Positions 1 to 64,000 of a stretch of 64,000 bases of DNA are shown here, piece after piece; within the stretch, counting starts at the first letter, position 1, and the number at the start of each line of letters is the position of its first letter. Origin of the DNA: Calditrichales bacterium. Its GTDB lineage: Bacteria > Calditrichota > Calditrichia > Calditrichales > J004. The translations under genes were made by a program, and so were the position numbers. The notes under the pieces are model-generated. The model saw only the letters and a list, made by a program, of their open reading frames with translations. It made no database searches and was not told the DNA's origin. The stretch is from contig OZ254086.1 of the NCBI GenBank assembly GCA_965267575.1, forward strand, positions 64,001 to 128,000. The letters run 5' to 3'.

Positions 1-557
1 TTAAGCTCAATTAGACCAATGGGATTATTAACAATGCCTTTAAGTGACTCTATACTTTCGTGAATGGCGTCATGATCGTCAATGGCGTTACGTTCACAAT
101 AGGTGTTAACCATCTTCAGCAGCTTAAAGCCCGGTGTGAAAACGGACGCAATATCCGGTATCCAGGCTTTATCTTTTCGTATGGCCGGGTTAGACACTTC
201 GAAACGTCTTTGTTGTGGGTGAAAGGCGATACGGATATGGACTCTGCGATAGTCTTTATTGATAACCTGCTGTCCCAGAAGGGTTGCCATTAACGCCGTA
301 ACTCGCTGCTGTCCATCAATAAGAATTCTTTTGCCCGACGAAACAGTACCATCCTTGAGCTTAACATTGGGATTGCGCCAGGCGATAAGATAGCCTATAG
401 GGTAGCCCTGGTAGAGTGAATCCATCAGGTCTCTGACTTTGGTGGAGCTCCATACAAAAGGACGCTGTATCTCCGGGATAGCAATCTCATTCGACTGGAC
501 CCAGGTAAGCAATGTTTGAATAGGATGCTGGTTAACGGAGTATTGTTGGATGACCAT
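1..557 (-). CDS. DUF262 (GmrSD-family) domain protein, 5' part; runs off the left edge
   Basis: Not in the ORF track because it is truncated. Manual translation from ATG at 557: [60 protein letters not shown]...[12 protein letters not shown]. This has the DUF262 signatures (P-x-x-QRxFVW, DSLxxGYPIG, DGQQR). Confidence 0.9.
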
Positions 558-560
558 AAA

Positions 561-1364
561 CTAATTCCCTTTATTTATCCGCTTTTCGTTCTTCTCATAA
601 AGCTCTTGTACAAGCTCAAGAGTTTCCTTTAACGTCTTGGCTGCCGTTTTTCTATCAATTGTTTTATAGCCATGGATAAGTGAACTCAGCTCAGAATAAA
701 TATCATGCAACTTAAACCTTAATGCACCATATGATGTCGAATTTATTAGACGTCTGGGAGGATATTCTTTATAGAAATCCCTATCAGAGCCTGTTTGTTT
801 TATTTTTCCAACCCTGGCTCCAATATCCCGCATAGCTGTTTCAAGTATTGTCCGACATAATGCATAGACCGCATTATTACTTTGGAAAGCATAACAGCGC
901 CTAGCTTCAGAAACATAACTTCTCACACTTGAAGGAATATCAATAGGGGAAATAAGAACGCCGATTTCAATCAGGTCTTCAGCGTAACCATATGGACCAA
1001 ACCATGAGTATAAATCTTCAACAATATCTTCTAGCTCAAACAGATCATAATTATTTAGATCATATTTTTCTTCATTCATGGAATATAGACTTTGATAAAT
1101 CTTGTCACCTAGAAAGTCTTCATTATTTACTATCCTTTTAAGAAAAGTTCTTTCACTTTTATCCAGCAATGAAATGGTATCAAAATAAGCGAATTCTTTT
1201 CGAAAATCTCTTTTTGCGATAACAAAATCGCCTGAAATAATAAAAATATGTTTCAGATCCTTAGGGTTATTTTCACCTGAATTTAAAATTCTTTTATAGG
1301 CTTGTTGAATCTTAGAATCACTTTCAATAAGCTCATCTAATTTGTTTTTAAAAGTATTACCCAT
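561..1364 (-). CDS. DUF4145 / HEPN-like domain protein
   Basis: The C-terminal segment SEARRCYAFQSNNAVYALCRTILE...LSSLIHG fits the DUF4145/HEPN pattern (EA..y....RxxLE ... H). The Arg of the Rx4-6H motif appears absent. AT-rich. Confidence 0.6.
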   Translation of the reverse strand: MGNTFKNKLDELIESDSKIQQAYKRILNSGENNPKDLKHIFIISGDFVIAKRDFRKEFAYFDTISLLDKSERTFLKRIVNNEDFLGDKIYQSLYSMNEEKYDLNNYDLFELEDIVEDLYSWFGPYGYAEDLIEIGVLISPIDIPSSVRSYVSEARRCYAFQSNNAVYALCRTILETAMRDIGARVGKIKQTGSDRDFYKEYPPRRLINSTSYGALRFKLHDIYSELSSLIHGYKTIDRKTAAKTLKETLELVQELYEKNEKRINKGN

Positions 1365-1395
1365 AATAGATTTGCTATTTCATTGAAACGGAGGT

Positions 1396-3009
1396 TTACT
1401 TTACTATTTCAGATATTTTTGTGTCTAGCCATCTTACCCCATCTGCATTAAACCGATGCGGGTAAACAATTAAAAAAAGCATATAAAATATTGGAAATTC
1501 TTTTATCATTTCTGGTAAAGAATTTCCCTTGTTCTCGACAGATAATTCAAAAAATTCTTTCCATTCTTGTCGCGGTTTAAAAAATACGCTTTTTAGTTCA
1601 CCTTGTTTATTTCTCCATCTATAAAAATCGTATTTATTCTCATATTCAAAATCTTCCTTAAGTATTTTCGAAATATCAGGCCATATTGATTTTAACCGTT
1701 GTTTCCATAACCTTCGCGTGAAAATATGTACTAACCCTTCTAATGTATATGAAACGCCATCAAAACTATCTTCCAATGGAATAAGTGTAAATTGAAATAA
1801 ATATGGCATATAATCTTCTGCTTGATAATAAGGATTTGGTTTAGCGGTTGGACTTCTCAATTGATTGGATTTACACAATTCGTTTATCAATGAAAACAAA
1901 TAAAAATCAGGTTTGGGAGTGGCATCTGTTTTTCTAAAAAACCAAAATGTAGATAAAAAATTAGGGACTGCTGCCTCGCCCCAAAAAATCATTTTCTTTT
2001 TATATTTATGTATAAAATCAAAAATAAACTTATCTAATTCGTCAGGTTTTATTCCCTCTGCCCTCCGCATAAACCATAGTACGCTCATTAAACTAACGAG
2101 TATGTTTGATCTAAAACCTAATATTGCTAAATCCGTTAATAAGCTACCTTCAATAATATTTTTTCTAATCTGCAGATCTTTTAATAAATCATATAAGGAA
2201 TCCTTGATAAGTACAAACGATATATCAATAGCATTTTTAATTTCATTTAATCGAATTCCATATTTTTCAGAAAAAGACATTGTATAGGAGATATAGATTA
2301 CCCATGCTTCAATTTCAGCATAGTAGTTCTTTTTATTTGAATAGTTTGACAAACACAAAGCACACAATAAAGCAGCACTTGATATGCGTCTTAAACACTC
2401 TGCTGTTGGAATTGCTTTCGCTTTATCTAAATCATATAAACTTTCAAAAAGCATTGATAGGTTTCTTTTATCAATCATTCCCGATCCATCATCGAGAAAG
2501 AATGACAAAAAAATGTTAAACTCGTTTAATTCAGAAGGCCATAAGTTATTTTCAAGGCTTGCTGCCATTTCTAAAAGTTCACCACGAACTATTGTATGTA
2601 GATGATAATTTACTCCTGTTAGTTCAGCCCAGCTACGGTTCAGATTATCAATAGCAATGGCCACTTCTTCTTCTATTTCACCATTTACGACCAAATAACA
2701 TCTTCGCGGTTCGGAACTATCTATTGATGGATGAATTGGAGGTTGAGTAACCAAATCTAAAACTTGAGCATTTAGATCTCTTCGCCACTGTCTAATGCCT
2801 ATTCTTCTGTTTTCTGCATTCTTTAGTTGATAAACACAAATAGTCCCTTCTCGATCTCTCGTAATTACATCCTTTCCAAGTTCCATTGCACTGTGGCGTG
2901 TAGAATGGATAATTGTTTCCCCCCTATTTGATAACATATAGCAAAAGGGTTTTTGGAAAGAGCGCTCGGATGCACTATCCAACCAGTTTTCGATTATTCT
3001 CTCTTTCAT
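1396..3009 (-). CDS. Protein with N-terminal restriction-endonuclease-like (Mrr-like D..QxK) domain and helical C-terminal region
   Basis: N-terminal SERSFQ...ELGKDVITRDREGTICVYQLK matches the E...GxD...(E/Q)xK nuclease pattern. The remaining ~370 aa are not recognised. Confidence 0.6.
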   Translation of the reverse strand: MKERIIENWLDSASERSFQKPFCYMLSNRGETIIHSTRHSAMELGKDVITRDREGTICVYQLKNAENRRIGIRQWRRDLNAQVLDLVTQPPIHPSIDSSEPRRCYLVVNGEIEEEVAIAIDNLNRSWAELTGVNYHLHTIVRGELLEMAASLENNLWPSELNEFNIFLSFFLDDGSGMIDKRNLSMLFESLYDLDKAKAIPTAECLRRISSAALLCALCLSNYSNKKNYYAEIEAWVIYISYTMSFSEKYGIRLNEIKNAIDISFVLIKDSLYDLLKDLQIRKNIIEGSLLTDLAILGFRSNILVSLMSVLWFMRRAEGIKPDELDKFIFDFIHKYKKKMIFWGEAAVPNFLSTFWFFRKTDATPKPDFYLFSLINELCKSNQLRSPTAKPNPYYQAEDYMPYLFQFTLIPLEDSFDGVSYTLEGLVHIFTRRLWKQRLKSIWPDISKILKEDFEYENKYDFYRWRNKQGELKSVFFKPRQEWKEFFELSVENKGNSLPEMIKEFPIFYMLFLIVYPHRFNADGVRWLDTKISEIVK

Positions 3010-3571
3010 GCCATTCTGCTTTTTTCTTAGATATTATTTGTGAGAATCTTTCTCTGACAGAAGGATCTTTTTCTAATTTCTGCAACTCATTATTAATTGA
3101 TTCGGCAATTTCAGGTCCAACAACCATCGTGGGCAGAAAAGGTTTACCATTTTTATCAAACTCAATAAAAATTTTTTTCAGCATTGCAAAAAAATCATCT
3201 ATAGAAAAGTTTCTTCCTTTTAAATCGAATTTATTTCCTGATTTGTCAGTCGTCTTACTTATCTCTTCAAACAAAAAAACACTTTTCTGCTTTGCCATTT
3301 CTTGTGCAATAGATTCAATCTTTTCTATTAAATCCTCAACGGTTAAATCTTCAACTCCTTCCAAAGGCGTTGTAACTTCAGCTTTGAATTCCTTTCTTAC
3401 GTTTTCATCTATTTCTCCATCTTCTCTTTTAATGGAAGATTTATGACCTTCCATTAAGATTTTCTGGGGTGCATCTGCTACAACTCCAGAATATTTTTTT
3501 TCTCGCATCTTAAGCGCTAAAAGTAACTGCTCTTTTAATTTTTCTTTAATTTTGGGGTAATCCGGTAGCAT
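2975..3571 (-). CDS. Hypothetical 198-aa protein, possibly a truncated HK97/encapsulin-like fold
   Basis: Clean ORF with a GAGG RBS; its 3' end overlaps the start of the next gene by 35 bp. The fold assignment is by pattern only (see findings). Confidence 0.55.
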   Translation of the reverse strand: MLPDYPKIKEKLKEQLLLALKMREKKYSGVVADAPQKILMEGHKSSIKREDGEIDENVRKEFKAEVTTPLEGVEDLTVEDLIEKIESIAQEMAKQKSVFLFEEISKTTDKSGNKFDLKGRNFSIDDFFAMLKKIFIEFDKNGKPFLPTMVVGPEIAESINNELQKLEKDPSVRERFSQIISKKKAEWHERENNRKLVG

Positions 3572-3718
3572 TTATTAAACCCTCTCTTCCCTTTGTGCTG
3601 CATCGTTCTTTATAGCCTGTCGACTAAATGATTCTGCCCCCACTCCATACCCTTTCTACACCAGCTTTATAATAAACGTATTTAATCTTGTTGTCACTAA
3701 CTTTTATGTTTAATCACA

Positions 3719-6700
3719 TTACTCCCCTTCTCCCCTATGCGCGGCCCGCGGGTCCCCCGGCGGTGGATCTAAACGGGTTTGATAGGGCTGCCCCGTACGC
3801 ATGGCTTCGGCCATTTCATCATAGATTTCCAAGATGACGCGTTTGGTGCGGTACTCGCCGTGGGCGGCTATGTCTTTGCGTTTGACGATGGGGAAGGTTT
3901 CCATGATGTAGTCGACATCATCCCGTTCGATGCCGTATAGATGAAAATAAGCTGCATCCAATTCGCAGCGTATAAGAAACCGGCGCTCTTCATCCCATAC
4001 AAAGGGGTAGCTACTAAAACCGCATTCTTTCGCCAAAGGCTTTATATCATATGCTGTATAAGACAATTCAATCACTCGGTCACACACCATATTCAGGTGT
4101 TGAACGCTATATGAAGCTGGAGTAATTGCCGGCAACTGTCGTAATAAGTAAAAGTTAATATTTGTACCACCTATTTTTGTCCGCGCCAAATAATCAAAAA
4201 CAAAAGTATTTAGGTTTTGCAATAAACAACACTCCAACTGACTATTCTTATCAGTATTAATTATAAATTCGCTGTCTCCGAGTCCTAATTTTGGGCAGAA
4301 TTTTGCAATAATGCTTCTTTCGTTAGTCGATGGACCAAATCTTCGATAGGATAACAACCAGTCTTTTTCAATTTGTGAGATTTCAGTCTGATTTACCCAG
4401 TAATTGGGTATAGGCAAAAAGCTTTCATCTTGATGCTCTGTTAAAGTAATTAATCTCGTTTCCCCGTTATCAGAATAAGTAGCATACCTATGGTCGAACT
4501 GGTGCATCATCTTCGCTTCATACAGTGGCAGGTATTTCTCATCTCCCTTGCAGAAAACATTGCCGCGCAGCTCCCAGCCATCTTCTTCCAGTTGCTCGCG
4601 GGTGCGGAAAAGGTGCGAATCATTGGACATATCAAACATACGGACAAACTTAATGCCCCATGGATTGCCGTCCGGGTCGTCTTCTTTGATCAGCACGGGG
4701 ACACGGCGGTAGATGCTTTTGGTCAGCTCAGCGTCGCGCTTGCTGCGGAAAATAGGACAGGTTTTGGTGTTGGGGTTGAGCAGTTCGATATCTTCGGCCG
4801 TCAGGGTAAAATGCTTCTCCGAATCACGCAGCTCTTCCGTGCCCTGGGCAAAAAAGACAAAATCGGCACCCTGCCGGGCCGGACGTTTTATGCCGCTCAT
4901 GGTCAGCAGACAAAACTTATAGCTGCGGTGGACCCCCTGAAAAATAGCCCTGCGGTTTTCAAAATCATACAGACTGTGCAGCATCGCCTTTTCCATCAGG
5001 TCCTGGAAGAAAAACTTGGTGGTGTCGTCGGTGGCAATACCGGAAGGCACAATACAGCCCACACGCCCTGTCGGATTGATGATGGTTCGCTTGGCTTCGG
5101 CAAACAGGGCATAGGTATTTACATCGCCCCGGCCCGTTAAAGCATACAGACCGCTGTCACGCACAAAATGGCTTTCTCCTTCAGCCTTACGCCGGTCTTC
5201 CAGGAATGCCCTGTACAGCGTCGGGTCTTCCGTCTGCAGTTCTGCAATCATCTCGCGGCGACGTGCGGCATTAGGCGCATCGGCAATATCCGGGCGGCGC
5301 GTGGCAAACCACTCTTTCTCCTGCAGTTTGATGCGCTCCCATGGCGGGTTGCCCAGCACCACATCAAAACCACCGATCCAGCCGGTCTCCTTATTGTCCG
5401 CCTGCTCGCCCGTGCCCGGCACATGGAACACATCGGGGAATTCGATATGCCAGTGGAAAAAACTGTATTGGTCGGCCAGGCGGTTTATCTCTTCATCCAG
5501 CCAGTCTGGTATAACTGCCGGCCGTTCCTGCACACGACGAAACACTTCATGGGTAATGGGATAGTCAAACTGCTTTGATTTCTTCCACACAAAAGCCGCG
5601 CACCAGGTATCGGCAATCAGCTTATTCAGAATGTAATCATCGGATGAGCGATGTTCGTTAAACAGAAAGCTTTTACGCGACACCGCTTCAAAGGAGTCAT
5701 CAGGCAGTGTATCGATATCCTGCACCGTGTCGGACAGGTTGCCGTACCGGAACCACAGGCCGGGTTCATGAAACAGACTTTTCTGACCCCTTTCGCGTTC
5801 CTGTTTGTTGCGTTTTTTATACTCGCTGCAATAGGCTCTGTTATCGCCTTCAATGGGTTTAAAGGCATCATCGGGAATACCCTTATTGATCAGGGCCGGT
5901 GTTGTGCCCAGCAGGCTGTTACCACACAGAATACGGTGATCCAGAAAGGAGAGCGGTTTGCCCGGTTCCAGCGCTTCCATCCACAGCCCCACCTTGCACA
6001 GCTCCACCGACATTTCATTGATATCTACGCCGTAGATACAGTGGCCGATGATATCACGCAGCGCTTTGCGGTTCTCTTCCGGCGCAGCTTCTTCATCGCC
6101 TGTGCGGGCAAAGGCCAGCTTACGGGCCATGCGGTGTGCCGCAGCAATTAAAAAATGTCCGCTGCCACAGGCGGGATCGCATATTTTTAAATCCAGGATG
6201 GCCTTTTCAGGATCGGCGTTTTTCAGTGCTTCATCCAGCACCGGGTCCAGCGCGGAATTCAGCAATTCACGGATCAGGCTGGTAGGCGTGTAATAGGAGC
6301 CGGTGGTCTTGCGCTCATGCCCGCCGGCCGTCTTAAGCTCAAAGCTGCCGCCTTCCGTGCTCAGTTCCGGGTGCAGCTCCAAAAGCGATTCATAGATGCT
6401 GCCCAATTCTTCCGACCCGGTGTTTTTAAAGTCCACCGGCCGCCGCACCCCACCATCTTGGATAAAGGCCAGCGCTCGGATGGCATCCAGGAAATCATGG
6501 TTGCGGATATCGGATTGCTCCAGGTGGGGAATGGTGGCATCGGAAAACAGGAAACTGCCCAGGGCCGGCAAAGCCAGTTCAGGACATCCGTCCGGATCAC
6601 TGAGCTTTTGCATCACCAGCTTCAGGCCGCGATAGAGATCGCTATTACGGGTGCCGCGCTGCCGTTGCGCCAGCCGCCGGAAACGCATGGTGGAATAGTA

Positions 6701-7663
6701 ACGGGTGTAGATTTCTTTGGCGCCATCGGGTGCTTCCGGGGTGAGCAGCAGGTTACGGTCTTCGGCAGTAAACAGGAAGATCAGCCGGTAGACCAGGCGC
6801 AGCAACTGGCGATAATAATCCTGCTTGTCCAGCGCACCGCTGCGAAGTTTTTCGCGTAAGCCATTGTTACCGGGATAGTTGAGAAAACCGCTGCCCAGCG
6901 CCGTGATCGTCTCTTCCACACCTTTGCGCAACTGGTCCAGCGCTCGCGTTCCCTGCTCCTGCGCCGATTGCGACCATCGTTCCAGCCAGCACTCTTCCGG
7001 CTTGTCCGCTTCCACCCGTGATTGATGACCTAATATCCAGAGCAGCACGAAGTCGGCATAGACTTCGCCTTCCATCATCGCTTCCAGGTCGAACTCCACA
7101 TAGGCCTGGCGCGTCAGGCTGACATTATCACGCAGGATTCGCAGCTTAAGTCCGTTGGATAGAAAACCCCACAAATGGTCATCGGAACGATTAAGGAATT
7201 CCTGCAGCAGGCTGTGCGGGCTTGCACTTGCGGCTCCGGCAACACCTTTTGTACGCCGGTCCAGGTCGATCTTAAAGCCCAGCAGGTGAATCGGCACATG
7301 GCGCCAGGTATGCGAGATGCTGTATTCCTTGTTCTCCAGTACAAAACGTTTGGAAGGCTGCAGTCGGCCATAGCCAAGCTCACTGAAGATCTGCAGCAGC
7401 CAGCGTTCGCGGGTCAGCGTAGTGCCTAAATCTTCATGCGGCAGTTTGTTGCGTTGTGTGCTGAACGATTGCCAGGCGCCCAGCAGGCGGTTCCAGGCGC
7501 GGTTGATCGCTTCGTTAACTTTTTCATTGGGCAGCAGGTGAAAGCTTTGCGGATTCAGACCATCCACATCTTTGGCGCTGACCAGACGCTGCAACAGGTC
7601 CGGCGGCAAGATGGCACCTTCCACCTGTATTGTTGTAAAGAGATCGCGTTTCTTAGTTTGCAT
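3719..7663 (-). CDS. Type IIG/Eco57I-like N6-adenine DNA methyltransferase (DrmMI-like)
   Basis: TGSYYTP, SAM-binding DPACGSGHFL, catalytic GNPPW, C-terminal target-recognition region, and an N-terminal REase-like region (WGFLSNGLKLRILRD). Confidence 0.92.
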   Translation of the reverse strand: MQTKKRDLFTTIQVEGAILPPDLLQRLVSAKDVDGLNPQSFHLLPNEKVNEAINRAWNRLLGAWQSFSTQRNKLPHEDLGTTLTRERWLLQIFSELGYGRLQPSKRFVLENKEYSISHTWRHVPIHLLGFKIDLDRRTKGVAGAASASPHSLLQEFLNRSDDHLWGFLSNGLKLRILRDNVSLTRQAYVEFDLEAMMEGEVYADFVLLWILGHQSRVEADKPEECWLERWSQSAQEQGTRALDQLRKGVEETITALGSGFLNYPGNNGLREKLRSGALDKQDYYRQLLRLVYRLIFLFTAEDRNLLLTPEAPDGAKEIYTRYYSTMRFRRLAQRQRGTRNSDLYRGLKLVMQKLSDPDGCPELALPALGSFLFSDATIPHLEQSDIRNHDFLDAIRALAFIQDGGVRRPVDFKNTGSEELGSIYESLLELHPELSTEGGSFELKTAGGHERKTTGSYYTPTSLIRELLNSALDPVLDEALKNADPEKAILDLKICDPACGSGHFLIAAAHRMARKLAFARTGDEEAAPEENRKALRDIIGHCIYGVDINEMSVELCKVGLWMEALEPGKPLSFLDHRILCGNSLLGTTPALINKGIPDDAFKPIEGDNRAYCSEYKKRNKQERERGQKSLFHEPGLWFRYGNLSDTVQDIDTLPDDSFEAVSRKSFLFNEHRSSDDYILNKLIADTWCAAFVWKKSKQFDYPITHEVFRRVQERPAVIPDWLDEEINRLADQYSFFHWHIEFPDVFHVPGTGEQADNKETGWIGGFDVVLGNPPWERIKLQEKEWFATRRPDIADAPNAARRREMIAELQTEDPTLYRAFLEDRRKAEGESHFVRDSGLYALTGRGDVNTYALFAEAKRTIINPTGRVGCIVPSGIATDDTTKFFFQDLMEKAMLHSLYDFENRRAIFQGVHRSYKFCLLTMSGIKRPARQGADFVFFAQGTEELRDSEKHFTLTAEDIELLNPNTKTCPIFRSKRDAELTKSIYRRVPVLIKEDDPDGNPWGIKFVRMFDMSNDSHLFRTREQLEEDGWELRGNVFCKGDEKYLPLYEAKMMHQFDHRYATYSDNGETRLITLTEHQDESFLPIPNYWVNQTEISQIEKDWLLSYRRFGPSTNERSIIAKFCPKLGLGDSEFIINTDKNSQLECCLLQNLNTFVFDYLARTKIGGTNINFYLLRQLPAITPASYSVQHLNMVCDRVIELSYTAYDIKPLAKECGFSSYPFVWDEERRFLIRCELDAAYFHLYGIERDDVDYIMETFPIVKRKDIAAHGEYRTKRVILEIYDEMAEAMRTGQPYQTRLDPPPGDPRAAHRGEGE

Positions 7664-7675
7664 AATCTGCTTCTT

Positions 7676-10513
7676 CTACTCCGCCAGCGGCAGAAAAACG
7701 TAAATGCCCAGTACATCCACGGGCAGTAATGGCCTGACTTTATAGGTTACACCACGCAGGTTGGACGCGCTGCGCACCCGCTTGTGGGCTTCGGCCAGTT
7801 CTTCGGCCATCTCCTGTGCTGTGTTGTCAATTTTCTTCTGGACGGGTGTAAAATTATCGGTGGTCCTTCTGACCTGGTGCCTGATCATGTCGGGCGTAAT
7901 ATTGGCATCGGGCTGCGCTTCCAGCAACGCGTTGATGCGTTCTTTGCTTAGCCATTGCGGATCATCATGCCCGCCATTGAATCCAAAGACACTTGCTTCT
8001 TCGGAGAGTAATACCTTCTCCTGCCCGCTGCGCACGTTAATGATGTGAAAGCGGAAACGGCATAACACCAGTATCGTCCGCTGCTCCACCTGTCGCGTTC
8101 GTATGGCGCCACAACGTTTGGTGATGCTCTCGTTGCCGGGATCGAGCGTGGTGTCCAGCACATAGTTTGCCAGCCCTTCCACCAGCGGATGGGTGCGGTT
8201 CAGGTAGAGCACATCGTCTTTGACGGGCAAATCAAAATTGGCGTTAAACACATTTTTGTTGATGTTCAGGATATCTTTCAATGCCAGCGGCATCTCCTTG
8301 ATGTCAATACGCAATGCGCCGTTTTCGGAAATGACCGCTTTATGGGCTTTCAGCACCTGTTTAGTAAACCAGGCCACATCCTGTTGCGTCCCGATCGCTT
8401 CACGGGCTTTACGCAGCTCTTCGGCCACTTCATCGACCTTGATGGTCGCCTGGGCAAACATCGCCCGTGAGCGTTTCTCGCGGTCATGAACGGCATCCCA
8501 CTTACGGTGCAGGTCTTCTTTCTGCGGCTGCAGATACTCTTCAAATCCCGGCAGAATCAACTGGTTGACTTTCCGGTCCCGCTGACCGCGCAGCAGCAGC
8601 CCTTCAAAGACCGCTTCAATCACCTGGTCCGTCTTGGCCGGCACCGGCACCGAAACACCAAGCGAGTTGCGGATGGTTTTATGCTTACGCAGAAGTACAT
8701 CCAGTACAATACCGTCGATCTGGTTATCGATGCCGTAATAGGTGATCACCTTTACCTGCGGACTGGGCTGCCCGAAGCGGTCCACACGTCCTTCGCGCTG
8801 TTCATGGCGCGTCGGGTTCCAGGACAGGTCGTAATGCATCACCGCGTTAAAATGGTCCTGCAGGTTAATGCCTTCGCTCAGGCAGTCGGTACAAACCAGC
8901 ACGCGTTTGTCAAACTCCGACATCGCCGCCACCCTGCTTTCGCGCTCCGCAGGGGGCAGATGGCCGGTTACCGGTACCACTTCCACTTTGCCGCTAAGGT
9001 GTTCGCGTAACGCATTTGTCACATATTCAACCGTGGGGATAAAGCGGCAGAATATGATCGGCCGGTAGCCGTCTTTTATCAATCCTTTAATCAGATCAAT
9101 TGCTTTTTTCAGCTTGAGATCGTTTTCGATACCCTGCAGTTTGTCTGCGGACCTGGCAAGGTCCAGCAAGCGCCGGCGGTTGTTTTGTGCGTCTTGCGCC
9201 AGATCACCCAGGTCGCTGCCCGGTGTCACATCAATGCTTTCCGCCGTATCGTCATCCATCAGATCGAGCACGGCATGTTTGCCCACTTCATCGGCCTGCT
9301 GTTCATCTTCCGTATCTGCAGATGCCGCACGGGTACGCAAAGTCGCCGCCGCTGCCGCAGGACTGGATGCCAGTGAACGCAGCAGGGCCAGCGCCGACCA
9401 CCACCTTACGCGCTGTTTAAAAGCGCTGTCGCTATCTTCCTGCACCGATTCACGCACGTAAGCTATAATCTTTTCGGAGAAAGCCTGATAGGCCGCAGAC
9501 AGGTTATAATTTTCTTCCACGTCGGTTCCGCTGCGCTCGGGAAACTTGGTCTCTTCACCCAGGTAGTCTTTGATGTTACCGCGTTTGCGCTGTACAAAGT
9601 AACGGGCCAGATCGCGCCGTCTGTGCTCGTTTTCGGAACCGGTCAGGTCTTCGGGCAGGTCGGCAAAATCGGGCTTCAGAAAGGTTAACAGGGAGCGAAA
9701 GGCTTCTTCCTTGCCGGAATGCGGTGTGGCCGTCACCAGCACCATGTGACGGTTTTCATCTCTGGACAGTCCCGAGACCAGTTCGTAACGCTGATGCCGT
9801 CCGCGGTTGTTTCGATCGCCCCGGGCACATGTATGCGCTTCATCCACGATAACAAACTCCGGGCAGGAACGCAGGAACTCATCACGCCGCTTGTCCGACT
9901 TTATATAGTCCATGGAAACGATGACAAAGGGATAATGCTCGAACAACGACTCACCAAGGCGGCATTTCTTTTCCAGCTTACGCGCCGTGCTTGGCAGAAC
10001 CAGCTCGGCGTCGATATGGAATTTATCGCTTAGTTCTTTTTGCCACTGCTCAGCCAGCTGTGGCGGGCACAACACGGCGATATTTTCAATTTCTCCGCGG
10101 TCCAGTAACTCGCGCGCAATCAGTGCTGCTTCAATGGTCTTGCCGATACCCACGTCATCGGCAATCAGGATACGCACCGGCTCCAGCTTCAGAGCCATCA
10201 GTAGCGGCACAAGCTGATAAGGTCGCGGCTCCACGGCGATTTTGCCAAAACAGCGGAACGGACCGGCGCTGGAACGAAAACCGATACGCAACGCATCCCG
10301 CAACAGCTTGCAGGATATAAAGTCACCCACGTCTTCGGGATCGGGCAGATCAAAATGGGCCGGTTCTATCTCTTCCAAAGTTGGTAAAATCCCGGTCATT
10401 TCCGCATCGGTGCCACCCAGTGGCCGCACCATCACCAGTTCATCCGATGTACCGGGCAGCACAACCCAGTCGCGTTCCCGCACCCTTACAAGGCTTCCTA
10501 CACTATAATTCAT
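7676..10513 (-). CDS. SNF2/RapA-like helicase (DrmD-like)
   Basis: PRPYQ, LIADDVGIGKT, DEAH, TATPH, EGINLQ, WNPTRHEQREGRVDRFGQ. Confidence 0.92.
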   Translation of the reverse strand: MNYSVGSLVRVRERDWVVLPGTSDELVMVRPLGGTDAEMTGILPTLEEIEPAHFDLPDPEDVGDFISCKLLRDALRIGFRSSAGPFRCFGKIAVEPRPYQLVPLLMALKLEPVRILIADDVGIGKTIEAALIARELLDRGEIENIAVLCPPQLAEQWQKELSDKFHIDAELVLPSTARKLEKKCRLGESLFEHYPFVIVSMDYIKSDKRRDEFLRSCPEFVIVDEAHTCARGDRNNRGRHQRYELVSGLSRDENRHMVLVTATPHSGKEEAFRSLLTFLKPDFADLPEDLTGSENEHRRRDLARYFVQRKRGNIKDYLGEETKFPERSGTDVEENYNLSAAYQAFSEKIIAYVRESVQEDSDSAFKQRVRWWSALALLRSLASSPAAAAATLRTRAASADTEDEQQADEVGKHAVLDLMDDDTAESIDVTPGSDLGDLAQDAQNNRRRLLDLARSADKLQGIENDLKLKKAIDLIKGLIKDGYRPIIFCRFIPTVEYVTNALREHLSGKVEVVPVTGHLPPAERESRVAAMSEFDKRVLVCTDCLSEGINLQDHFNAVMHYDLSWNPTRHEQREGRVDRFGQPSPQVKVITYYGIDNQIDGIVLDVLLRKHKTIRNSLGVSVPVPAKTDQVIEAVFEGLLLRGQRDRKVNQLILPGFEEYLQPQKEDLHRKWDAVHDREKRSRAMFAQATIKVDEVAEELRKAREAIGTQQDVAWFTKQVLKAHKAVISENGALRIDIKEMPLALKDILNINKNVFNANFDLPVKDDVLYLNRTHPLVEGLANYVLDTTLDPGNESITKRCGAIRTRQVEQRTILVLCRFRFHIINVRSGQEKVLLSEEASVFGFNGGHDDPQWLSKERINALLEAQPDANITPDMIRHQVRRTTDNFTPVQKKIDNTAQEMAEELAEAHKRVRSASNLRGVTYKVRPLLPVDVLGIYVFLPLAE

Positions 10514-13500
10514 TTAATGTCCCGAATATACCCGGATATTGTTTTATTAAGCTTAGCCAGTCGTCTGTGTGCCCAAAGCGCAGAACCATATAGCCGCGGT
10601 CTTCCAGCTCATCGGTTTTCGCCGCGTCACGTTCCTTGCGCTCGGGATAATCATGATGGGGCCCGTCCACATAAACGGCAACCGCCTGCCCCTTGTAGAA
10701 GAAGTCCGGACGGGTCTGCATTTTTTCAATAAAATACTGCGCCTGGTCGGGCAATTTGAGTCCATGCTTTTCCAGAACGTACAGCCACTCACGCTCCAGT
10801 TGCGATTCACAGGCCGCTACCAATGCGCTGAGATGTTCTTCCCGGCTTTGCTGCCCCGGTGAATGACTTACGTTGCTTTGCGCCATTTCCATTAAAATAG
10901 CGGCAATGGCTTTGCGGTCCAGCAGTTCATGATCGCGTTGATTACCATAGTTCATCAGGCAGTCATAGCAGGCTGCTTCGCAGTCTTCACGGGCACCCGG
11001 CGCCCTGCCCTGATCATCGCCCGTTTCAGGCTCGTAATGGCATATTTCAAGCGCTTTCTTTGCCACCAGGGAAAATGCTTCCGGATCGGAAACAAGCCGC
11101 CTAAGCACACCTGCGCCCCCTTCAGCGGACTCGTAAAACAATATCTGCTGACGGTCTTGTGCCGTTGGTAACGGATCAACAGCCAGCTCATTGTCTTCCA
11201 GTTGATAGAGCACCTGGATGGCATTTTTTAATGCCGATTGCAGGGATGCCATCTCGGCTTCTGTCAAAGGTTTCAGCGGTTTGAAAATCAGGCTGTTGCG
11301 GCGGTCTTCCACATAAGGAATAACCCGTTCCACACGATCGGACATCTGTTCGTCGGTCCCGTTTTCACCATCCTGGACAAGCTGCTCATTGCGTTCCCAG
11401 AAACCGCGCTCTTTATCAATAAGGAAACCGACCTGGTTTGGATTTGCCCGGCGCCGCCAACCCAGGTTAACACGCCAGATGGTTGCCGTATGACCATAAA
11501 AAAGCTCAGCATAATCGCTGCCCTTTACCTGCAGTACACCTTTCTGGTATGCAGGACCATGGCCATGCTCGCCAAAACGCACGCCCGTCAGAATCTCATA
11601 TCCCAACCGCAAACGTTCTTCTTCATCCGAGCTGATACGGTCACGTCTCTTGGTAGATACATTCTGTAGTCTGAACAGAGAACGTAGTGGCTGCTCCAGG
11701 CGTGTACCGCAAAGCTCGCACATATCCTGATTGATTTCTTCATTGACCGGATGCAGGTAACCGCACTCCTGGCACACCTTGGCCTGGCTGGTATTCAGTT
11801 CATCGGAATCACGGACCGGCATGATCACTTTATTGATGATGTAACGTGAACCTTCATGGTAGATAATGGAACGCGGCCCGAACTCGGAAATCGCCAGGAA
11901 GCGCGGACGCGAAAGAAACTCATCCTTATCCTTTTGTTTTATACGTCGCGCAGCAATGTAGGCCGAAATGGGCAGTCTGGGGAAATTATAGCCGGGCAGG
12001 AAACCTTCACTGGCAAAATAACGGTAGCTGTAGAAATCCGATTGAACAATATTTTCAACTTCAGTCAACAGCTTTAGCTGTGCTTCCGCTTCCTTACGGA
12101 GTTGCTCTGCTTTGCGTCTGTCTTCTGCGCTGCGTGACGCATCATGGATAATTGCCGTCTGATTCTTCGCCTGATTCAATGCCGACCAATACAGCTCGCG
12201 CCAGCGGTTGCAGGCAATTTCGAAAGCCTGGTAAACCTGGTTCAATACATTATTGAGCCAATTATCTTTGTACCAATCACTCTTTTCCAATTCGCTCTTA
12301 ACAGAATTCAAGACCTGCTCTGCCAGGTTATGGGCCTGTAAGCGTTTCATTTTATCTTTCAATGCATCTTTGACTTCCTGAATCAAGTCCAGGGAAGGTT
12401 CGTCTCCGGCAAGGTCAAGAATATCCCTTAAGGATTTATGTAGATTCAAATTGGCTTCGCCCAGCCAAACGGCCTGGATATGCGCTTTGACCAGATCTTC
12501 ATTTGCCAGATCAATCCGCGGCGGTGATACTTTCCCGGATACCATCAGTTGTGGGCGTTTAAAGAAATATTGGTCATGAGAGCTGCCTGTAGAACAATAA
12601 CTAAAAACCAAAGCCGGCTGACCGCTACGACCCGCCCGACCACTTCTTTGCGCATAGTTGGCTGGTGTTGGCGGGATGTTGCGCATATTGACCACGTTGA
12701 GCTCGGCAATGTCCACACCCAACTCCATTGTAGGAGAGCAGAACAGAATGGGTAACTCGGCTTCTTTAAAGCGATTTTCCCGCTCTTCACGTTTCTCGTA
12801 GGGTACTTGAGCCGTATGTTCCCGGCCTTCAAAGGTAAGTGTCTTGAGTGCCGTTTCCTTGTAAAAATCGATAAAGAAAGGGTTCGTACGCATGCCTTCA
12901 TCCGGCCTGTTTGGAACGCGTATGGGGTCATAAAAGGCCTTCGTGCCATCACCAGCAATCCAGCGTAGACACGATGCTTTTAATTGATAGCCATGCAGGT
13001 TGTCCGGTTGCTGGTCTATAGCTTCAACAATGCCGGCAATTTCCAGGTTATGTAATATTTGGACAATAATCTCTTCCGTTTCCACAACCGACAACTTCTC
13101 ACCATATTCAGGCAGTGTCGGCCCCCTTCTAAGGTACATTCCGTAACCGCCGCGCCCGGACATGTAGACATTCCATTGCGAGTCTCCCGGACGGTTTCTG
13201 GATCTTGGATATAAGGTAGCTGAACTGGTCATGCGTTCGTCTTCATCAATGGCCCAGGGGGCAACAAGGTACTGGTTGCTTTGCTGCTTGATACGGTCCT
13301 GGAAGTAGGTATCCAGGTAATCCACTTTAATAGCCAGCTCACGACGCATAAAATCCAACAGCACTTTACAAATAGTGGCCCGAGTTTCGTGCGATGCTGA
13401 AATTAATGCCGGATGGCCACCGCTCCAGTCATCGTCGTTAGCGCAAAGCTCTTCCAATGACTCATATTGGATTTCCAGCATCCCACACTGCTCCAGGTTA

Positions 13501-15698
13501 GGCGAAGTAATGCGCCAACCTTTTTTGAGATCACGATAGATACGATAGCCCAGTACATTGCGCAACGCCTTTTTCGTCTCCGTCTCCGCCCTGTAACGCA
13601 CGGCAGGGTTAACAGCATATTCTTTCAACGGCAAATTCAAAGCATCAAATACCTTGTCTGCAATTTCATCATGTCCCAAGCCACCTGATCCGTAATCACT
13701 GACAGCTTTAAAAAGAGCCGCCCTAAGCCAGCCTATTTCAACAAAATCGTTGAAGTGTCCCGCCTGCAGCGACGCATCCTGGCGGTTGTCGGTAAAACTA
13801 AGCAGCTTTTTTGCCTGATTCCTGATTTCGGTATCATTTTTTAAATAGCGTATCGTGGAAAGCCCCAGAATGGTAGTAGCCGTGCTGCGGCCTTCCGATG
13901 AAAGGGTGGAAAGTTTGGGAAAATCAGAATATTGACGGATGCCGTAGGAAACACCACAATTAAGACAAAAGCGGAATGGTGACGCGAAGAATTGAAAAGA
14001 TAAGCCTGAATCATCGGTTCGTCCATTGGGCAATACGCCAACCGTAGACGGAAGATATTCCTGGCGATTGTTGCGCACAACAAGCCGGCCGTTTTGTTCA
14101 ATAATCCAGTCTTGTGGAAGCCGATCAATTATTTCTTCATCATTGTCCGGCCAGGGATTTGATTCACTTCTGAACAAAAATCCGGGAATGTCATTGTCTG
14201 CCTTCACCTGGTCGGAGAGCTCTCTGGCGCAAAACACTCTGTCACCGCCTTCATCATCGGCGCAATAACGCACCAGATAGTATTCCTGACCGCATTCTCT
14301 ACAGAACGCCATGGGCAGCAGTATCTTTTGACGATTGGCATTCGGCACATACTGCTGACCGGATACCGTCACATGGCGATCGTTCTCATCTTCAATGGAA
14401 CAGTAAACTGTATCGCCCTTGCTAATAAACTGATGTATCCTAAAGGCAAAGGGACGGAAGCCGGTTTGTGGATGCGGAGCACAAAAATGTCCTGCAAGCA
14501 ACGCTCTCTTTATTATGGAAGCACATTTATCAAAGGGTTCACCTGTAATCTGAGCAAGCTCTTTCGCAGCCCCATTGTTACCACCAATGGGTCTGGGAAT
14601 GGATCGAACCAGACGTCGCGTATCTGGCTCCTTGCTTAGCCCAAAAGTGCTCTCAATCCAGGATGCCAAGGGATCTTCAATAAACGTGTTGTATTCTGTA
14701 GGAAACGAATTATCCTGAGCAACGCGTTGCTTTAACCTGTTTACGTAGTCCGGGTTTTTAACGCTCTGTTCTTCAGTTACTCGCTTTAAAGTTTCGCCTA
14801 TCACATGTTCCGGCATCACCGGAGAGCCAAATAATTGCGTAGCGACTTCAGCGATCTTCTTTTGCTGATCGATAAAAGTGCCTTCTGTAGAAAGTGTGGC
14901 CGAAGTCCCAACATATTGAAGGTCACGCGCTTCGAGTTTTTGCTTTACCCTGCGTGCCAGATAAGCCACGTCTGCCCCTTGCCGGCCGCGATAGGTGTGT
15001 AACTCATCAAAAACCAGAAACTTCAAATCCATAGCTGCAGATATCAATTGCTTTTCGTCAGTTCGAGTTAGAATGAGCTCCAGCATTACATAATTGGTTA
15101 ATAAAATATCAGGCGGATTATTAAGAATTTCATTCTTCTGTTCCTGGCTCTCCTGTCCCGTATATCTGGCAAACTTTACAGGCGCCGCACCCTTGGGATA
15201 GCCGTACTCAATAAACTTCTCCAGTTCACCAAGCTGACTATTCGCCAGTGCGTTCATTGGGTATACAACAATGGCCTTAATTCCCTTTCCTGAGCCATTA
15301 CGCAAAACATAGTCCACAATCGGGATGATGTATGCCAGGCTCTTTCCCGAACCGGTTCCGGTGGTTAGCACATAGTTTTGATTTGTCTTTGCAGCACGGA
15401 CAGCATCCGATTGATGCTTATGCAGACGCAACGGCTTCCCTGGATCATCCGGCTTTTCTTTTATCTTGAAGATCCGGTTACACTCCGAATGTAAAACGTT
15501 TTCATTCACCAGATCTGTAATGCGACTGCCTTGTTCGAAAGATGGGTTTAATTGAATGAGCGCTTCCGGCCAAAGGTCACCACGCTCAAACATATCATCC
15601 ACATATTCACGAATCTTTCGGTCTTTTATGTGAAGGAAACTTTGAATATAGGAATTGTAGTCTCGAATTAAGGACTCGCGCAGATCAAAAACATCCAT
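10503..15698 (-). CDS. YprA-family DEAD/DEAH helicase with DUF1998 and C-terminal DUF559/Vsr-like endonuclease
   Basis: TGTGSGKS, YPMNALANSQ, DELHTYRG, TSAT, ELGVDI, QRSGRAGR and several CxxC pairs. DUF1998 segment ESAEGGAG...CEAACYDCL. C-terminus ESQLE...PDFFY...VYVDGPHHD...RGYMVLRF. Confidence 0.92.
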   Translation of the reverse strand: MDVFDLRESLIRDYNSYIQSFLHIKDRKIREYVDDMFERGDLWPEALIQLNPSFEQGSRITDLVNENVLHSECNRIFKIKEKPDDPGKPLRLHKHQSDAVRAAKTNQNYVLTTGTGSGKSLAYIIPIVDYVLRNGSGKGIKAIVVYPMNALANSQLGELEKFIEYGYPKGAAPVKFARYTGQESQEQKNEILNNPPDILLTNYVMLELILTRTDEKQLISAAMDLKFLVFDELHTYRGRQGADVAYLARRVKQKLEARDLQYVGTSATLSTEGTFIDQQKKIAEVATQLFGSPVMPEHVIGETLKRVTEEQSVKNPDYVNRLKQRVAQDNSFPTEYNTFIEDPLASWIESTFGLSKEPDTRRLVRSIPRPIGGNNGAAKELAQITGEPFDKCASIIKRALLAGHFCAPHPQTGFRPFAFRIHQFISKGDTVYCSIEDENDRHVTVSGQQYVPNANRQKILLPMAFCRECGQEYYLVRYCADDEGGDRVFCARELSDQVKADNDIPGFLFRSESNPWPDNDEEIIDRLPQDWIIEQNGRLVVRNNRQEYLPSTVGVLPNGRTDDSGLSFQFFASPFRFCLNCGVSYGIRQYSDFPKLSTLSSEGRSTATTILGLSTIRYLKNDTEIRNQAKKLLSFTDNRQDASLQAGHFNDFVEIGWLRAALFKAVSDYGSGGLGHDEIADKVFDALNLPLKEYAVNPAVRYRAETETKKALRNVLGYRIYRDLKKGWRITSPNLEQCGMLEIQYESLEELCANDDDWSGGHPALISASHETRATICKVLLDFMRRELAIKVDYLDTYFQDRIKQQSNQYLVAPWAIDEDERMTSSATLYPRSRNRPGDSQWNVYMSGRGGYGMYLRRGPTLPEYGEKLSVVETEEIIVQILHNLEIAGIVEAIDQQPDNLHGYQLKASCLRWIAGDGTKAFYDPIRVPNRPDEGMRTNPFFIDFYKETALKTLTFEGREHTAQVPYEKREERENRFKEAELPILFCSPTMELGVDIAELNVVNMRNIPPTPANYAQRSGRAGRSGQPALVFSYCSTGSSHDQYFFKRPQLMVSGKVSPPRIDLANEDLVKAHIQAVWLGEANLNLHKSLRDILDLAGDEPSLDLIQEVKDALKDKMKRLQAHNLAEQVLNSVKSELEKSDWYKDNWLNNVLNQVYQAFEIACNRWRELYWSALNQAKNQTAIIHDASRSAEDRRKAEQLRKEAEAQLKLLTEVENIVQSDFYSYRYFASEGFLPGYNFPRLPISAYIAARRIKQKDKDEFLSRPRFLAISEFGPRSIIYHEGSRYIINKVIMPVRDSDELNTSQAKVCQECGYLHPVNEEINQDMCELCGTRLEQPLRSLFRLQNVSTKRRDRISSDEEERLRLGYEILTGVRFGEHGHGPAYQKGVLQVKGSDYAELFYGHTATIWRVNLGWRRRANPNQVGFLIDKERGFWERNEQLVQDGENGTDEQMSDRVERVIPYVEDRRNSLIFKPLKPLTEAEMASLQSALKNAIQVLYQLEDNELAVDPLPTAQDRQQILFYESAEGGAGVLRRLVSDPEAFSLVAKKALEICHYEPETGDDQGRAPGAREDCEAACYDCLMNYGNQRDHELLDRKAIAAILMEMAQSNVSHSPGQQSREEHLSALVAACESQLEREWLYVLEKHGLKLPDQAQYFIEKMQTRPDFFYKGQAVAVYVDGPHHDYPERKERDAAKTDELEDRGYMVLRFGHTDDWLSLIKQYPGIFGTLNEL

Positions 15699-15822
15699 GG
15701 TTTTTTACCCATTTATGGAAATTGGATTGTTGAAAAGTATATAGATCAGTGGTTATATACAATAGTGATCGAGCTTACGATGTAGAAATATTTTTATACA
15801 CAACAAAAGTAGGGACAAAATT

Positions 15823-16248
15823 ATGGGCCAGCACGATAAATATGGAAAAGAGGTTTTAAAATCAGCATTTGGAGAAAGAGTTGAAATAACAGGACAGAAA
15901 ACAGAAGTTCAATTAGGTAATAAGGGCAGACCAGCAAGAATAGATGCGGTCATAGATGGTGAGATTGCAGTAGAAATTGAATCTCGAACCGGCAAACAGG
16001 TACGAGGAGCAATTATTGATTTGCTGATATCAAAACACAAAAAAATGCTGCTAATATTGTTGCCTGTTCATATGTCCAACGCGGAAATAACAAAAGCTCA
16101 ATGTAAGCACATTTTTAAAGAGCTTAATCCAGATAAGAAATATGAAGTTATTGTTTTTGAAGAATATCGTGGTAAAATTATTCCAGAGGTAAAATCGATT
16201 CACAAAAGGGCAGTAAGCCAGGCAGTGGATCGGCTTAAAGGTCTTTAG
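15823..16248 (+). CDS. Small PD-(D/E)xK-like nuclease-fold protein
   Basis: H-D...RIDAVIDGEIAVEIESR pattern; divergent from the helicase operon. Confidence 0.5.
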   Translation: MGQHDKYGKEVLKSAFGERVEITGQKTEVQLGNKGRPARIDAVIDGEIAVEIESRTGKQVRGAIIDLLISKHKKMLLILLPVHMSNAEITKAQCKHIFKELNPDKKYEVIVFEEYRGKIIPEVKSIHKRAVSQAVDRLKGL

Positions 16249-16383
16249 GCAATTTTCGCGTATACTTTTACGCTGTTTTCCAAGGAGATTTATTTAGCTT
16301 TTGAATGTCATCAAATTTTACAAAGCATCCTTATCTTATATCTTTGAATTAGCAATTTTATTTCAGGCTTTTTACATTAGATT

Positions 16384-17838
16384 ATGCATTATACACTTAC
16401 GAAATCCAAGTATCTCAATGCATTACAGTGTGCAGGATGGCTATGGCTGGAAAAAAACCAACCTAAGCTTGCTGCGCCTTTATCTGCGGCAGATAAGTAC
16501 GCAATAAAAAAGGGAAATGACGTCCATAAATTTGCACAATTAGCATTTGACAATGGAGTAAATGCCTATCGCCAGGACTTAGATGAAGCGATTGAAGCCA
16601 CAAAAAGCGCAATCAATAAGAGTGAAGTAATTTTTGAACCATCCTTTGTCTTTGATGAAGTTTTAGTAAGAAGTGATATACTTAAGAAAAATTCAAACGG
16701 ATGGGACTTAATTGAGGTGAAATCTTCAACTAGGGTAAAAGAAGAATTTATACCAGACCTGGCCATTCAAAAGTATGTATTAGAACAAAACGGTTTAGAG
16801 ATAAACAAATGTGATCTGATGTTTATTAACAAGGAGTGTGAATATCCTAATCTTGATAACCTATTTGAATATCAGAACTTGGACGATGAGATAAATGCTC
16901 ATATAGAAATAGTTCCAAAAAAGATATCATTCTTTAAAGAAGTTCTAAATAGTCCACATAAATATGACAAGGGAATAGGTGATCATTGTAAAAAACCACT
17001 ATCCTGTCCTTTTCAAGACCATTGTTGGCAAAGCATACCAAAACATTCAATCTATTCTGTTCCACGGCTACGTTGGGAGAAAAAACAACAACTCATCGAT
17101 GATGGTATTATAAAAATCGTTGATATACCTGATACTTTCCCATTAACAGATTTACAAAAAAGCTATGTTAATGCTGTTAAACAGGAATCTATATATATAA
17201 ATAAAAACGGTATTAGAGATGATTTAAATAGTTTTAATTTCCCTATCTACTTTTTAGATTTTGAAACAGATACATTTCCAATACCAAGATATGAAAAACA
17301 ATGTCCGTATGACTTAGTGCCATTCCAATACTCCTGCCACATATTACATGAAGACGGCAGCCTCGAACATAAAGAATTTTTGCACTCTGATTTAGAAGAC
17401 CCAAGACCTCCCTTTATTGAATCACTAATAACATGCGTTTCAAATGCTTCTGGATCAATTGTCGCATACAATGCTTCTTTCGAAAAAAGGGTGTTAAATA
17501 TTCTTGCTGAAAGCTTTCCTAATTACGCTACTCTGCTAGTGGATTTTGCTAATCGATTATTTGACCTATTATTGACTGTTAGAAATAATTATAACCATCC
17601 TGACTTCGAAGGTTCTTTTTCATTAAAGAAAGTCTTGCCGGTGTTGGCGCCTGATTTGACTTATACTAATCTGGCTGTACAAAAAGGAGATGATGCTTCC
17701 GCTTTCTGGAATGACATGATTCATGAGAAGGATGCAGGAAAAAAGAATAGGTCTATTAAATCATTAAAAGAATATTGTAAATTAGATACATTAGCGATGG
17801 TCAGAATATACGAATATTTGAAAACTGTTTCTCAATAA
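16384..17838 (+). CDS. DUF2779-family protein: Cas4/RecB-like Fe-S nuclease plus DEDD/RNase H-like exonuclease
   Basis: LTKSKY...QC, RSDIL...LIEVKSST and CxxPxxCPFxxxC in the N-terminal half. FLDFET...YNASFEK...DL...YCKLDT in the C-terminal half. Confidence 0.8.
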   Translation: MHYTLTKSKYLNALQCAGWLWLEKNQPKLAAPLSAADKYAIKKGNDVHKFAQLAFDNGVNAYRQDLDEAIEATKSAINKSEVIFEPSFVFDEVLVRSDILKKNSNGWDLIEVKSSTRVKEEFIPDLAIQKYVLEQNGLEINKCDLMFINKECEYPNLDNLFEYQNLDDEINAHIEIVPKKISFFKEVLNSPHKYDKGIGDHCKKPLSCPFQDHCWQSIPKHSIYSVPRLRWEKKQQLIDDGIIKIVDIPDTFPLTDLQKSYVNAVKQESIYINKNGIRDDLNSFNFPIYFLDFETDTFPIPRYEKQCPYDLVPFQYSCHILHEDGSLEHKEFLHSDLEDPRPPFIESLITCVSNASGSIVAYNASFEKRVLNILAESFPNYATLLVDFANRLFDLLLTVRNNYNHPDFEGSFSLKKVLPVLAPDLTYTNLAVQKGDDASAFWNDMIHEKDAGKKNRSIKSLKEYCKLDTLAMVRIYEYLKTVSQ

Positions 17839-18914
17839 TCTCATGTTTGCGTGAGTCCATTTCCCTCGGCTGTAAGATAGGCCTATTCCGTAGCAGACAC
17901 ACAAAAAAAGGTTATGCTAAATAAAGCTACTTTGATGTATATTGCACAATATAAGACGTTTTTACCTTAAGTATTTATTTTTAAATGACTTATAACCCCA
18001 CCCTAGTTTATTAGTATGTGGGATAGAGCAGAATTGGGGTTTGCATACCACTACCCCACTAAAAAACTGGGGCCTATTTGAACATGCCCCCATCTGATTT
18101 ATCAGTTCTAAGAATCAGTGTTTATCTTGATTAAAATACAGCCCAGCTCAACTATTAAAGCTATTCCGCATAATATAATAGCTAAAGTTACCTGTTGCAT
18201 CCACGTTTACTCAACGTGGCCACCATTAATCCAATGGTCATTTACTCCGGCATAAATTGTCGCTGATATCTCATCCCAAAGTCTAGATGAGCAAATTTAA
18301 AATAGAACTCGTCTCTATTTATGCTAATTTAATATAGGTAGATAATAATCACTTTACAAACTTGAGAAAAAAAATCATAACTGGGTTCTTTTCGATTAAT
18401 CTTCGTTAGTTCAATTGTCTTTAAAACCGATTAGTTACAAATTTTGTAACTGATCATCTCCCAATTAAGCCATTTCTATACCGTGATTTTGCTATCGGTT
18501 ATCTAATAATCAAATTAAAAAAATAATCAAATGGACGTAGTGATTGGATTCTGTTCCAATAAATGGAACAGAGTATTTAGGCTGTCGTTTTGGCGCACTT
18601 GACTGTCATTTTTGCATTTTTAGTAATTATTTCGTATATTTATTTATAGTTAGTTAAACACTTAAAAGGAGATAAAACAATGACTTAGAGTACGCAATAT
18701 ATAAATGGGTAATCGGTCTTACCCGTGTCCAATAAACAGCTTTATAGCACGTATTGGCATTCTTTCAAAGACATTATTAGTGCGTTTTACACACCGAAAA
18801 ACGCCCGTTCCTTATAACAATAAAGGATTAGTCTCCATTAATTAGTTATAAAATCCTAATCAAAACGTGCGTTTAATTTTCAAAACTAACCTAAATAGAG
18901 AGGAGAAGTACGTC

Positions 18915-19865
18915 ATGTTTGATCGTATATCCATATATCTTCCTAAATCTAATTACCCTTATGGGTTGAAGAAAAAGCAAGTCGGCAAAATTTGTATACA
19001 GTCCGATGATCGTGGTGGAAAAATCGATTTTAACCCAAACAGTTATTTTGATTCTACCAACTATAATCCGGTCGACTACGATGAATTCACAGAGGTTGTT
19101 GACGATGTTATCAAACGCGTCCAGGCGCAGAATATCGATATTGACGAAGGCAACATTGAGCTCTGTAGTATTGAGCTTTATCGTGATATAATCGCAGATT
19201 TCTGTTTTGAAAAATATATACCGCTATTTTTGTTTTTCAAGATGGCCCGGACCAAGCATAAGAAGATCAAGAATAGCTACTATTGGATAAATGGTGAACG
19301 TGAGTTCTACATTTATGACAAAAAAGCTCAATTGTGCAAATACTGTCTTAATGAATCTAATGTCCCGGATAATCTTATTCGCTTTGAGATGCGATTTAAG
19401 AACAAAGACTCTATAAAGCGACACTTGGGCATCAATAACTTAAATGAAGTTTTAAATAAAGAGCGTTACAATTCTCTAGGTTTGGTTTTTCAGGAACAGT
19501 TAGAAAAGGCAGTATTACGGTTCGGTAAACCGGCTCCACGAAAGCTAATTTCATTCTCCAGGGAACTAGACGCGCTAAAGGGTTATATTCAAAATTACGG
19601 AGGATTTAAGGATTACGTAGTGTCGCACGGTCTTCGAAACTTAATCGATCACTATGGATCATTAGACAATTTTAAACAGGTCTTATTGTCAATTGGTATA
19701 AATAAGGGTACTGTTTACAAAAACGTCCGCAAGCTCCAATTAATATTAAACGATGTTTCTGAGTTTCCTGCGGAGCATGTACATTGTTCATTAATTCGGA
19801 ATTACAGAGAAATAAAGCGAAAGCTGTTTGCTCCATACACGGTCGAAAGAAGGGAGGTGGCATGA
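18915..19865 (+). CDS. Phage/plasmid replication initiation protein, gene II/X-like family
   Basis: ATG at 18915 after a GAGGAGA RBS. The motifs MFDRI, IELYRD, FYIYDKKAQL and NLIRFEMRF are typical of gpII/X (Phage_CRI/Rep_trans-like) initiators. The stop overlaps the next start (ATGA). Confidence 0.7.
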   Translation: MFDRISIYLPKSNYPYGLKKKQVGKICIQSDDRGGKIDFNPNSYFDSTNYNPVDYDEFTEVVDDVIKRVQAQNIDIDEGNIELCSIELYRDIIADFCFEKYIPLFLFFKMARTKHKKIKNSYYWINGEREFYIYDKKAQLCKYCLNESNVPDNLIRFEMRFKNKDSIKRHLGINNLNEVLNKERYNSLGLVFQEQLEKAVLRFGKPAPRKLISFSRELDALKGYIQNYGGFKDYVVSHGLRNLIDHYGSLDNFKQVLLSIGINKGTVYKNVRKLQLILNDVSEFPAEHVHCSLIRNYREIKRKLFAPYTVERREVA

Positions 19866-20209
19866 GTAATATGAGACAAAATAAAAACAATTTTCAAAGC
19901 GCATCCATTGATCGCGATGGAATTCTGGATATGATATTGGAAAAAATAAGTAAGCTCGAAAAAGCATTGCACATAAACTCAAAGCCCTTTTTAAATGTTA
20001 AGGAGTTGAGTAAGCTTACAGGAATTCCTCAAAATACAATATACCAATACACCCACAACAACATTATTCCATACCATAAAGTAGGAAAGCGTATTTTCTT
20101 TAATCGGGAAGAAATTGAAGCGTTCATACTTGATGATATGAAGCGCTATAAATCAAGCAAAGAAATTGAAGCGGAAGCAAAGAGGTATGCAGCAACATCT
20201 GGTTGGTAA
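19862..20209 (+). CDS. Excisionase-like helix-turn-helix (HTH_17) protein
   Basis: ATG at 19862 after GGAGGTGG. KPFLNVKELSKLTGIPQNTIYQYTHNNIIPYHKVGKRIFFNREEIEAFI is a typical Xis/HTH_17 sequence. Confidence 0.85.
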   Translation: MSNMRQNKNNFQSASIDRDGILDMILEKISKLEKALHINSKPFLNVKELSKLTGIPQNTIYQYTHNNIIPYHKVGKRIFFNREEIEAFILDDMKRYKSSKEIEAEAKRYAATSGW

Positions 20210-20219
20210 ACACTCTGAT

Positions 20220-20243
20220 GCCCGCCTTTCGGCGGGCTTTTTT
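20220..20243 (+). terminator. Rho-independent terminator after xis
   Basis: GCCCGCC-TTTC-GGCGGGC followed by TTTTTT. Confidence 0.85.
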
Positions 20244-20357
20244 AGTATATATTTGAATGTATTAAGATTAAAAATCATCGTACTTATTCCAACCAACCAA
20301 TATCAGCTAACTAAAAAAATCTATAATTTACAACCAATGGAAATAAGCAACCTGCAA

Positions 20358-23300
20358 TTAGCTTGACTTAATTTTATACCGCAAGAGGACAAAAATGTCC
20401 TCAATATTGGATGGTTCGCTTTCTAAGAGTTCAATTGTCCATTTTCCGGGCTCATGACCGCTATTTAATTCCTGGAATGGGATGCAATAAGGTAAGCCTT
20501 CAACCGAACTGCCGTTAAGTTTAAAATCCTGATCAGTAAACTCTGGTCCACCTTCTCTTTTAAAGGTGAACTTGATTGGATTGTTATCGTCGTAAGCGGA
20601 ATCTCCTGTCATTTTGAGCAACAAAAATGCTGTATCGAATTCAATGTCTTTGCCTTTTACAATCAATGGGAAACTGTCTTTATTCAAATTCATTATCAAG
20701 CTATGAGCCGTGGAATCACCCGCCGGGTTGAGAAAACGGTGCCACTCAGATGAAAACTCCTGACGAGCACTGAACATTCGGAAAAGACCTTCACTGTTTT
20801 CGAGAATCCGCTGAACATAAGAGCTGGCTGCTTCCTGAAATGCCGTTCCGCCATCACGGGCTGTGTAATTAAGATGTATAATGACATCTGATATCGTTTC
20901 GTAATCGAACTGATGGTATTCGCCAGGCAGCTCAAGTCTCCACCGACTAATAGCACCGGCACCTTCAAAGGGTAAATATCGTTCATCTCGGAAATTGAAT
21001 TCAAACATACCGCTGTCGTTTTGTGCGGAGCTTGTGGCAATAGATTTTATTCCCAGAACATTATGCATAAATCGGTCTCTTTCCAGGTCCTCAGGCGTAT
21101 GGGCGTAGCCATTGGATGTTTCAGTTGTGCGACGAATACGATTGGATAGCAGAGTCAATTTAGCATTGACGTTAGTGTAAGGCCCGGTAACACAGGGAAT
21201 GGTAATGCTGACTGATTTAATTCGTCGCATGTATTGTCCGGGGAAATCGAGGTCAAAGAATACCTCAGGAATTTCGAATTCACATGATCCGGTTTCACGC
21301 AGCTTGAGGAGTTGTTCGGGATTTAGCATGACCAACGAAACATGTTTTGTTAATTCAAACTCACGTTTATTTTGGTCAAAATAAGCCGTTTCCATACGTT
21401 TAAGATCATGATGCAGCTTCTCTCCGGCGAGCAGGCCTTTCTTCAGGCTGTCCCAATAGCCAAACCGGATGAAGTTGGAATCTGTCAAACCAAGCTCGTG
21501 GCGGAAGGCCCTTTCTGCTCTTTTAGCGATATCATACGCCAATTGATAACTTTGAAAATACATACTGGAAACCTGGTTGACCATCCATTGATAGAGTTCC
21601 TTGTTGGTGAACTTATTGCGCATGAATTCATCTACTTCATTGGCATTTTCTATCTGCGTTTCATGGTTTTGCAGCTCCAGTTCAGCAATTTCTTTGCGGA
21701 TTTCTGCAGCGACGAGTTGCTTATTTAGCTGGTTCATTTCTTTCTTAGCTATATTCGCTTGATGGTCCCATTCCTCCTTGCGCTGCCGATAGCCACCAAG
21801 GGTTGCGCTCAGATTCGCTGAGGTATTTAACCATGCAACATGAGAACCTAGAGAATCCGCTCCCGCTTGAAGAGCCTCTCCGATATTGCTTCCTCCTGTT
21901 AAAACGCCAGCAGTTGTCGGAGCGCCTATTTTTAAGAGCCCAATTGTGTGAGCGGTAGCGGCTGCAGTTTCCCCAAATGACTTTTTAAGTTGAATTAACA
22001 AACTTGAACCCAATAGACCCAGATGAATCCATTCCCATGGATTCATTAGTCCCTTGTTTGAATAATGGTCAATTCGAGCTTGTAAAACGTCTCGATATCT
22101 CTTCAAACCTTCTAGTGATTCTTCTGCCTCATTTCGCTGTTTATTACGGATATTGTTTACTGCGCTTAACAATTGCAATTCCTGCGAGGAACGAAGCAAA
22201 CTCAATTCTTCAGCATCCCGTTTCTCCAACGCAGACAACAGCGCACCACCCAGCGACCTCAAATCATTGCACAGCTCAACCGCTTTTTGAAGCATGACAT
22301 TAAAACGGTAATGCGGTAGAGCGGCATTCATGTCATTCAAGGCGCTGTTGAGATCAACTCCCAGTGCCGCAGCACGAACCAGCAAAGCCGGATCAATAGG
22401 CGGTTCAAACAGGGGCAGTTGGCGAACAACGCCTTCAATGCTCATACAGTGGCGGATTTTGAAAAGACGGTCAGCCACGGTATCCCAATAGCGCAGAAGG
22501 TTATCATTCTTTGATAAGTAAAACGTTAGCGGCAGCGTTATCTCCGCGTCATCGGTCGGCGATAGTGTACCATTGCTCGATTCTGCCACAAGATTCTCAA
22601 TCTCTATGAGGGGATCTGAGAAACCGCCTTCCTGAAGTCTTGCCTCAAGCGAGTTGAAAGTATCCGGTTTTTGCCCATGGCGCGGCGGAATGTTTTCCGG
22701 TCTCCGGCCGAGGATCTCTGCTGCCATTATGTACAACTGGGTTGCCTCATTGATTGACTCGATAGTGTCTCGTCGGAAGAGTTGATCGCCCCAATCAATC
22801 AGGTTGTCGATATATTTCATTACCACAGCTTTTTGGTAGGCCACTGGGCGCAGCCGGGCGACCATGTGCGGCTGAAACGCATTGTTTCGCCAACGTGCGA
22901 CTTGCTGTTTCAATTCACCGTTACTCTCCCCTTCGGCAAGTTGATTCAACAGTTCCTGGATCCTCTGGGCTGCATAGCCAGCCCGGGTTCTCTCATAAAA
23001 ATCCCGGGTACGCCAAAACCGTTGTGGTGCGGGTTCGTTTGATGCATCTGTCGGATCAAATATATAATGAAACCACTTTTGTGCTTCTTCAAAGCGTTGA
23101 TTCTGACTTAAACTGGAGGCAATTAGAAATGGAATATGGAAAAACAGCTCCCAATTGTAGATCGAATATGCACCATACATGGAGAAATCAACATCTTCAA
23201 GTGGACCGGGTTGGGCTACAATTGATTTAGGCTCATATATGTTAAAAAACTCTGCCCTCTTTAACTGAATACTTCGTTGAAGCAAACCGCCAATGCCATC

Positions 23301-26300
23301 CCGATTCAGGTTTTTAACAAAGTGACAAACATATGGGTGATAATGCAGGTGGAAGCGATAGCGCTTTCTGCGTAGCAAAGCCGAAGTTTTTCTACGAATG
23401 AGCGCGTCTAAACCTGTAGAAATATTAGGTTGGGTTACTTGTGGAATTTGTATAATCGGTGTCGATTCCATTCGAAAGCGCGAATCATTAGGCAGATTTA
23501 CCACAGGAGAGGCACCCTGATAAAAATGACTAACAATGTCCCGATTTTGTAGGAAATCAATTACTGAGTCGTTGGGAAGAATAATATCCATAGGTGTTAA
23601 AAAAAACGTTCGAGTTTCATCCTGAAAGAAGAATGGTCTTTGGCCTGTCTGGACAGTATAAGGGCTAATGCCGTTTGCAATAGCGTCTTGATGAGCATAG
23701 AGAATATAGTAAGGAGAAAGACCTGGCGTCTTTTGTAGTGCAATAGAATTAGTTGTGTCCCCGCGGAGATATAGTTTTCCATTCTCGATATCCGCTTCTT
23801 GCAACATCATTCCTTGAGGTCTAGTTTGAATCAAACCAGGAATGTTAAATAATTGGAGAAAAGTATGGCTATCCTTCACAATGCTGGCGCCAGAATCGCA
23901 AGCTGTAAAATGGAAAGAGTTGATGCGCTTATAAGTGGGATCATTAATAATCTCAAAATTACTACTGATAGCCCAGATAAAAAGTCCATTGCTGCTGATT
24001 CTGTATTTAAACAAATGAAGTCCTATCCCTTTGTCTTCCAAGTTTTCGTCGGGAGTAATTACAGATCTTATCGAATTCGCAGTTACTCTTTTTGCCTGCC
24101 ATGAATCATTCTTACATTCACTCCAGGCGAGCCTTATCTCCCAATATTTTTCACCTTCTTCGACTTCCTCTCCCGCGCCAGGCATTGTTACAGGAATCTT
24201 CTCCTGCTTCTCTTCAAAAATCGGCCAGAACAAATAAAGCCGGCGGTTCCAGACCACCGGAATTAAGTGGTCGCCTTCAATATCCAGATCTACTCTCTCC
24301 CAGGGCGTCCAATACGAATCATCAACACGGCGGCGGTAGAAATAAATATGTGGTATTTCACGGGTGCGCCCAAAGACATGCAGAACATTCACCAGCCGCT
24401 CGTTTCCCTGGTGCCCCGGGATGGTCTCCTCCTCATGATACATACCGACGATTTCCAGCCTCGCCACCTGGTCCAGTTTTTCCAAATAGTGCCGAAAAGC
24501 GGTTTCCGCGGTCTCCATGGTGATGTCGTTTTGTAGCAGTTCGTTTTCCAGTTCTTTAAAAAACGGTGATTTGTCATGACGCAGTGCCGGTTCAATCCAA
24601 TTTTCCGGGTAAAGAAAAATCTTGCGATTGGCCTCCCACACCCGGTAATTTTTCATCCACTCCCAGTGCGTCCAATGTGAATCAATTTGGCTGTTAACGA
24701 CCACTTGTGGTTCGAGATTCATCAGGCAGCGCTGCACAAATAGCTGGGTTGAGCTGAGTGCCTGTTTGATGCGCGAAGTAAGCTGGCAGGCGCTCATTTC
24801 CACATCGATGAGAAAATGGGCATACAGATCGTTGACATCCTGCCAATGCTGATGCTTGTCAGCATCAGGGCGCACCACGAGATAAGCAACCAAGGCGTCA
24901 CGTTGTTTTTCACGCAGCTCATCTCGTAACGGCTGAGCGATAGTTAACCACCTGTCAACTTCGTAGCGAGTTTTGGCGGCTTGAATGGCGCCACGGGCAT
25001 CAGTGCTGGTCATCTCCGGTCTGGCCCAGGCAAAACATTGTGCCGTTGAGACACCCAGTCGCTTCATCATTTGGAAGCAGTCATACACCCGGGAAAGCGC
25101 TTTTTTGTCACAGATGTTATTTGGAAAGGTAAGGTCCAAACCCGACGATCCGGTGAGCGCTGTCAGTTCCGCTCCATCCCAGCCGGTGTGCTCAACAAGT
25201 TGATTCAGGATATTATTATGCGTTGTATCCGATGCAAATATGTCCCGTAAGACCAAAGCACCATTATGCAGCTTGTCGCGGAGCAACAACAGGTTTACCA
25301 GACAGTCAAACTGTTTAAATTTTTCCTTAGGAAAGCCGCCCAATTCAACAGGCAGATCATTTAAATTAAATGAGCTGTGCGTTACCGCTTTAAAAACCCA
25401 ATCCAGTTCAAATGGCTGTATGTTAAAAGCAGAAATAATAGTGGCAATCTTGTCCAGACGGATTAAAGACTGAAATGGATCGCTGAAGGTCTCAGGGATT
25501 ATTCTGACATTAGGATTACTTTCCGCAAAAGCCGGCGCAAGAAAATCTTCGATGCAGTTCTTGCTTGAATCCGAAACAGCATTTATCCACTCCATCAGAA
25601 GTTTTTCTACCGATTCTATTTCCAGATTAAGTGCTTCGCTAAGAAGCTGAGAGAGCAAATTCTCACTCAACCGGCGACGAAGATGAGGTATAAGTTTTTC
25701 TAAAATCAGTCTGAACTTGTCGTTGGCCTGATTGTCTGGATTAACCAGATAATTAATATCACTGGTTTCTGTAATAAACGCCGATGCTGGATCATTTAAT
25801 TGCGAATCCGGCCCATCAAATAATTCATCGATGGCATCTGAATAATCCCCATTCGATGACAGGTCTTTGAGCAAATCTCTTTCAGCCTCGCTCATTGCTC
25901 CTTTGAAATGCAGCTTTTCCGTGGAAGGCTCATAATAAATTTTGTTAGATAATTCCTCTGTGAAGTCGGGAATATCATTACTTGAAACAGAAGTCGTGGA
26001 AACATAATCGGGAATATGAAAGGTTTTCATATTGCGCCGGATAAAATCTCCAGGCGAATCATTGGATATGGGATCGTTTATTATGGATATGATTTGTGCG
26101 ATCAGACGGTCTTTCCATTGCAGCAATGCCAAGCTCTGACCGGTAAGCTCGCCGGTACGATCCTGAATCGTGTCATTAAAAACATACGTTTCGGCAATCT
26201 GATGCAGCCCGGTGCGACATACGCCGAGAGTCCGCGCAATTGTTTCTTCTGACGGTTCAAGCGTTGTTCCGTCTCTTTTCTGATGACGCAGCAGGTAATC

Positions 26301-29300
26301 GAGCTCGGTTACAGAAATACCAGCCTCGCGCAATTTTGCAACTACCTCCACGAGATCCAGCGTATTTTGGGTGTTTGCGGGATCAAAAGGATTGATGCCG
26401 GTCAGTTCAATCAGCGTGCGCGTATCGCGCATCGATAGCCGTAATGCCCCGGCTAATTTTATAATGCGATACAATTTGGAAAGACCCGCCAGCGTCAGTT
26501 CATCGGGAATTTGAATTGCTTCCTGAAGATCTGGATCAAGTGCATCTTTCAAAGCTTGCTCAATATCATTCATCAGGTATTGCAGCTCTGACTGTGTAAC
26601 GGGAAGGGACGCAAGAATGGTAGCGGCATTGTCTGTTATTTTTTGGTTAGATGAATCCACCTTCACTTTTTCGATCTTAAACTTAGGATCAACCGGATTA
26701 GTGACCGCTGGATTCTGGAAAAGCCGGTGATAAAGCGAGTCATCACTTTCCGTAGAAATATTTCCCCAGAACGTGAGCAGTTCTTCCAGCGGCAGGTTGA
26801 GCCGCGATAGAAGACTTTGAATATGTGCAAGCTGAATAATAAGGTTTGCATTCAAGCGGTCGTTTAGAACAACACCGTCCTGCAGAACAGCTATTGCACT
26901 GTCCAGATCGGCGACTTCCCAGCCAAGTTTGCGCCACAGCCGAACAAAGCGGTGTAGACGATGGGCGGCGTTAGCGTCCAAGCCGATAATCTTTAGTTTC
27001 TGAGTATTACAGGTAAAAGGATCTTCTTCATCGCCCGATTTAATTTTGATATTGCCATCCGGATTGACGAATTTTGTTTTCAGTAGGTCATTTAACTCTT
27101 GATAGCTCAACTGCGAACGGTCGAGCAATACCCTGACCCACAGCAAGGCTTCTACCCACCCAACGGGATTTTCCTCATTGGGAATCGTATTGCCCTGTTC
27201 CTGCAACCCCCAGAATTTCCACGGTTCGGTTAAGACCGGATCATTGCGGATAATCGCATGTTCAGCCGCGGTTAGCCCCAATTGCTCGGCGGCAATATCC
27301 AGCTCCGAAGGCTGTGGTGATGTGCCGCCTTTTTGAAACACACGCATCAGCTCATGCCTCTGCACGCCCAAATGTCCCAAATACGTGCGCACTTCTTCAG
27401 TCCAAAGGTCAAATGGAAGCGTCAATGGAAATAGAGCTTCGCGGAGTACGGCATACGCATCACTGTTGATGTATTGAGGATTGGCTAGCAAAGCCTCGAC
27501 CGTACCAGAAGTTTGACGGCTTCGGGCGACAACTTTTAAAGTGCTGTTTTCTTTCTTAATGGTATAAGTGAATGCCGCATCCTGGATTTTCCAGTTTTCA
27601 TCGGGAGATTCAGTGGTGATCACGGCACTTGCTGCCAAGGCAGGCGTGAAGGCATTTTGCAGCACTTCGGTAACAATACCTTCATTCAAATTACTCTCGA
27701 GAGCAGCATCGAGTGGGAACGGGGTGGATGGCGCTGCCGGAGAAACCGCCTCTTCCAGGATCTCATTCACTAAGTCGATATAGGGCAAGGTGGTATTGGT
27801 ATTCTCACAGCTCAGCTCGATTTCTCCCAAGTCGGGACGTCTCCCGAATAAAGCATTTTTGGCAGTTTTGTCATCTTGAAATATTACTTCGGTAATATTA
27901 CCATCTTCGTCCCGTTCAATTTCGTCAATCAACTTGCGGTCTTTGAGAAAGTGCAGCAAATCCACCAGGTAGGCCGCAGGGCTATACGCCGAACGGCAAT
28001 GTTTACAATCGCAATAATCCAGGGAGCCAAAAAGCGTTTCCCAATCGGGGATATCTTTAATTATAGCAGCACTATCCGAAGGAGCGGCGGCAGCCATGTT
28101 ATCCGGCTGGTTGGAACCCTCTGCGTTTTCTGTTTCAACCGGTGATTCCGCCGGCAGTACCGGCATGCTTATTTGACTATTGGAATTGTATTTTACATAG
28201 AGATGCTTAGCAGTTGCCGAAGCTTGTGCCGCCTTTTCGTAAATAACTAATGTCCGGTCGGCACCAAATTTTTTCTGATATCTATTTAAAAAAGTGCCCT
28301 TCCCCATCCTGGCAATTTGATAGGCGGATTCGTAACCATCTTTAAGGAGAGTTCCCATTTCCGAATAATAATGCGTCAGTTTGAAGAGGCGTTGTATGCC
28401 TTTGATTTGCTTTTTTAGGGCATCAGGATTTTGCACCCCCTCCATGGCGTCTTCATTATCTGCCAAATATTTTTCCAGGTAAGTCCTGGCCAGCTCAAAC
28501 TTCGCATCATCGGCGTGTACATTTTTAGCAAAGAAAGTATTTAGATCTTTCCTGCCGGTAGTGGTATCTTTCACAAGACGATAAGCGACAGCGGCCGTTG
28601 GGTAGGCGTCTTCCAGCATATATGCTAAAATCGTCGCGTAATTGGTTGCTTTTTCTTCGTTGCTTTCGCCGGGGATAAAGGGTGGAAAACCAATTGACCG
28701 TCTGCCCCTTCCCATAATGATTTCTTTCCACTCCTGCGCATCAAATTGTGCCAGGTCCCTGGCGATAGATATCTGTCCGCGGCTTCGCCTGCGCTGGAGC
28801 TCCTGAACCAGGGGGACATGATTCCAGGTCATGGCGCCTGCTTCTGACATAAATCTCAGGTCGTCGATCTTGTCTTTAAAAGCAGAGTTATTTTCAAGGT
28901 TTTTCCAAAACTCTTCTGGTGTTCCGCCGTGATTGCTATAGGCCTCGAGAAAGGCGCGTTGATCGCTTTTTTTCTTTAGTGTTGTTGCCAGCAAATCACC
29001 CACCGTATAGGTTCCGGGTTTTTCGGGGGGCTCAAAAGCCTGGTCAATGGCAAGTTTCTTAATTTGGTTTAAGACGGCCTTGACTTTGTTATCAGAAAGG
29101 AGAGAGATGATGTTATTTCGTGAAGCTGTTTTCAGTGCAAGTTCAATGCTATCCGGGCTTTGAACCAGCATGGCGGACAACTCCGGGGGTATATTTTGGC
29201 GTAGAAGGGCATACATAATTTCAGGAGATATTTTTGTTGTTGCCGAAAGACGGTGGGCCTGGGCAAGAAAGCCAATACGCTCCTGAGGTTCCCCCGTTTC

Positions 29301-29798
29301 CCCTGAAAGGAAGCTGTAATCGCGATGTTTTTCATTTTCTTCCAGCTCGGCTAAATTTAATTTGCCCAATAAAGGATGGACTTTCCCCAGCAATTTTTCA
29401 TACTCTGATAGCGCTCTGTTGTCTCCATCATCAACCACTAAATCCATCTCTGTTTCGGTGGACGCGTTAAAAATTATTTGCGAACGCAAAACTTCCTTGG
29501 GACGACGCCCGCTATATACACGCAATTCAATATCTGCGCTGCCCTTTTCCTGGCGTAAAAATTTGCTCGTTGGATAGGTGATTTTGTAGTCACCATCCAT
29601 GCCCGTGCCCGATTCACCCAATAGTTGCTCGCTGCGTAGGTCAATATCATATGCGCGGACTTTGCCACTTACAAAGGGTTCTCCACTGCTATAGCGGACA
29701 CTCCCCTTTACGACATATAGAGGCTCATTACGTTTTATGGTTCTTTTGGCCTGCTTTTTAGCACGCGTAGTGCTATTACCGGCGGGTTTGCGAGGCAT
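20358..29798 (-). CDS. Tc (ABC) toxin complex subunit A-like protein, 3146 aa
   Basis: VRP1/SpvA-like SPAAYLVDLL..RRPDL..IELSCENTNTTLPYIDLVNEILE; LIDVEM..TSRIKQA; YRVWEANRKIFLYPENWIEP; YNWELFFHIP; GDQLFRRDTIESINEA; C-terminal TcB-binding region (FDLDFPGQYMRRIKSVS, DERYLPFEGAGAISRW). RBS AAGGAG. Confidence 0.93.
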   Translation of the reverse strand: MPRKPAGNSTTRAKKQAKRTIKRNEPLYVVKGSVRYSSGEPFVSGKVRAYDIDLRSEQLLGESGTGMDGDYKITYPTSKFLRQEKGSADIELRVYSGRRPKEVLRSQIIFNASTETEMDLVVDDGDNRALSEYEKLLGKVHPLLGKLNLAELEENEKHRDYSFLSGETGEPQERIGFLAQAHRLSATTKISPEIMYALLRQNIPPELSAMLVQSPDSIELALKTASRNNIISLLSDNKVKAVLNQIKKLAIDQAFEPPEKPGTYTVGDLLATTLKKKSDQRAFLEAYSNHGGTPEEFWKNLENNSAFKDKIDDLRFMSEAGAMTWNHVPLVQELQRRRSRGQISIARDLAQFDAQEWKEIIMGRGRRSIGFPPFIPGESNEEKATNYATILAYMLEDAYPTAAVAYRLVKDTTTGRKDLNTFFAKNVHADDAKFELARTYLEKYLADNEDAMEGVQNPDALKKQIKGIQRLFKLTHYYSEMGTLLKDGYESAYQIARMGKGTFLNRYQKKFGADRTLVIYEKAAQASATAKHLYVKYNSNSQISMPVLPAESPVETENAEGSNQPDNMAAAAPSDSAAIIKDIPDWETLFGSLDYCDCKHCRSAYSPAAYLVDLLHFLKDRKLIDEIERDEDGNITEVIFQDDKTAKNALFGRRPDLGEIELSCENTNTTLPYIDLVNEILEEAVSPAAPSTPFPLDAALESNLNEGIVTEVLQNAFTPALAASAVITTESPDENWKIQDAAFTYTIKKENSTLKVVARSRQTSGTVEALLANPQYINSDAYAVLREALFPLTLPFDLWTEEVRTYLGHLGVQRHELMRVFQKGGTSPQPSELDIAAEQLGLTAAEHAIIRNDPVLTEPWKFWGLQEQGNTIPNEENPVGWVEALLWVRVLLDRSQLSYQELNDLLKTKFVNPDGNIKIKSGDEEDPFTCNTQKLKIIGLDANAAHRLHRFVRLWRKLGWEVADLDSAIAVLQDGVVLNDRLNANLIIQLAHIQSLLSRLNLPLEELLTFWGNISTESDDSLYHRLFQNPAVTNPVDPKFKIEKVKVDSSNQKITDNAATILASLPVTQSELQYLMNDIEQALKDALDPDLQEAIQIPDELTLAGLSKLYRIIKLAGALRLSMRDTRTLIELTGINPFDPANTQNTLDLVEVVAKLREAGISVTELDYLLRHQKRDGTTLEPSEETIARTLGVCRTGLHQIAETYVFNDTIQDRTGELTGQSLALLQWKDRLIAQIISIINDPISNDSPGDFIRRNMKTFHIPDYVSTTSVSSNDIPDFTEELSNKIYYEPSTEKLHFKGAMSEAERDLLKDLSSNGDYSDAIDELFDGPDSQLNDPASAFITETSDINYLVNPDNQANDKFRLILEKLIPHLRRRLSENLLSQLLSEALNLEIESVEKLLMEWINAVSDSSKNCIEDFLAPAFAESNPNVRIIPETFSDPFQSLIRLDKIATIISAFNIQPFELDWVFKAVTHSSFNLNDLPVELGGFPKEKFKQFDCLVNLLLLRDKLHNGALVLRDIFASDTTHNNILNQLVEHTGWDGAELTALTGSSGLDLTFPNNICDKKALSRVYDCFQMMKRLGVSTAQCFAWARPEMTSTDARGAIQAAKTRYEVDRWLTIAQPLRDELREKQRDALVAYLVVRPDADKHQHWQDVNDLYAHFLIDVEMSACQLTSRIKQALSSTQLFVQRCLMNLEPQVVVNSQIDSHWTHWEWMKNYRVWEANRKIFLYPENWIEPALRHDKSPFFKELENELLQNDITMETAETAFRHYLEKLDQVARLEIVGMYHEEETIPGHQGNERLVNVLHVFGRTREIPHIYFYRRRVDDSYWTPWERVDLDIEGDHLIPVVWNRRLYLFWPIFEEKQEKIPVTMPGAGEEVEEGEKYWEIRLAWSECKNDSWQAKRVTANSIRSVITPDENLEDKGIGLHLFKYRISSNGLFIWAISSNFEIINDPTYKRINSFHFTACDSGASIVKDSHTFLQLFNIPGLIQTRPQGMMLQEADIENGKLYLRGDTTNSIALQKTPGLSPYYILYAHQDAIANGISPYTVQTGQRPFFFQDETRTFFLTPMDIILPNDSVIDFLQNRDIVSHFYQGASPVVNLPNDSRFRMESTPIIQIPQVTQPNISTGLDALIRRKTSALLRRKRYRFHLHYHPYVCHFVKNLNRDGIGGLLQRSIQLKRAEFFNIYEPKSIVAQPGPLEDVDFSMYGAYSIYNWELFFHIPFLIASSLSQNQRFEEAQKWFHYIFDPTDASNEPAPQRFWRTRDFYERTRAGYAAQRIQELLNQLAEGESNGELKQQVARWRNNAFQPHMVARLRPVAYQKAVVMKYIDNLIDWGDQLFRRDTIESINEATQLYIMAAEILGRRPENIPPRHGQKPDTFNSLEARLQEGGFSDPLIEIENLVAESSNGTLSPTDDAEITLPLTFYLSKNDNLLRYWDTVADRLFKIRHCMSIEGVVRQLPLFEPPIDPALLVRAAALGVDLNSALNDMNAALPHYRFNVMLQKAVELCNDLRSLGGALLSALEKRDAEELSLLRSSQELQLLSAVNNIRNKQRNEAEESLEGLKRYRDVLQARIDHYSNKGLMNPWEWIHLGLLGSSLLIQLKKSFGETAAATAHTIGLLKIGAPTTAGVLTGGSNIGEALQAGADSLGSHVAWLNTSANLSATLGGYRQRKEEWDHQANIAKKEMNQLNKQLVAAEIRKEIAELELQNHETQIENANEVDEFMRNKFTNKELYQWMVNQVSSMYFQSYQLAYDIAKRAERAFRHELGLTDSNFIRFGYWDSLKKGLLAGEKLHHDLKRMETAYFDQNKREFELTKHVSLVMLNPEQLLKLRETGSCEFEIPEVFFDLDFPGQYMRRIKSVSITIPCVTGPYTNVNAKLTLLSNRIRRTTETSNGYAHTPEDLERDRFMHNVLGIKSIATSSAQNDSGMFEFNFRDERYLPFEGAGAISRWRLELPGEYHQFDYETISDVIIHLNYTARDGGTAFQEAASSYVQRILENSEGLFRMFSARQEFSSEWHRFLNPAGDSTAHSLIMNLNKDSFPLIVKGKDIEFDTAFLLLKMTGDSAYDDNNPIKFTFKREGGPEFTDQDFKLNGSSVEGLPYCIPFQELNSGHEPGKWTIELLESEPSNIEDIFVLLRYKIKSS

Positions 29799-29869
29799 GA
29801 TGTACTCCTTTTTTGAGGATAAAAGATTTTTATCAGCCTGCTATGATATGTCTTTAAGCGGCTTGGTTT

Positions 29870-30391
29870 TTACTGTAAGAGGGCTAACAACAGTGTGAGC
29901 AAAAACAGGAAGAAATAGAAAAACATGATCTGGATAAGGCGTTGAGCCACACGAGGAAGCTTATTAGAAGCCTCTTTCTTTAGTTTTTTATCAGCTTCAA
30001 TACGATAGGGATCATCATAGCACCAAATATCACTCAAGCCCTCTATTTGAAAACGGATATAATCAGCACGGTTCCAACCGCTTCGGATATGCAACCCATA
30101 TTCACGAAGCATGAACATAACATAGGCACTAAGGATTAAACCGATCGCAGAAGTGATAATAACTAATGGCGGCTGTTCAACCTGGAAACCGACCTTTCCG
30201 TTTTCGGCTACTGAAAGATGCTTTGCCATAAAGCCCAACAATGCTCCAAGAAGAGAATAGAAAAATGAAGCCATGGTCCACATCTTGTCTTTTATTTTGG
30301 CCGCATCATCTGTAAACCATTTCCATAGATCCAGGTACTGATTGGTATCACTGTTCAGGCTGTGCTGGGAAACAAGGTTTTTAGCTGACAT
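29870..30391 (-). CDS. Small membrane protein with about 3 TM segments
   Basis: Three hydrophobic segments: MASFFYSLLGALLGFM, LVIITSAIGLILSAYVMFML and IMFFYFFLFLLTLLLALL. Confidence 0.7.
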   Translation of the reverse strand: MSAKNLVSQHSLNSDTNQYLDLWKWFTDDAAKIKDKMWTMASFFYSLLGALLGFMAKHLSVAENGKVGFQVEQPPLVIITSAIGLILSAYVMFMLREYGLHIRSGWNRADYIRFQIEGLSDIWCYDDPYRIEADKKLKKEASNKLPRVAQRLIQIMFFYFFLFLLTLLLALLQ

Positions 30392-30489
30392 TTTTAACTT
30401 TCATACATTTTCTCAAAAGTTTAAAAAGTGTTTCAGACAACTGATGCTTAATCCTACAGAGGTCAGTCAGTTATCACGAATACTCTTAA

Positions 30490-30942
30490 CTAATTAGGAT
30501 GAACGGGGTCATAACATACTCCACCCCTTAAAAAGCAATGCTCTTCACAATCGGCAGCGCCTGTAAGTGAACTGTACATGCAATCCCACTCTGCCTGTTG
30601 AAGCAGTTCGCTTAGACATCTACCGAGTTCTCTGTCTGAACCGCTATTTAGTTTGCAAAACAGAACACCTTCAATAAATTCTGTTTGGGTCATTTCCTGA
30701 ATTAGGGTTCCATCTGAAGATCCCAGATAAAGCTTGATTATTTTACCTTCCTGATCCAGTAAAAATAACCAGGTATGATGTGGAAAAATATAAAGACCGT
30801 CTTTCGAAAGGCCAGACGTTACATCCTTTATTAATATTAGGTCACCATTTTTATCAGACCGGTATTTTTCAGGTAATTGTCTGCCCCACTTTTCTTTATT
30901 TTGCTGGTTGTGCGGATCTAATCTCTGGCATCTATGAGCACT
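30490..30942 (-). CDS. Candidate immunity-position gene downstream of the RHS toxin; start uncertain
   Basis: The frame of the 67-aa ORF (30490-30693) stays open for about 83 more codons upstream, to ~30942, with no ATG/GTG/TTG. The C-terminus is Cys-rich. Confidence 0.4.
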   Translation of the reverse strand, partial: SAHRCQRLDPHNQQNKEKWGRQLPEKYRSDKNGDLILIKDVTSGLSKDGLYIFPHHTWLFLLDQEGKIIKLYLGSSDGTLIQEMTQTEFIEGVLFCKLNSGSDRELGRCLSELLQQAEWDCMYSSLTGAADCEEHCFLRGGVCYDPVHPN

Positions 30943-30956
30943 TTATAAATAGCAGT

Positions 30957-33900
30957 TTAGTTTGGCCTAAAGATCACCCAACCACCTGGTTCTGTAATTA
31001 CAAGATTCCCCAAATTGTCGATGTAACCTTCACCCACAACAAGATGTCCTGAAGGATATGCCCATACTTTCTTAGTCGGTGCTACAATTTCAACCCCAAG
31101 CTCTTTTGCTAATTCAGAGGCCGCAGTAGCCCCGCATCCAGCAGTATCACAAGATAAAAGACGAATTGGCCCCCCTTTGTAGTTTTGGCTTTTTTTTAGC
31201 ATAGCTGCAAATTTCTTTGGACTAAAAACCTGTCCCTGAGTCGTATGAGAAAAACCTTCCTTAGACCCATGAATAATTATGTCTGTATATCCCAGGTCAG
31301 ACTTTGCTTTTCCAGCGTAAATACCATAACGATCTTTCTTAGGTGTAAAATTATGCCCACCCGGATAAGCGCTTTTAGTTCTTCCCCTCGTTATTGATTT
31401 TAATAATGGATTTTTTACTATCAGCACTCCTGGTGCAATTGCTTTTCCAAATTCTCGCGGATCTTTAAGAACTTTTTTGACATAGTCAACCGCTGCATTT
31501 GCATATTTCTCCGGATTATCCCATATATCTTCGACTGTATCAACAAGATTGTTATAATCCTGCTCTAGGGCATTCTTCGCCAATTCTTTTTCCAAATCGT
31601 CACCAAACATACTATACCATTCTTTGGCAAATCGTTCTCCAAGCCATGTTCCAGCTGTATCAAAACCTTCTACTGTTCCTTCGCCTATTCCAATACCAAA
31701 TTCCTTTGTTTCGAAGGCGCGATCCTTAAGTGATTGGACCATTTCTTCATCCAGTGATTTCTTTTTTTTATACAATCCTTCTTCATCAGGATCACTACTT
31801 CTTACCTCTACCGGACCAAGGTAGACGGGCGGTTTTGATTTCGGTTTCTTTTTTGGGTTGCTAGCTTTCCAAGTTTGCCCTATTTTTTCTGCCTCTTTTC
31901 TATCACCTTTTAATCCTTCTTGTGGTCTATAAGTTCGACTAGGTGGAGCTCCACTTACGTCCTCACCTAATCCAATACCGGCAGGTCCCATACCAGTTAT
32001 GTCTTTAAAAAATATTGGATTACTTTTTCCATACTCAAATAAATTTATACCACCATTAATATATATTGGATCTGAACTACACCACCGTGCTAGCCAAGGC
32101 AAATAATATCTAGCGGAACTATAATAGAATCCACTTTCCTTATCCCGTTCATTACCTGTAAATCTATATCGCTTTAAGCTTACTTCTGCAACAGACGTAC
32201 CTGCCAAGTAGGCAGTGGTGCCGTAGGGGTGATATTCTTCGTAAGAAATAATTGCAGCGGATTCATTCAATTCCAGACAAGCAGAGCCTAAATGATTGGC
32301 AAGATGGTAACGGATTATCGGCACATCAATTCCGGTGTTGTCATTAATATCAACGGTTTTGGTTTCCACCAGGGCAATTCGCTGCTCATCATCCATAGCA
32401 TGCAGGGTTTCACGCTGTAATTGCACGGTATCGCCGTCCACACTGTATTCGCGGTAAACTTCAAAGCCGCCCAGGTAAAGGCGTTCCTTCATGCAGCTTG
32501 GTTCCTCCCCAGCTGCTGCCTGGCGTTCGGTTACCTTGCGGCTGCGCTGCCCCTTGGCATCGTACACATAGTAAGTTATCTCCGGTGTGCCGCCGTTGTT
32601 TACCACCTGCCTTGAACTGGCCTGCAACTGGTCCTGCCAATCCCACTGCATCAGGGGCAGATGCGGCATAGAAGTCATGTTGCCGTGTTCGTCGTAGTCA
32701 TATTTCGCTGAATATTCCTGCTCGTCAGAGTATTCATCTGCATCACTATCACCCGGCAAACTGGTACTCAGCAATCGATTACTAGCCAAAGCATACTGAT
32801 AGCGGCGGTTCCAGATGGTCTGGCCCGGATTGGGCAGATTGCCCATTCTGTGAACCATACTGAGAATATTTCCCACTTCATCGTAATCGTATTGTTCGGT
32901 ATAATTGCGCATCGCCTGTGGATCATTGGGATGTGGGCTTATCACCGGCATGAAATCCGTATGATCAACTTGTGTATTCTGCCCCGGGTGTTCCCTTCCG
33001 CTGGCCTGAATGAGCCTGTAGAGGGGGTCATACTCATAAAGCGCCTTTGGTAGCACCTGTTGTCCATCATGTACGATTTCCTGTTGAGCATGATCATAAA
33101 TCTCAGTGATGTTGCCCACCGGGTCATAAGTGTAGCGTAAGTCCTGCAGTACTTTGTTATCATTGTTCCGTACCGTTTTCAGCTTTATCAAGCGGAAGGT
33201 CTGTGGATTGTAGGTATATGCCGTCTCTGAACCATTTGCATACTGAATCAGGGTGCGCTGGCCTTTTTCATTGTAATCGATATTGGTGACAAACGCGGTT
33301 TTGCTCCCTCCGCTCCGTAGCTCCACGTTCATTTCTTCCAAAAGATTGGCTTCGTTGTATTCAGGAAGTACTATGCTTGCCGGAATAGTATCCGTATGAG
33401 GTGTCCTTAATAGTGTGGGTCGGTTGAGGGCATTGAACTCGGTCTCAGAGCGGAAGATTTCACTTTCAAACAGGTCCGTGCCTGGATTTTCCGGCCAATT
33501 GAGCGTGCCTTTATACTGCATTGCCAGTTGCCGGGTGCTTTTCAGGACATTGCCCTTAAAATCGATCTCCACTGTTGTCACCAACCCGGCCTGATCGTAA
33601 AGTTTCACTACTGTGCCAATAAGGTTTTGTGCCTGGCTGCTTTGCCGCTCGGCAGACGTCATGTCTTTCCAATCGCCATAGACCATGCGCTGCACCACAT
33701 GGTCTAACTGCTCTTCACCGTCCCCGCCTTCAACGTACATTCGGGTCGGTCGCTGTAAATCATCATAAAACATGCTTGTATGGTGGTCACGGCTGTCGTA
33801 GCCGTGTATCAGGCTTCCGGCCACATTGGTCAGCATCCAGCGCTCGCCGGCGTCCATGCTGTTCTGGTAAAGCAGCCTCCCGGCAATATCATAAGCTGAA

Positions 33901-36900
33901 ATAAAATAGCTATTATCATCAAACTTACCGTACGTCATAACATCATTTTCGCGGGCGTCAATAATCCTTAGTGGATTACCTTCAATGTCCTGTACGGTTC
34001 GGGTCTTTATAAATTCGTCTGTACCGCCCTTCTTATTATGGGCGATGCTAAGAAAGGGGCGACCCAGGGAGTCCAGGTGAACGAGGGCAGGTGTATCGGC
34101 ATGAGTGGCGGTGAGTTGGGCCGCACGCTGTTCTTCTGCTCCCATACCACCGTCAATCCGTTTCGCATACCACTCACTTTCAAGCACCGTATCGTTCGGA
34201 TCGAATGTGGTTTGCTGCCAGGGATCGAATTCCACTTCCGAAAAAGTGCCATCCGGCATTTCAGTGCGAATCAGGCGACCTAGGGGATCATAGCGAAGAA
34301 TGGGTGTAACGCCCCATTCCACGAATTCCTTTTCATCTTCGTAATCCGGTGTTACGCTGAAAAAAGGTTCATACTGTTTAACCGGATTGCCTTTATTATT
34401 AAAAACGGTTCGGCCATTACCTACCCAACGCACTTCCGGTGAAGTATTCCGGTAGGCAAGATCGCCATTAGCATCGATATAAGGCGCTTGCCCTGGCTCA
34501 GCCTGAACTTTGGCCATCACTTCCCGCCCCATGCCGTCAGAATAGACATAACTTTCCTGCCAGCGGGGATTAGCTGCGCCGTGTTTTTCGCGGGCAAAGG
34601 TATGCACAAAATTAGGCTTGTCGTTGATCATCCAATTAAACAGGTTATATTCCATGCGGGTGGTGGGATCATCCAGGTTGTCACCGAGATTTTCACCCTC
34701 TTTGCCCATCACCACGCTCTTAATCACCATGCCCAATTCATCAAACACTACGGCGGCACGGTTTAAATTGGGATCGGTCACAAGGTCGGGCTGTAGCAGC
34801 CGGTAATCGTTACGGGCGGCGATAATGTTGTCATTCGAATCGCGGGCTTCGGTGACCAGCAGATCGTAGTCATCATAGGTGATATGTGAGTCATTGCCAA
34901 AGGGATCGCGAGCGGCCTGCGGCAGATAGAAATGGTCACCTGCAAAATTCTCATCGGGATTGTCGGGATCTGGAGACAAGAAGACCCTGCCGGAAGGAAT
35001 CCACCAAAGGTCTGCTTCCTCTTCTTCATCTACAAATTGAAAATACTTGCCATCATCTCTGAGCATGTCCTCGGTTACGTTGGCGCGATCCGCAAATATC
35101 TTATCCAAATGGCCTTTACTGAATGCCAATTGATAAGATTCATAAGGCAGAGCCAGTGATTCGACTTCGCCTTTCGGAAGTTCACCGGAAAGATCATTTT
35201 TCAGATACAATGTACAGGCACGCTCAATGAGCCGTTTCGTCACTTCATCGCCGGGTGCCGTCTCTTCATAATCGATCTCGTTAATGTCATCCGCATCAAT
35301 TGCCTCCTTTAACTCCTGCTTGCTAAAGATGAGGCCGCCGGGCTTCAACCCGGTGATTTCATAGGTTCGGCTTTCGATAGGAAGACCGATACGGTAAAAC
35401 TCATTGCTCTCATCAAGATGGCTGACGTCCGTTTCCGAATAAACAATGTACAACGCCTTCTGTTCTTCCGGGTGGCCTGTGCCACGACGCGGGTAAGCAA
35501 TGGCCGCCGTCTTCAGCGGCATGCCGTATTTCTCGTCGATTTCCAGGGTATGATTGTGGGCAACGCGCGGATCATCTGGATTGCGTTCGTAGTGATAGCT
35601 CAGCGATTCACAATTGCAGACATAAAAGGAAGCGTGCTTGTTATGCTGCTGTGGTTGAATCAGTTTGATATGGGATTTGCTCTCCACCACGGTGTAAGGA
35701 TGTGCGCTTTCCGGAGAATCGTCCAGGGCATAAACCTCTTGACGCAGCATTGTGCCACGCAACGCCCGGCAGGCTTCGCGTTCTTCCTGCGCCGTCAATC
35801 CCTGGGGTATTTCAGTGTCGGCCAACAGCACCGCTTGCGCGTCCCCGTCGTAATATTCATCAAGATAATGCTGCGAGATTTTCTCATGCAACCGGTAAGC
35901 TCCGGTGTGAAACCAGGTTTTGGTGAGAACAGGCGGCTGGTGGAATTCTGTATCAACAGGCACGGGGGGCTCGCTAAACAAACCGGCGCCATTGTAGGCG
36001 GAAAACGATTCCGTGTCGAGTTGTTCCACAAATCCAAAGCCACGGAACTCCCGCTCAATGCCGTCAAAGTAACCATGATGATATTTGTAGCTTGTAACCA
36101 ACTTGGTGTTGGTGACGCCTTCGCGTACTTCCATACGTTCCACCACATGCACGGGAAAAGGCAGTTTGGTAATCCACGGCTTACCTTCGAGACGGTCTTG
36201 TAAATAGAATTTGGTGGAAGGAGCGTATTGTAAACGGGTTTCAGCGCCCATGTTGTTGGTGGTATAATCCATCAAATGGGGCTTTACGCCTGACATCAGA
36301 TCGATGTAGCGCATCGGCTGATCCGACTCCCCAGGCAAAGACGAAGACCATACCAAGCAGGCTGTGCCATTACCTAAAAGGTCTATCACATTTACACTAG
36401 AAAGGTTATCGACAGGAGGAAAACTTGTCAGTTCCTCCACATCACTCCAACTGTTCCCTGCTTGGTTGTAATAAAGCCTGACCTTATTTTTACCGAGATA
36501 AATAATATCAATCGTACCTGAACCGTCAATGTCAGTCAGGCGGATTCGGCGCGGATCAAATGAACCGGGAAGGTCTAAGTGCGGCGGAGTATCCATAGTA
36601 ATTTTCTCGCCAAATCGTCCATAGCCGAGATTTGGCCAATAACACACATCGGTGTTTTGAATCCGCACAATATCGGTCAGCCCGTCCCCCGACATATCCG
36701 CCAGGAAAACAGTAGCTGTGCCGTCAGCAAACACCAACGCCGGCCCATTATCCTCATCGAGTGCCTTGCGTACATATTCTGCTTCGGCAAATCCCTTTTC
36801 CGCCTCTGAAGGATACCAGACAAATAATTCGTCCTGCGCAATCAATATATCTGCGTGACCGTCACCGTTTAGATCTATAAAGCGCAGGTTAGGATCATTC

Positions 36901-38522
36901 CAATTGAGATTGGGTATCGATTCAATGGGGATAAAAGCTTTCCAGTTGTTCTCATCGACGATCAGCTTGTCATCCTTTTCATAAAAACCTGAAACGGGTT
37001 CATCCAGCAGAACTAGTTCTTTTTGGCCGTCGCCATCCAGATCCATAATCTGCGGTTGTCCACTGCGTAGAGATGTCAATGAAGGCGTCAATGGCAGCTT
37101 CTGAGAGGGCGCAAAACGACCATTGCCAAGATTACGTTTGTAATACCAGGCATCTGCCTTTTCGGTGAGCACACCTGAAAGCCCTTCGCCATCCAGATCG
37201 AGCCATTGGTAAAATCCGCCATCCAAACCGCTGGGAAGATTTTCCAGGCTTTCCGGATCCATGTCGTAAATTTGCTCATCAATCTGAGCTTTGGTATAAC
37301 CAAACTCAACGGGCGGTAGCGATTTTCTGGAGTATGTTCCATCGTTATTTCTGATATAACCGCTTTGAATGACAGACATCATCTTCGTTAAATGCGGATG
37401 CTGTTTATAGTGAAATTCGGTAGAAGCGACAAGGCATGGTTCCGGCCCCAACTCTCTAAAGTGATGGAACATTAAAACGCGCTTACAGAGCCGGTAGGTT
37501 CGAATTTCAAATCCGGCGCGATAGCTGGAAAAAGGATCTTGGCGCACCGGCCAGGGTTGACCTTCATCCTTCCTTGCCTGAACAAATCCATTGCCATTAC
37601 CGTCATCACCGGTTAATTCAAAGTGTCTCTCCCCGTAGTCAAACACCGTCTCGAAAAGCCAGTTGTTTCGCTCGCCGGGACTCTGATTGCCATATTTTAT
37701 GCGCTTGATGTAGCGGTTGGAAAAACTTTTGTTCAGTGTGAACCGTTTGCCCTCCTGCGGCAAAGACGCATTTACACTGTCCTTATTTTCCTGTTTATAT
37801 TCGTAAACGACGACATTGCCTTTATCGTCATAAGTTTCTTCCAAGAGCCAACTGAAGATACGGGTAGGATCTTGCGGATCGGCGATACGGGCGGTAGGTT
37901 TTTCCCCGAAAATACTTGTGATATTATCACGTGTTACAGAACGCCAGTGAACATCGCCATTTGACGTATTGGTCCATTTTTCGATTCGGGCAAACAAACC
38001 TTCGGTCCGCGGACGATAGCGTTGGATATAAAACTCATCTTTATAGTAAGTGTCATTTTCCCATTCGCCAATAACGTTTTTTATTAATGCAGGGACTAAA
38101 TCCTCTGCCCCGGAAAGCAAAAATACATCAGACTCATCAGAATCCTGGTAGCGTGGCAGGCCTTTTGAAGTTTTGCGGGTGATTGTCGGAATCGACAGAT
38201 TCCAGCCTAATCCGAATGGACCGTTACCGGCCCCGGAATCGTAGGATACCGCCAATTCCGGTCCAAAACCGGAGCGTCCGGGAGATGTGGCAATCGGTAT
38301 GCTCATACCACCCGTCCCGGTTACGGGATTCATAGAGAACTTTTCTCCAATTCCCTGAATTGCACCACCACCTTTTGGGATAGATATGGCGGGAAGAGGA
38401 GCTGCTTGGTCTTGTTCTTCCGTGTTCATACTTCGTGGGGTTTGCATGCTTGCATTTGAGCTTAAGCTGTTTTGATTATAATATTTTGCATCCATATATA
38501 TTGGATTATCTAGTGATGGCAA
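30957..38522 (-). CDS. Fused TcB-TcC (SpvB / TcdB-mid / RHS core) toxin with caspase-like C-terminal domain
   Basis: SpvB N-terminus (PKGGGAIQGIGEKF, YDSGAGNGPFGLGW), FG-GAP-like DLDGDG repeats, FDGIEREFRGFG, YD repeats, and RHS core YEEYHPYG..RYRFTGNERD..RWCSSDP..NPIFFKDITG. Confidence 0.93.
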   Translation of the reverse strand: MPSLDNPIYMDAKYYNQNSLSSNASMQTPRSMNTEEQDQAAPLPAISIPKGGGAIQGIGEKFSMNPVTGTGGMSIPIATSPGRSGFGPELAVSYDSGAGNGPFGLGWNLSIPTITRKTSKGLPRYQDSDESDVFLLSGAEDLVPALIKNVIGEWENDTYYKDEFYIQRYRPRTEGLFARIEKWTNTSNGDVHWRSVTRDNITSIFGEKPTARIADPQDPTRIFSWLLEETYDDKGNVVVYEYKQENKDSVNASLPQEGKRFTLNKSFSNRYIKRIKYGNQSPGERNNWLFETVFDYGERHFELTGDDGNGNGFVQARKDEGQPWPVRQDPFSSYRAGFEIRTYRLCKRVLMFHHFRELGPEPCLVASTEFHYKQHPHLTKMMSVIQSGYIRNNDGTYSRKSLPPVEFGYTKAQIDEQIYDMDPESLENLPSGLDGGFYQWLDLDGEGLSGVLTEKADAWYYKRNLGNGRFAPSQKLPLTPSLTSLRSGQPQIMDLDGDGQKELVLLDEPVSGFYEKDDKLIVDENNWKAFIPIESIPNLNWNDPNLRFIDLNGDGHADILIAQDELFVWYPSEAEKGFAEAEYVRKALDEDNGPALVFADGTATVFLADMSGDGLTDIVRIQNTDVCYWPNLGYGRFGEKITMDTPPHLDLPGSFDPRRIRLTDIDGSGTIDIIYLGKNKVRLYYNQAGNSWSDVEELTSFPPVDNLSSVNVIDLLGNGTACLVWSSSLPGESDQPMRYIDLMSGVKPHLMDYTTNNMGAETRLQYAPSTKFYLQDRLEGKPWITKLPFPVHVVERMEVREGVTNTKLVTSYKYHHGYFDGIEREFRGFGFVEQLDTESFSAYNGAGLFSEPPVPVDTEFHQPPVLTKTWFHTGAYRLHEKISQHYLDEYYDGDAQAVLLADTEIPQGLTAQEEREACRALRGTMLRQEVYALDDSPESAHPYTVVESKSHIKLIQPQQHNKHASFYVCNCESLSYHYERNPDDPRVAHNHTLEIDEKYGMPLKTAAIAYPRRGTGHPEEQKALYIVYSETDVSHLDESNEFYRIGLPIESRTYEITGLKPGGLIFSKQELKEAIDADDINEIDYEETAPGDEVTKRLIERACTLYLKNDLSGELPKGEVESLALPYESYQLAFSKGHLDKIFADRANVTEDMLRDDGKYFQFVDEEEEADLWWIPSGRVFLSPDPDNPDENFAGDHFYLPQAARDPFGNDSHITYDDYDLLVTEARDSNDNIIAARNDYRLLQPDLVTDPNLNRAAVVFDELGMVIKSVVMGKEGENLGDNLDDPTTRMEYNLFNWMINDKPNFVHTFAREKHGAANPRWQESYVYSDGMGREVMAKVQAEPGQAPYIDANGDLAYRNTSPEVRWVGNGRTVFNNKGNPVKQYEPFFSVTPDYEDEKEFVEWGVTPILRYDPLGRLIRTEMPDGTFSEVEFDPWQQTTFDPNDTVLESEWYAKRIDGGMGAEEQRAAQLTATHADTPALVHLDSLGRPFLSIAHNKKGGTDEFIKTRTVQDIEGNPLRIIDARENDVMTYGKFDDNSYFISAYDIAGRLLYQNSMDAGERWMLTNVAGSLIHGYDSRDHHTSMFYDDLQRPTRMYVEGGDGEEQLDHVVQRMVYGDWKDMTSAERQSSQAQNLIGTVVKLYDQAGLVTTVEIDFKGNVLKSTRQLAMQYKGTLNWPENPGTDLFESEIFRSETEFNALNRPTLLRTPHTDTIPASIVLPEYNEANLLEEMNVELRSGGSKTAFVTNIDYNEKGQRTLIQYANGSETAYTYNPQTFRLIKLKTVRNNDNKVLQDLRYTYDPVGNITEIYDHAQQEIVHDGQQVLPKALYEYDPLYRLIQASGREHPGQNTQVDHTDFMPVISPHPNDPQAMRNYTEQYDYDEVGNILSMVHRMGNLPNPGQTIWNRRYQYALASNRLLSTSLPGDSDADEYSDEQEYSAKYDYDEHGNMTSMPHLPLMQWDWQDQLQASSRQVVNNGGTPEITYYVYDAKGQRSRKVTERQAAAGEEPSCMKERLYLGGFEVYREYSVDGDTVQLQRETLHAMDDEQRIALVETKTVDINDNTGIDVPIIRYHLANHLGSACLELNESAAIISYEEYHPYGTTAYLAGTSVAEVSLKRYRFTGNERDKESGFYYSSARYYLPWLARWCSSDPIYINGGINLFEYGKSNPIFFKDITGMGPAGIGLGEDVSGAPPSRTYRPQEGLKGDRKEAEKIGQTWKASNPKKKPKSKPPVYLGPVEVRSSDPDEEGLYKKKKSLDEEMVQSLKDRAFETKEFGIGIGEGTVEGFDTAGTWLGERFAKEWYSMFGDDLEKELAKNALEQDYNNLVDTVEDIWDNPEKYANAAVDYVKKVLKDPREFGKAIAPGVLIVKNPLLKSITRGRTKSAYPGGHNFTPKKDRYGIYAGKAKSDLGYTDIIIHGSKEGFSHTTQGQVFSPKKFAAMLKKSQNYKGGPIRLLSCDTAGCGATAASELAKELGVEIVAPTKKVWAYPSGHLVVGEGYIDNLGNLVITEPGGWVIFRPN

Positions 38523-39483
38523 CAGTCAAGCCACCAGTCTTTACATTCTTCTTTGGATCAATTAATACCACGTTGAAAATATGAACATCAGTCTTTTTCA
38601 TTTTTATTTTTGGCGGATTTAGATTCATCTGGATAAGCGGCAAATGGGACTCGCCTTGCCAAACATTTATACTTGTTTTTTGAAGGCTCCCTTGTTTTGG
38701 ATTTGTCATTTTAATTTCAAAATCTAATTGATCACTTATTATTATATTGTATTTTCTAAGCCTGTGATGGCATTTAAAGGCGTTTATATTTGCCTCCTCA
38801 ATAGGATGAATTTCGATTCTAAATTCTTGATTTTCATTTTGATCTTTTTCAAAATCCAACTCAAGATCGAATAGCATAGATTCATGTACTCTTACCATCA
38901 TTAAATTTTGTTGACCTATATGTCTATCATTTCGACAATCTAAGAATTCGAAGTCATTTGGAATGTCAATTGATGGTGAAAAAGAATAAACCCTAGCTAG
39001 CAGACAAACATGACCATCACCCATAAATTCTGGCGTCCAATCAATATCTAAAGAAGCTCTTCCATTTGCTGGAACAGGTATAGTGCCGCTACCAAGCAGA
39101 ATAGAACTGCCAACGCTTTTGCCTAAAGTTGCATTGCTAACATAAATCTCAACAACCGCAGAGTGAACCTCCATATCTCCACCATTTGTAACAGTACACC
39201 TTATGACATATGGCCGACCAGCAATTGGGTGTCGAGTTTCTTCCTGTGAATCAATGTTTGCATACACATTGAGATCGGGACTCAGCCAAAAAGGATCATC
39301 TGCAGGCCGAAGTCCAGTATCATCTTCGCGATATTTTATATAGAGAAATGATTCGCCGACAACCTCAGTTGGCTTTTTGCCTTTATCAATATAATCTTTA
39401 TCATCATTTGCATCTTTTTTTTCACTTTCGGCTTTAGCCTTAAAATACCTAATAGCTGATATTTGTTGCTTAAAAGCATTCAT
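38506..39483 (-). CDS. Hypothetical protein with CARDB/Ig-like domain
   Basis: LYIKYREDDTG...FWLSPDL...VIRCTVTNGG...VEIYVS...GHVCLLARV...IGQQNL, a beta-sandwich pattern. No signal peptide. Confidence 0.55.
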   Translation of the reverse strand: MNAFKQQISAIRYFKAKAESEKKDANDDKDYIDKGKKPTEVVGESFLYIKYREDDTGLRPADDPFWLSPDLNVYANIDSQEETRHPIAGRPYVIRCTVTNGGDMEVHSAVVEIYVSNATLGKSVGSSILLGSGTIPVPANGRASLDIDWTPEFMGDGHVCLLARVYSFSPSIDIPNDFEFLDCRNDRHIGQQNLMMVRVHESMLFDLELDFEKDQNENQEFRIEIHPIEEANINAFKCHHRLRKYNIIISDQLDFEIKMTNPKQGSLQKTSINVWQGESHLPLIQMNLNPPKIKMKKTDVHIFNVVLIDPKKNVKTGGLTVAITR

Positions 39484-39494
39484 TTTATATTTCC

Positions 39495-41279
39495 TTAGAT
39501 AAAGCTGATTGGATCTACTTGAATCCCCAAAGGCGGCCTTGGATCTTCATCGTTACCTTTACCCCAACTTTTATATCCAATTCCCCTATCCCCATCAAGA
39601 TTGAAATCAGGAATAGTTAATTTTTGATCTACAATGATTCGATAAAATTCTGAAGTCAATCTTACTGCGTTACCCAACTGTTCCCTTTCCATCCGATTTG
39701 ATAAGTCATGTAGGTCGGAAGGATTTTCACTCATTTGCTCAATAAACGGTAGCACTTGATCATTAAAACTTAAAGGGCCATCTATAAACAAATTTGGTTG
39801 ATGGTTAAGATATATACGGGGACTTGGAGTAGTTGCATTTCTTTCAACCCTAGTCAAAGGGTAAAGAAGATGTTTTTCTAAATCAGTTGAGTTATCTTTT
39901 GTTCGGGGATAACGATTGAAAATATTGGTTGCTGTAATATTTCTGTTATCAGAATGACGAGGATTATTTAAGTGTATAACGTTTGGAAGATTTAGGTGGC
40001 TCCTAAAAGGAAATGCTAATCCATTTAATGCTACACCCAGTCTATAATTTAAAAACGCTTCATATAAAGCTTCATACATTATTGAAAGAAAGACTCTAAC
40101 TGGTGCCATTGCAATTGTAGTAAGGGTTCCTAAAATAAAATCAATAATTGCTACCGCTAATACAACCGCCGCTAGAATTGCCGCCGCAAGAGCAGCTAAA
40201 AACCCTAAAATACCCCCGCCAGCACTACTAAAGGCATCACCAACCATGTCTATTGCATCGCTGGCATTATTCGAAAAAGTTGCCCACGCCTGCGCGAATT
40301 CTCTATCTAAGCTGTATGGCTGAGGTTTTGGAATTGCTCCGCTTCCGGTACTCTTTGTAAACCACGTATACCATAGTCTGTATGCAGTTTCAATATCATC
40401 CATATCAATTGACCGACCAAAATCGTTACCATAGACTTTAGAAATTGCTGTTTCTAAAAGCTTTTTAATTTTAAGAGGGAGATTGTTATGTGGAAGCCTA
40501 AAGTCAAAGTCATTGTGCAAATTGCTATAAGCAAGCTCTTGCAAAAGATAATGGTTCATTGCCCAAGTATCATTAAAGTTTTCTACAAGTTTATGCCGCT
40601 GAGGGTGAGTTCTGTACGGACCCCCAGTTAATAAATTTACATATGGATGACCAACTAAGTCACCTGCGATATGACTAAGGTATCCAATTGCGTACGAATG
40701 CTCAGATGTTCCTGGTTTTGTTTCATCCAATAAGAATTTTGCAAATTTGCCTGTTCGTCTATAATGTAGCGTATCAAACCACCACCAATCCTTACTAGGT
40801 TGCCCATCTTGTACCGGGTGAGCAATGAGATTAAACACATCAATAGCATCCGTTATATGATTTGTAGTTGCTTCAGTTACCGTAGTCAAAAGCCCGTCTA
40901 AAACTTGCTTCGCATCTAAAAGCCCTTCTCTAAGTTCAGTTAACAAAACGGACCTTTGTGTAACTTGATTCTGAACAGCATCGATAGCTTGTGCTAGCTG
41001 AATCAATTCATCAGGAATAAGTTCAAGTAGTTTTTCTCTGAAGTCTTCAATAAAATCTGCGATATCCAAGTATAGGTTTGCTAAATCAGCTAGTACAGGA
41101 TTTGCATCTTTTAAATGAAAAAATAAAAAATCTGGGCCAACGCTACCAAAGCTTAAATAAGGTTTATCTCTCTTACTTGTTAGCGCGTTCGCAACATTTA
41201 GATACTTTGGTCCTAGCCTCTCAACTAATTCATTAGGTACTTTTTTTGATATAATGTAATGTATACAGGGACCCGGCAT
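39495..41279 (-). CDS. Zinc-dependent phospholipase C family protein
   Basis: N-terminal MPGPCIH, GSVGPDFLFF, LHYRRTG, AIGYLSHIAGDLVGHPYVN, HKLVE. GGAGG RBS. Confidence 0.85.
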   Translation of the reverse strand: MPGPCIHYIISKKVPNELVERLGPKYLNVANALTSKRDKPYLSFGSVGPDFLFFHLKDANPVLADLANLYLDIADFIEDFREKLLELIPDELIQLAQAIDAVQNQVTQRSVLLTELREGLLDAKQVLDGLLTTVTEATTNHITDAIDVFNLIAHPVQDGQPSKDWWWFDTLHYRRTGKFAKFLLDETKPGTSEHSYAIGYLSHIAGDLVGHPYVNLLTGGPYRTHPQRHKLVENFNDTWAMNHYLLQELAYSNLHNDFDFRLPHNNLPLKIKKLLETAISKVYGNDFGRSIDMDDIETAYRLWYTWFTKSTGSGAIPKPQPYSLDREFAQAWATFSNNASDAIDMVGDAFSSAGGGILGFLAALAAAILAAVVLAVAIIDFILGTLTTIAMAPVRVFLSIMYEALYEAFLNYRLGVALNGLAFPFRSHLNLPNVIHLNNPRHSDNRNITATNIFNRYPRTKDNSTDLEKHLLYPLTRVERNATTPSPRIYLNHQPNLFIDGPLSFNDQVLPFIEQMSENPSDLHDLSNRMEREQLGNAVRLTSEFYRIIVDQKLTIPDFNLDGDRGIGYKSWGKGNDEDPRPPLGIQVDPISFI

Positions 41280-41340
41280 TACACCTCCAAGAATGTTAAA
41301 CTAAAGTATTTTGCCATCCAAAAACTGAAATAGTCGACGT

Positions 41341-50761: not shown

Positions 50762-51604
50762 ATGAGTATTACGATCCCCGTAATTTTTCTTGCCGCTCTA
50801 AGTCTTTTGCTGGCCCTTGTACTGGTTATTGCCAACCGCCGTTTCTGGGTATATGAAGATCCGCGCATCGATACCGTGACAGACCTACTGCCCGGCGCCA
50901 ATTGCGGTGCCTGTGGCCAGCCCGGTTGCCGTGCTTTTGCCGAAGTGGTTGTGGCGGGCAAAGCGCAGCCCAGCCTGTGTACCGTGGGCGGCGCGGAAAC
51001 AGCGGAAGAAGTGGCCAATTTCCTGGGCATTGATCCCGGTTCCAGTGTCCGCAAAGTGGCGCGATTGCATTGTGCCGGAGGCAAGGACGTTACCCGCCAG
51101 GACGCGCTCTATGCCGGATACGAATCGTGCCGCGGTGCCGCTCTTGTGGCCGGTGGTCCCAAATCGTGCCGCTGGGGATGTATTGGCCTGGGCGACTGCG
51201 AGATCGCCTGCACCTTTGGCGCCATCTCGATGATGCCCAATGGATTGCCTTTTGTAAATGCCGCCAAATGCACCGCCTGTAACGACTGCGTTGAGATTTG
51301 CCCCAAAGAGCTGTTTACCCTGATGCCGCTGAACCAGCAACTTCTGGTGCAATGCAAAAGCGAGCTGGAGGGCGACGACGTTCTGGAGGCCTGCAAGGTG
51401 GGCTGCACCGGTTGCAGCCGCTGCGCCGCAGACGCCCCCGAAGGCCTGATCACCATGAAAAACAATCTGCCTGTTATCAATACGGACATGCTGGACCAGG
51501 AAACGGAGCTGGCCACGCTGCGCTGCCCCACAAATTCCATCGTCTGGATAAACGGTCAGCAATTTCCGGAAAAGGTCCGACAAACTACCGGTGAAGAATC
51601 ATGA
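50762..51604 (+). CDS. rnfB: Rnf complex subunit B
   Basis: N-terminal TM, LPGANCGACGQPGC, and multiple ferredoxin motifs. Confidence 0.92.
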   Translation: MSITIPVIFLAALSLLLALVLVIANRRFWVYEDPRIDTVTDLLPGANCGACGQPGCRAFAEVVVAGKAQPSLCTVGGAETAEEVANFLGIDPGSSVRKVARLHCAGGKDVTRQDALYAGYESCRGAALVAGGPKSCRWGCIGLGDCEIACTFGAISMMPNGLPFVNAAKCTACNDCVEICPKELFTLMPLNQQLLVQCKSELEGDDVLEACKVGCTGCSRCAADAPEGLITMKNNLPVINTDMLDQETELATLRCPTNSIVWINGQQFPEKVRQTTGEES

Positions 51605-54600
51605 AATCCTTTTTGAAACGCTCTGAAAAGAAAACCGAAACGGTTACCCGGATTGCTTCCGGACGCGAGCTGGCCGGCTATCTTTTGGAGAAAGCCGCCG
51701 TAAAGCTTTACGATGGCGCGCAAGCCGACCGGGCCGTAACTGCTGCCCTCTCCGGCATGTCCTGCGCCGTGCAAACAGAGACAAGCAGCCGTGCGATTGC
51801 CGCACTGCAACGCTCCGTCGAATTGCGCAGCCCGGTTATCTGGCTGCTAAAAGACGCCACCTTCAGCGATATCGCTTTACCGCCACAGGCCTGGGCTGCC
51901 GTGTTTTATGCATCCGGCGTGGAAGAGTACCGCGATATGCTGCTGCTGGCACTGGCGCTGCAAAAAAGTAACATGCCCGTCGTGGTGGTCTGTGACGCGG
52001 CTACGGTTTATGACGCGCCGGCCACGGTGGGCTGGCCGCAGGATGCCTGGATCAGAGCCATCAGCGAAACGGATGATAAAAGCTCGCGGCTTCTGGATAT
52101 TACCCGGGCCGCCGGTATTGGCCAAGAAGATGATGACTGGCGCCGCCTGCGCCGGCAAAACGCGCGGCATAGCATGCTGTTTGACACCCTGCATGAAACA
52201 ATCGAACAGGCTATTGAAAAAGTAAAACAGTTAACCGGCAAAAACATTGAACCGCTTGCCGTTAACGGCGCTGGGGCGACGGCCATAGCTTCCTGCAAAT
52301 TTATCCCTTTCACAAAAGCGCAACAAAAGAAAACCGCCTTTCTGACCGTCAACCTCTGGTATCCGTTTCCGCAATCTCAACTGGCTGAACAACTGCAGGA
52401 TTTCAAGGCAGTCGCTGTGTTGGAAGAAGCCGGCAGCGATGCTTTCCAGCAAAAGGCGTATAGTTGCCTGGTGTACTCAAAAAAACAACCGGCTTGGGCT
52501 AACGGCTTTTATGTTCCGGCTATGCTGGATGAAAACGGCAGCGCCGCGGTCATCGCCCGGCTCAAAGCCATCGAGCCCGGCAGCAGAGACGAGTTTTATT
52601 TAACGCCGCACACGCCGTCGGACCTGCGCCTCTACCCGCTGGCCGAAGCCGCGCGTCAATGGCTGCAAAGATACTATCCGCAGGCCCTGCGCCGCATGCT
52701 TCCCGCCGAAAAGGCGTCAGCCGATAGCGAAAATGATGTTTTAAAAATTGATTGTTACCTGCCGGCTTACCTGCATTGGGAAAAGGCTATCGCTTTGTTT
52801 GCGCAGACGTTGAATGGCCTGGAAACGGGAACCGTGCGCAGCCGTCTGTGGCGCCTGGACAGTGCTATGCTGCCGTCGATACGGTTCCGGCTGGAAATAG
52901 ACAAACCGGCGCAGGGCACTATCACTTCAGGGCGTATTGTGCTGTGTCATGGCAACACGCTGTCGGGCATGATTCCGGTAAGGGCCGATGACCGTGCCTG
53001 GCTTTTCTCCGGTGACTTTGATGATGAAACCTTGTGGCACAGCCTCAACGACCATCAGCGCAAGACGCTGGCCGGGCAGAAGATAGCTTTGCTGCGTGCC
53101 GACGCGACAACGATGCTATCCGAAATCATGCTGCCGGGGCAGCGGCCTTACCTGGAGCCGCTGCTGGCCATCTGCGCCTGGCAGATCCACAACGGCTGGC
53201 TGATGGGTGACCCGGAAAAAAACAGCTCCTGGAGCAAGGCGGTCAACCGGATTTACGGCGCCAACCGCAAAGAGGTGTTTGCATTGATACGCCGGACCGA
53301 AGAGGCGCTGCATGAACTGCCCGTCTCCGAGCTGCCGGCCTTTGAAACGCTGACCCGCTTTGAAGATACTGCGCCCTGGAATTTTGACGGCAACGACGCG
53401 CTGCAGACGCGCTTTTGGGAGAACGAGGGCTACTTTTATCAAAAAGGACGACCCGACATCCCCCTGGTTGCGGAGCATGATACATCCGCTGCTTTGGCGG
53501 CGGGCACGGCAGCCATGCGCGATTATTTCAGCGGCCGGCGCAACCACCCCGCGCTGATCCCTGAAAATTGTACGGCATGCGGCCAGTGCTGGGCGCGCTG
53601 TCCGGATTCCGCTTTGCCGGCGGCCCTGTTCTCCAGCGCCGATATGCTCGAGGCCATGTTCAAACGCGCCTCGCAAAAAAACACATTCCTGCATCTGCCG
53701 CGCCTGCAAAAGCAATGGGCGCAACTGATGCACAAAGCAATCAAAAATGACGGGCTAAATGCTTACCGCTACAGCGGGCCGCTTTTGAAGGACAGCTTTG
53801 AGACGCTGCTGGAAAAACTGGCGCCCGATGAAGACAAAAAGGTGGCCATGCTCGACGAATACGGCAAGGCGACCAGCGGCTGGACGGAAATGCCGGTTGT
53901 AAAAAGCGAACGCTGGTTTGACGGGCCGGAAAACGAGACAAAAGGCAGCGGCCGGCTGATGACCATCACGCTGAACCCCAATGCCTGCAAGGAGTGCCTG
54001 GCCTGTATCGATGCCTGCCCCGATAACGCGCTGGAAAGCGTGGTACAGGGTGAAAACGAACGCACACTCCTGAAACAGAATTTTAGCAACACGCTGGAAC
54101 TCTCCCCTTACGGCGGGGACACGGACGATACGCTGTTCCGCATGCAGCGCCCGGAAAGCTACTTTACGCTTAGCGGAGGCGACAATGCCCTGCCCGGAAG
54201 CGGCGGCAAAAGCGCGCTGCACCTGCTGCTGGCCGGGATGGCCCGCAAAGGCATCAACAAGCGCGAACAGCTGGAAAACGAAGTGGGCGCGCTGCTTAAA
54301 AAGCTGGATGAGCTGATTGCCGGTAACGTGCAGCAAACGCTGAAGATCAATGAGTTGGATGAGTTCGCGCGGCGCCTTGCCGGTTTACAAAAAGGCGAAC
54401 TGAGCAGCGAAAAACTGCGCGAGCTGGCCGACAATCCGCCGCCCGATGAAGAGCGGCTGAAAAAACTGGCCGAACTGCGCAACCGTTTGGGCGACTGGCA
54501 TAAACGCCTGCTGCCTGAAGGTAATGACGGCCATGTTCTGGCGCCGTTTACCATGGCGCTGGCTGCCGGCACAAACCTGCATTGGGCGGAAAAGTATCCT

Positions 54601-55746
54601 TACAATCCTTTTAATGTGCCCTGGCTGCTGGCCGGTGATGATCCCGCGGCTGACCTGCGCGGCATGCAGGATGCCACCAATCGGCAGATGGGACAACTTT
54701 ACGCACTGATGCAACAGGCCGAAGACGCGCTGCAGGATATTTTTGATGAACAGGATGATGCGCATCTCGTCCCGGCAAAATGGACGGAAAGGCAAAAGAG
54801 CCTGGTGCCGCCCGTCCTGCTGGTGTGTGAACGCTCCACGTTGGATCATATTTCTTCCGCGGGGCTGCAGGAGATGTTTGGCAAAGGGCAATCGGCAACG
54901 CTTGCTTTGATTGATGACCTGAACGGAAGTGGTGGCGACGCTTTGGTTTCGATGGCTTTGCAAAACAAGGCGCAATTTGTACAGGCCACGGCGGCCTATC
55001 CGGAGCACCTTTTGGAAAGCATCGCCAAGCTGGATACGCTGCAACCGGCCGTTTTGCGGCTTTACGCCTGTGAACCGCTGCAACTGGGTCTGCCCTCGTA
55101 CGCCGCGCGGCAGATTGAAGAAAAGGCGGTGCGCAGCCGTGTCTTCCCGCTGATACATTTTGACGGCACGGAACTTAACCTGAAGGCTAATCCAGATCCT
55201 GAAAAACCATTCAGCGGGCCCGATGACAGGCCGTTCGGGCCGGGACAGTGGGCGCTTTACCATTTTGGCCCACAGCACTTCCGCCAGCCCACTGCCGCTG
55301 ACAGCGACGGTATCACGCTGCTGGAGGATTATCTCTCGCGCCAGCCGGACAAGCGCGACGGGCTGATCGCGGCGGTAAGCGTGCAGGAAGACGGCAAACG
55401 CCAAACCTGGATCGTGGATGACGATGTCATCACCCTGGCGGAAAATGCCGCGATACGCTGGCAGGCTCTGCAGGAAATGGCCGGCATTCGTGACCGCACA
55501 CTTCCCTTCTGGCAGGAAAAATGGAATAAGGAAAAAGAAGAAGCCCTGGCCCGCCAGAAAAGCGATCTGGAAGAAAGCTGGCAGCAAAAGCTGAATACGC
55601 TGGACCAACAGCACTTTGATGTCTACCATAAAAGACTGAGCGAGCGGCTGGCAAAAATCTACCAAAATCAGGGTGGTGTGCCGGCGGCGGAAAACCTGGC
55701 CCAGTGGCTGCGGCAACAAGAAGAAAACGGAAAAGGCAATGATTGA
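51601..55746 (+). CDS. Degenerate pyruvate:ferredoxin oxidoreductase-like protein with 2x[4Fe-4S] motifs
   Basis: PFOR-like layout (GTAAMRD, CTACGQCWARCPDSA, CKECLACIDACP, YPYNPFNVPW, AVRSRVFPL) without recognisable YPITP or GDG TPP motifs. Confidence 0.7.
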   Translation: MKSFLKRSEKKTETVTRIASGRELAGYLLEKAAVKLYDGAQADRAVTAALSGMSCAVQTETSSRAIAALQRSVELRSPVIWLLKDATFSDIALPPQAWAAVFYASGVEEYRDMLLLALALQKSNMPVVVVCDAATVYDAPATVGWPQDAWIRAISETDDKSSRLLDITRAAGIGQEDDDWRRLRRQNARHSMLFDTLHETIEQAIEKVKQLTGKNIEPLAVNGAGATAIASCKFIPFTKAQQKKTAFLTVNLWYPFPQSQLAEQLQDFKAVAVLEEAGSDAFQQKAYSCLVYSKKQPAWANGFYVPAMLDENGSAAVIARLKAIEPGSRDEFYLTPHTPSDLRLYPLAEAARQWLQRYYPQALRRMLPAEKASADSENDVLKIDCYLPAYLHWEKAIALFAQTLNGLETGTVRSRLWRLDSAMLPSIRFRLEIDKPAQGTITSGRIVLCHGNTLSGMIPVRADDRAWLFSGDFDDETLWHSLNDHQRKTLAGQKIALLRADATTMLSEIMLPGQRPYLEPLLAICAWQIHNGWLMGDPEKNSSWSKAVNRIYGANRKEVFALIRRTEEALHELPVSELPAFETLTRFEDTAPWNFDGNDALQTRFWENEGYFYQKGRPDIPLVAEHDTSAALAAGTAAMRDYFSGRRNHPALIPENCTACGQCWARCPDSALPAALFSSADMLEAMFKRASQKNTFLHLPRLQKQWAQLMHKAIKNDGLNAYRYSGPLLKDSFETLLEKLAPDEDKKVAMLDEYGKATSGWTEMPVVKSERWFDGPENETKGSGRLMTITLNPNACKECLACIDACPDNALESVVQGENERTLLKQNFSNTLELSPYGGDTDDTLFRMQRPESYFTLSGGDNALPGSGGKSALHLLLAGMARKGINKREQLENEVGALLKKLDELIAGNVQQTLKINELDEFARRLAGLQKGELSSEKLRELADNPPPDEERLKKLAELRNRLGDWHKRLLPEGNDGHVLAPFTMALAAGTNLHWAEKYPYNPFNVPWLLAGDDPAADLRGMQDATNRQMGQLYALMQQAEDALQDIFDEQDDAHLVPAKWTERQKSLVPPVLLVCERSTLDHISSAGLQEMFGKGQSATLALIDDLNGSGGDALVSMALQNKAQFVQATAAYPEHLLESIAKLDTLQPAVLRLYACEPLQLGLPSYAARQIEEKAVRSRVFPLIHFDGTELNLKANPDPEKPFSGPDDRPFGPGQWALYHFGPQHFRQPTAADSDGITLLEDYLSRQPDKRDGLIAAVSVQEDGKRQTWIVDDDVITLAENAAIRWQALQEMAGIRDRTLPFWQEKWNKEKEEALARQKSDLEESWQQKLNTLDQQHFDVYHKRLSERLAKIYQNQGGVPAAENLAQWLRQQEENGKGND

Positions 55747-57094
55747 TATTCTGCGTAAATCACTGAAAAAAACATTTCGCCACGGCATTCATCCCGGGGA
55801 CTTCAAGGACCTGACGCGGCACTTGCCGATTGAGCGCATGCCCTTTAGCGATGAGGTGGTCCTGCCGCTAAGCCAGCATGCCGGAGCGCCTTCGGAACCT
55901 TTGGTTAAAACCGGTGACAAGGTCTTTCGCGGGCAGATCATCGCCAGGCCGGTCGGTTTTGTTTCCACGGGCCTGCACGCTTCGATGACCGGGACGGTGA
56001 GCTCAATCGCCCTGAAAAACCATCCCGGCGGCAAGCTGGTTCAGTCGATCACGATCAAAAAGGACCCGCTTTCGCCGCAGCAGCTTTACAATTCGCACAG
56101 CACCGACTGGATGAACATGACGCCGGATGAGCTGATCGACATGATCCGTCACGCAGGATTTGTCGGTTTGGGCGGGGCTGCCTTCCCGACGCATGTCAAG
56201 CTTAAAGTGCCGGAAGGCAAAAAAGCGCGCTTTCTGATTGTGAACGGTGTGGAATGCGAACCTTACCTTACCAGCGACCATCGCGTGATGCTTGAGGAAG
56301 CCGACGATGTCTTTATGGGCATCCGCGTGTTGCAGCGTATTCTGGATGTGGAACGCGTTTACATCGGGATTGAGGATAACAAAGACGACGCTATCCGCTT
56401 TCTGCGCGAAAAGCTGCCGGATGACATGGCCGCCGAGGTGGTGGCCCTGAAAACCAAATATCCGCAGGGCGCCGAGAAAATGCTGATCGACGCGGTGCTG
56501 AAGCGCGAGGTTCCCAGCGGGCGGCTGCCCATTGATGTGGAAGTGGTGGTACAGAATGTGGGTACTATTTCCGGGATTGGCGCTTTGATGCGCGTGGGCC
56601 AGCCGCTGATCGAGAGGGTTGTAACCGTCACCGGCCCCGGCATTGAGCGTCCTGCCAACCTGATGGTGCCGCTGGGCACGGCGCTGCGTGATGTACTTGA
56701 CTATTGCGGCGGTTTGAAAGACAATACGCGGCAGGTGCTTTTTGGCGGCCCGATGATGGGAATGCCGCAAAGCCATCTCGATGTACCGATCATGAAAGGC
56801 ACGTCGGGTATTCTGTGTCTCACCGACCAGGAAAGCGGCTCGCGCGATGAATACCCCTGCATCCGCTGCCTGCGCTGCGTGGATGCCTGCCCGGTGTTTT
56901 TAAACCCCTGCCGTTTGGGCGCCCTGGCCAAATCCCGCGATTACGAAAGCATGCTCGATTTCCACGTATTAGATTGCGTGGAGTGCGGCTCCTGCTCCTA
57001 CGTCTGCCCGTCCAACATTCCGCTGGTGCAGCGTTTCCGTGTAGCCAAGGCGCTGCTACGCGAACAGCAGGCCAGACAAAAAAAGGCAAGTTAA
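55739..57094 (+). CDS. rnfC: Rnf complex subunit C
   Basis: QHAGAP, GLGGAAFPTHVK, NGVECEPYLTSD, YPQGAEK, GGPMMG, CIRCLRCVDACP, CVECGSCSYVCP. The ATG at 55739 overlaps the upstream stop. Confidence 0.95.
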   Translation: MIDILRKSLKKTFRHGIHPGDFKDLTRHLPIERMPFSDEVVLPLSQHAGAPSEPLVKTGDKVFRGQIIARPVGFVSTGLHASMTGTVSSIALKNHPGGKLVQSITIKKDPLSPQQLYNSHSTDWMNMTPDELIDMIRHAGFVGLGGAAFPTHVKLKVPEGKKARFLIVNGVECEPYLTSDHRVMLEEADDVFMGIRVLQRILDVERVYIGIEDNKDDAIRFLREKLPDDMAAEVVALKTKYPQGAEKMLIDAVLKREVPSGRLPIDVEVVVQNVGTISGIGALMRVGQPLIERVVTVTGPGIERPANLMVPLGTALRDVLDYCGGLKDNTRQVLFGGPMMGMPQSHLDVPIMKGTSGILCLTDQESGSRDEYPCIRCLRCVDACPVFLNPCRLGALAKSRDYESMLDFHVLDCVECGSCSYVCPSNIPLVQRFRVAKALLREQQARQKKAS

Positions 57095-58123
57095 ATGAAA
57101 CCGGATTCTGTAAAGCTTCTACTGACGACATCGCCCTACCTGAAATACGACGCCGATACACCCTACGTAATGCGTCATGTTATCTATGCCCTGATCCCGG
57201 CGTCGGTTGCCGGTATGTGGGTTTTTGGTATTAACGCGATTGTTTTGATTGCCACCTGTGTTATAAGCGCGGTGCTGACGGAATACGTTGCCCAACGCTG
57301 GGTGCGGAGGGTAAGACCCACCCTGCATGACGGCAGCGCGGTGCTGACCGGTCTGCTTCTGGCCCTGATCGTGCCGCCGGGGCTTCCGCTGTGGATGGCG
57401 GCAATAGGCTCGGTAGTCTCCATCGTTTTAGGTAAACTGATCTTTGGCGGGCTGGGCGGCAACATATTTAATCCCGCGCTGGTAGGACGTGCCTTTCTGC
57501 AGGCCTCTTTCCCCGTGGCGCTGACCACCTGGAGCGAGGCCGGTAACTGGAGCACCTTCACCGCCATAAAAGGAACACCTTTCGCGCTGCCTTTTGTGTA
57601 CTCTTCCGTGGACGGCATAAGCGGAGCCACGCCACTGGCAGCCATGAAATTTGAAGGCCAGCTCAGCGCCATCGGCGAGATGTTCTGGGGCAGCACATCG
57701 GGCTCGCTGGGAGAAACCGGCGCCGTCTGGCTTTTGCTGGGCGGTTTATACTTGGCCCTGCGCGGCTTTCTCAACTGGCGTATTCCCGTCGGCATATTTG
57801 CCACGGTTTTCCTTTTGTCGGCCGGGCTGCAGGCCATCGATCCGGTGAAATTCGCCCCGCCCCTGTTCCACCTGTTTGGCGGCGGCCTGATGCTGGGCGC
57901 CATTTACATGGCCACCGACCCGGTCAGTTCGCCGATTACCCAGAAGGGCTGCTGGTGGTTCGCCTTTGGCATAGGATTGCTGGTGGTGGTTATCCGCAAT
58001 TTTGGCGGCCTGCCCGAGGGCGTGATGTACGCCATCCTGTTGATGAACGGGCTTACCCCGTTAATCAATCGCGTAACGCACCGCCGTATTTATGGTGAAA
58101 AAGTGAAAGGATTCAGTTCATGA
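57095..58123 (+). CDS. rnfD: Rnf complex subunit D
   Basis: FGGLGGNIFNPA, FMN site SGATPL, MATDPVSSP. Confidence 0.95.
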   Translation: MKPDSVKLLLTTSPYLKYDADTPYVMRHVIYALIPASVAGMWVFGINAIVLIATCVISAVLTEYVAQRWVRRVRPTLHDGSAVLTGLLLALIVPPGLPLWMAAIGSVVSIVLGKLIFGGLGGNIFNPALVGRAFLQASFPVALTTWSEAGNWSTFTAIKGTPFALPFVYSSVDGISGATPLAAMKFEGQLSAIGEMFWGSTSGSLGETGAVWLLLGGLYLALRGFLNWRIPVGIFATVFLLSAGLQAIDPVKFAPPLFHLFGGGLMLGAIYMATDPVSSPITQKGCWWFAFGIGLLVVVIRNFGGLPEGVMYAILLMNGLTPLINRVTHRRIYGEKVKGFSS

Positions 58124-58821
58124 GTACGCCCGTGCCGCAGCAGGCGCCCAAAACGGGTTCGTCGAAAATGCTTCTTACCATGGGCAGCGTGGGCCTGCTG
58201 GCCGGTCTGCTGATCGTGGTCACCTTCCAGCTTACCCTGCCCCATATCGAGGCCAACGAAGCGGCCTACCTGGAAAAATCAATCTTTGATATTATACCGG
58301 GCGCGGTCAGCAAACAGGCTTTTCGCGTAAACGGTGACAACACGCTGACCCCGGTAAAGGACGACAAACAGGGCGGCTGGATTGTTTATGCCGGCTATGA
58401 CGACAAAGGCGATCTTGCCGGCGTTGCCATTGAAGCGCGCGACCAGGGTTTCCAGGATGTGATCCGTATTATCTACGCCTGGGCGCCGGACAAAGAAGAC
58501 ATCGTGGGTATGAAGGTTCTGCAAAGCACGGAAACGCCGGGCCTGGGCGACAAAATCGAAACCGATCCGGCATTCAGAGCAAACTTTGAAGCGCTGGATG
58601 CCCGCCTGAATGAGCAGGGTACGGGACTGATACAGCCCATCGTGATGGTAAAGGGAAACAAAACCGATGACTCGCAGATCAGCGCCATCACCGGGGCCAC
58701 CATTTCATCCCGCGCCATCGCCAAAATGATCGGCCAAAGCGCGGAAGAGGCTCTGCCCATCCTAAACAACAATCTCGAAACATTGCGACAAACTAATGAA
58801 AGAAGCCAAGATCAATCCTGA
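58120..58821 (+). CDS. rnfG: Rnf complex subunit G
   Basis: N-terminal TM, ETPGLG, FMN site ITGATISS. Confidence 0.93.
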   Translation: MSTPVPQQAPKTGSSKMLLTMGSVGLLAGLLIVVTFQLTLPHIEANEAAYLEKSIFDIIPGAVSKQAFRVNGDNTLTPVKDDKQGGWIVYAGYDDKGDLAGVAIEARDQGFQDVIRIIYAWAPDKEDIVGMKVLQSTETPGLGDKIETDPAFRANFEALDARLNEQGTGLIQPIVMVKGNKTDDSQISAITGATISSRAIAKMIGQSAEEALPILNNNLETLRQTNERSQDQS

Positions 58822-59455
58822 TATGGAGACCTTTGTAAAGGGTCTCTGGAAAGACAATCCCGTCTTCGTAATGCTGCTGGGCATGTGCCCCGTGCTGGCG
58901 GTAACCAACTCGGTAATTAACGCGCTGGTGATGGGCATCGCCACCACTTTCGTTTTGCTGATGTCCAACATCCTTGTTTCCTCGCTTCGCAAGGTAATCC
59001 CCAAGCAGGTACGCATCGCCACCTATATTCTGATTATCGCCACCTTTGTGACCGTGGCCGATTACACGATCAAAGCGGTCAGCCTGGAAGTTCACAAAAG
59101 CCTTGGCGCCTTTATCGCACTGATCGTGGTAAACTGCATGATCCTGGGACGCGCGGAAGCATTCGCCAGCAAAAATACGCTCGGCAAATCAATCCTGGAT
59201 GCGCTGGGCATGGGCACCGGATTTACCTTCGCCGTGCTGTGCCTGGGCATCGTGCGCGAGGTATTGGGTAGCGGCAGTTTCGCCGGCGTCGATTTGTTCG
59301 GTCCCAGTTTCGAGCCGCTAACCATTATGATTTTGCCGGGTGGCGCTTTCTTTGTTCTGGGTGCCTACCTGATGTGGTTCAGCGCTATCAAAAACCGTAA
59401 GGAGCGCCAGCGCAAAGCCGTTGAAGAAAAGCCGTTGTGGCAGGAAATGGAGTAA
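58796..59455 (+). CDS. rnfE: Rnf complex subunit E
   Basis: NPVFVMLLGMCPVLAVT, LIVVNCMILGRAEAFA. Confidence 0.95.
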   Translation: MKEAKINPDMETFVKGLWKDNPVFVMLLGMCPVLAVTNSVINALVMGIATTFVLLMSNILVSSLRKVIPKQVRIATYILIIATFVTVADYTIKAVSLEVHKSLGAFIALIVVNCMILGRAEAFASKNTLGKSILDALGMGTGFTFAVLCLGIVREVLGSGSFAGVDLFGPSFEPLTIMILPGGAFFVLGAYLMWFSAIKNRKERQRKAVEEKPLWQEME

Positions 59456-59457
59456 GC

Positions 59458-60042
59458 ATGGTTACGGAACAACTCTGGTTTATTTTTCTAAATGCCGCGC
59501 TGATTAACAACTTTGTGCTCAGCGCCTTTTTGGGTATTTGTCCTTTTCTCGGTGTTTCCGGCAAACTCGCCACCGCGGCACGTATGGGCATGGCTGTTTC
59601 TTTCGTGATGGTTGTCGCTTCCCTTTGCGCCTTCGGCATCCACCATGTTCTGGTGGCCATTGAGGCCGAGTATCTGCAGCTCATCTCGTATATCGTGGTG
59701 ATTGCCTCCACGGTACAGCTCGTGGAAATGGTTATCAAGAAAGTGAGTCCCGCGCTGTTCCGTGCTTTGGGGATTTTTCTCCCGCTGATCACGACAAATT
59801 GCGCCATCCTGGGGCTAGCCCTGTTTCAAACCAACCGTGGCTACGACTTTTTTCAGTCGATTGTCTTTGCCCTCGGCGCGGGGGCCGGTTTTACGCTGGC
59901 ACTGGTACTGATGGCCGGCATCCGTGAAGAGCTGCAACTGGCCCAAATTCCCGATGCCGTAAAGGGCGCGGCGCTTACACTGATGGTGGCCGGAATCTTG
60001 AGTATGGCCTTTATGGGCTTTGCCGGTCTCGGCGGACAATAG
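59458..60042 (+). CDS. rnfA: Rnf complex subunit A
   Basis: NNFVLSAFLGICPFLGVS, LPLITTNCAILG; ATG at 59458. Confidence 0.95.
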   Translation: MVTEQLWFIFLNAALINNFVLSAFLGICPFLGVSGKLATAARMGMAVSFVMVVASLCAFGIHHVLVAIEAEYLQLISYIVVIASTVQLVEMVIKKVSPALFRALGIFLPLITTNCAILGLALFQTNRGYDFFQSIVFALGAGAGFTLALVLMAGIREELQLAQIPDAVKGAALTLMVAGILSMAFMGFAGLGGQ

Positions 60043-60090
60043 AGGATGTGTTAAGGTGTTCATGATAATCTAAAAGCCGGTGACTATGCA

Positions 60091-60121
60091 ATTCCCCTCC
60101 AGGGAGGGGTTAGGGGTGGGT
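60091..60121. repeat. REP-like palindromic unit
   Basis: Intergenic ATTCCCCTCC-AG-GGAGGGGTTAGGGGTGGGT. Confidence 0.5.
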
Positions 60122-60188
60122 CCGTCGGCCCACTAATTCAAGCAACTCTGCAACCCTTGGTAATATAAAAGCCAGGAGGAAGGGAACT

Positions 60189-60650
60189 ATGAATAAGGTA
60201 GATAAGAAAATCGCGCAGGCCATTCATGATGAGCATGAAGCCATTAAAACAGAAATGGACAAGTTGCGCGAGATGATCGCCACATCCCCCGCGCAGGAGG
60301 CTTTTGCCGAATGGAAGCTGGAGCTGCTAATGCTGCTGCGCGATTTCGAGAGCGACCTGCAGAAACATTTTGACCTGGAAGAAGAAGGCGGTTTTATGAA
60401 AGATGTGCTGGACAAAGCGCCGCAAAAATGGCACGCCGTTTCACAGCTAAAAACGGAGCATGAAGCAATCAACGAAGAAATGAGCAATATTCTGAAAGAA
60501 CTGAAAGCGGCTGAGAACGCAAAGGACCTTAAAGTGGACTATGTCCGCGACAAGCTCAACGAAGTCCTTGATCTGATCGTAGCCCACGAAATGGCCGAAA
60601 ACGATTTGCTTAACAGTACCTACCTGCAGGATGACGGAATGGGGGATTAG
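60189..60650 (+). CDS. Hemerythrin (HHE) domain protein
   Basis: EHEAI...HFDLEEE...EHEAI...HEMAEN. Confidence 0.85.
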   Translation: MNKVDKKIAQAIHDEHEAIKTEMDKLREMIATSPAQEAFAEWKLELLMLLRDFESDLQKHFDLEEEGGFMKDVLDKAPQKWHAVSQLKTEHEAINEEMSNILKELKAAENAKDLKVDYVRDKLNEVLDLIVAHEMAENDLLNSTYLQDDGMGD

Positions 60651-60689
60651 ACAATTGAATTGTTGAAGTAATATATCTGTTTTTAATGC

Positions 60690-60719
60690 TGTAGAGACGC
60701 ACGGCCGTGCGTCTCTACA
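60690..60719. repeat. Perfect 30-bp GTAG-type REP palindrome between convergent genes
   Basis: TGTAGAGACGCACGG|CCGTGCGTCTCTACA. Confidence 0.8.
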
Positions 60720-60760
60720 CCTACCTTAACACCCTAACACATAAACACCTTAACGCACCA

Positions 60761-64000: not shown

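Follow-up and report, generated by a model that had tools for sequence, protein, structure and literature searches.

A candidate two-gene defence module pairing a predicted nuclease with a partner protein of predicted partial capsid-like fold

The question raised by this locus is what two overlapping genes in a defence island of a Calditrichales bacterium may do together, and whether the smaller of their products is related to capsid proteins. The window, by which we mean the whole stretch of DNA that was analysed, comprises 64,000 nucleotides (assembly GCA_965267575.1, contig OZ254086.1, positions 64,001 to 128,000 of the forward strand). An earlier note, made from the sequence of the window, had proposed that the larger gene encodes a nuclease and the smaller one an HK97-fold protein. 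Here we describe the pair, termed S and L, as a compact and tightly conserved two-gene candidate defence system that has no name in the libraries searched.

The gene pair and its surroundings in the window

On the minus strand of the window the order is three upstream genes, S, L, a 267-aa gene and the start of a GmrSD-like gene, with the following features:

10503-15698, minus strand: 1731-aa helicase with DEAD, MZB and DUF559/Vsr-like domains
7676-10513, minus strand: 945-aa SNF2 helicase
3719-7663, minus strand: 1314-aa N6-adenine methyltransferase of the PglX/DrmMI type
3669..3697, minus strand: promoter-like site GTGACA-17-TATTAT (10/12), from a consensus scan of the 147-nt spacer upstream of S
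2975..3571, minus strand: S, the 198-aa partner, predicted to have part of an HK97/encapsulin-like fold (open reading frame, AF2 model and fold matches)
2975..3009, minus strand: 35 nt coding in two frames, where the end of S overlaps the beginning of L (translational coupling), from the sequence
1396..3009, stop codon 1396-1398 included, minus strand: L, 537-aa effector protein (open reading frame, family and AF2 model)
2545..3009, minus strand: L residues 1-155, PD-(D/E)xK (Mrr/MspJI/FokI-like) nuclease domain with E43/D47/Q61/K63
1399..2544, minus strand: L residues 156-537, all-helical C-terminal domain
561-1364, minus strand: 267-aa AT-rich open reading frame, starting 31 nt past L
3-557, minus strand: N-terminal part of a type IV restriction enzyme of the GmrSD type (DUF262), running off the window start

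The open reading frame list, the sequence itself and the GC windows all agreed with the previous description of two AT-rich genes that overlap by 35 bp, and the motifs cited for them were recovered from the translations (GKD...YQLK in L; KEFKAEVTTPL, LIEKIESIAQEMAKQKSVFLFEEI, IDDFFAMLKKI and PTMVVGPEIAESI in S). Within the overlap (2975-3009) the C terminus of S (AEWHERENNRKLVG, followed by the stop) and the N terminus of L (MKERIIENWLDS) share their bases in two frames and, since both ends are dual-coded, their invariance gives no clean evidence of an interface. Both S and L are genuine genes under selection.

The earlier note placed the pair inside a defence operon, and this held in part: S and L belong to a defence island and follow a three-gene system, yet the 147-nt spacer with its promoter-like site and a drop in GC content, from 0.51-0.58 across 4501-11500 to 0.28-0.38 across 1001-3500 (500-nt windows), suggest a separately acquired module that is not part of the upstream operon. 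The promoter-like site is a pattern match only, and the scanned region held 5 such sites compared to 13.0 expected from shuffles.

According to its published description, ARMADA type I starts with a YprA-like helicase carrying a C-terminal Vsr-type nuclease, followed by a BrxHII-like helicase and a PglX-like methylase (PMC12458937). The upstream trio (3719-15698, minus strand) fits this gene order and these domains; PADLOC labelled the three genes as DruE-like, DpdE/DrmD-like and DrmMI-like. The trio is the immediate upstream neighbour of S-L on the same strand, whereas S and L stand outside the ARMADA type I definition, as given there, and have a far lower GC content. In the 3' part of the methyltransferase gene, positions 4001-4500 had a GC content of 0.362 in comparison to 0.51-0.58 in the remainder of the gene, and may be a swapped C-terminal (target-recognition) segment.

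On the other side of the pair, the 267-aa open reading frame (561-1364) gave weak matches only, to DUF4145 (E 0.0072, below the cut-off) and phrog_1305 (E 0.0024), and no counterpart of it was found next to S-L in the other loci that were fetched. A further small gene for defence or regulation is one possible reading of it. Three other sequencing runs with the same species label, two of them of DNA, placed no contig on positions 1-20000 of the window, which does not prove that this region is missing there.

Distribution, pairing and genomic contexts

Searched with a profile, a set of 1.84 billion cluster representatives gave 2222 S relatives at E<=0.001, 610 of them at <=1e-30, whereas a word-based search found only 5 proteins. 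Nearly all S relatives among the 150 matches listed had a length of 192-203 aa. The L family comprised 483 proteins at E<=0.001 among 8000 candidates scored, and the 120 matches listed were 533-549 aa long with 44-61% identity; none of these 120 carried a precomputed Pfam domain, and the cluster look-up returned no name beyond 'hypothetical protein'. Neither S nor L had a match in Pfam, PADLOC, NCBIfam or PHROGs, and at E<=0.1 PADLOC-DB v2 gave 0 families for either. Searches of PDB sequences with phmmer and hmmsearch gave chance-level matches or none for both proteins. No description of the pair was found in the literature searched, at the level of published text.

To look at the arrangement of the genes, 25 related loci were fetched, of which 15 include the 5' end of L together with the DNA that precedes it and 7 begin inside L and were left out of the scoring. 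Two more (L020 and L021) hold broken copies of both S and L, and L003 is the window's own DNA. S was located directly upstream of L, with an identical 35-nt overlap, in all 15 intact loci, although two of the fetched loci (L014 and L016) are apparently one sequence. In these 15 loci L mostly starts with GTG and is preceded by an AGGAGG-like motif inside S. Within the phylum of the window S and L were found in the same 2 of 86 genomes, and in IMG/VR the S search and the L search led to the same single contig. The phylum around genome G086 gave 1 of 25 genomes and added nothing, and a contig scan that used a single protein as query yielded 1 locus. An all-against-all BLAST of 154 neighbouring open reading frames did not reveal a third conserved gene.

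The surroundings of the pair varied. At least one PADLOC-recognised defence gene was present at 8 of the 21 loci having any flank, namely the window, L025, L021, L007, L012, L001, L006 and L022. The IMG/VR contig (L025, 1-14088) is densely packed with defence genes and carries on a single strand, in this order, PD-Lambda-1, an MkoC-like gene, QatABCD, S-L and DzbA/DzbB. Thoeris was found at L021 and a type I restriction-modification system at L007, while L012 has a DrmD-like helicase, a type IIG enzyme, and PIN and Schlafen domains; this was the only fetched locus with a DrmD-like helicase near the pair, and the ARMADA trio was absent from the S-L flanks at all loci other than the window.

Toxin-antitoxin genes neighbour the pair at L001 and L013, and the same integrase family adjoins S at three loci (L007, L008 and L009). 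In L007 (5220-8035) an IS21-family element, with a fused istA/istB-like open reading frame at 5488-7497, splits S after about residue 26 and leaves the downstream L intact, with the integrase and the type I restriction-modification system upstream. Housekeeping contexts were also seen, with S-L after methylmalonyl-CoA mutase at L019 and, as an unusual insertion into a chaperone operon, S-L plus a zinc-ribbon gene between dnaK and dnaJ at L011 (5134-11613). Together, the mixed contexts, the low GC content and the patchy spread fit a small module that is mobile and autonomous, of either the defence or the toxin-antitoxin type. At L001 a 550-aa open reading frame (4266-5918) directly upstream of S gave a weak GHKL ATPase match (HATPase_c, E 6.5e-4, below the cut-off) and was not conserved at the other loci.

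Predicted folds of L and S

The AF2 model of L (pLDDT 86.5) has in residues 1-155 the alpha-beta-beta-beta-alpha-beta core fold of the PD-(D/E)xK superfamily, with the predicted catalytic residues at the ends of strands 48-51 and 57-63. E43, G45, D47, Q61 and K63 were invariant in all 43 aligned L sequences, and this invariance indicates that the nuclease is probably active, as judged from sequence. The N-terminal nuclease motif noticed earlier is matched by a core fold and by invariant D...QxK residues, and the long helical region by residues 156-537, which are all-helical in the model. MspJI employs the D...QxK variant of the motif. Core fold and motif are what L has in common with Mrr/MspJI/FokI-type nucleases, whereas it differs from them in having no recognisable DNA-recognition or modification-reading domain. 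Pfam Mrr_cat did not match L of the window; it matched 3 of the 43 members, none of them above the threshold (best E 0.038). Among Atlas clusters Mrr_cat was found on 12-13% of the members. For residues 156-537 the structure search gave helical rods and toroids, all sub-threshold. An Atlas lead (0.75) to the CTD3 proteins of ABC-3C was rejected, as no CTD3 match was detected among the 43 members at E<=1.

For S, an AF2 model based on a 150-sequence alignment (pLDDT 93.2, pTM 0.77) contains helix 6-33, a hairpin of strands 44-48 and 54-58, helices 78-111, 124-133, 153-168 and 170-196, and two 2-residue bridges (137-138 and 144-145). In this predicted structure, the claim that the protein follows the HK97 fold held for its first part and failed for its end. 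Helix 6-33 and the hairpin correspond to the N-terminal helix and the two-stranded E-loop hairpin of HK97, and helix 78-111, followed by a nearly invariant G112 (and N113), corresponds to the long spine helix with its glycine-rich turn. In the A-domain part, helix 124-133, the two bridges and helix 153-168 aligned to encapsulin A-domain residues. The alignments to encapsulins covered S residues 9-167 and 10-168, which takes in the N-terminal helix and the hairpin, and structural alignments ended at about residue 170. DSSP showed no strand in the model after residue 145, whereas C-terminal strands complete the P-domain sheet in the HK97 fold. Residues 153-196 form two helices, so that the model lacks the P-domain sheet and the larger part of the A-domain sheet.

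Foldseek of the S model against BFVD had T7 gp10B as its top match (E 0.026, prob 0.99), whereas against the PDB it returned nothing (best E 2.2). Because no capsid was found among the 50 matches listed for the L model, capsids do not fill such lists by default. Of 30 language-model feature matches listed for S, 26 were unnamed clusters, apparently the own family of S, and the only named sets were phage capsid families (0.81), which we take as a lead only.

With Pfam profiles, one of 149 S members matched Phage_capsid_4 (E 2.9e-4, residues 63-163 on profile positions 77-167) and also SU10_MCP (E 2.1e-3), both below the curated cut-offs; SU10_MCP was matched by 3 of 150 members of the S family. 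An hhalign comparison of the S alignment with a 53-sequence Phage_capsid_4-type alignment had the expected register and was not significant (E 0.17, probability 0.35%). This capsid alignment was built from one of the 2 genomes with Phage_capsid_4 among the 86, of which 1 has an encapsulin. Both hhalign and Pfam put the spine-helix stretch of S on the spine-helix region of the capsid profiles, without significance.

In comparison to shell proteins of the HK97 fold (T7 gp10, HK97 gp5 and family 1 encapsulins such as those from Pyrococcus furiosus and Thermotoga maritima), S is shorter (198 aa versus about 260-400 aa), has two helices (153-196) in place of the sheet parts that it lacks, and shows no significant sequence or profile similarity; its gene has no adjoining head, cargo or packaging genes. 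On the basis of the model, S probably follows an HK97-like fold from its start through two thirds of its course and is then capped by a new helix at the C terminus, and descent from a capsid gene is plausible.

A proposed mechanism and its alternatives

The S-L pair is widespread and mobile, and most likely it is an undescribed anti-virus system. In the reading that we prefer, to which we give about an even chance, it is a self-contained mobile nuclease module in which the effector L is controlled by S and which defends against phages or other mobile DNA. The module would have been inserted, probably bringing its own promoter, at the end of the ARMADA type I system in the defence island. S would be translated just ahead of L from the same message, by means of the 35-nt overlap and the internal ribosome-binding site. 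L would combine an N-terminal DNase of the Mrr/MspJI/FokI type with a helical domain of about 380 residues whose probable task is to hold the partner or to read a signal, and S would most likely bind L and keep the nuclease silent, or direct it, until infection.

Co-folding of S with L gave a median ipSAE of 0.42 compared to 0.00 for the best of 3 controls (verdict 'weak support'); passes at <=0.60 turn out wrong more often than right, except where the guess already had good odds. Tight translational coupling, strict pairing and this weak signal together point to a complex of S and L.

What would set L free is the least certain step. Given the prediction of S as a shortened HK97-fold protein, with N-helix, E-loop-like hairpin, spine helix, partial A domain and a new C-terminal helix, we favour a step of phage head assembly that would engage S and free or activate L, with capsid protein, scaffold, prohead protease or portal as candidate triggers; the activated L would then cut phage or cell DNA. 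This choice of trigger is speculative and, on present evidence, improbable. The same low probability applies to the idea that S is a capsid protein captured by bacteria and trimmed, a stand-in for a phage head subunit which restrains a restriction-type nuclease and is pulled away, co-assembled or cleaved as HK97-fold heads form (by capsid, scaffold, prohead protease or portal).

The pair could also be a toxin-antitoxin addiction module with L as DNase toxin and S as its translationally coupled upstream antitoxin, which persists since its loss kills the cell, stabilises islands and mobile elements, and affects phages only secondarily. The layout of a small first gene overlapping a larger one is the classic one and is shared with type II systems, the pair is autonomous and patchy, occurring beside integrases and also inside housekeeping operons, the neighbouring toxin-antitoxin genes at L001 and L013 and the weak co-folding result (0.42 versus 0.00) would fit as well, and S and L have decayed jointly in L020 and L021. 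However, domain search and AF2 model showed no recognisable DNA-binding domain in S for autoregulation, L with its 537 aa and large conserved helical domain far exceeds typical type II toxins, and L had 0 matches among 72,556 plasmids, although plasmids often carry addiction modules. The intact L beside the split S in L007 also argues against addiction, but weakly, as the insertion may silence L too. We consider an addiction module unlikely.

It is somewhat unlikely, too, that the capsid likeness of S is a coincidence of a long helix and a hairpin in a mostly helical protein. Head assembly would then play no part, and S would be a subunit of the ordinary kind that regulates a restriction-like enzyme, such as a modification-dependent one, or gives it its specificity. 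A degenerate capsid gene with a nuclease for transfer, packaging or homing, left over from or still working in a mobile element, would agree with the predicted fold of S, the integrase that adjoins it in L007, L008 and L009, the one IMG/VR match and the low local GC content. Yet no portal, terminase or other head genes were detected beside the pair at the fetched loci, the surroundings in the IMG/VR contig are a string of defence systems, tblastn of S against 50,697 phage genomes gave nothing better than E 9, and length and sequence are tightly conserved across phyla, unlike in a decaying remnant. We regard this origin as very improbable.

Two-gene systems of a nuclease and a partner are a known kind of bacterial immunity, and S-L adds to them a pair without a name in the libraries searched that is very widespread (2222 S clusters at 50% identity, in several phyla). 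A capsid-like partner, if the model of S is right, would be an unprecedented feature among two-gene nuclease systems in these libraries and in the literature searched. Olokun is described as a two-gene operon of a PD-(D/E)xK nuclease joined to a helical domain (N-terminal in OloB) and a non-enzymatic, complex-forming partner that is adaptin-like (bioRxiv 10.1101/2025.07.10.664194). S-L resembles OloA/OloB, as described there, in having two genes, a PD-(D/E)xK nuclease with a helical domain and a non-enzymatic partner, and differs in its N-terminal nuclease and predicted capsid-like partner. We rejected an assignment to Olokun on this different domain order and partner fold and on the missing match at E<=0.1 in PADLOC-DB v2, which presumably contains Olokun models.

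Immunity is tied to phage head proteins by the capsid-sensing proteins CapRel and the Avs families, which use sensor domains unrelated to capsid. S would share this link, but here, as an idea only, the capsid fold would belong to the protein of the host. If S is truly a trimmed HK97-fold protein, the capsid fold would here serve a purpose other than building shells, of which we found no description in the literature searched. It would also give cells a possible means, open to testing, of reading phage head assembly, which nearly all tailed phages go through. Should the capsid stand-in be real, the onset of head assembly would directly switch on DNA destruction, and immune sensing would depend on a protein that mimics the structure of the phage protein conserved best of all. 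Even without a capsid link, the predicted catalytic residues of L are clear targets for mutation.

Further along the window, a 484-aa protein encoded at 16384-17838 on the plus strand, divergent from the ARMADA operon, contains DUF2779 and has a weak match to a Cas4-like nuclease. The minus strand at 20358-29798 carries a 3146-aa open reading frame with TcA_TcB_BD, ABC_toxin_N, Neuraminidase-like and VRP1 domains; its product is TcA-like, a component of a Tc toxin complex.
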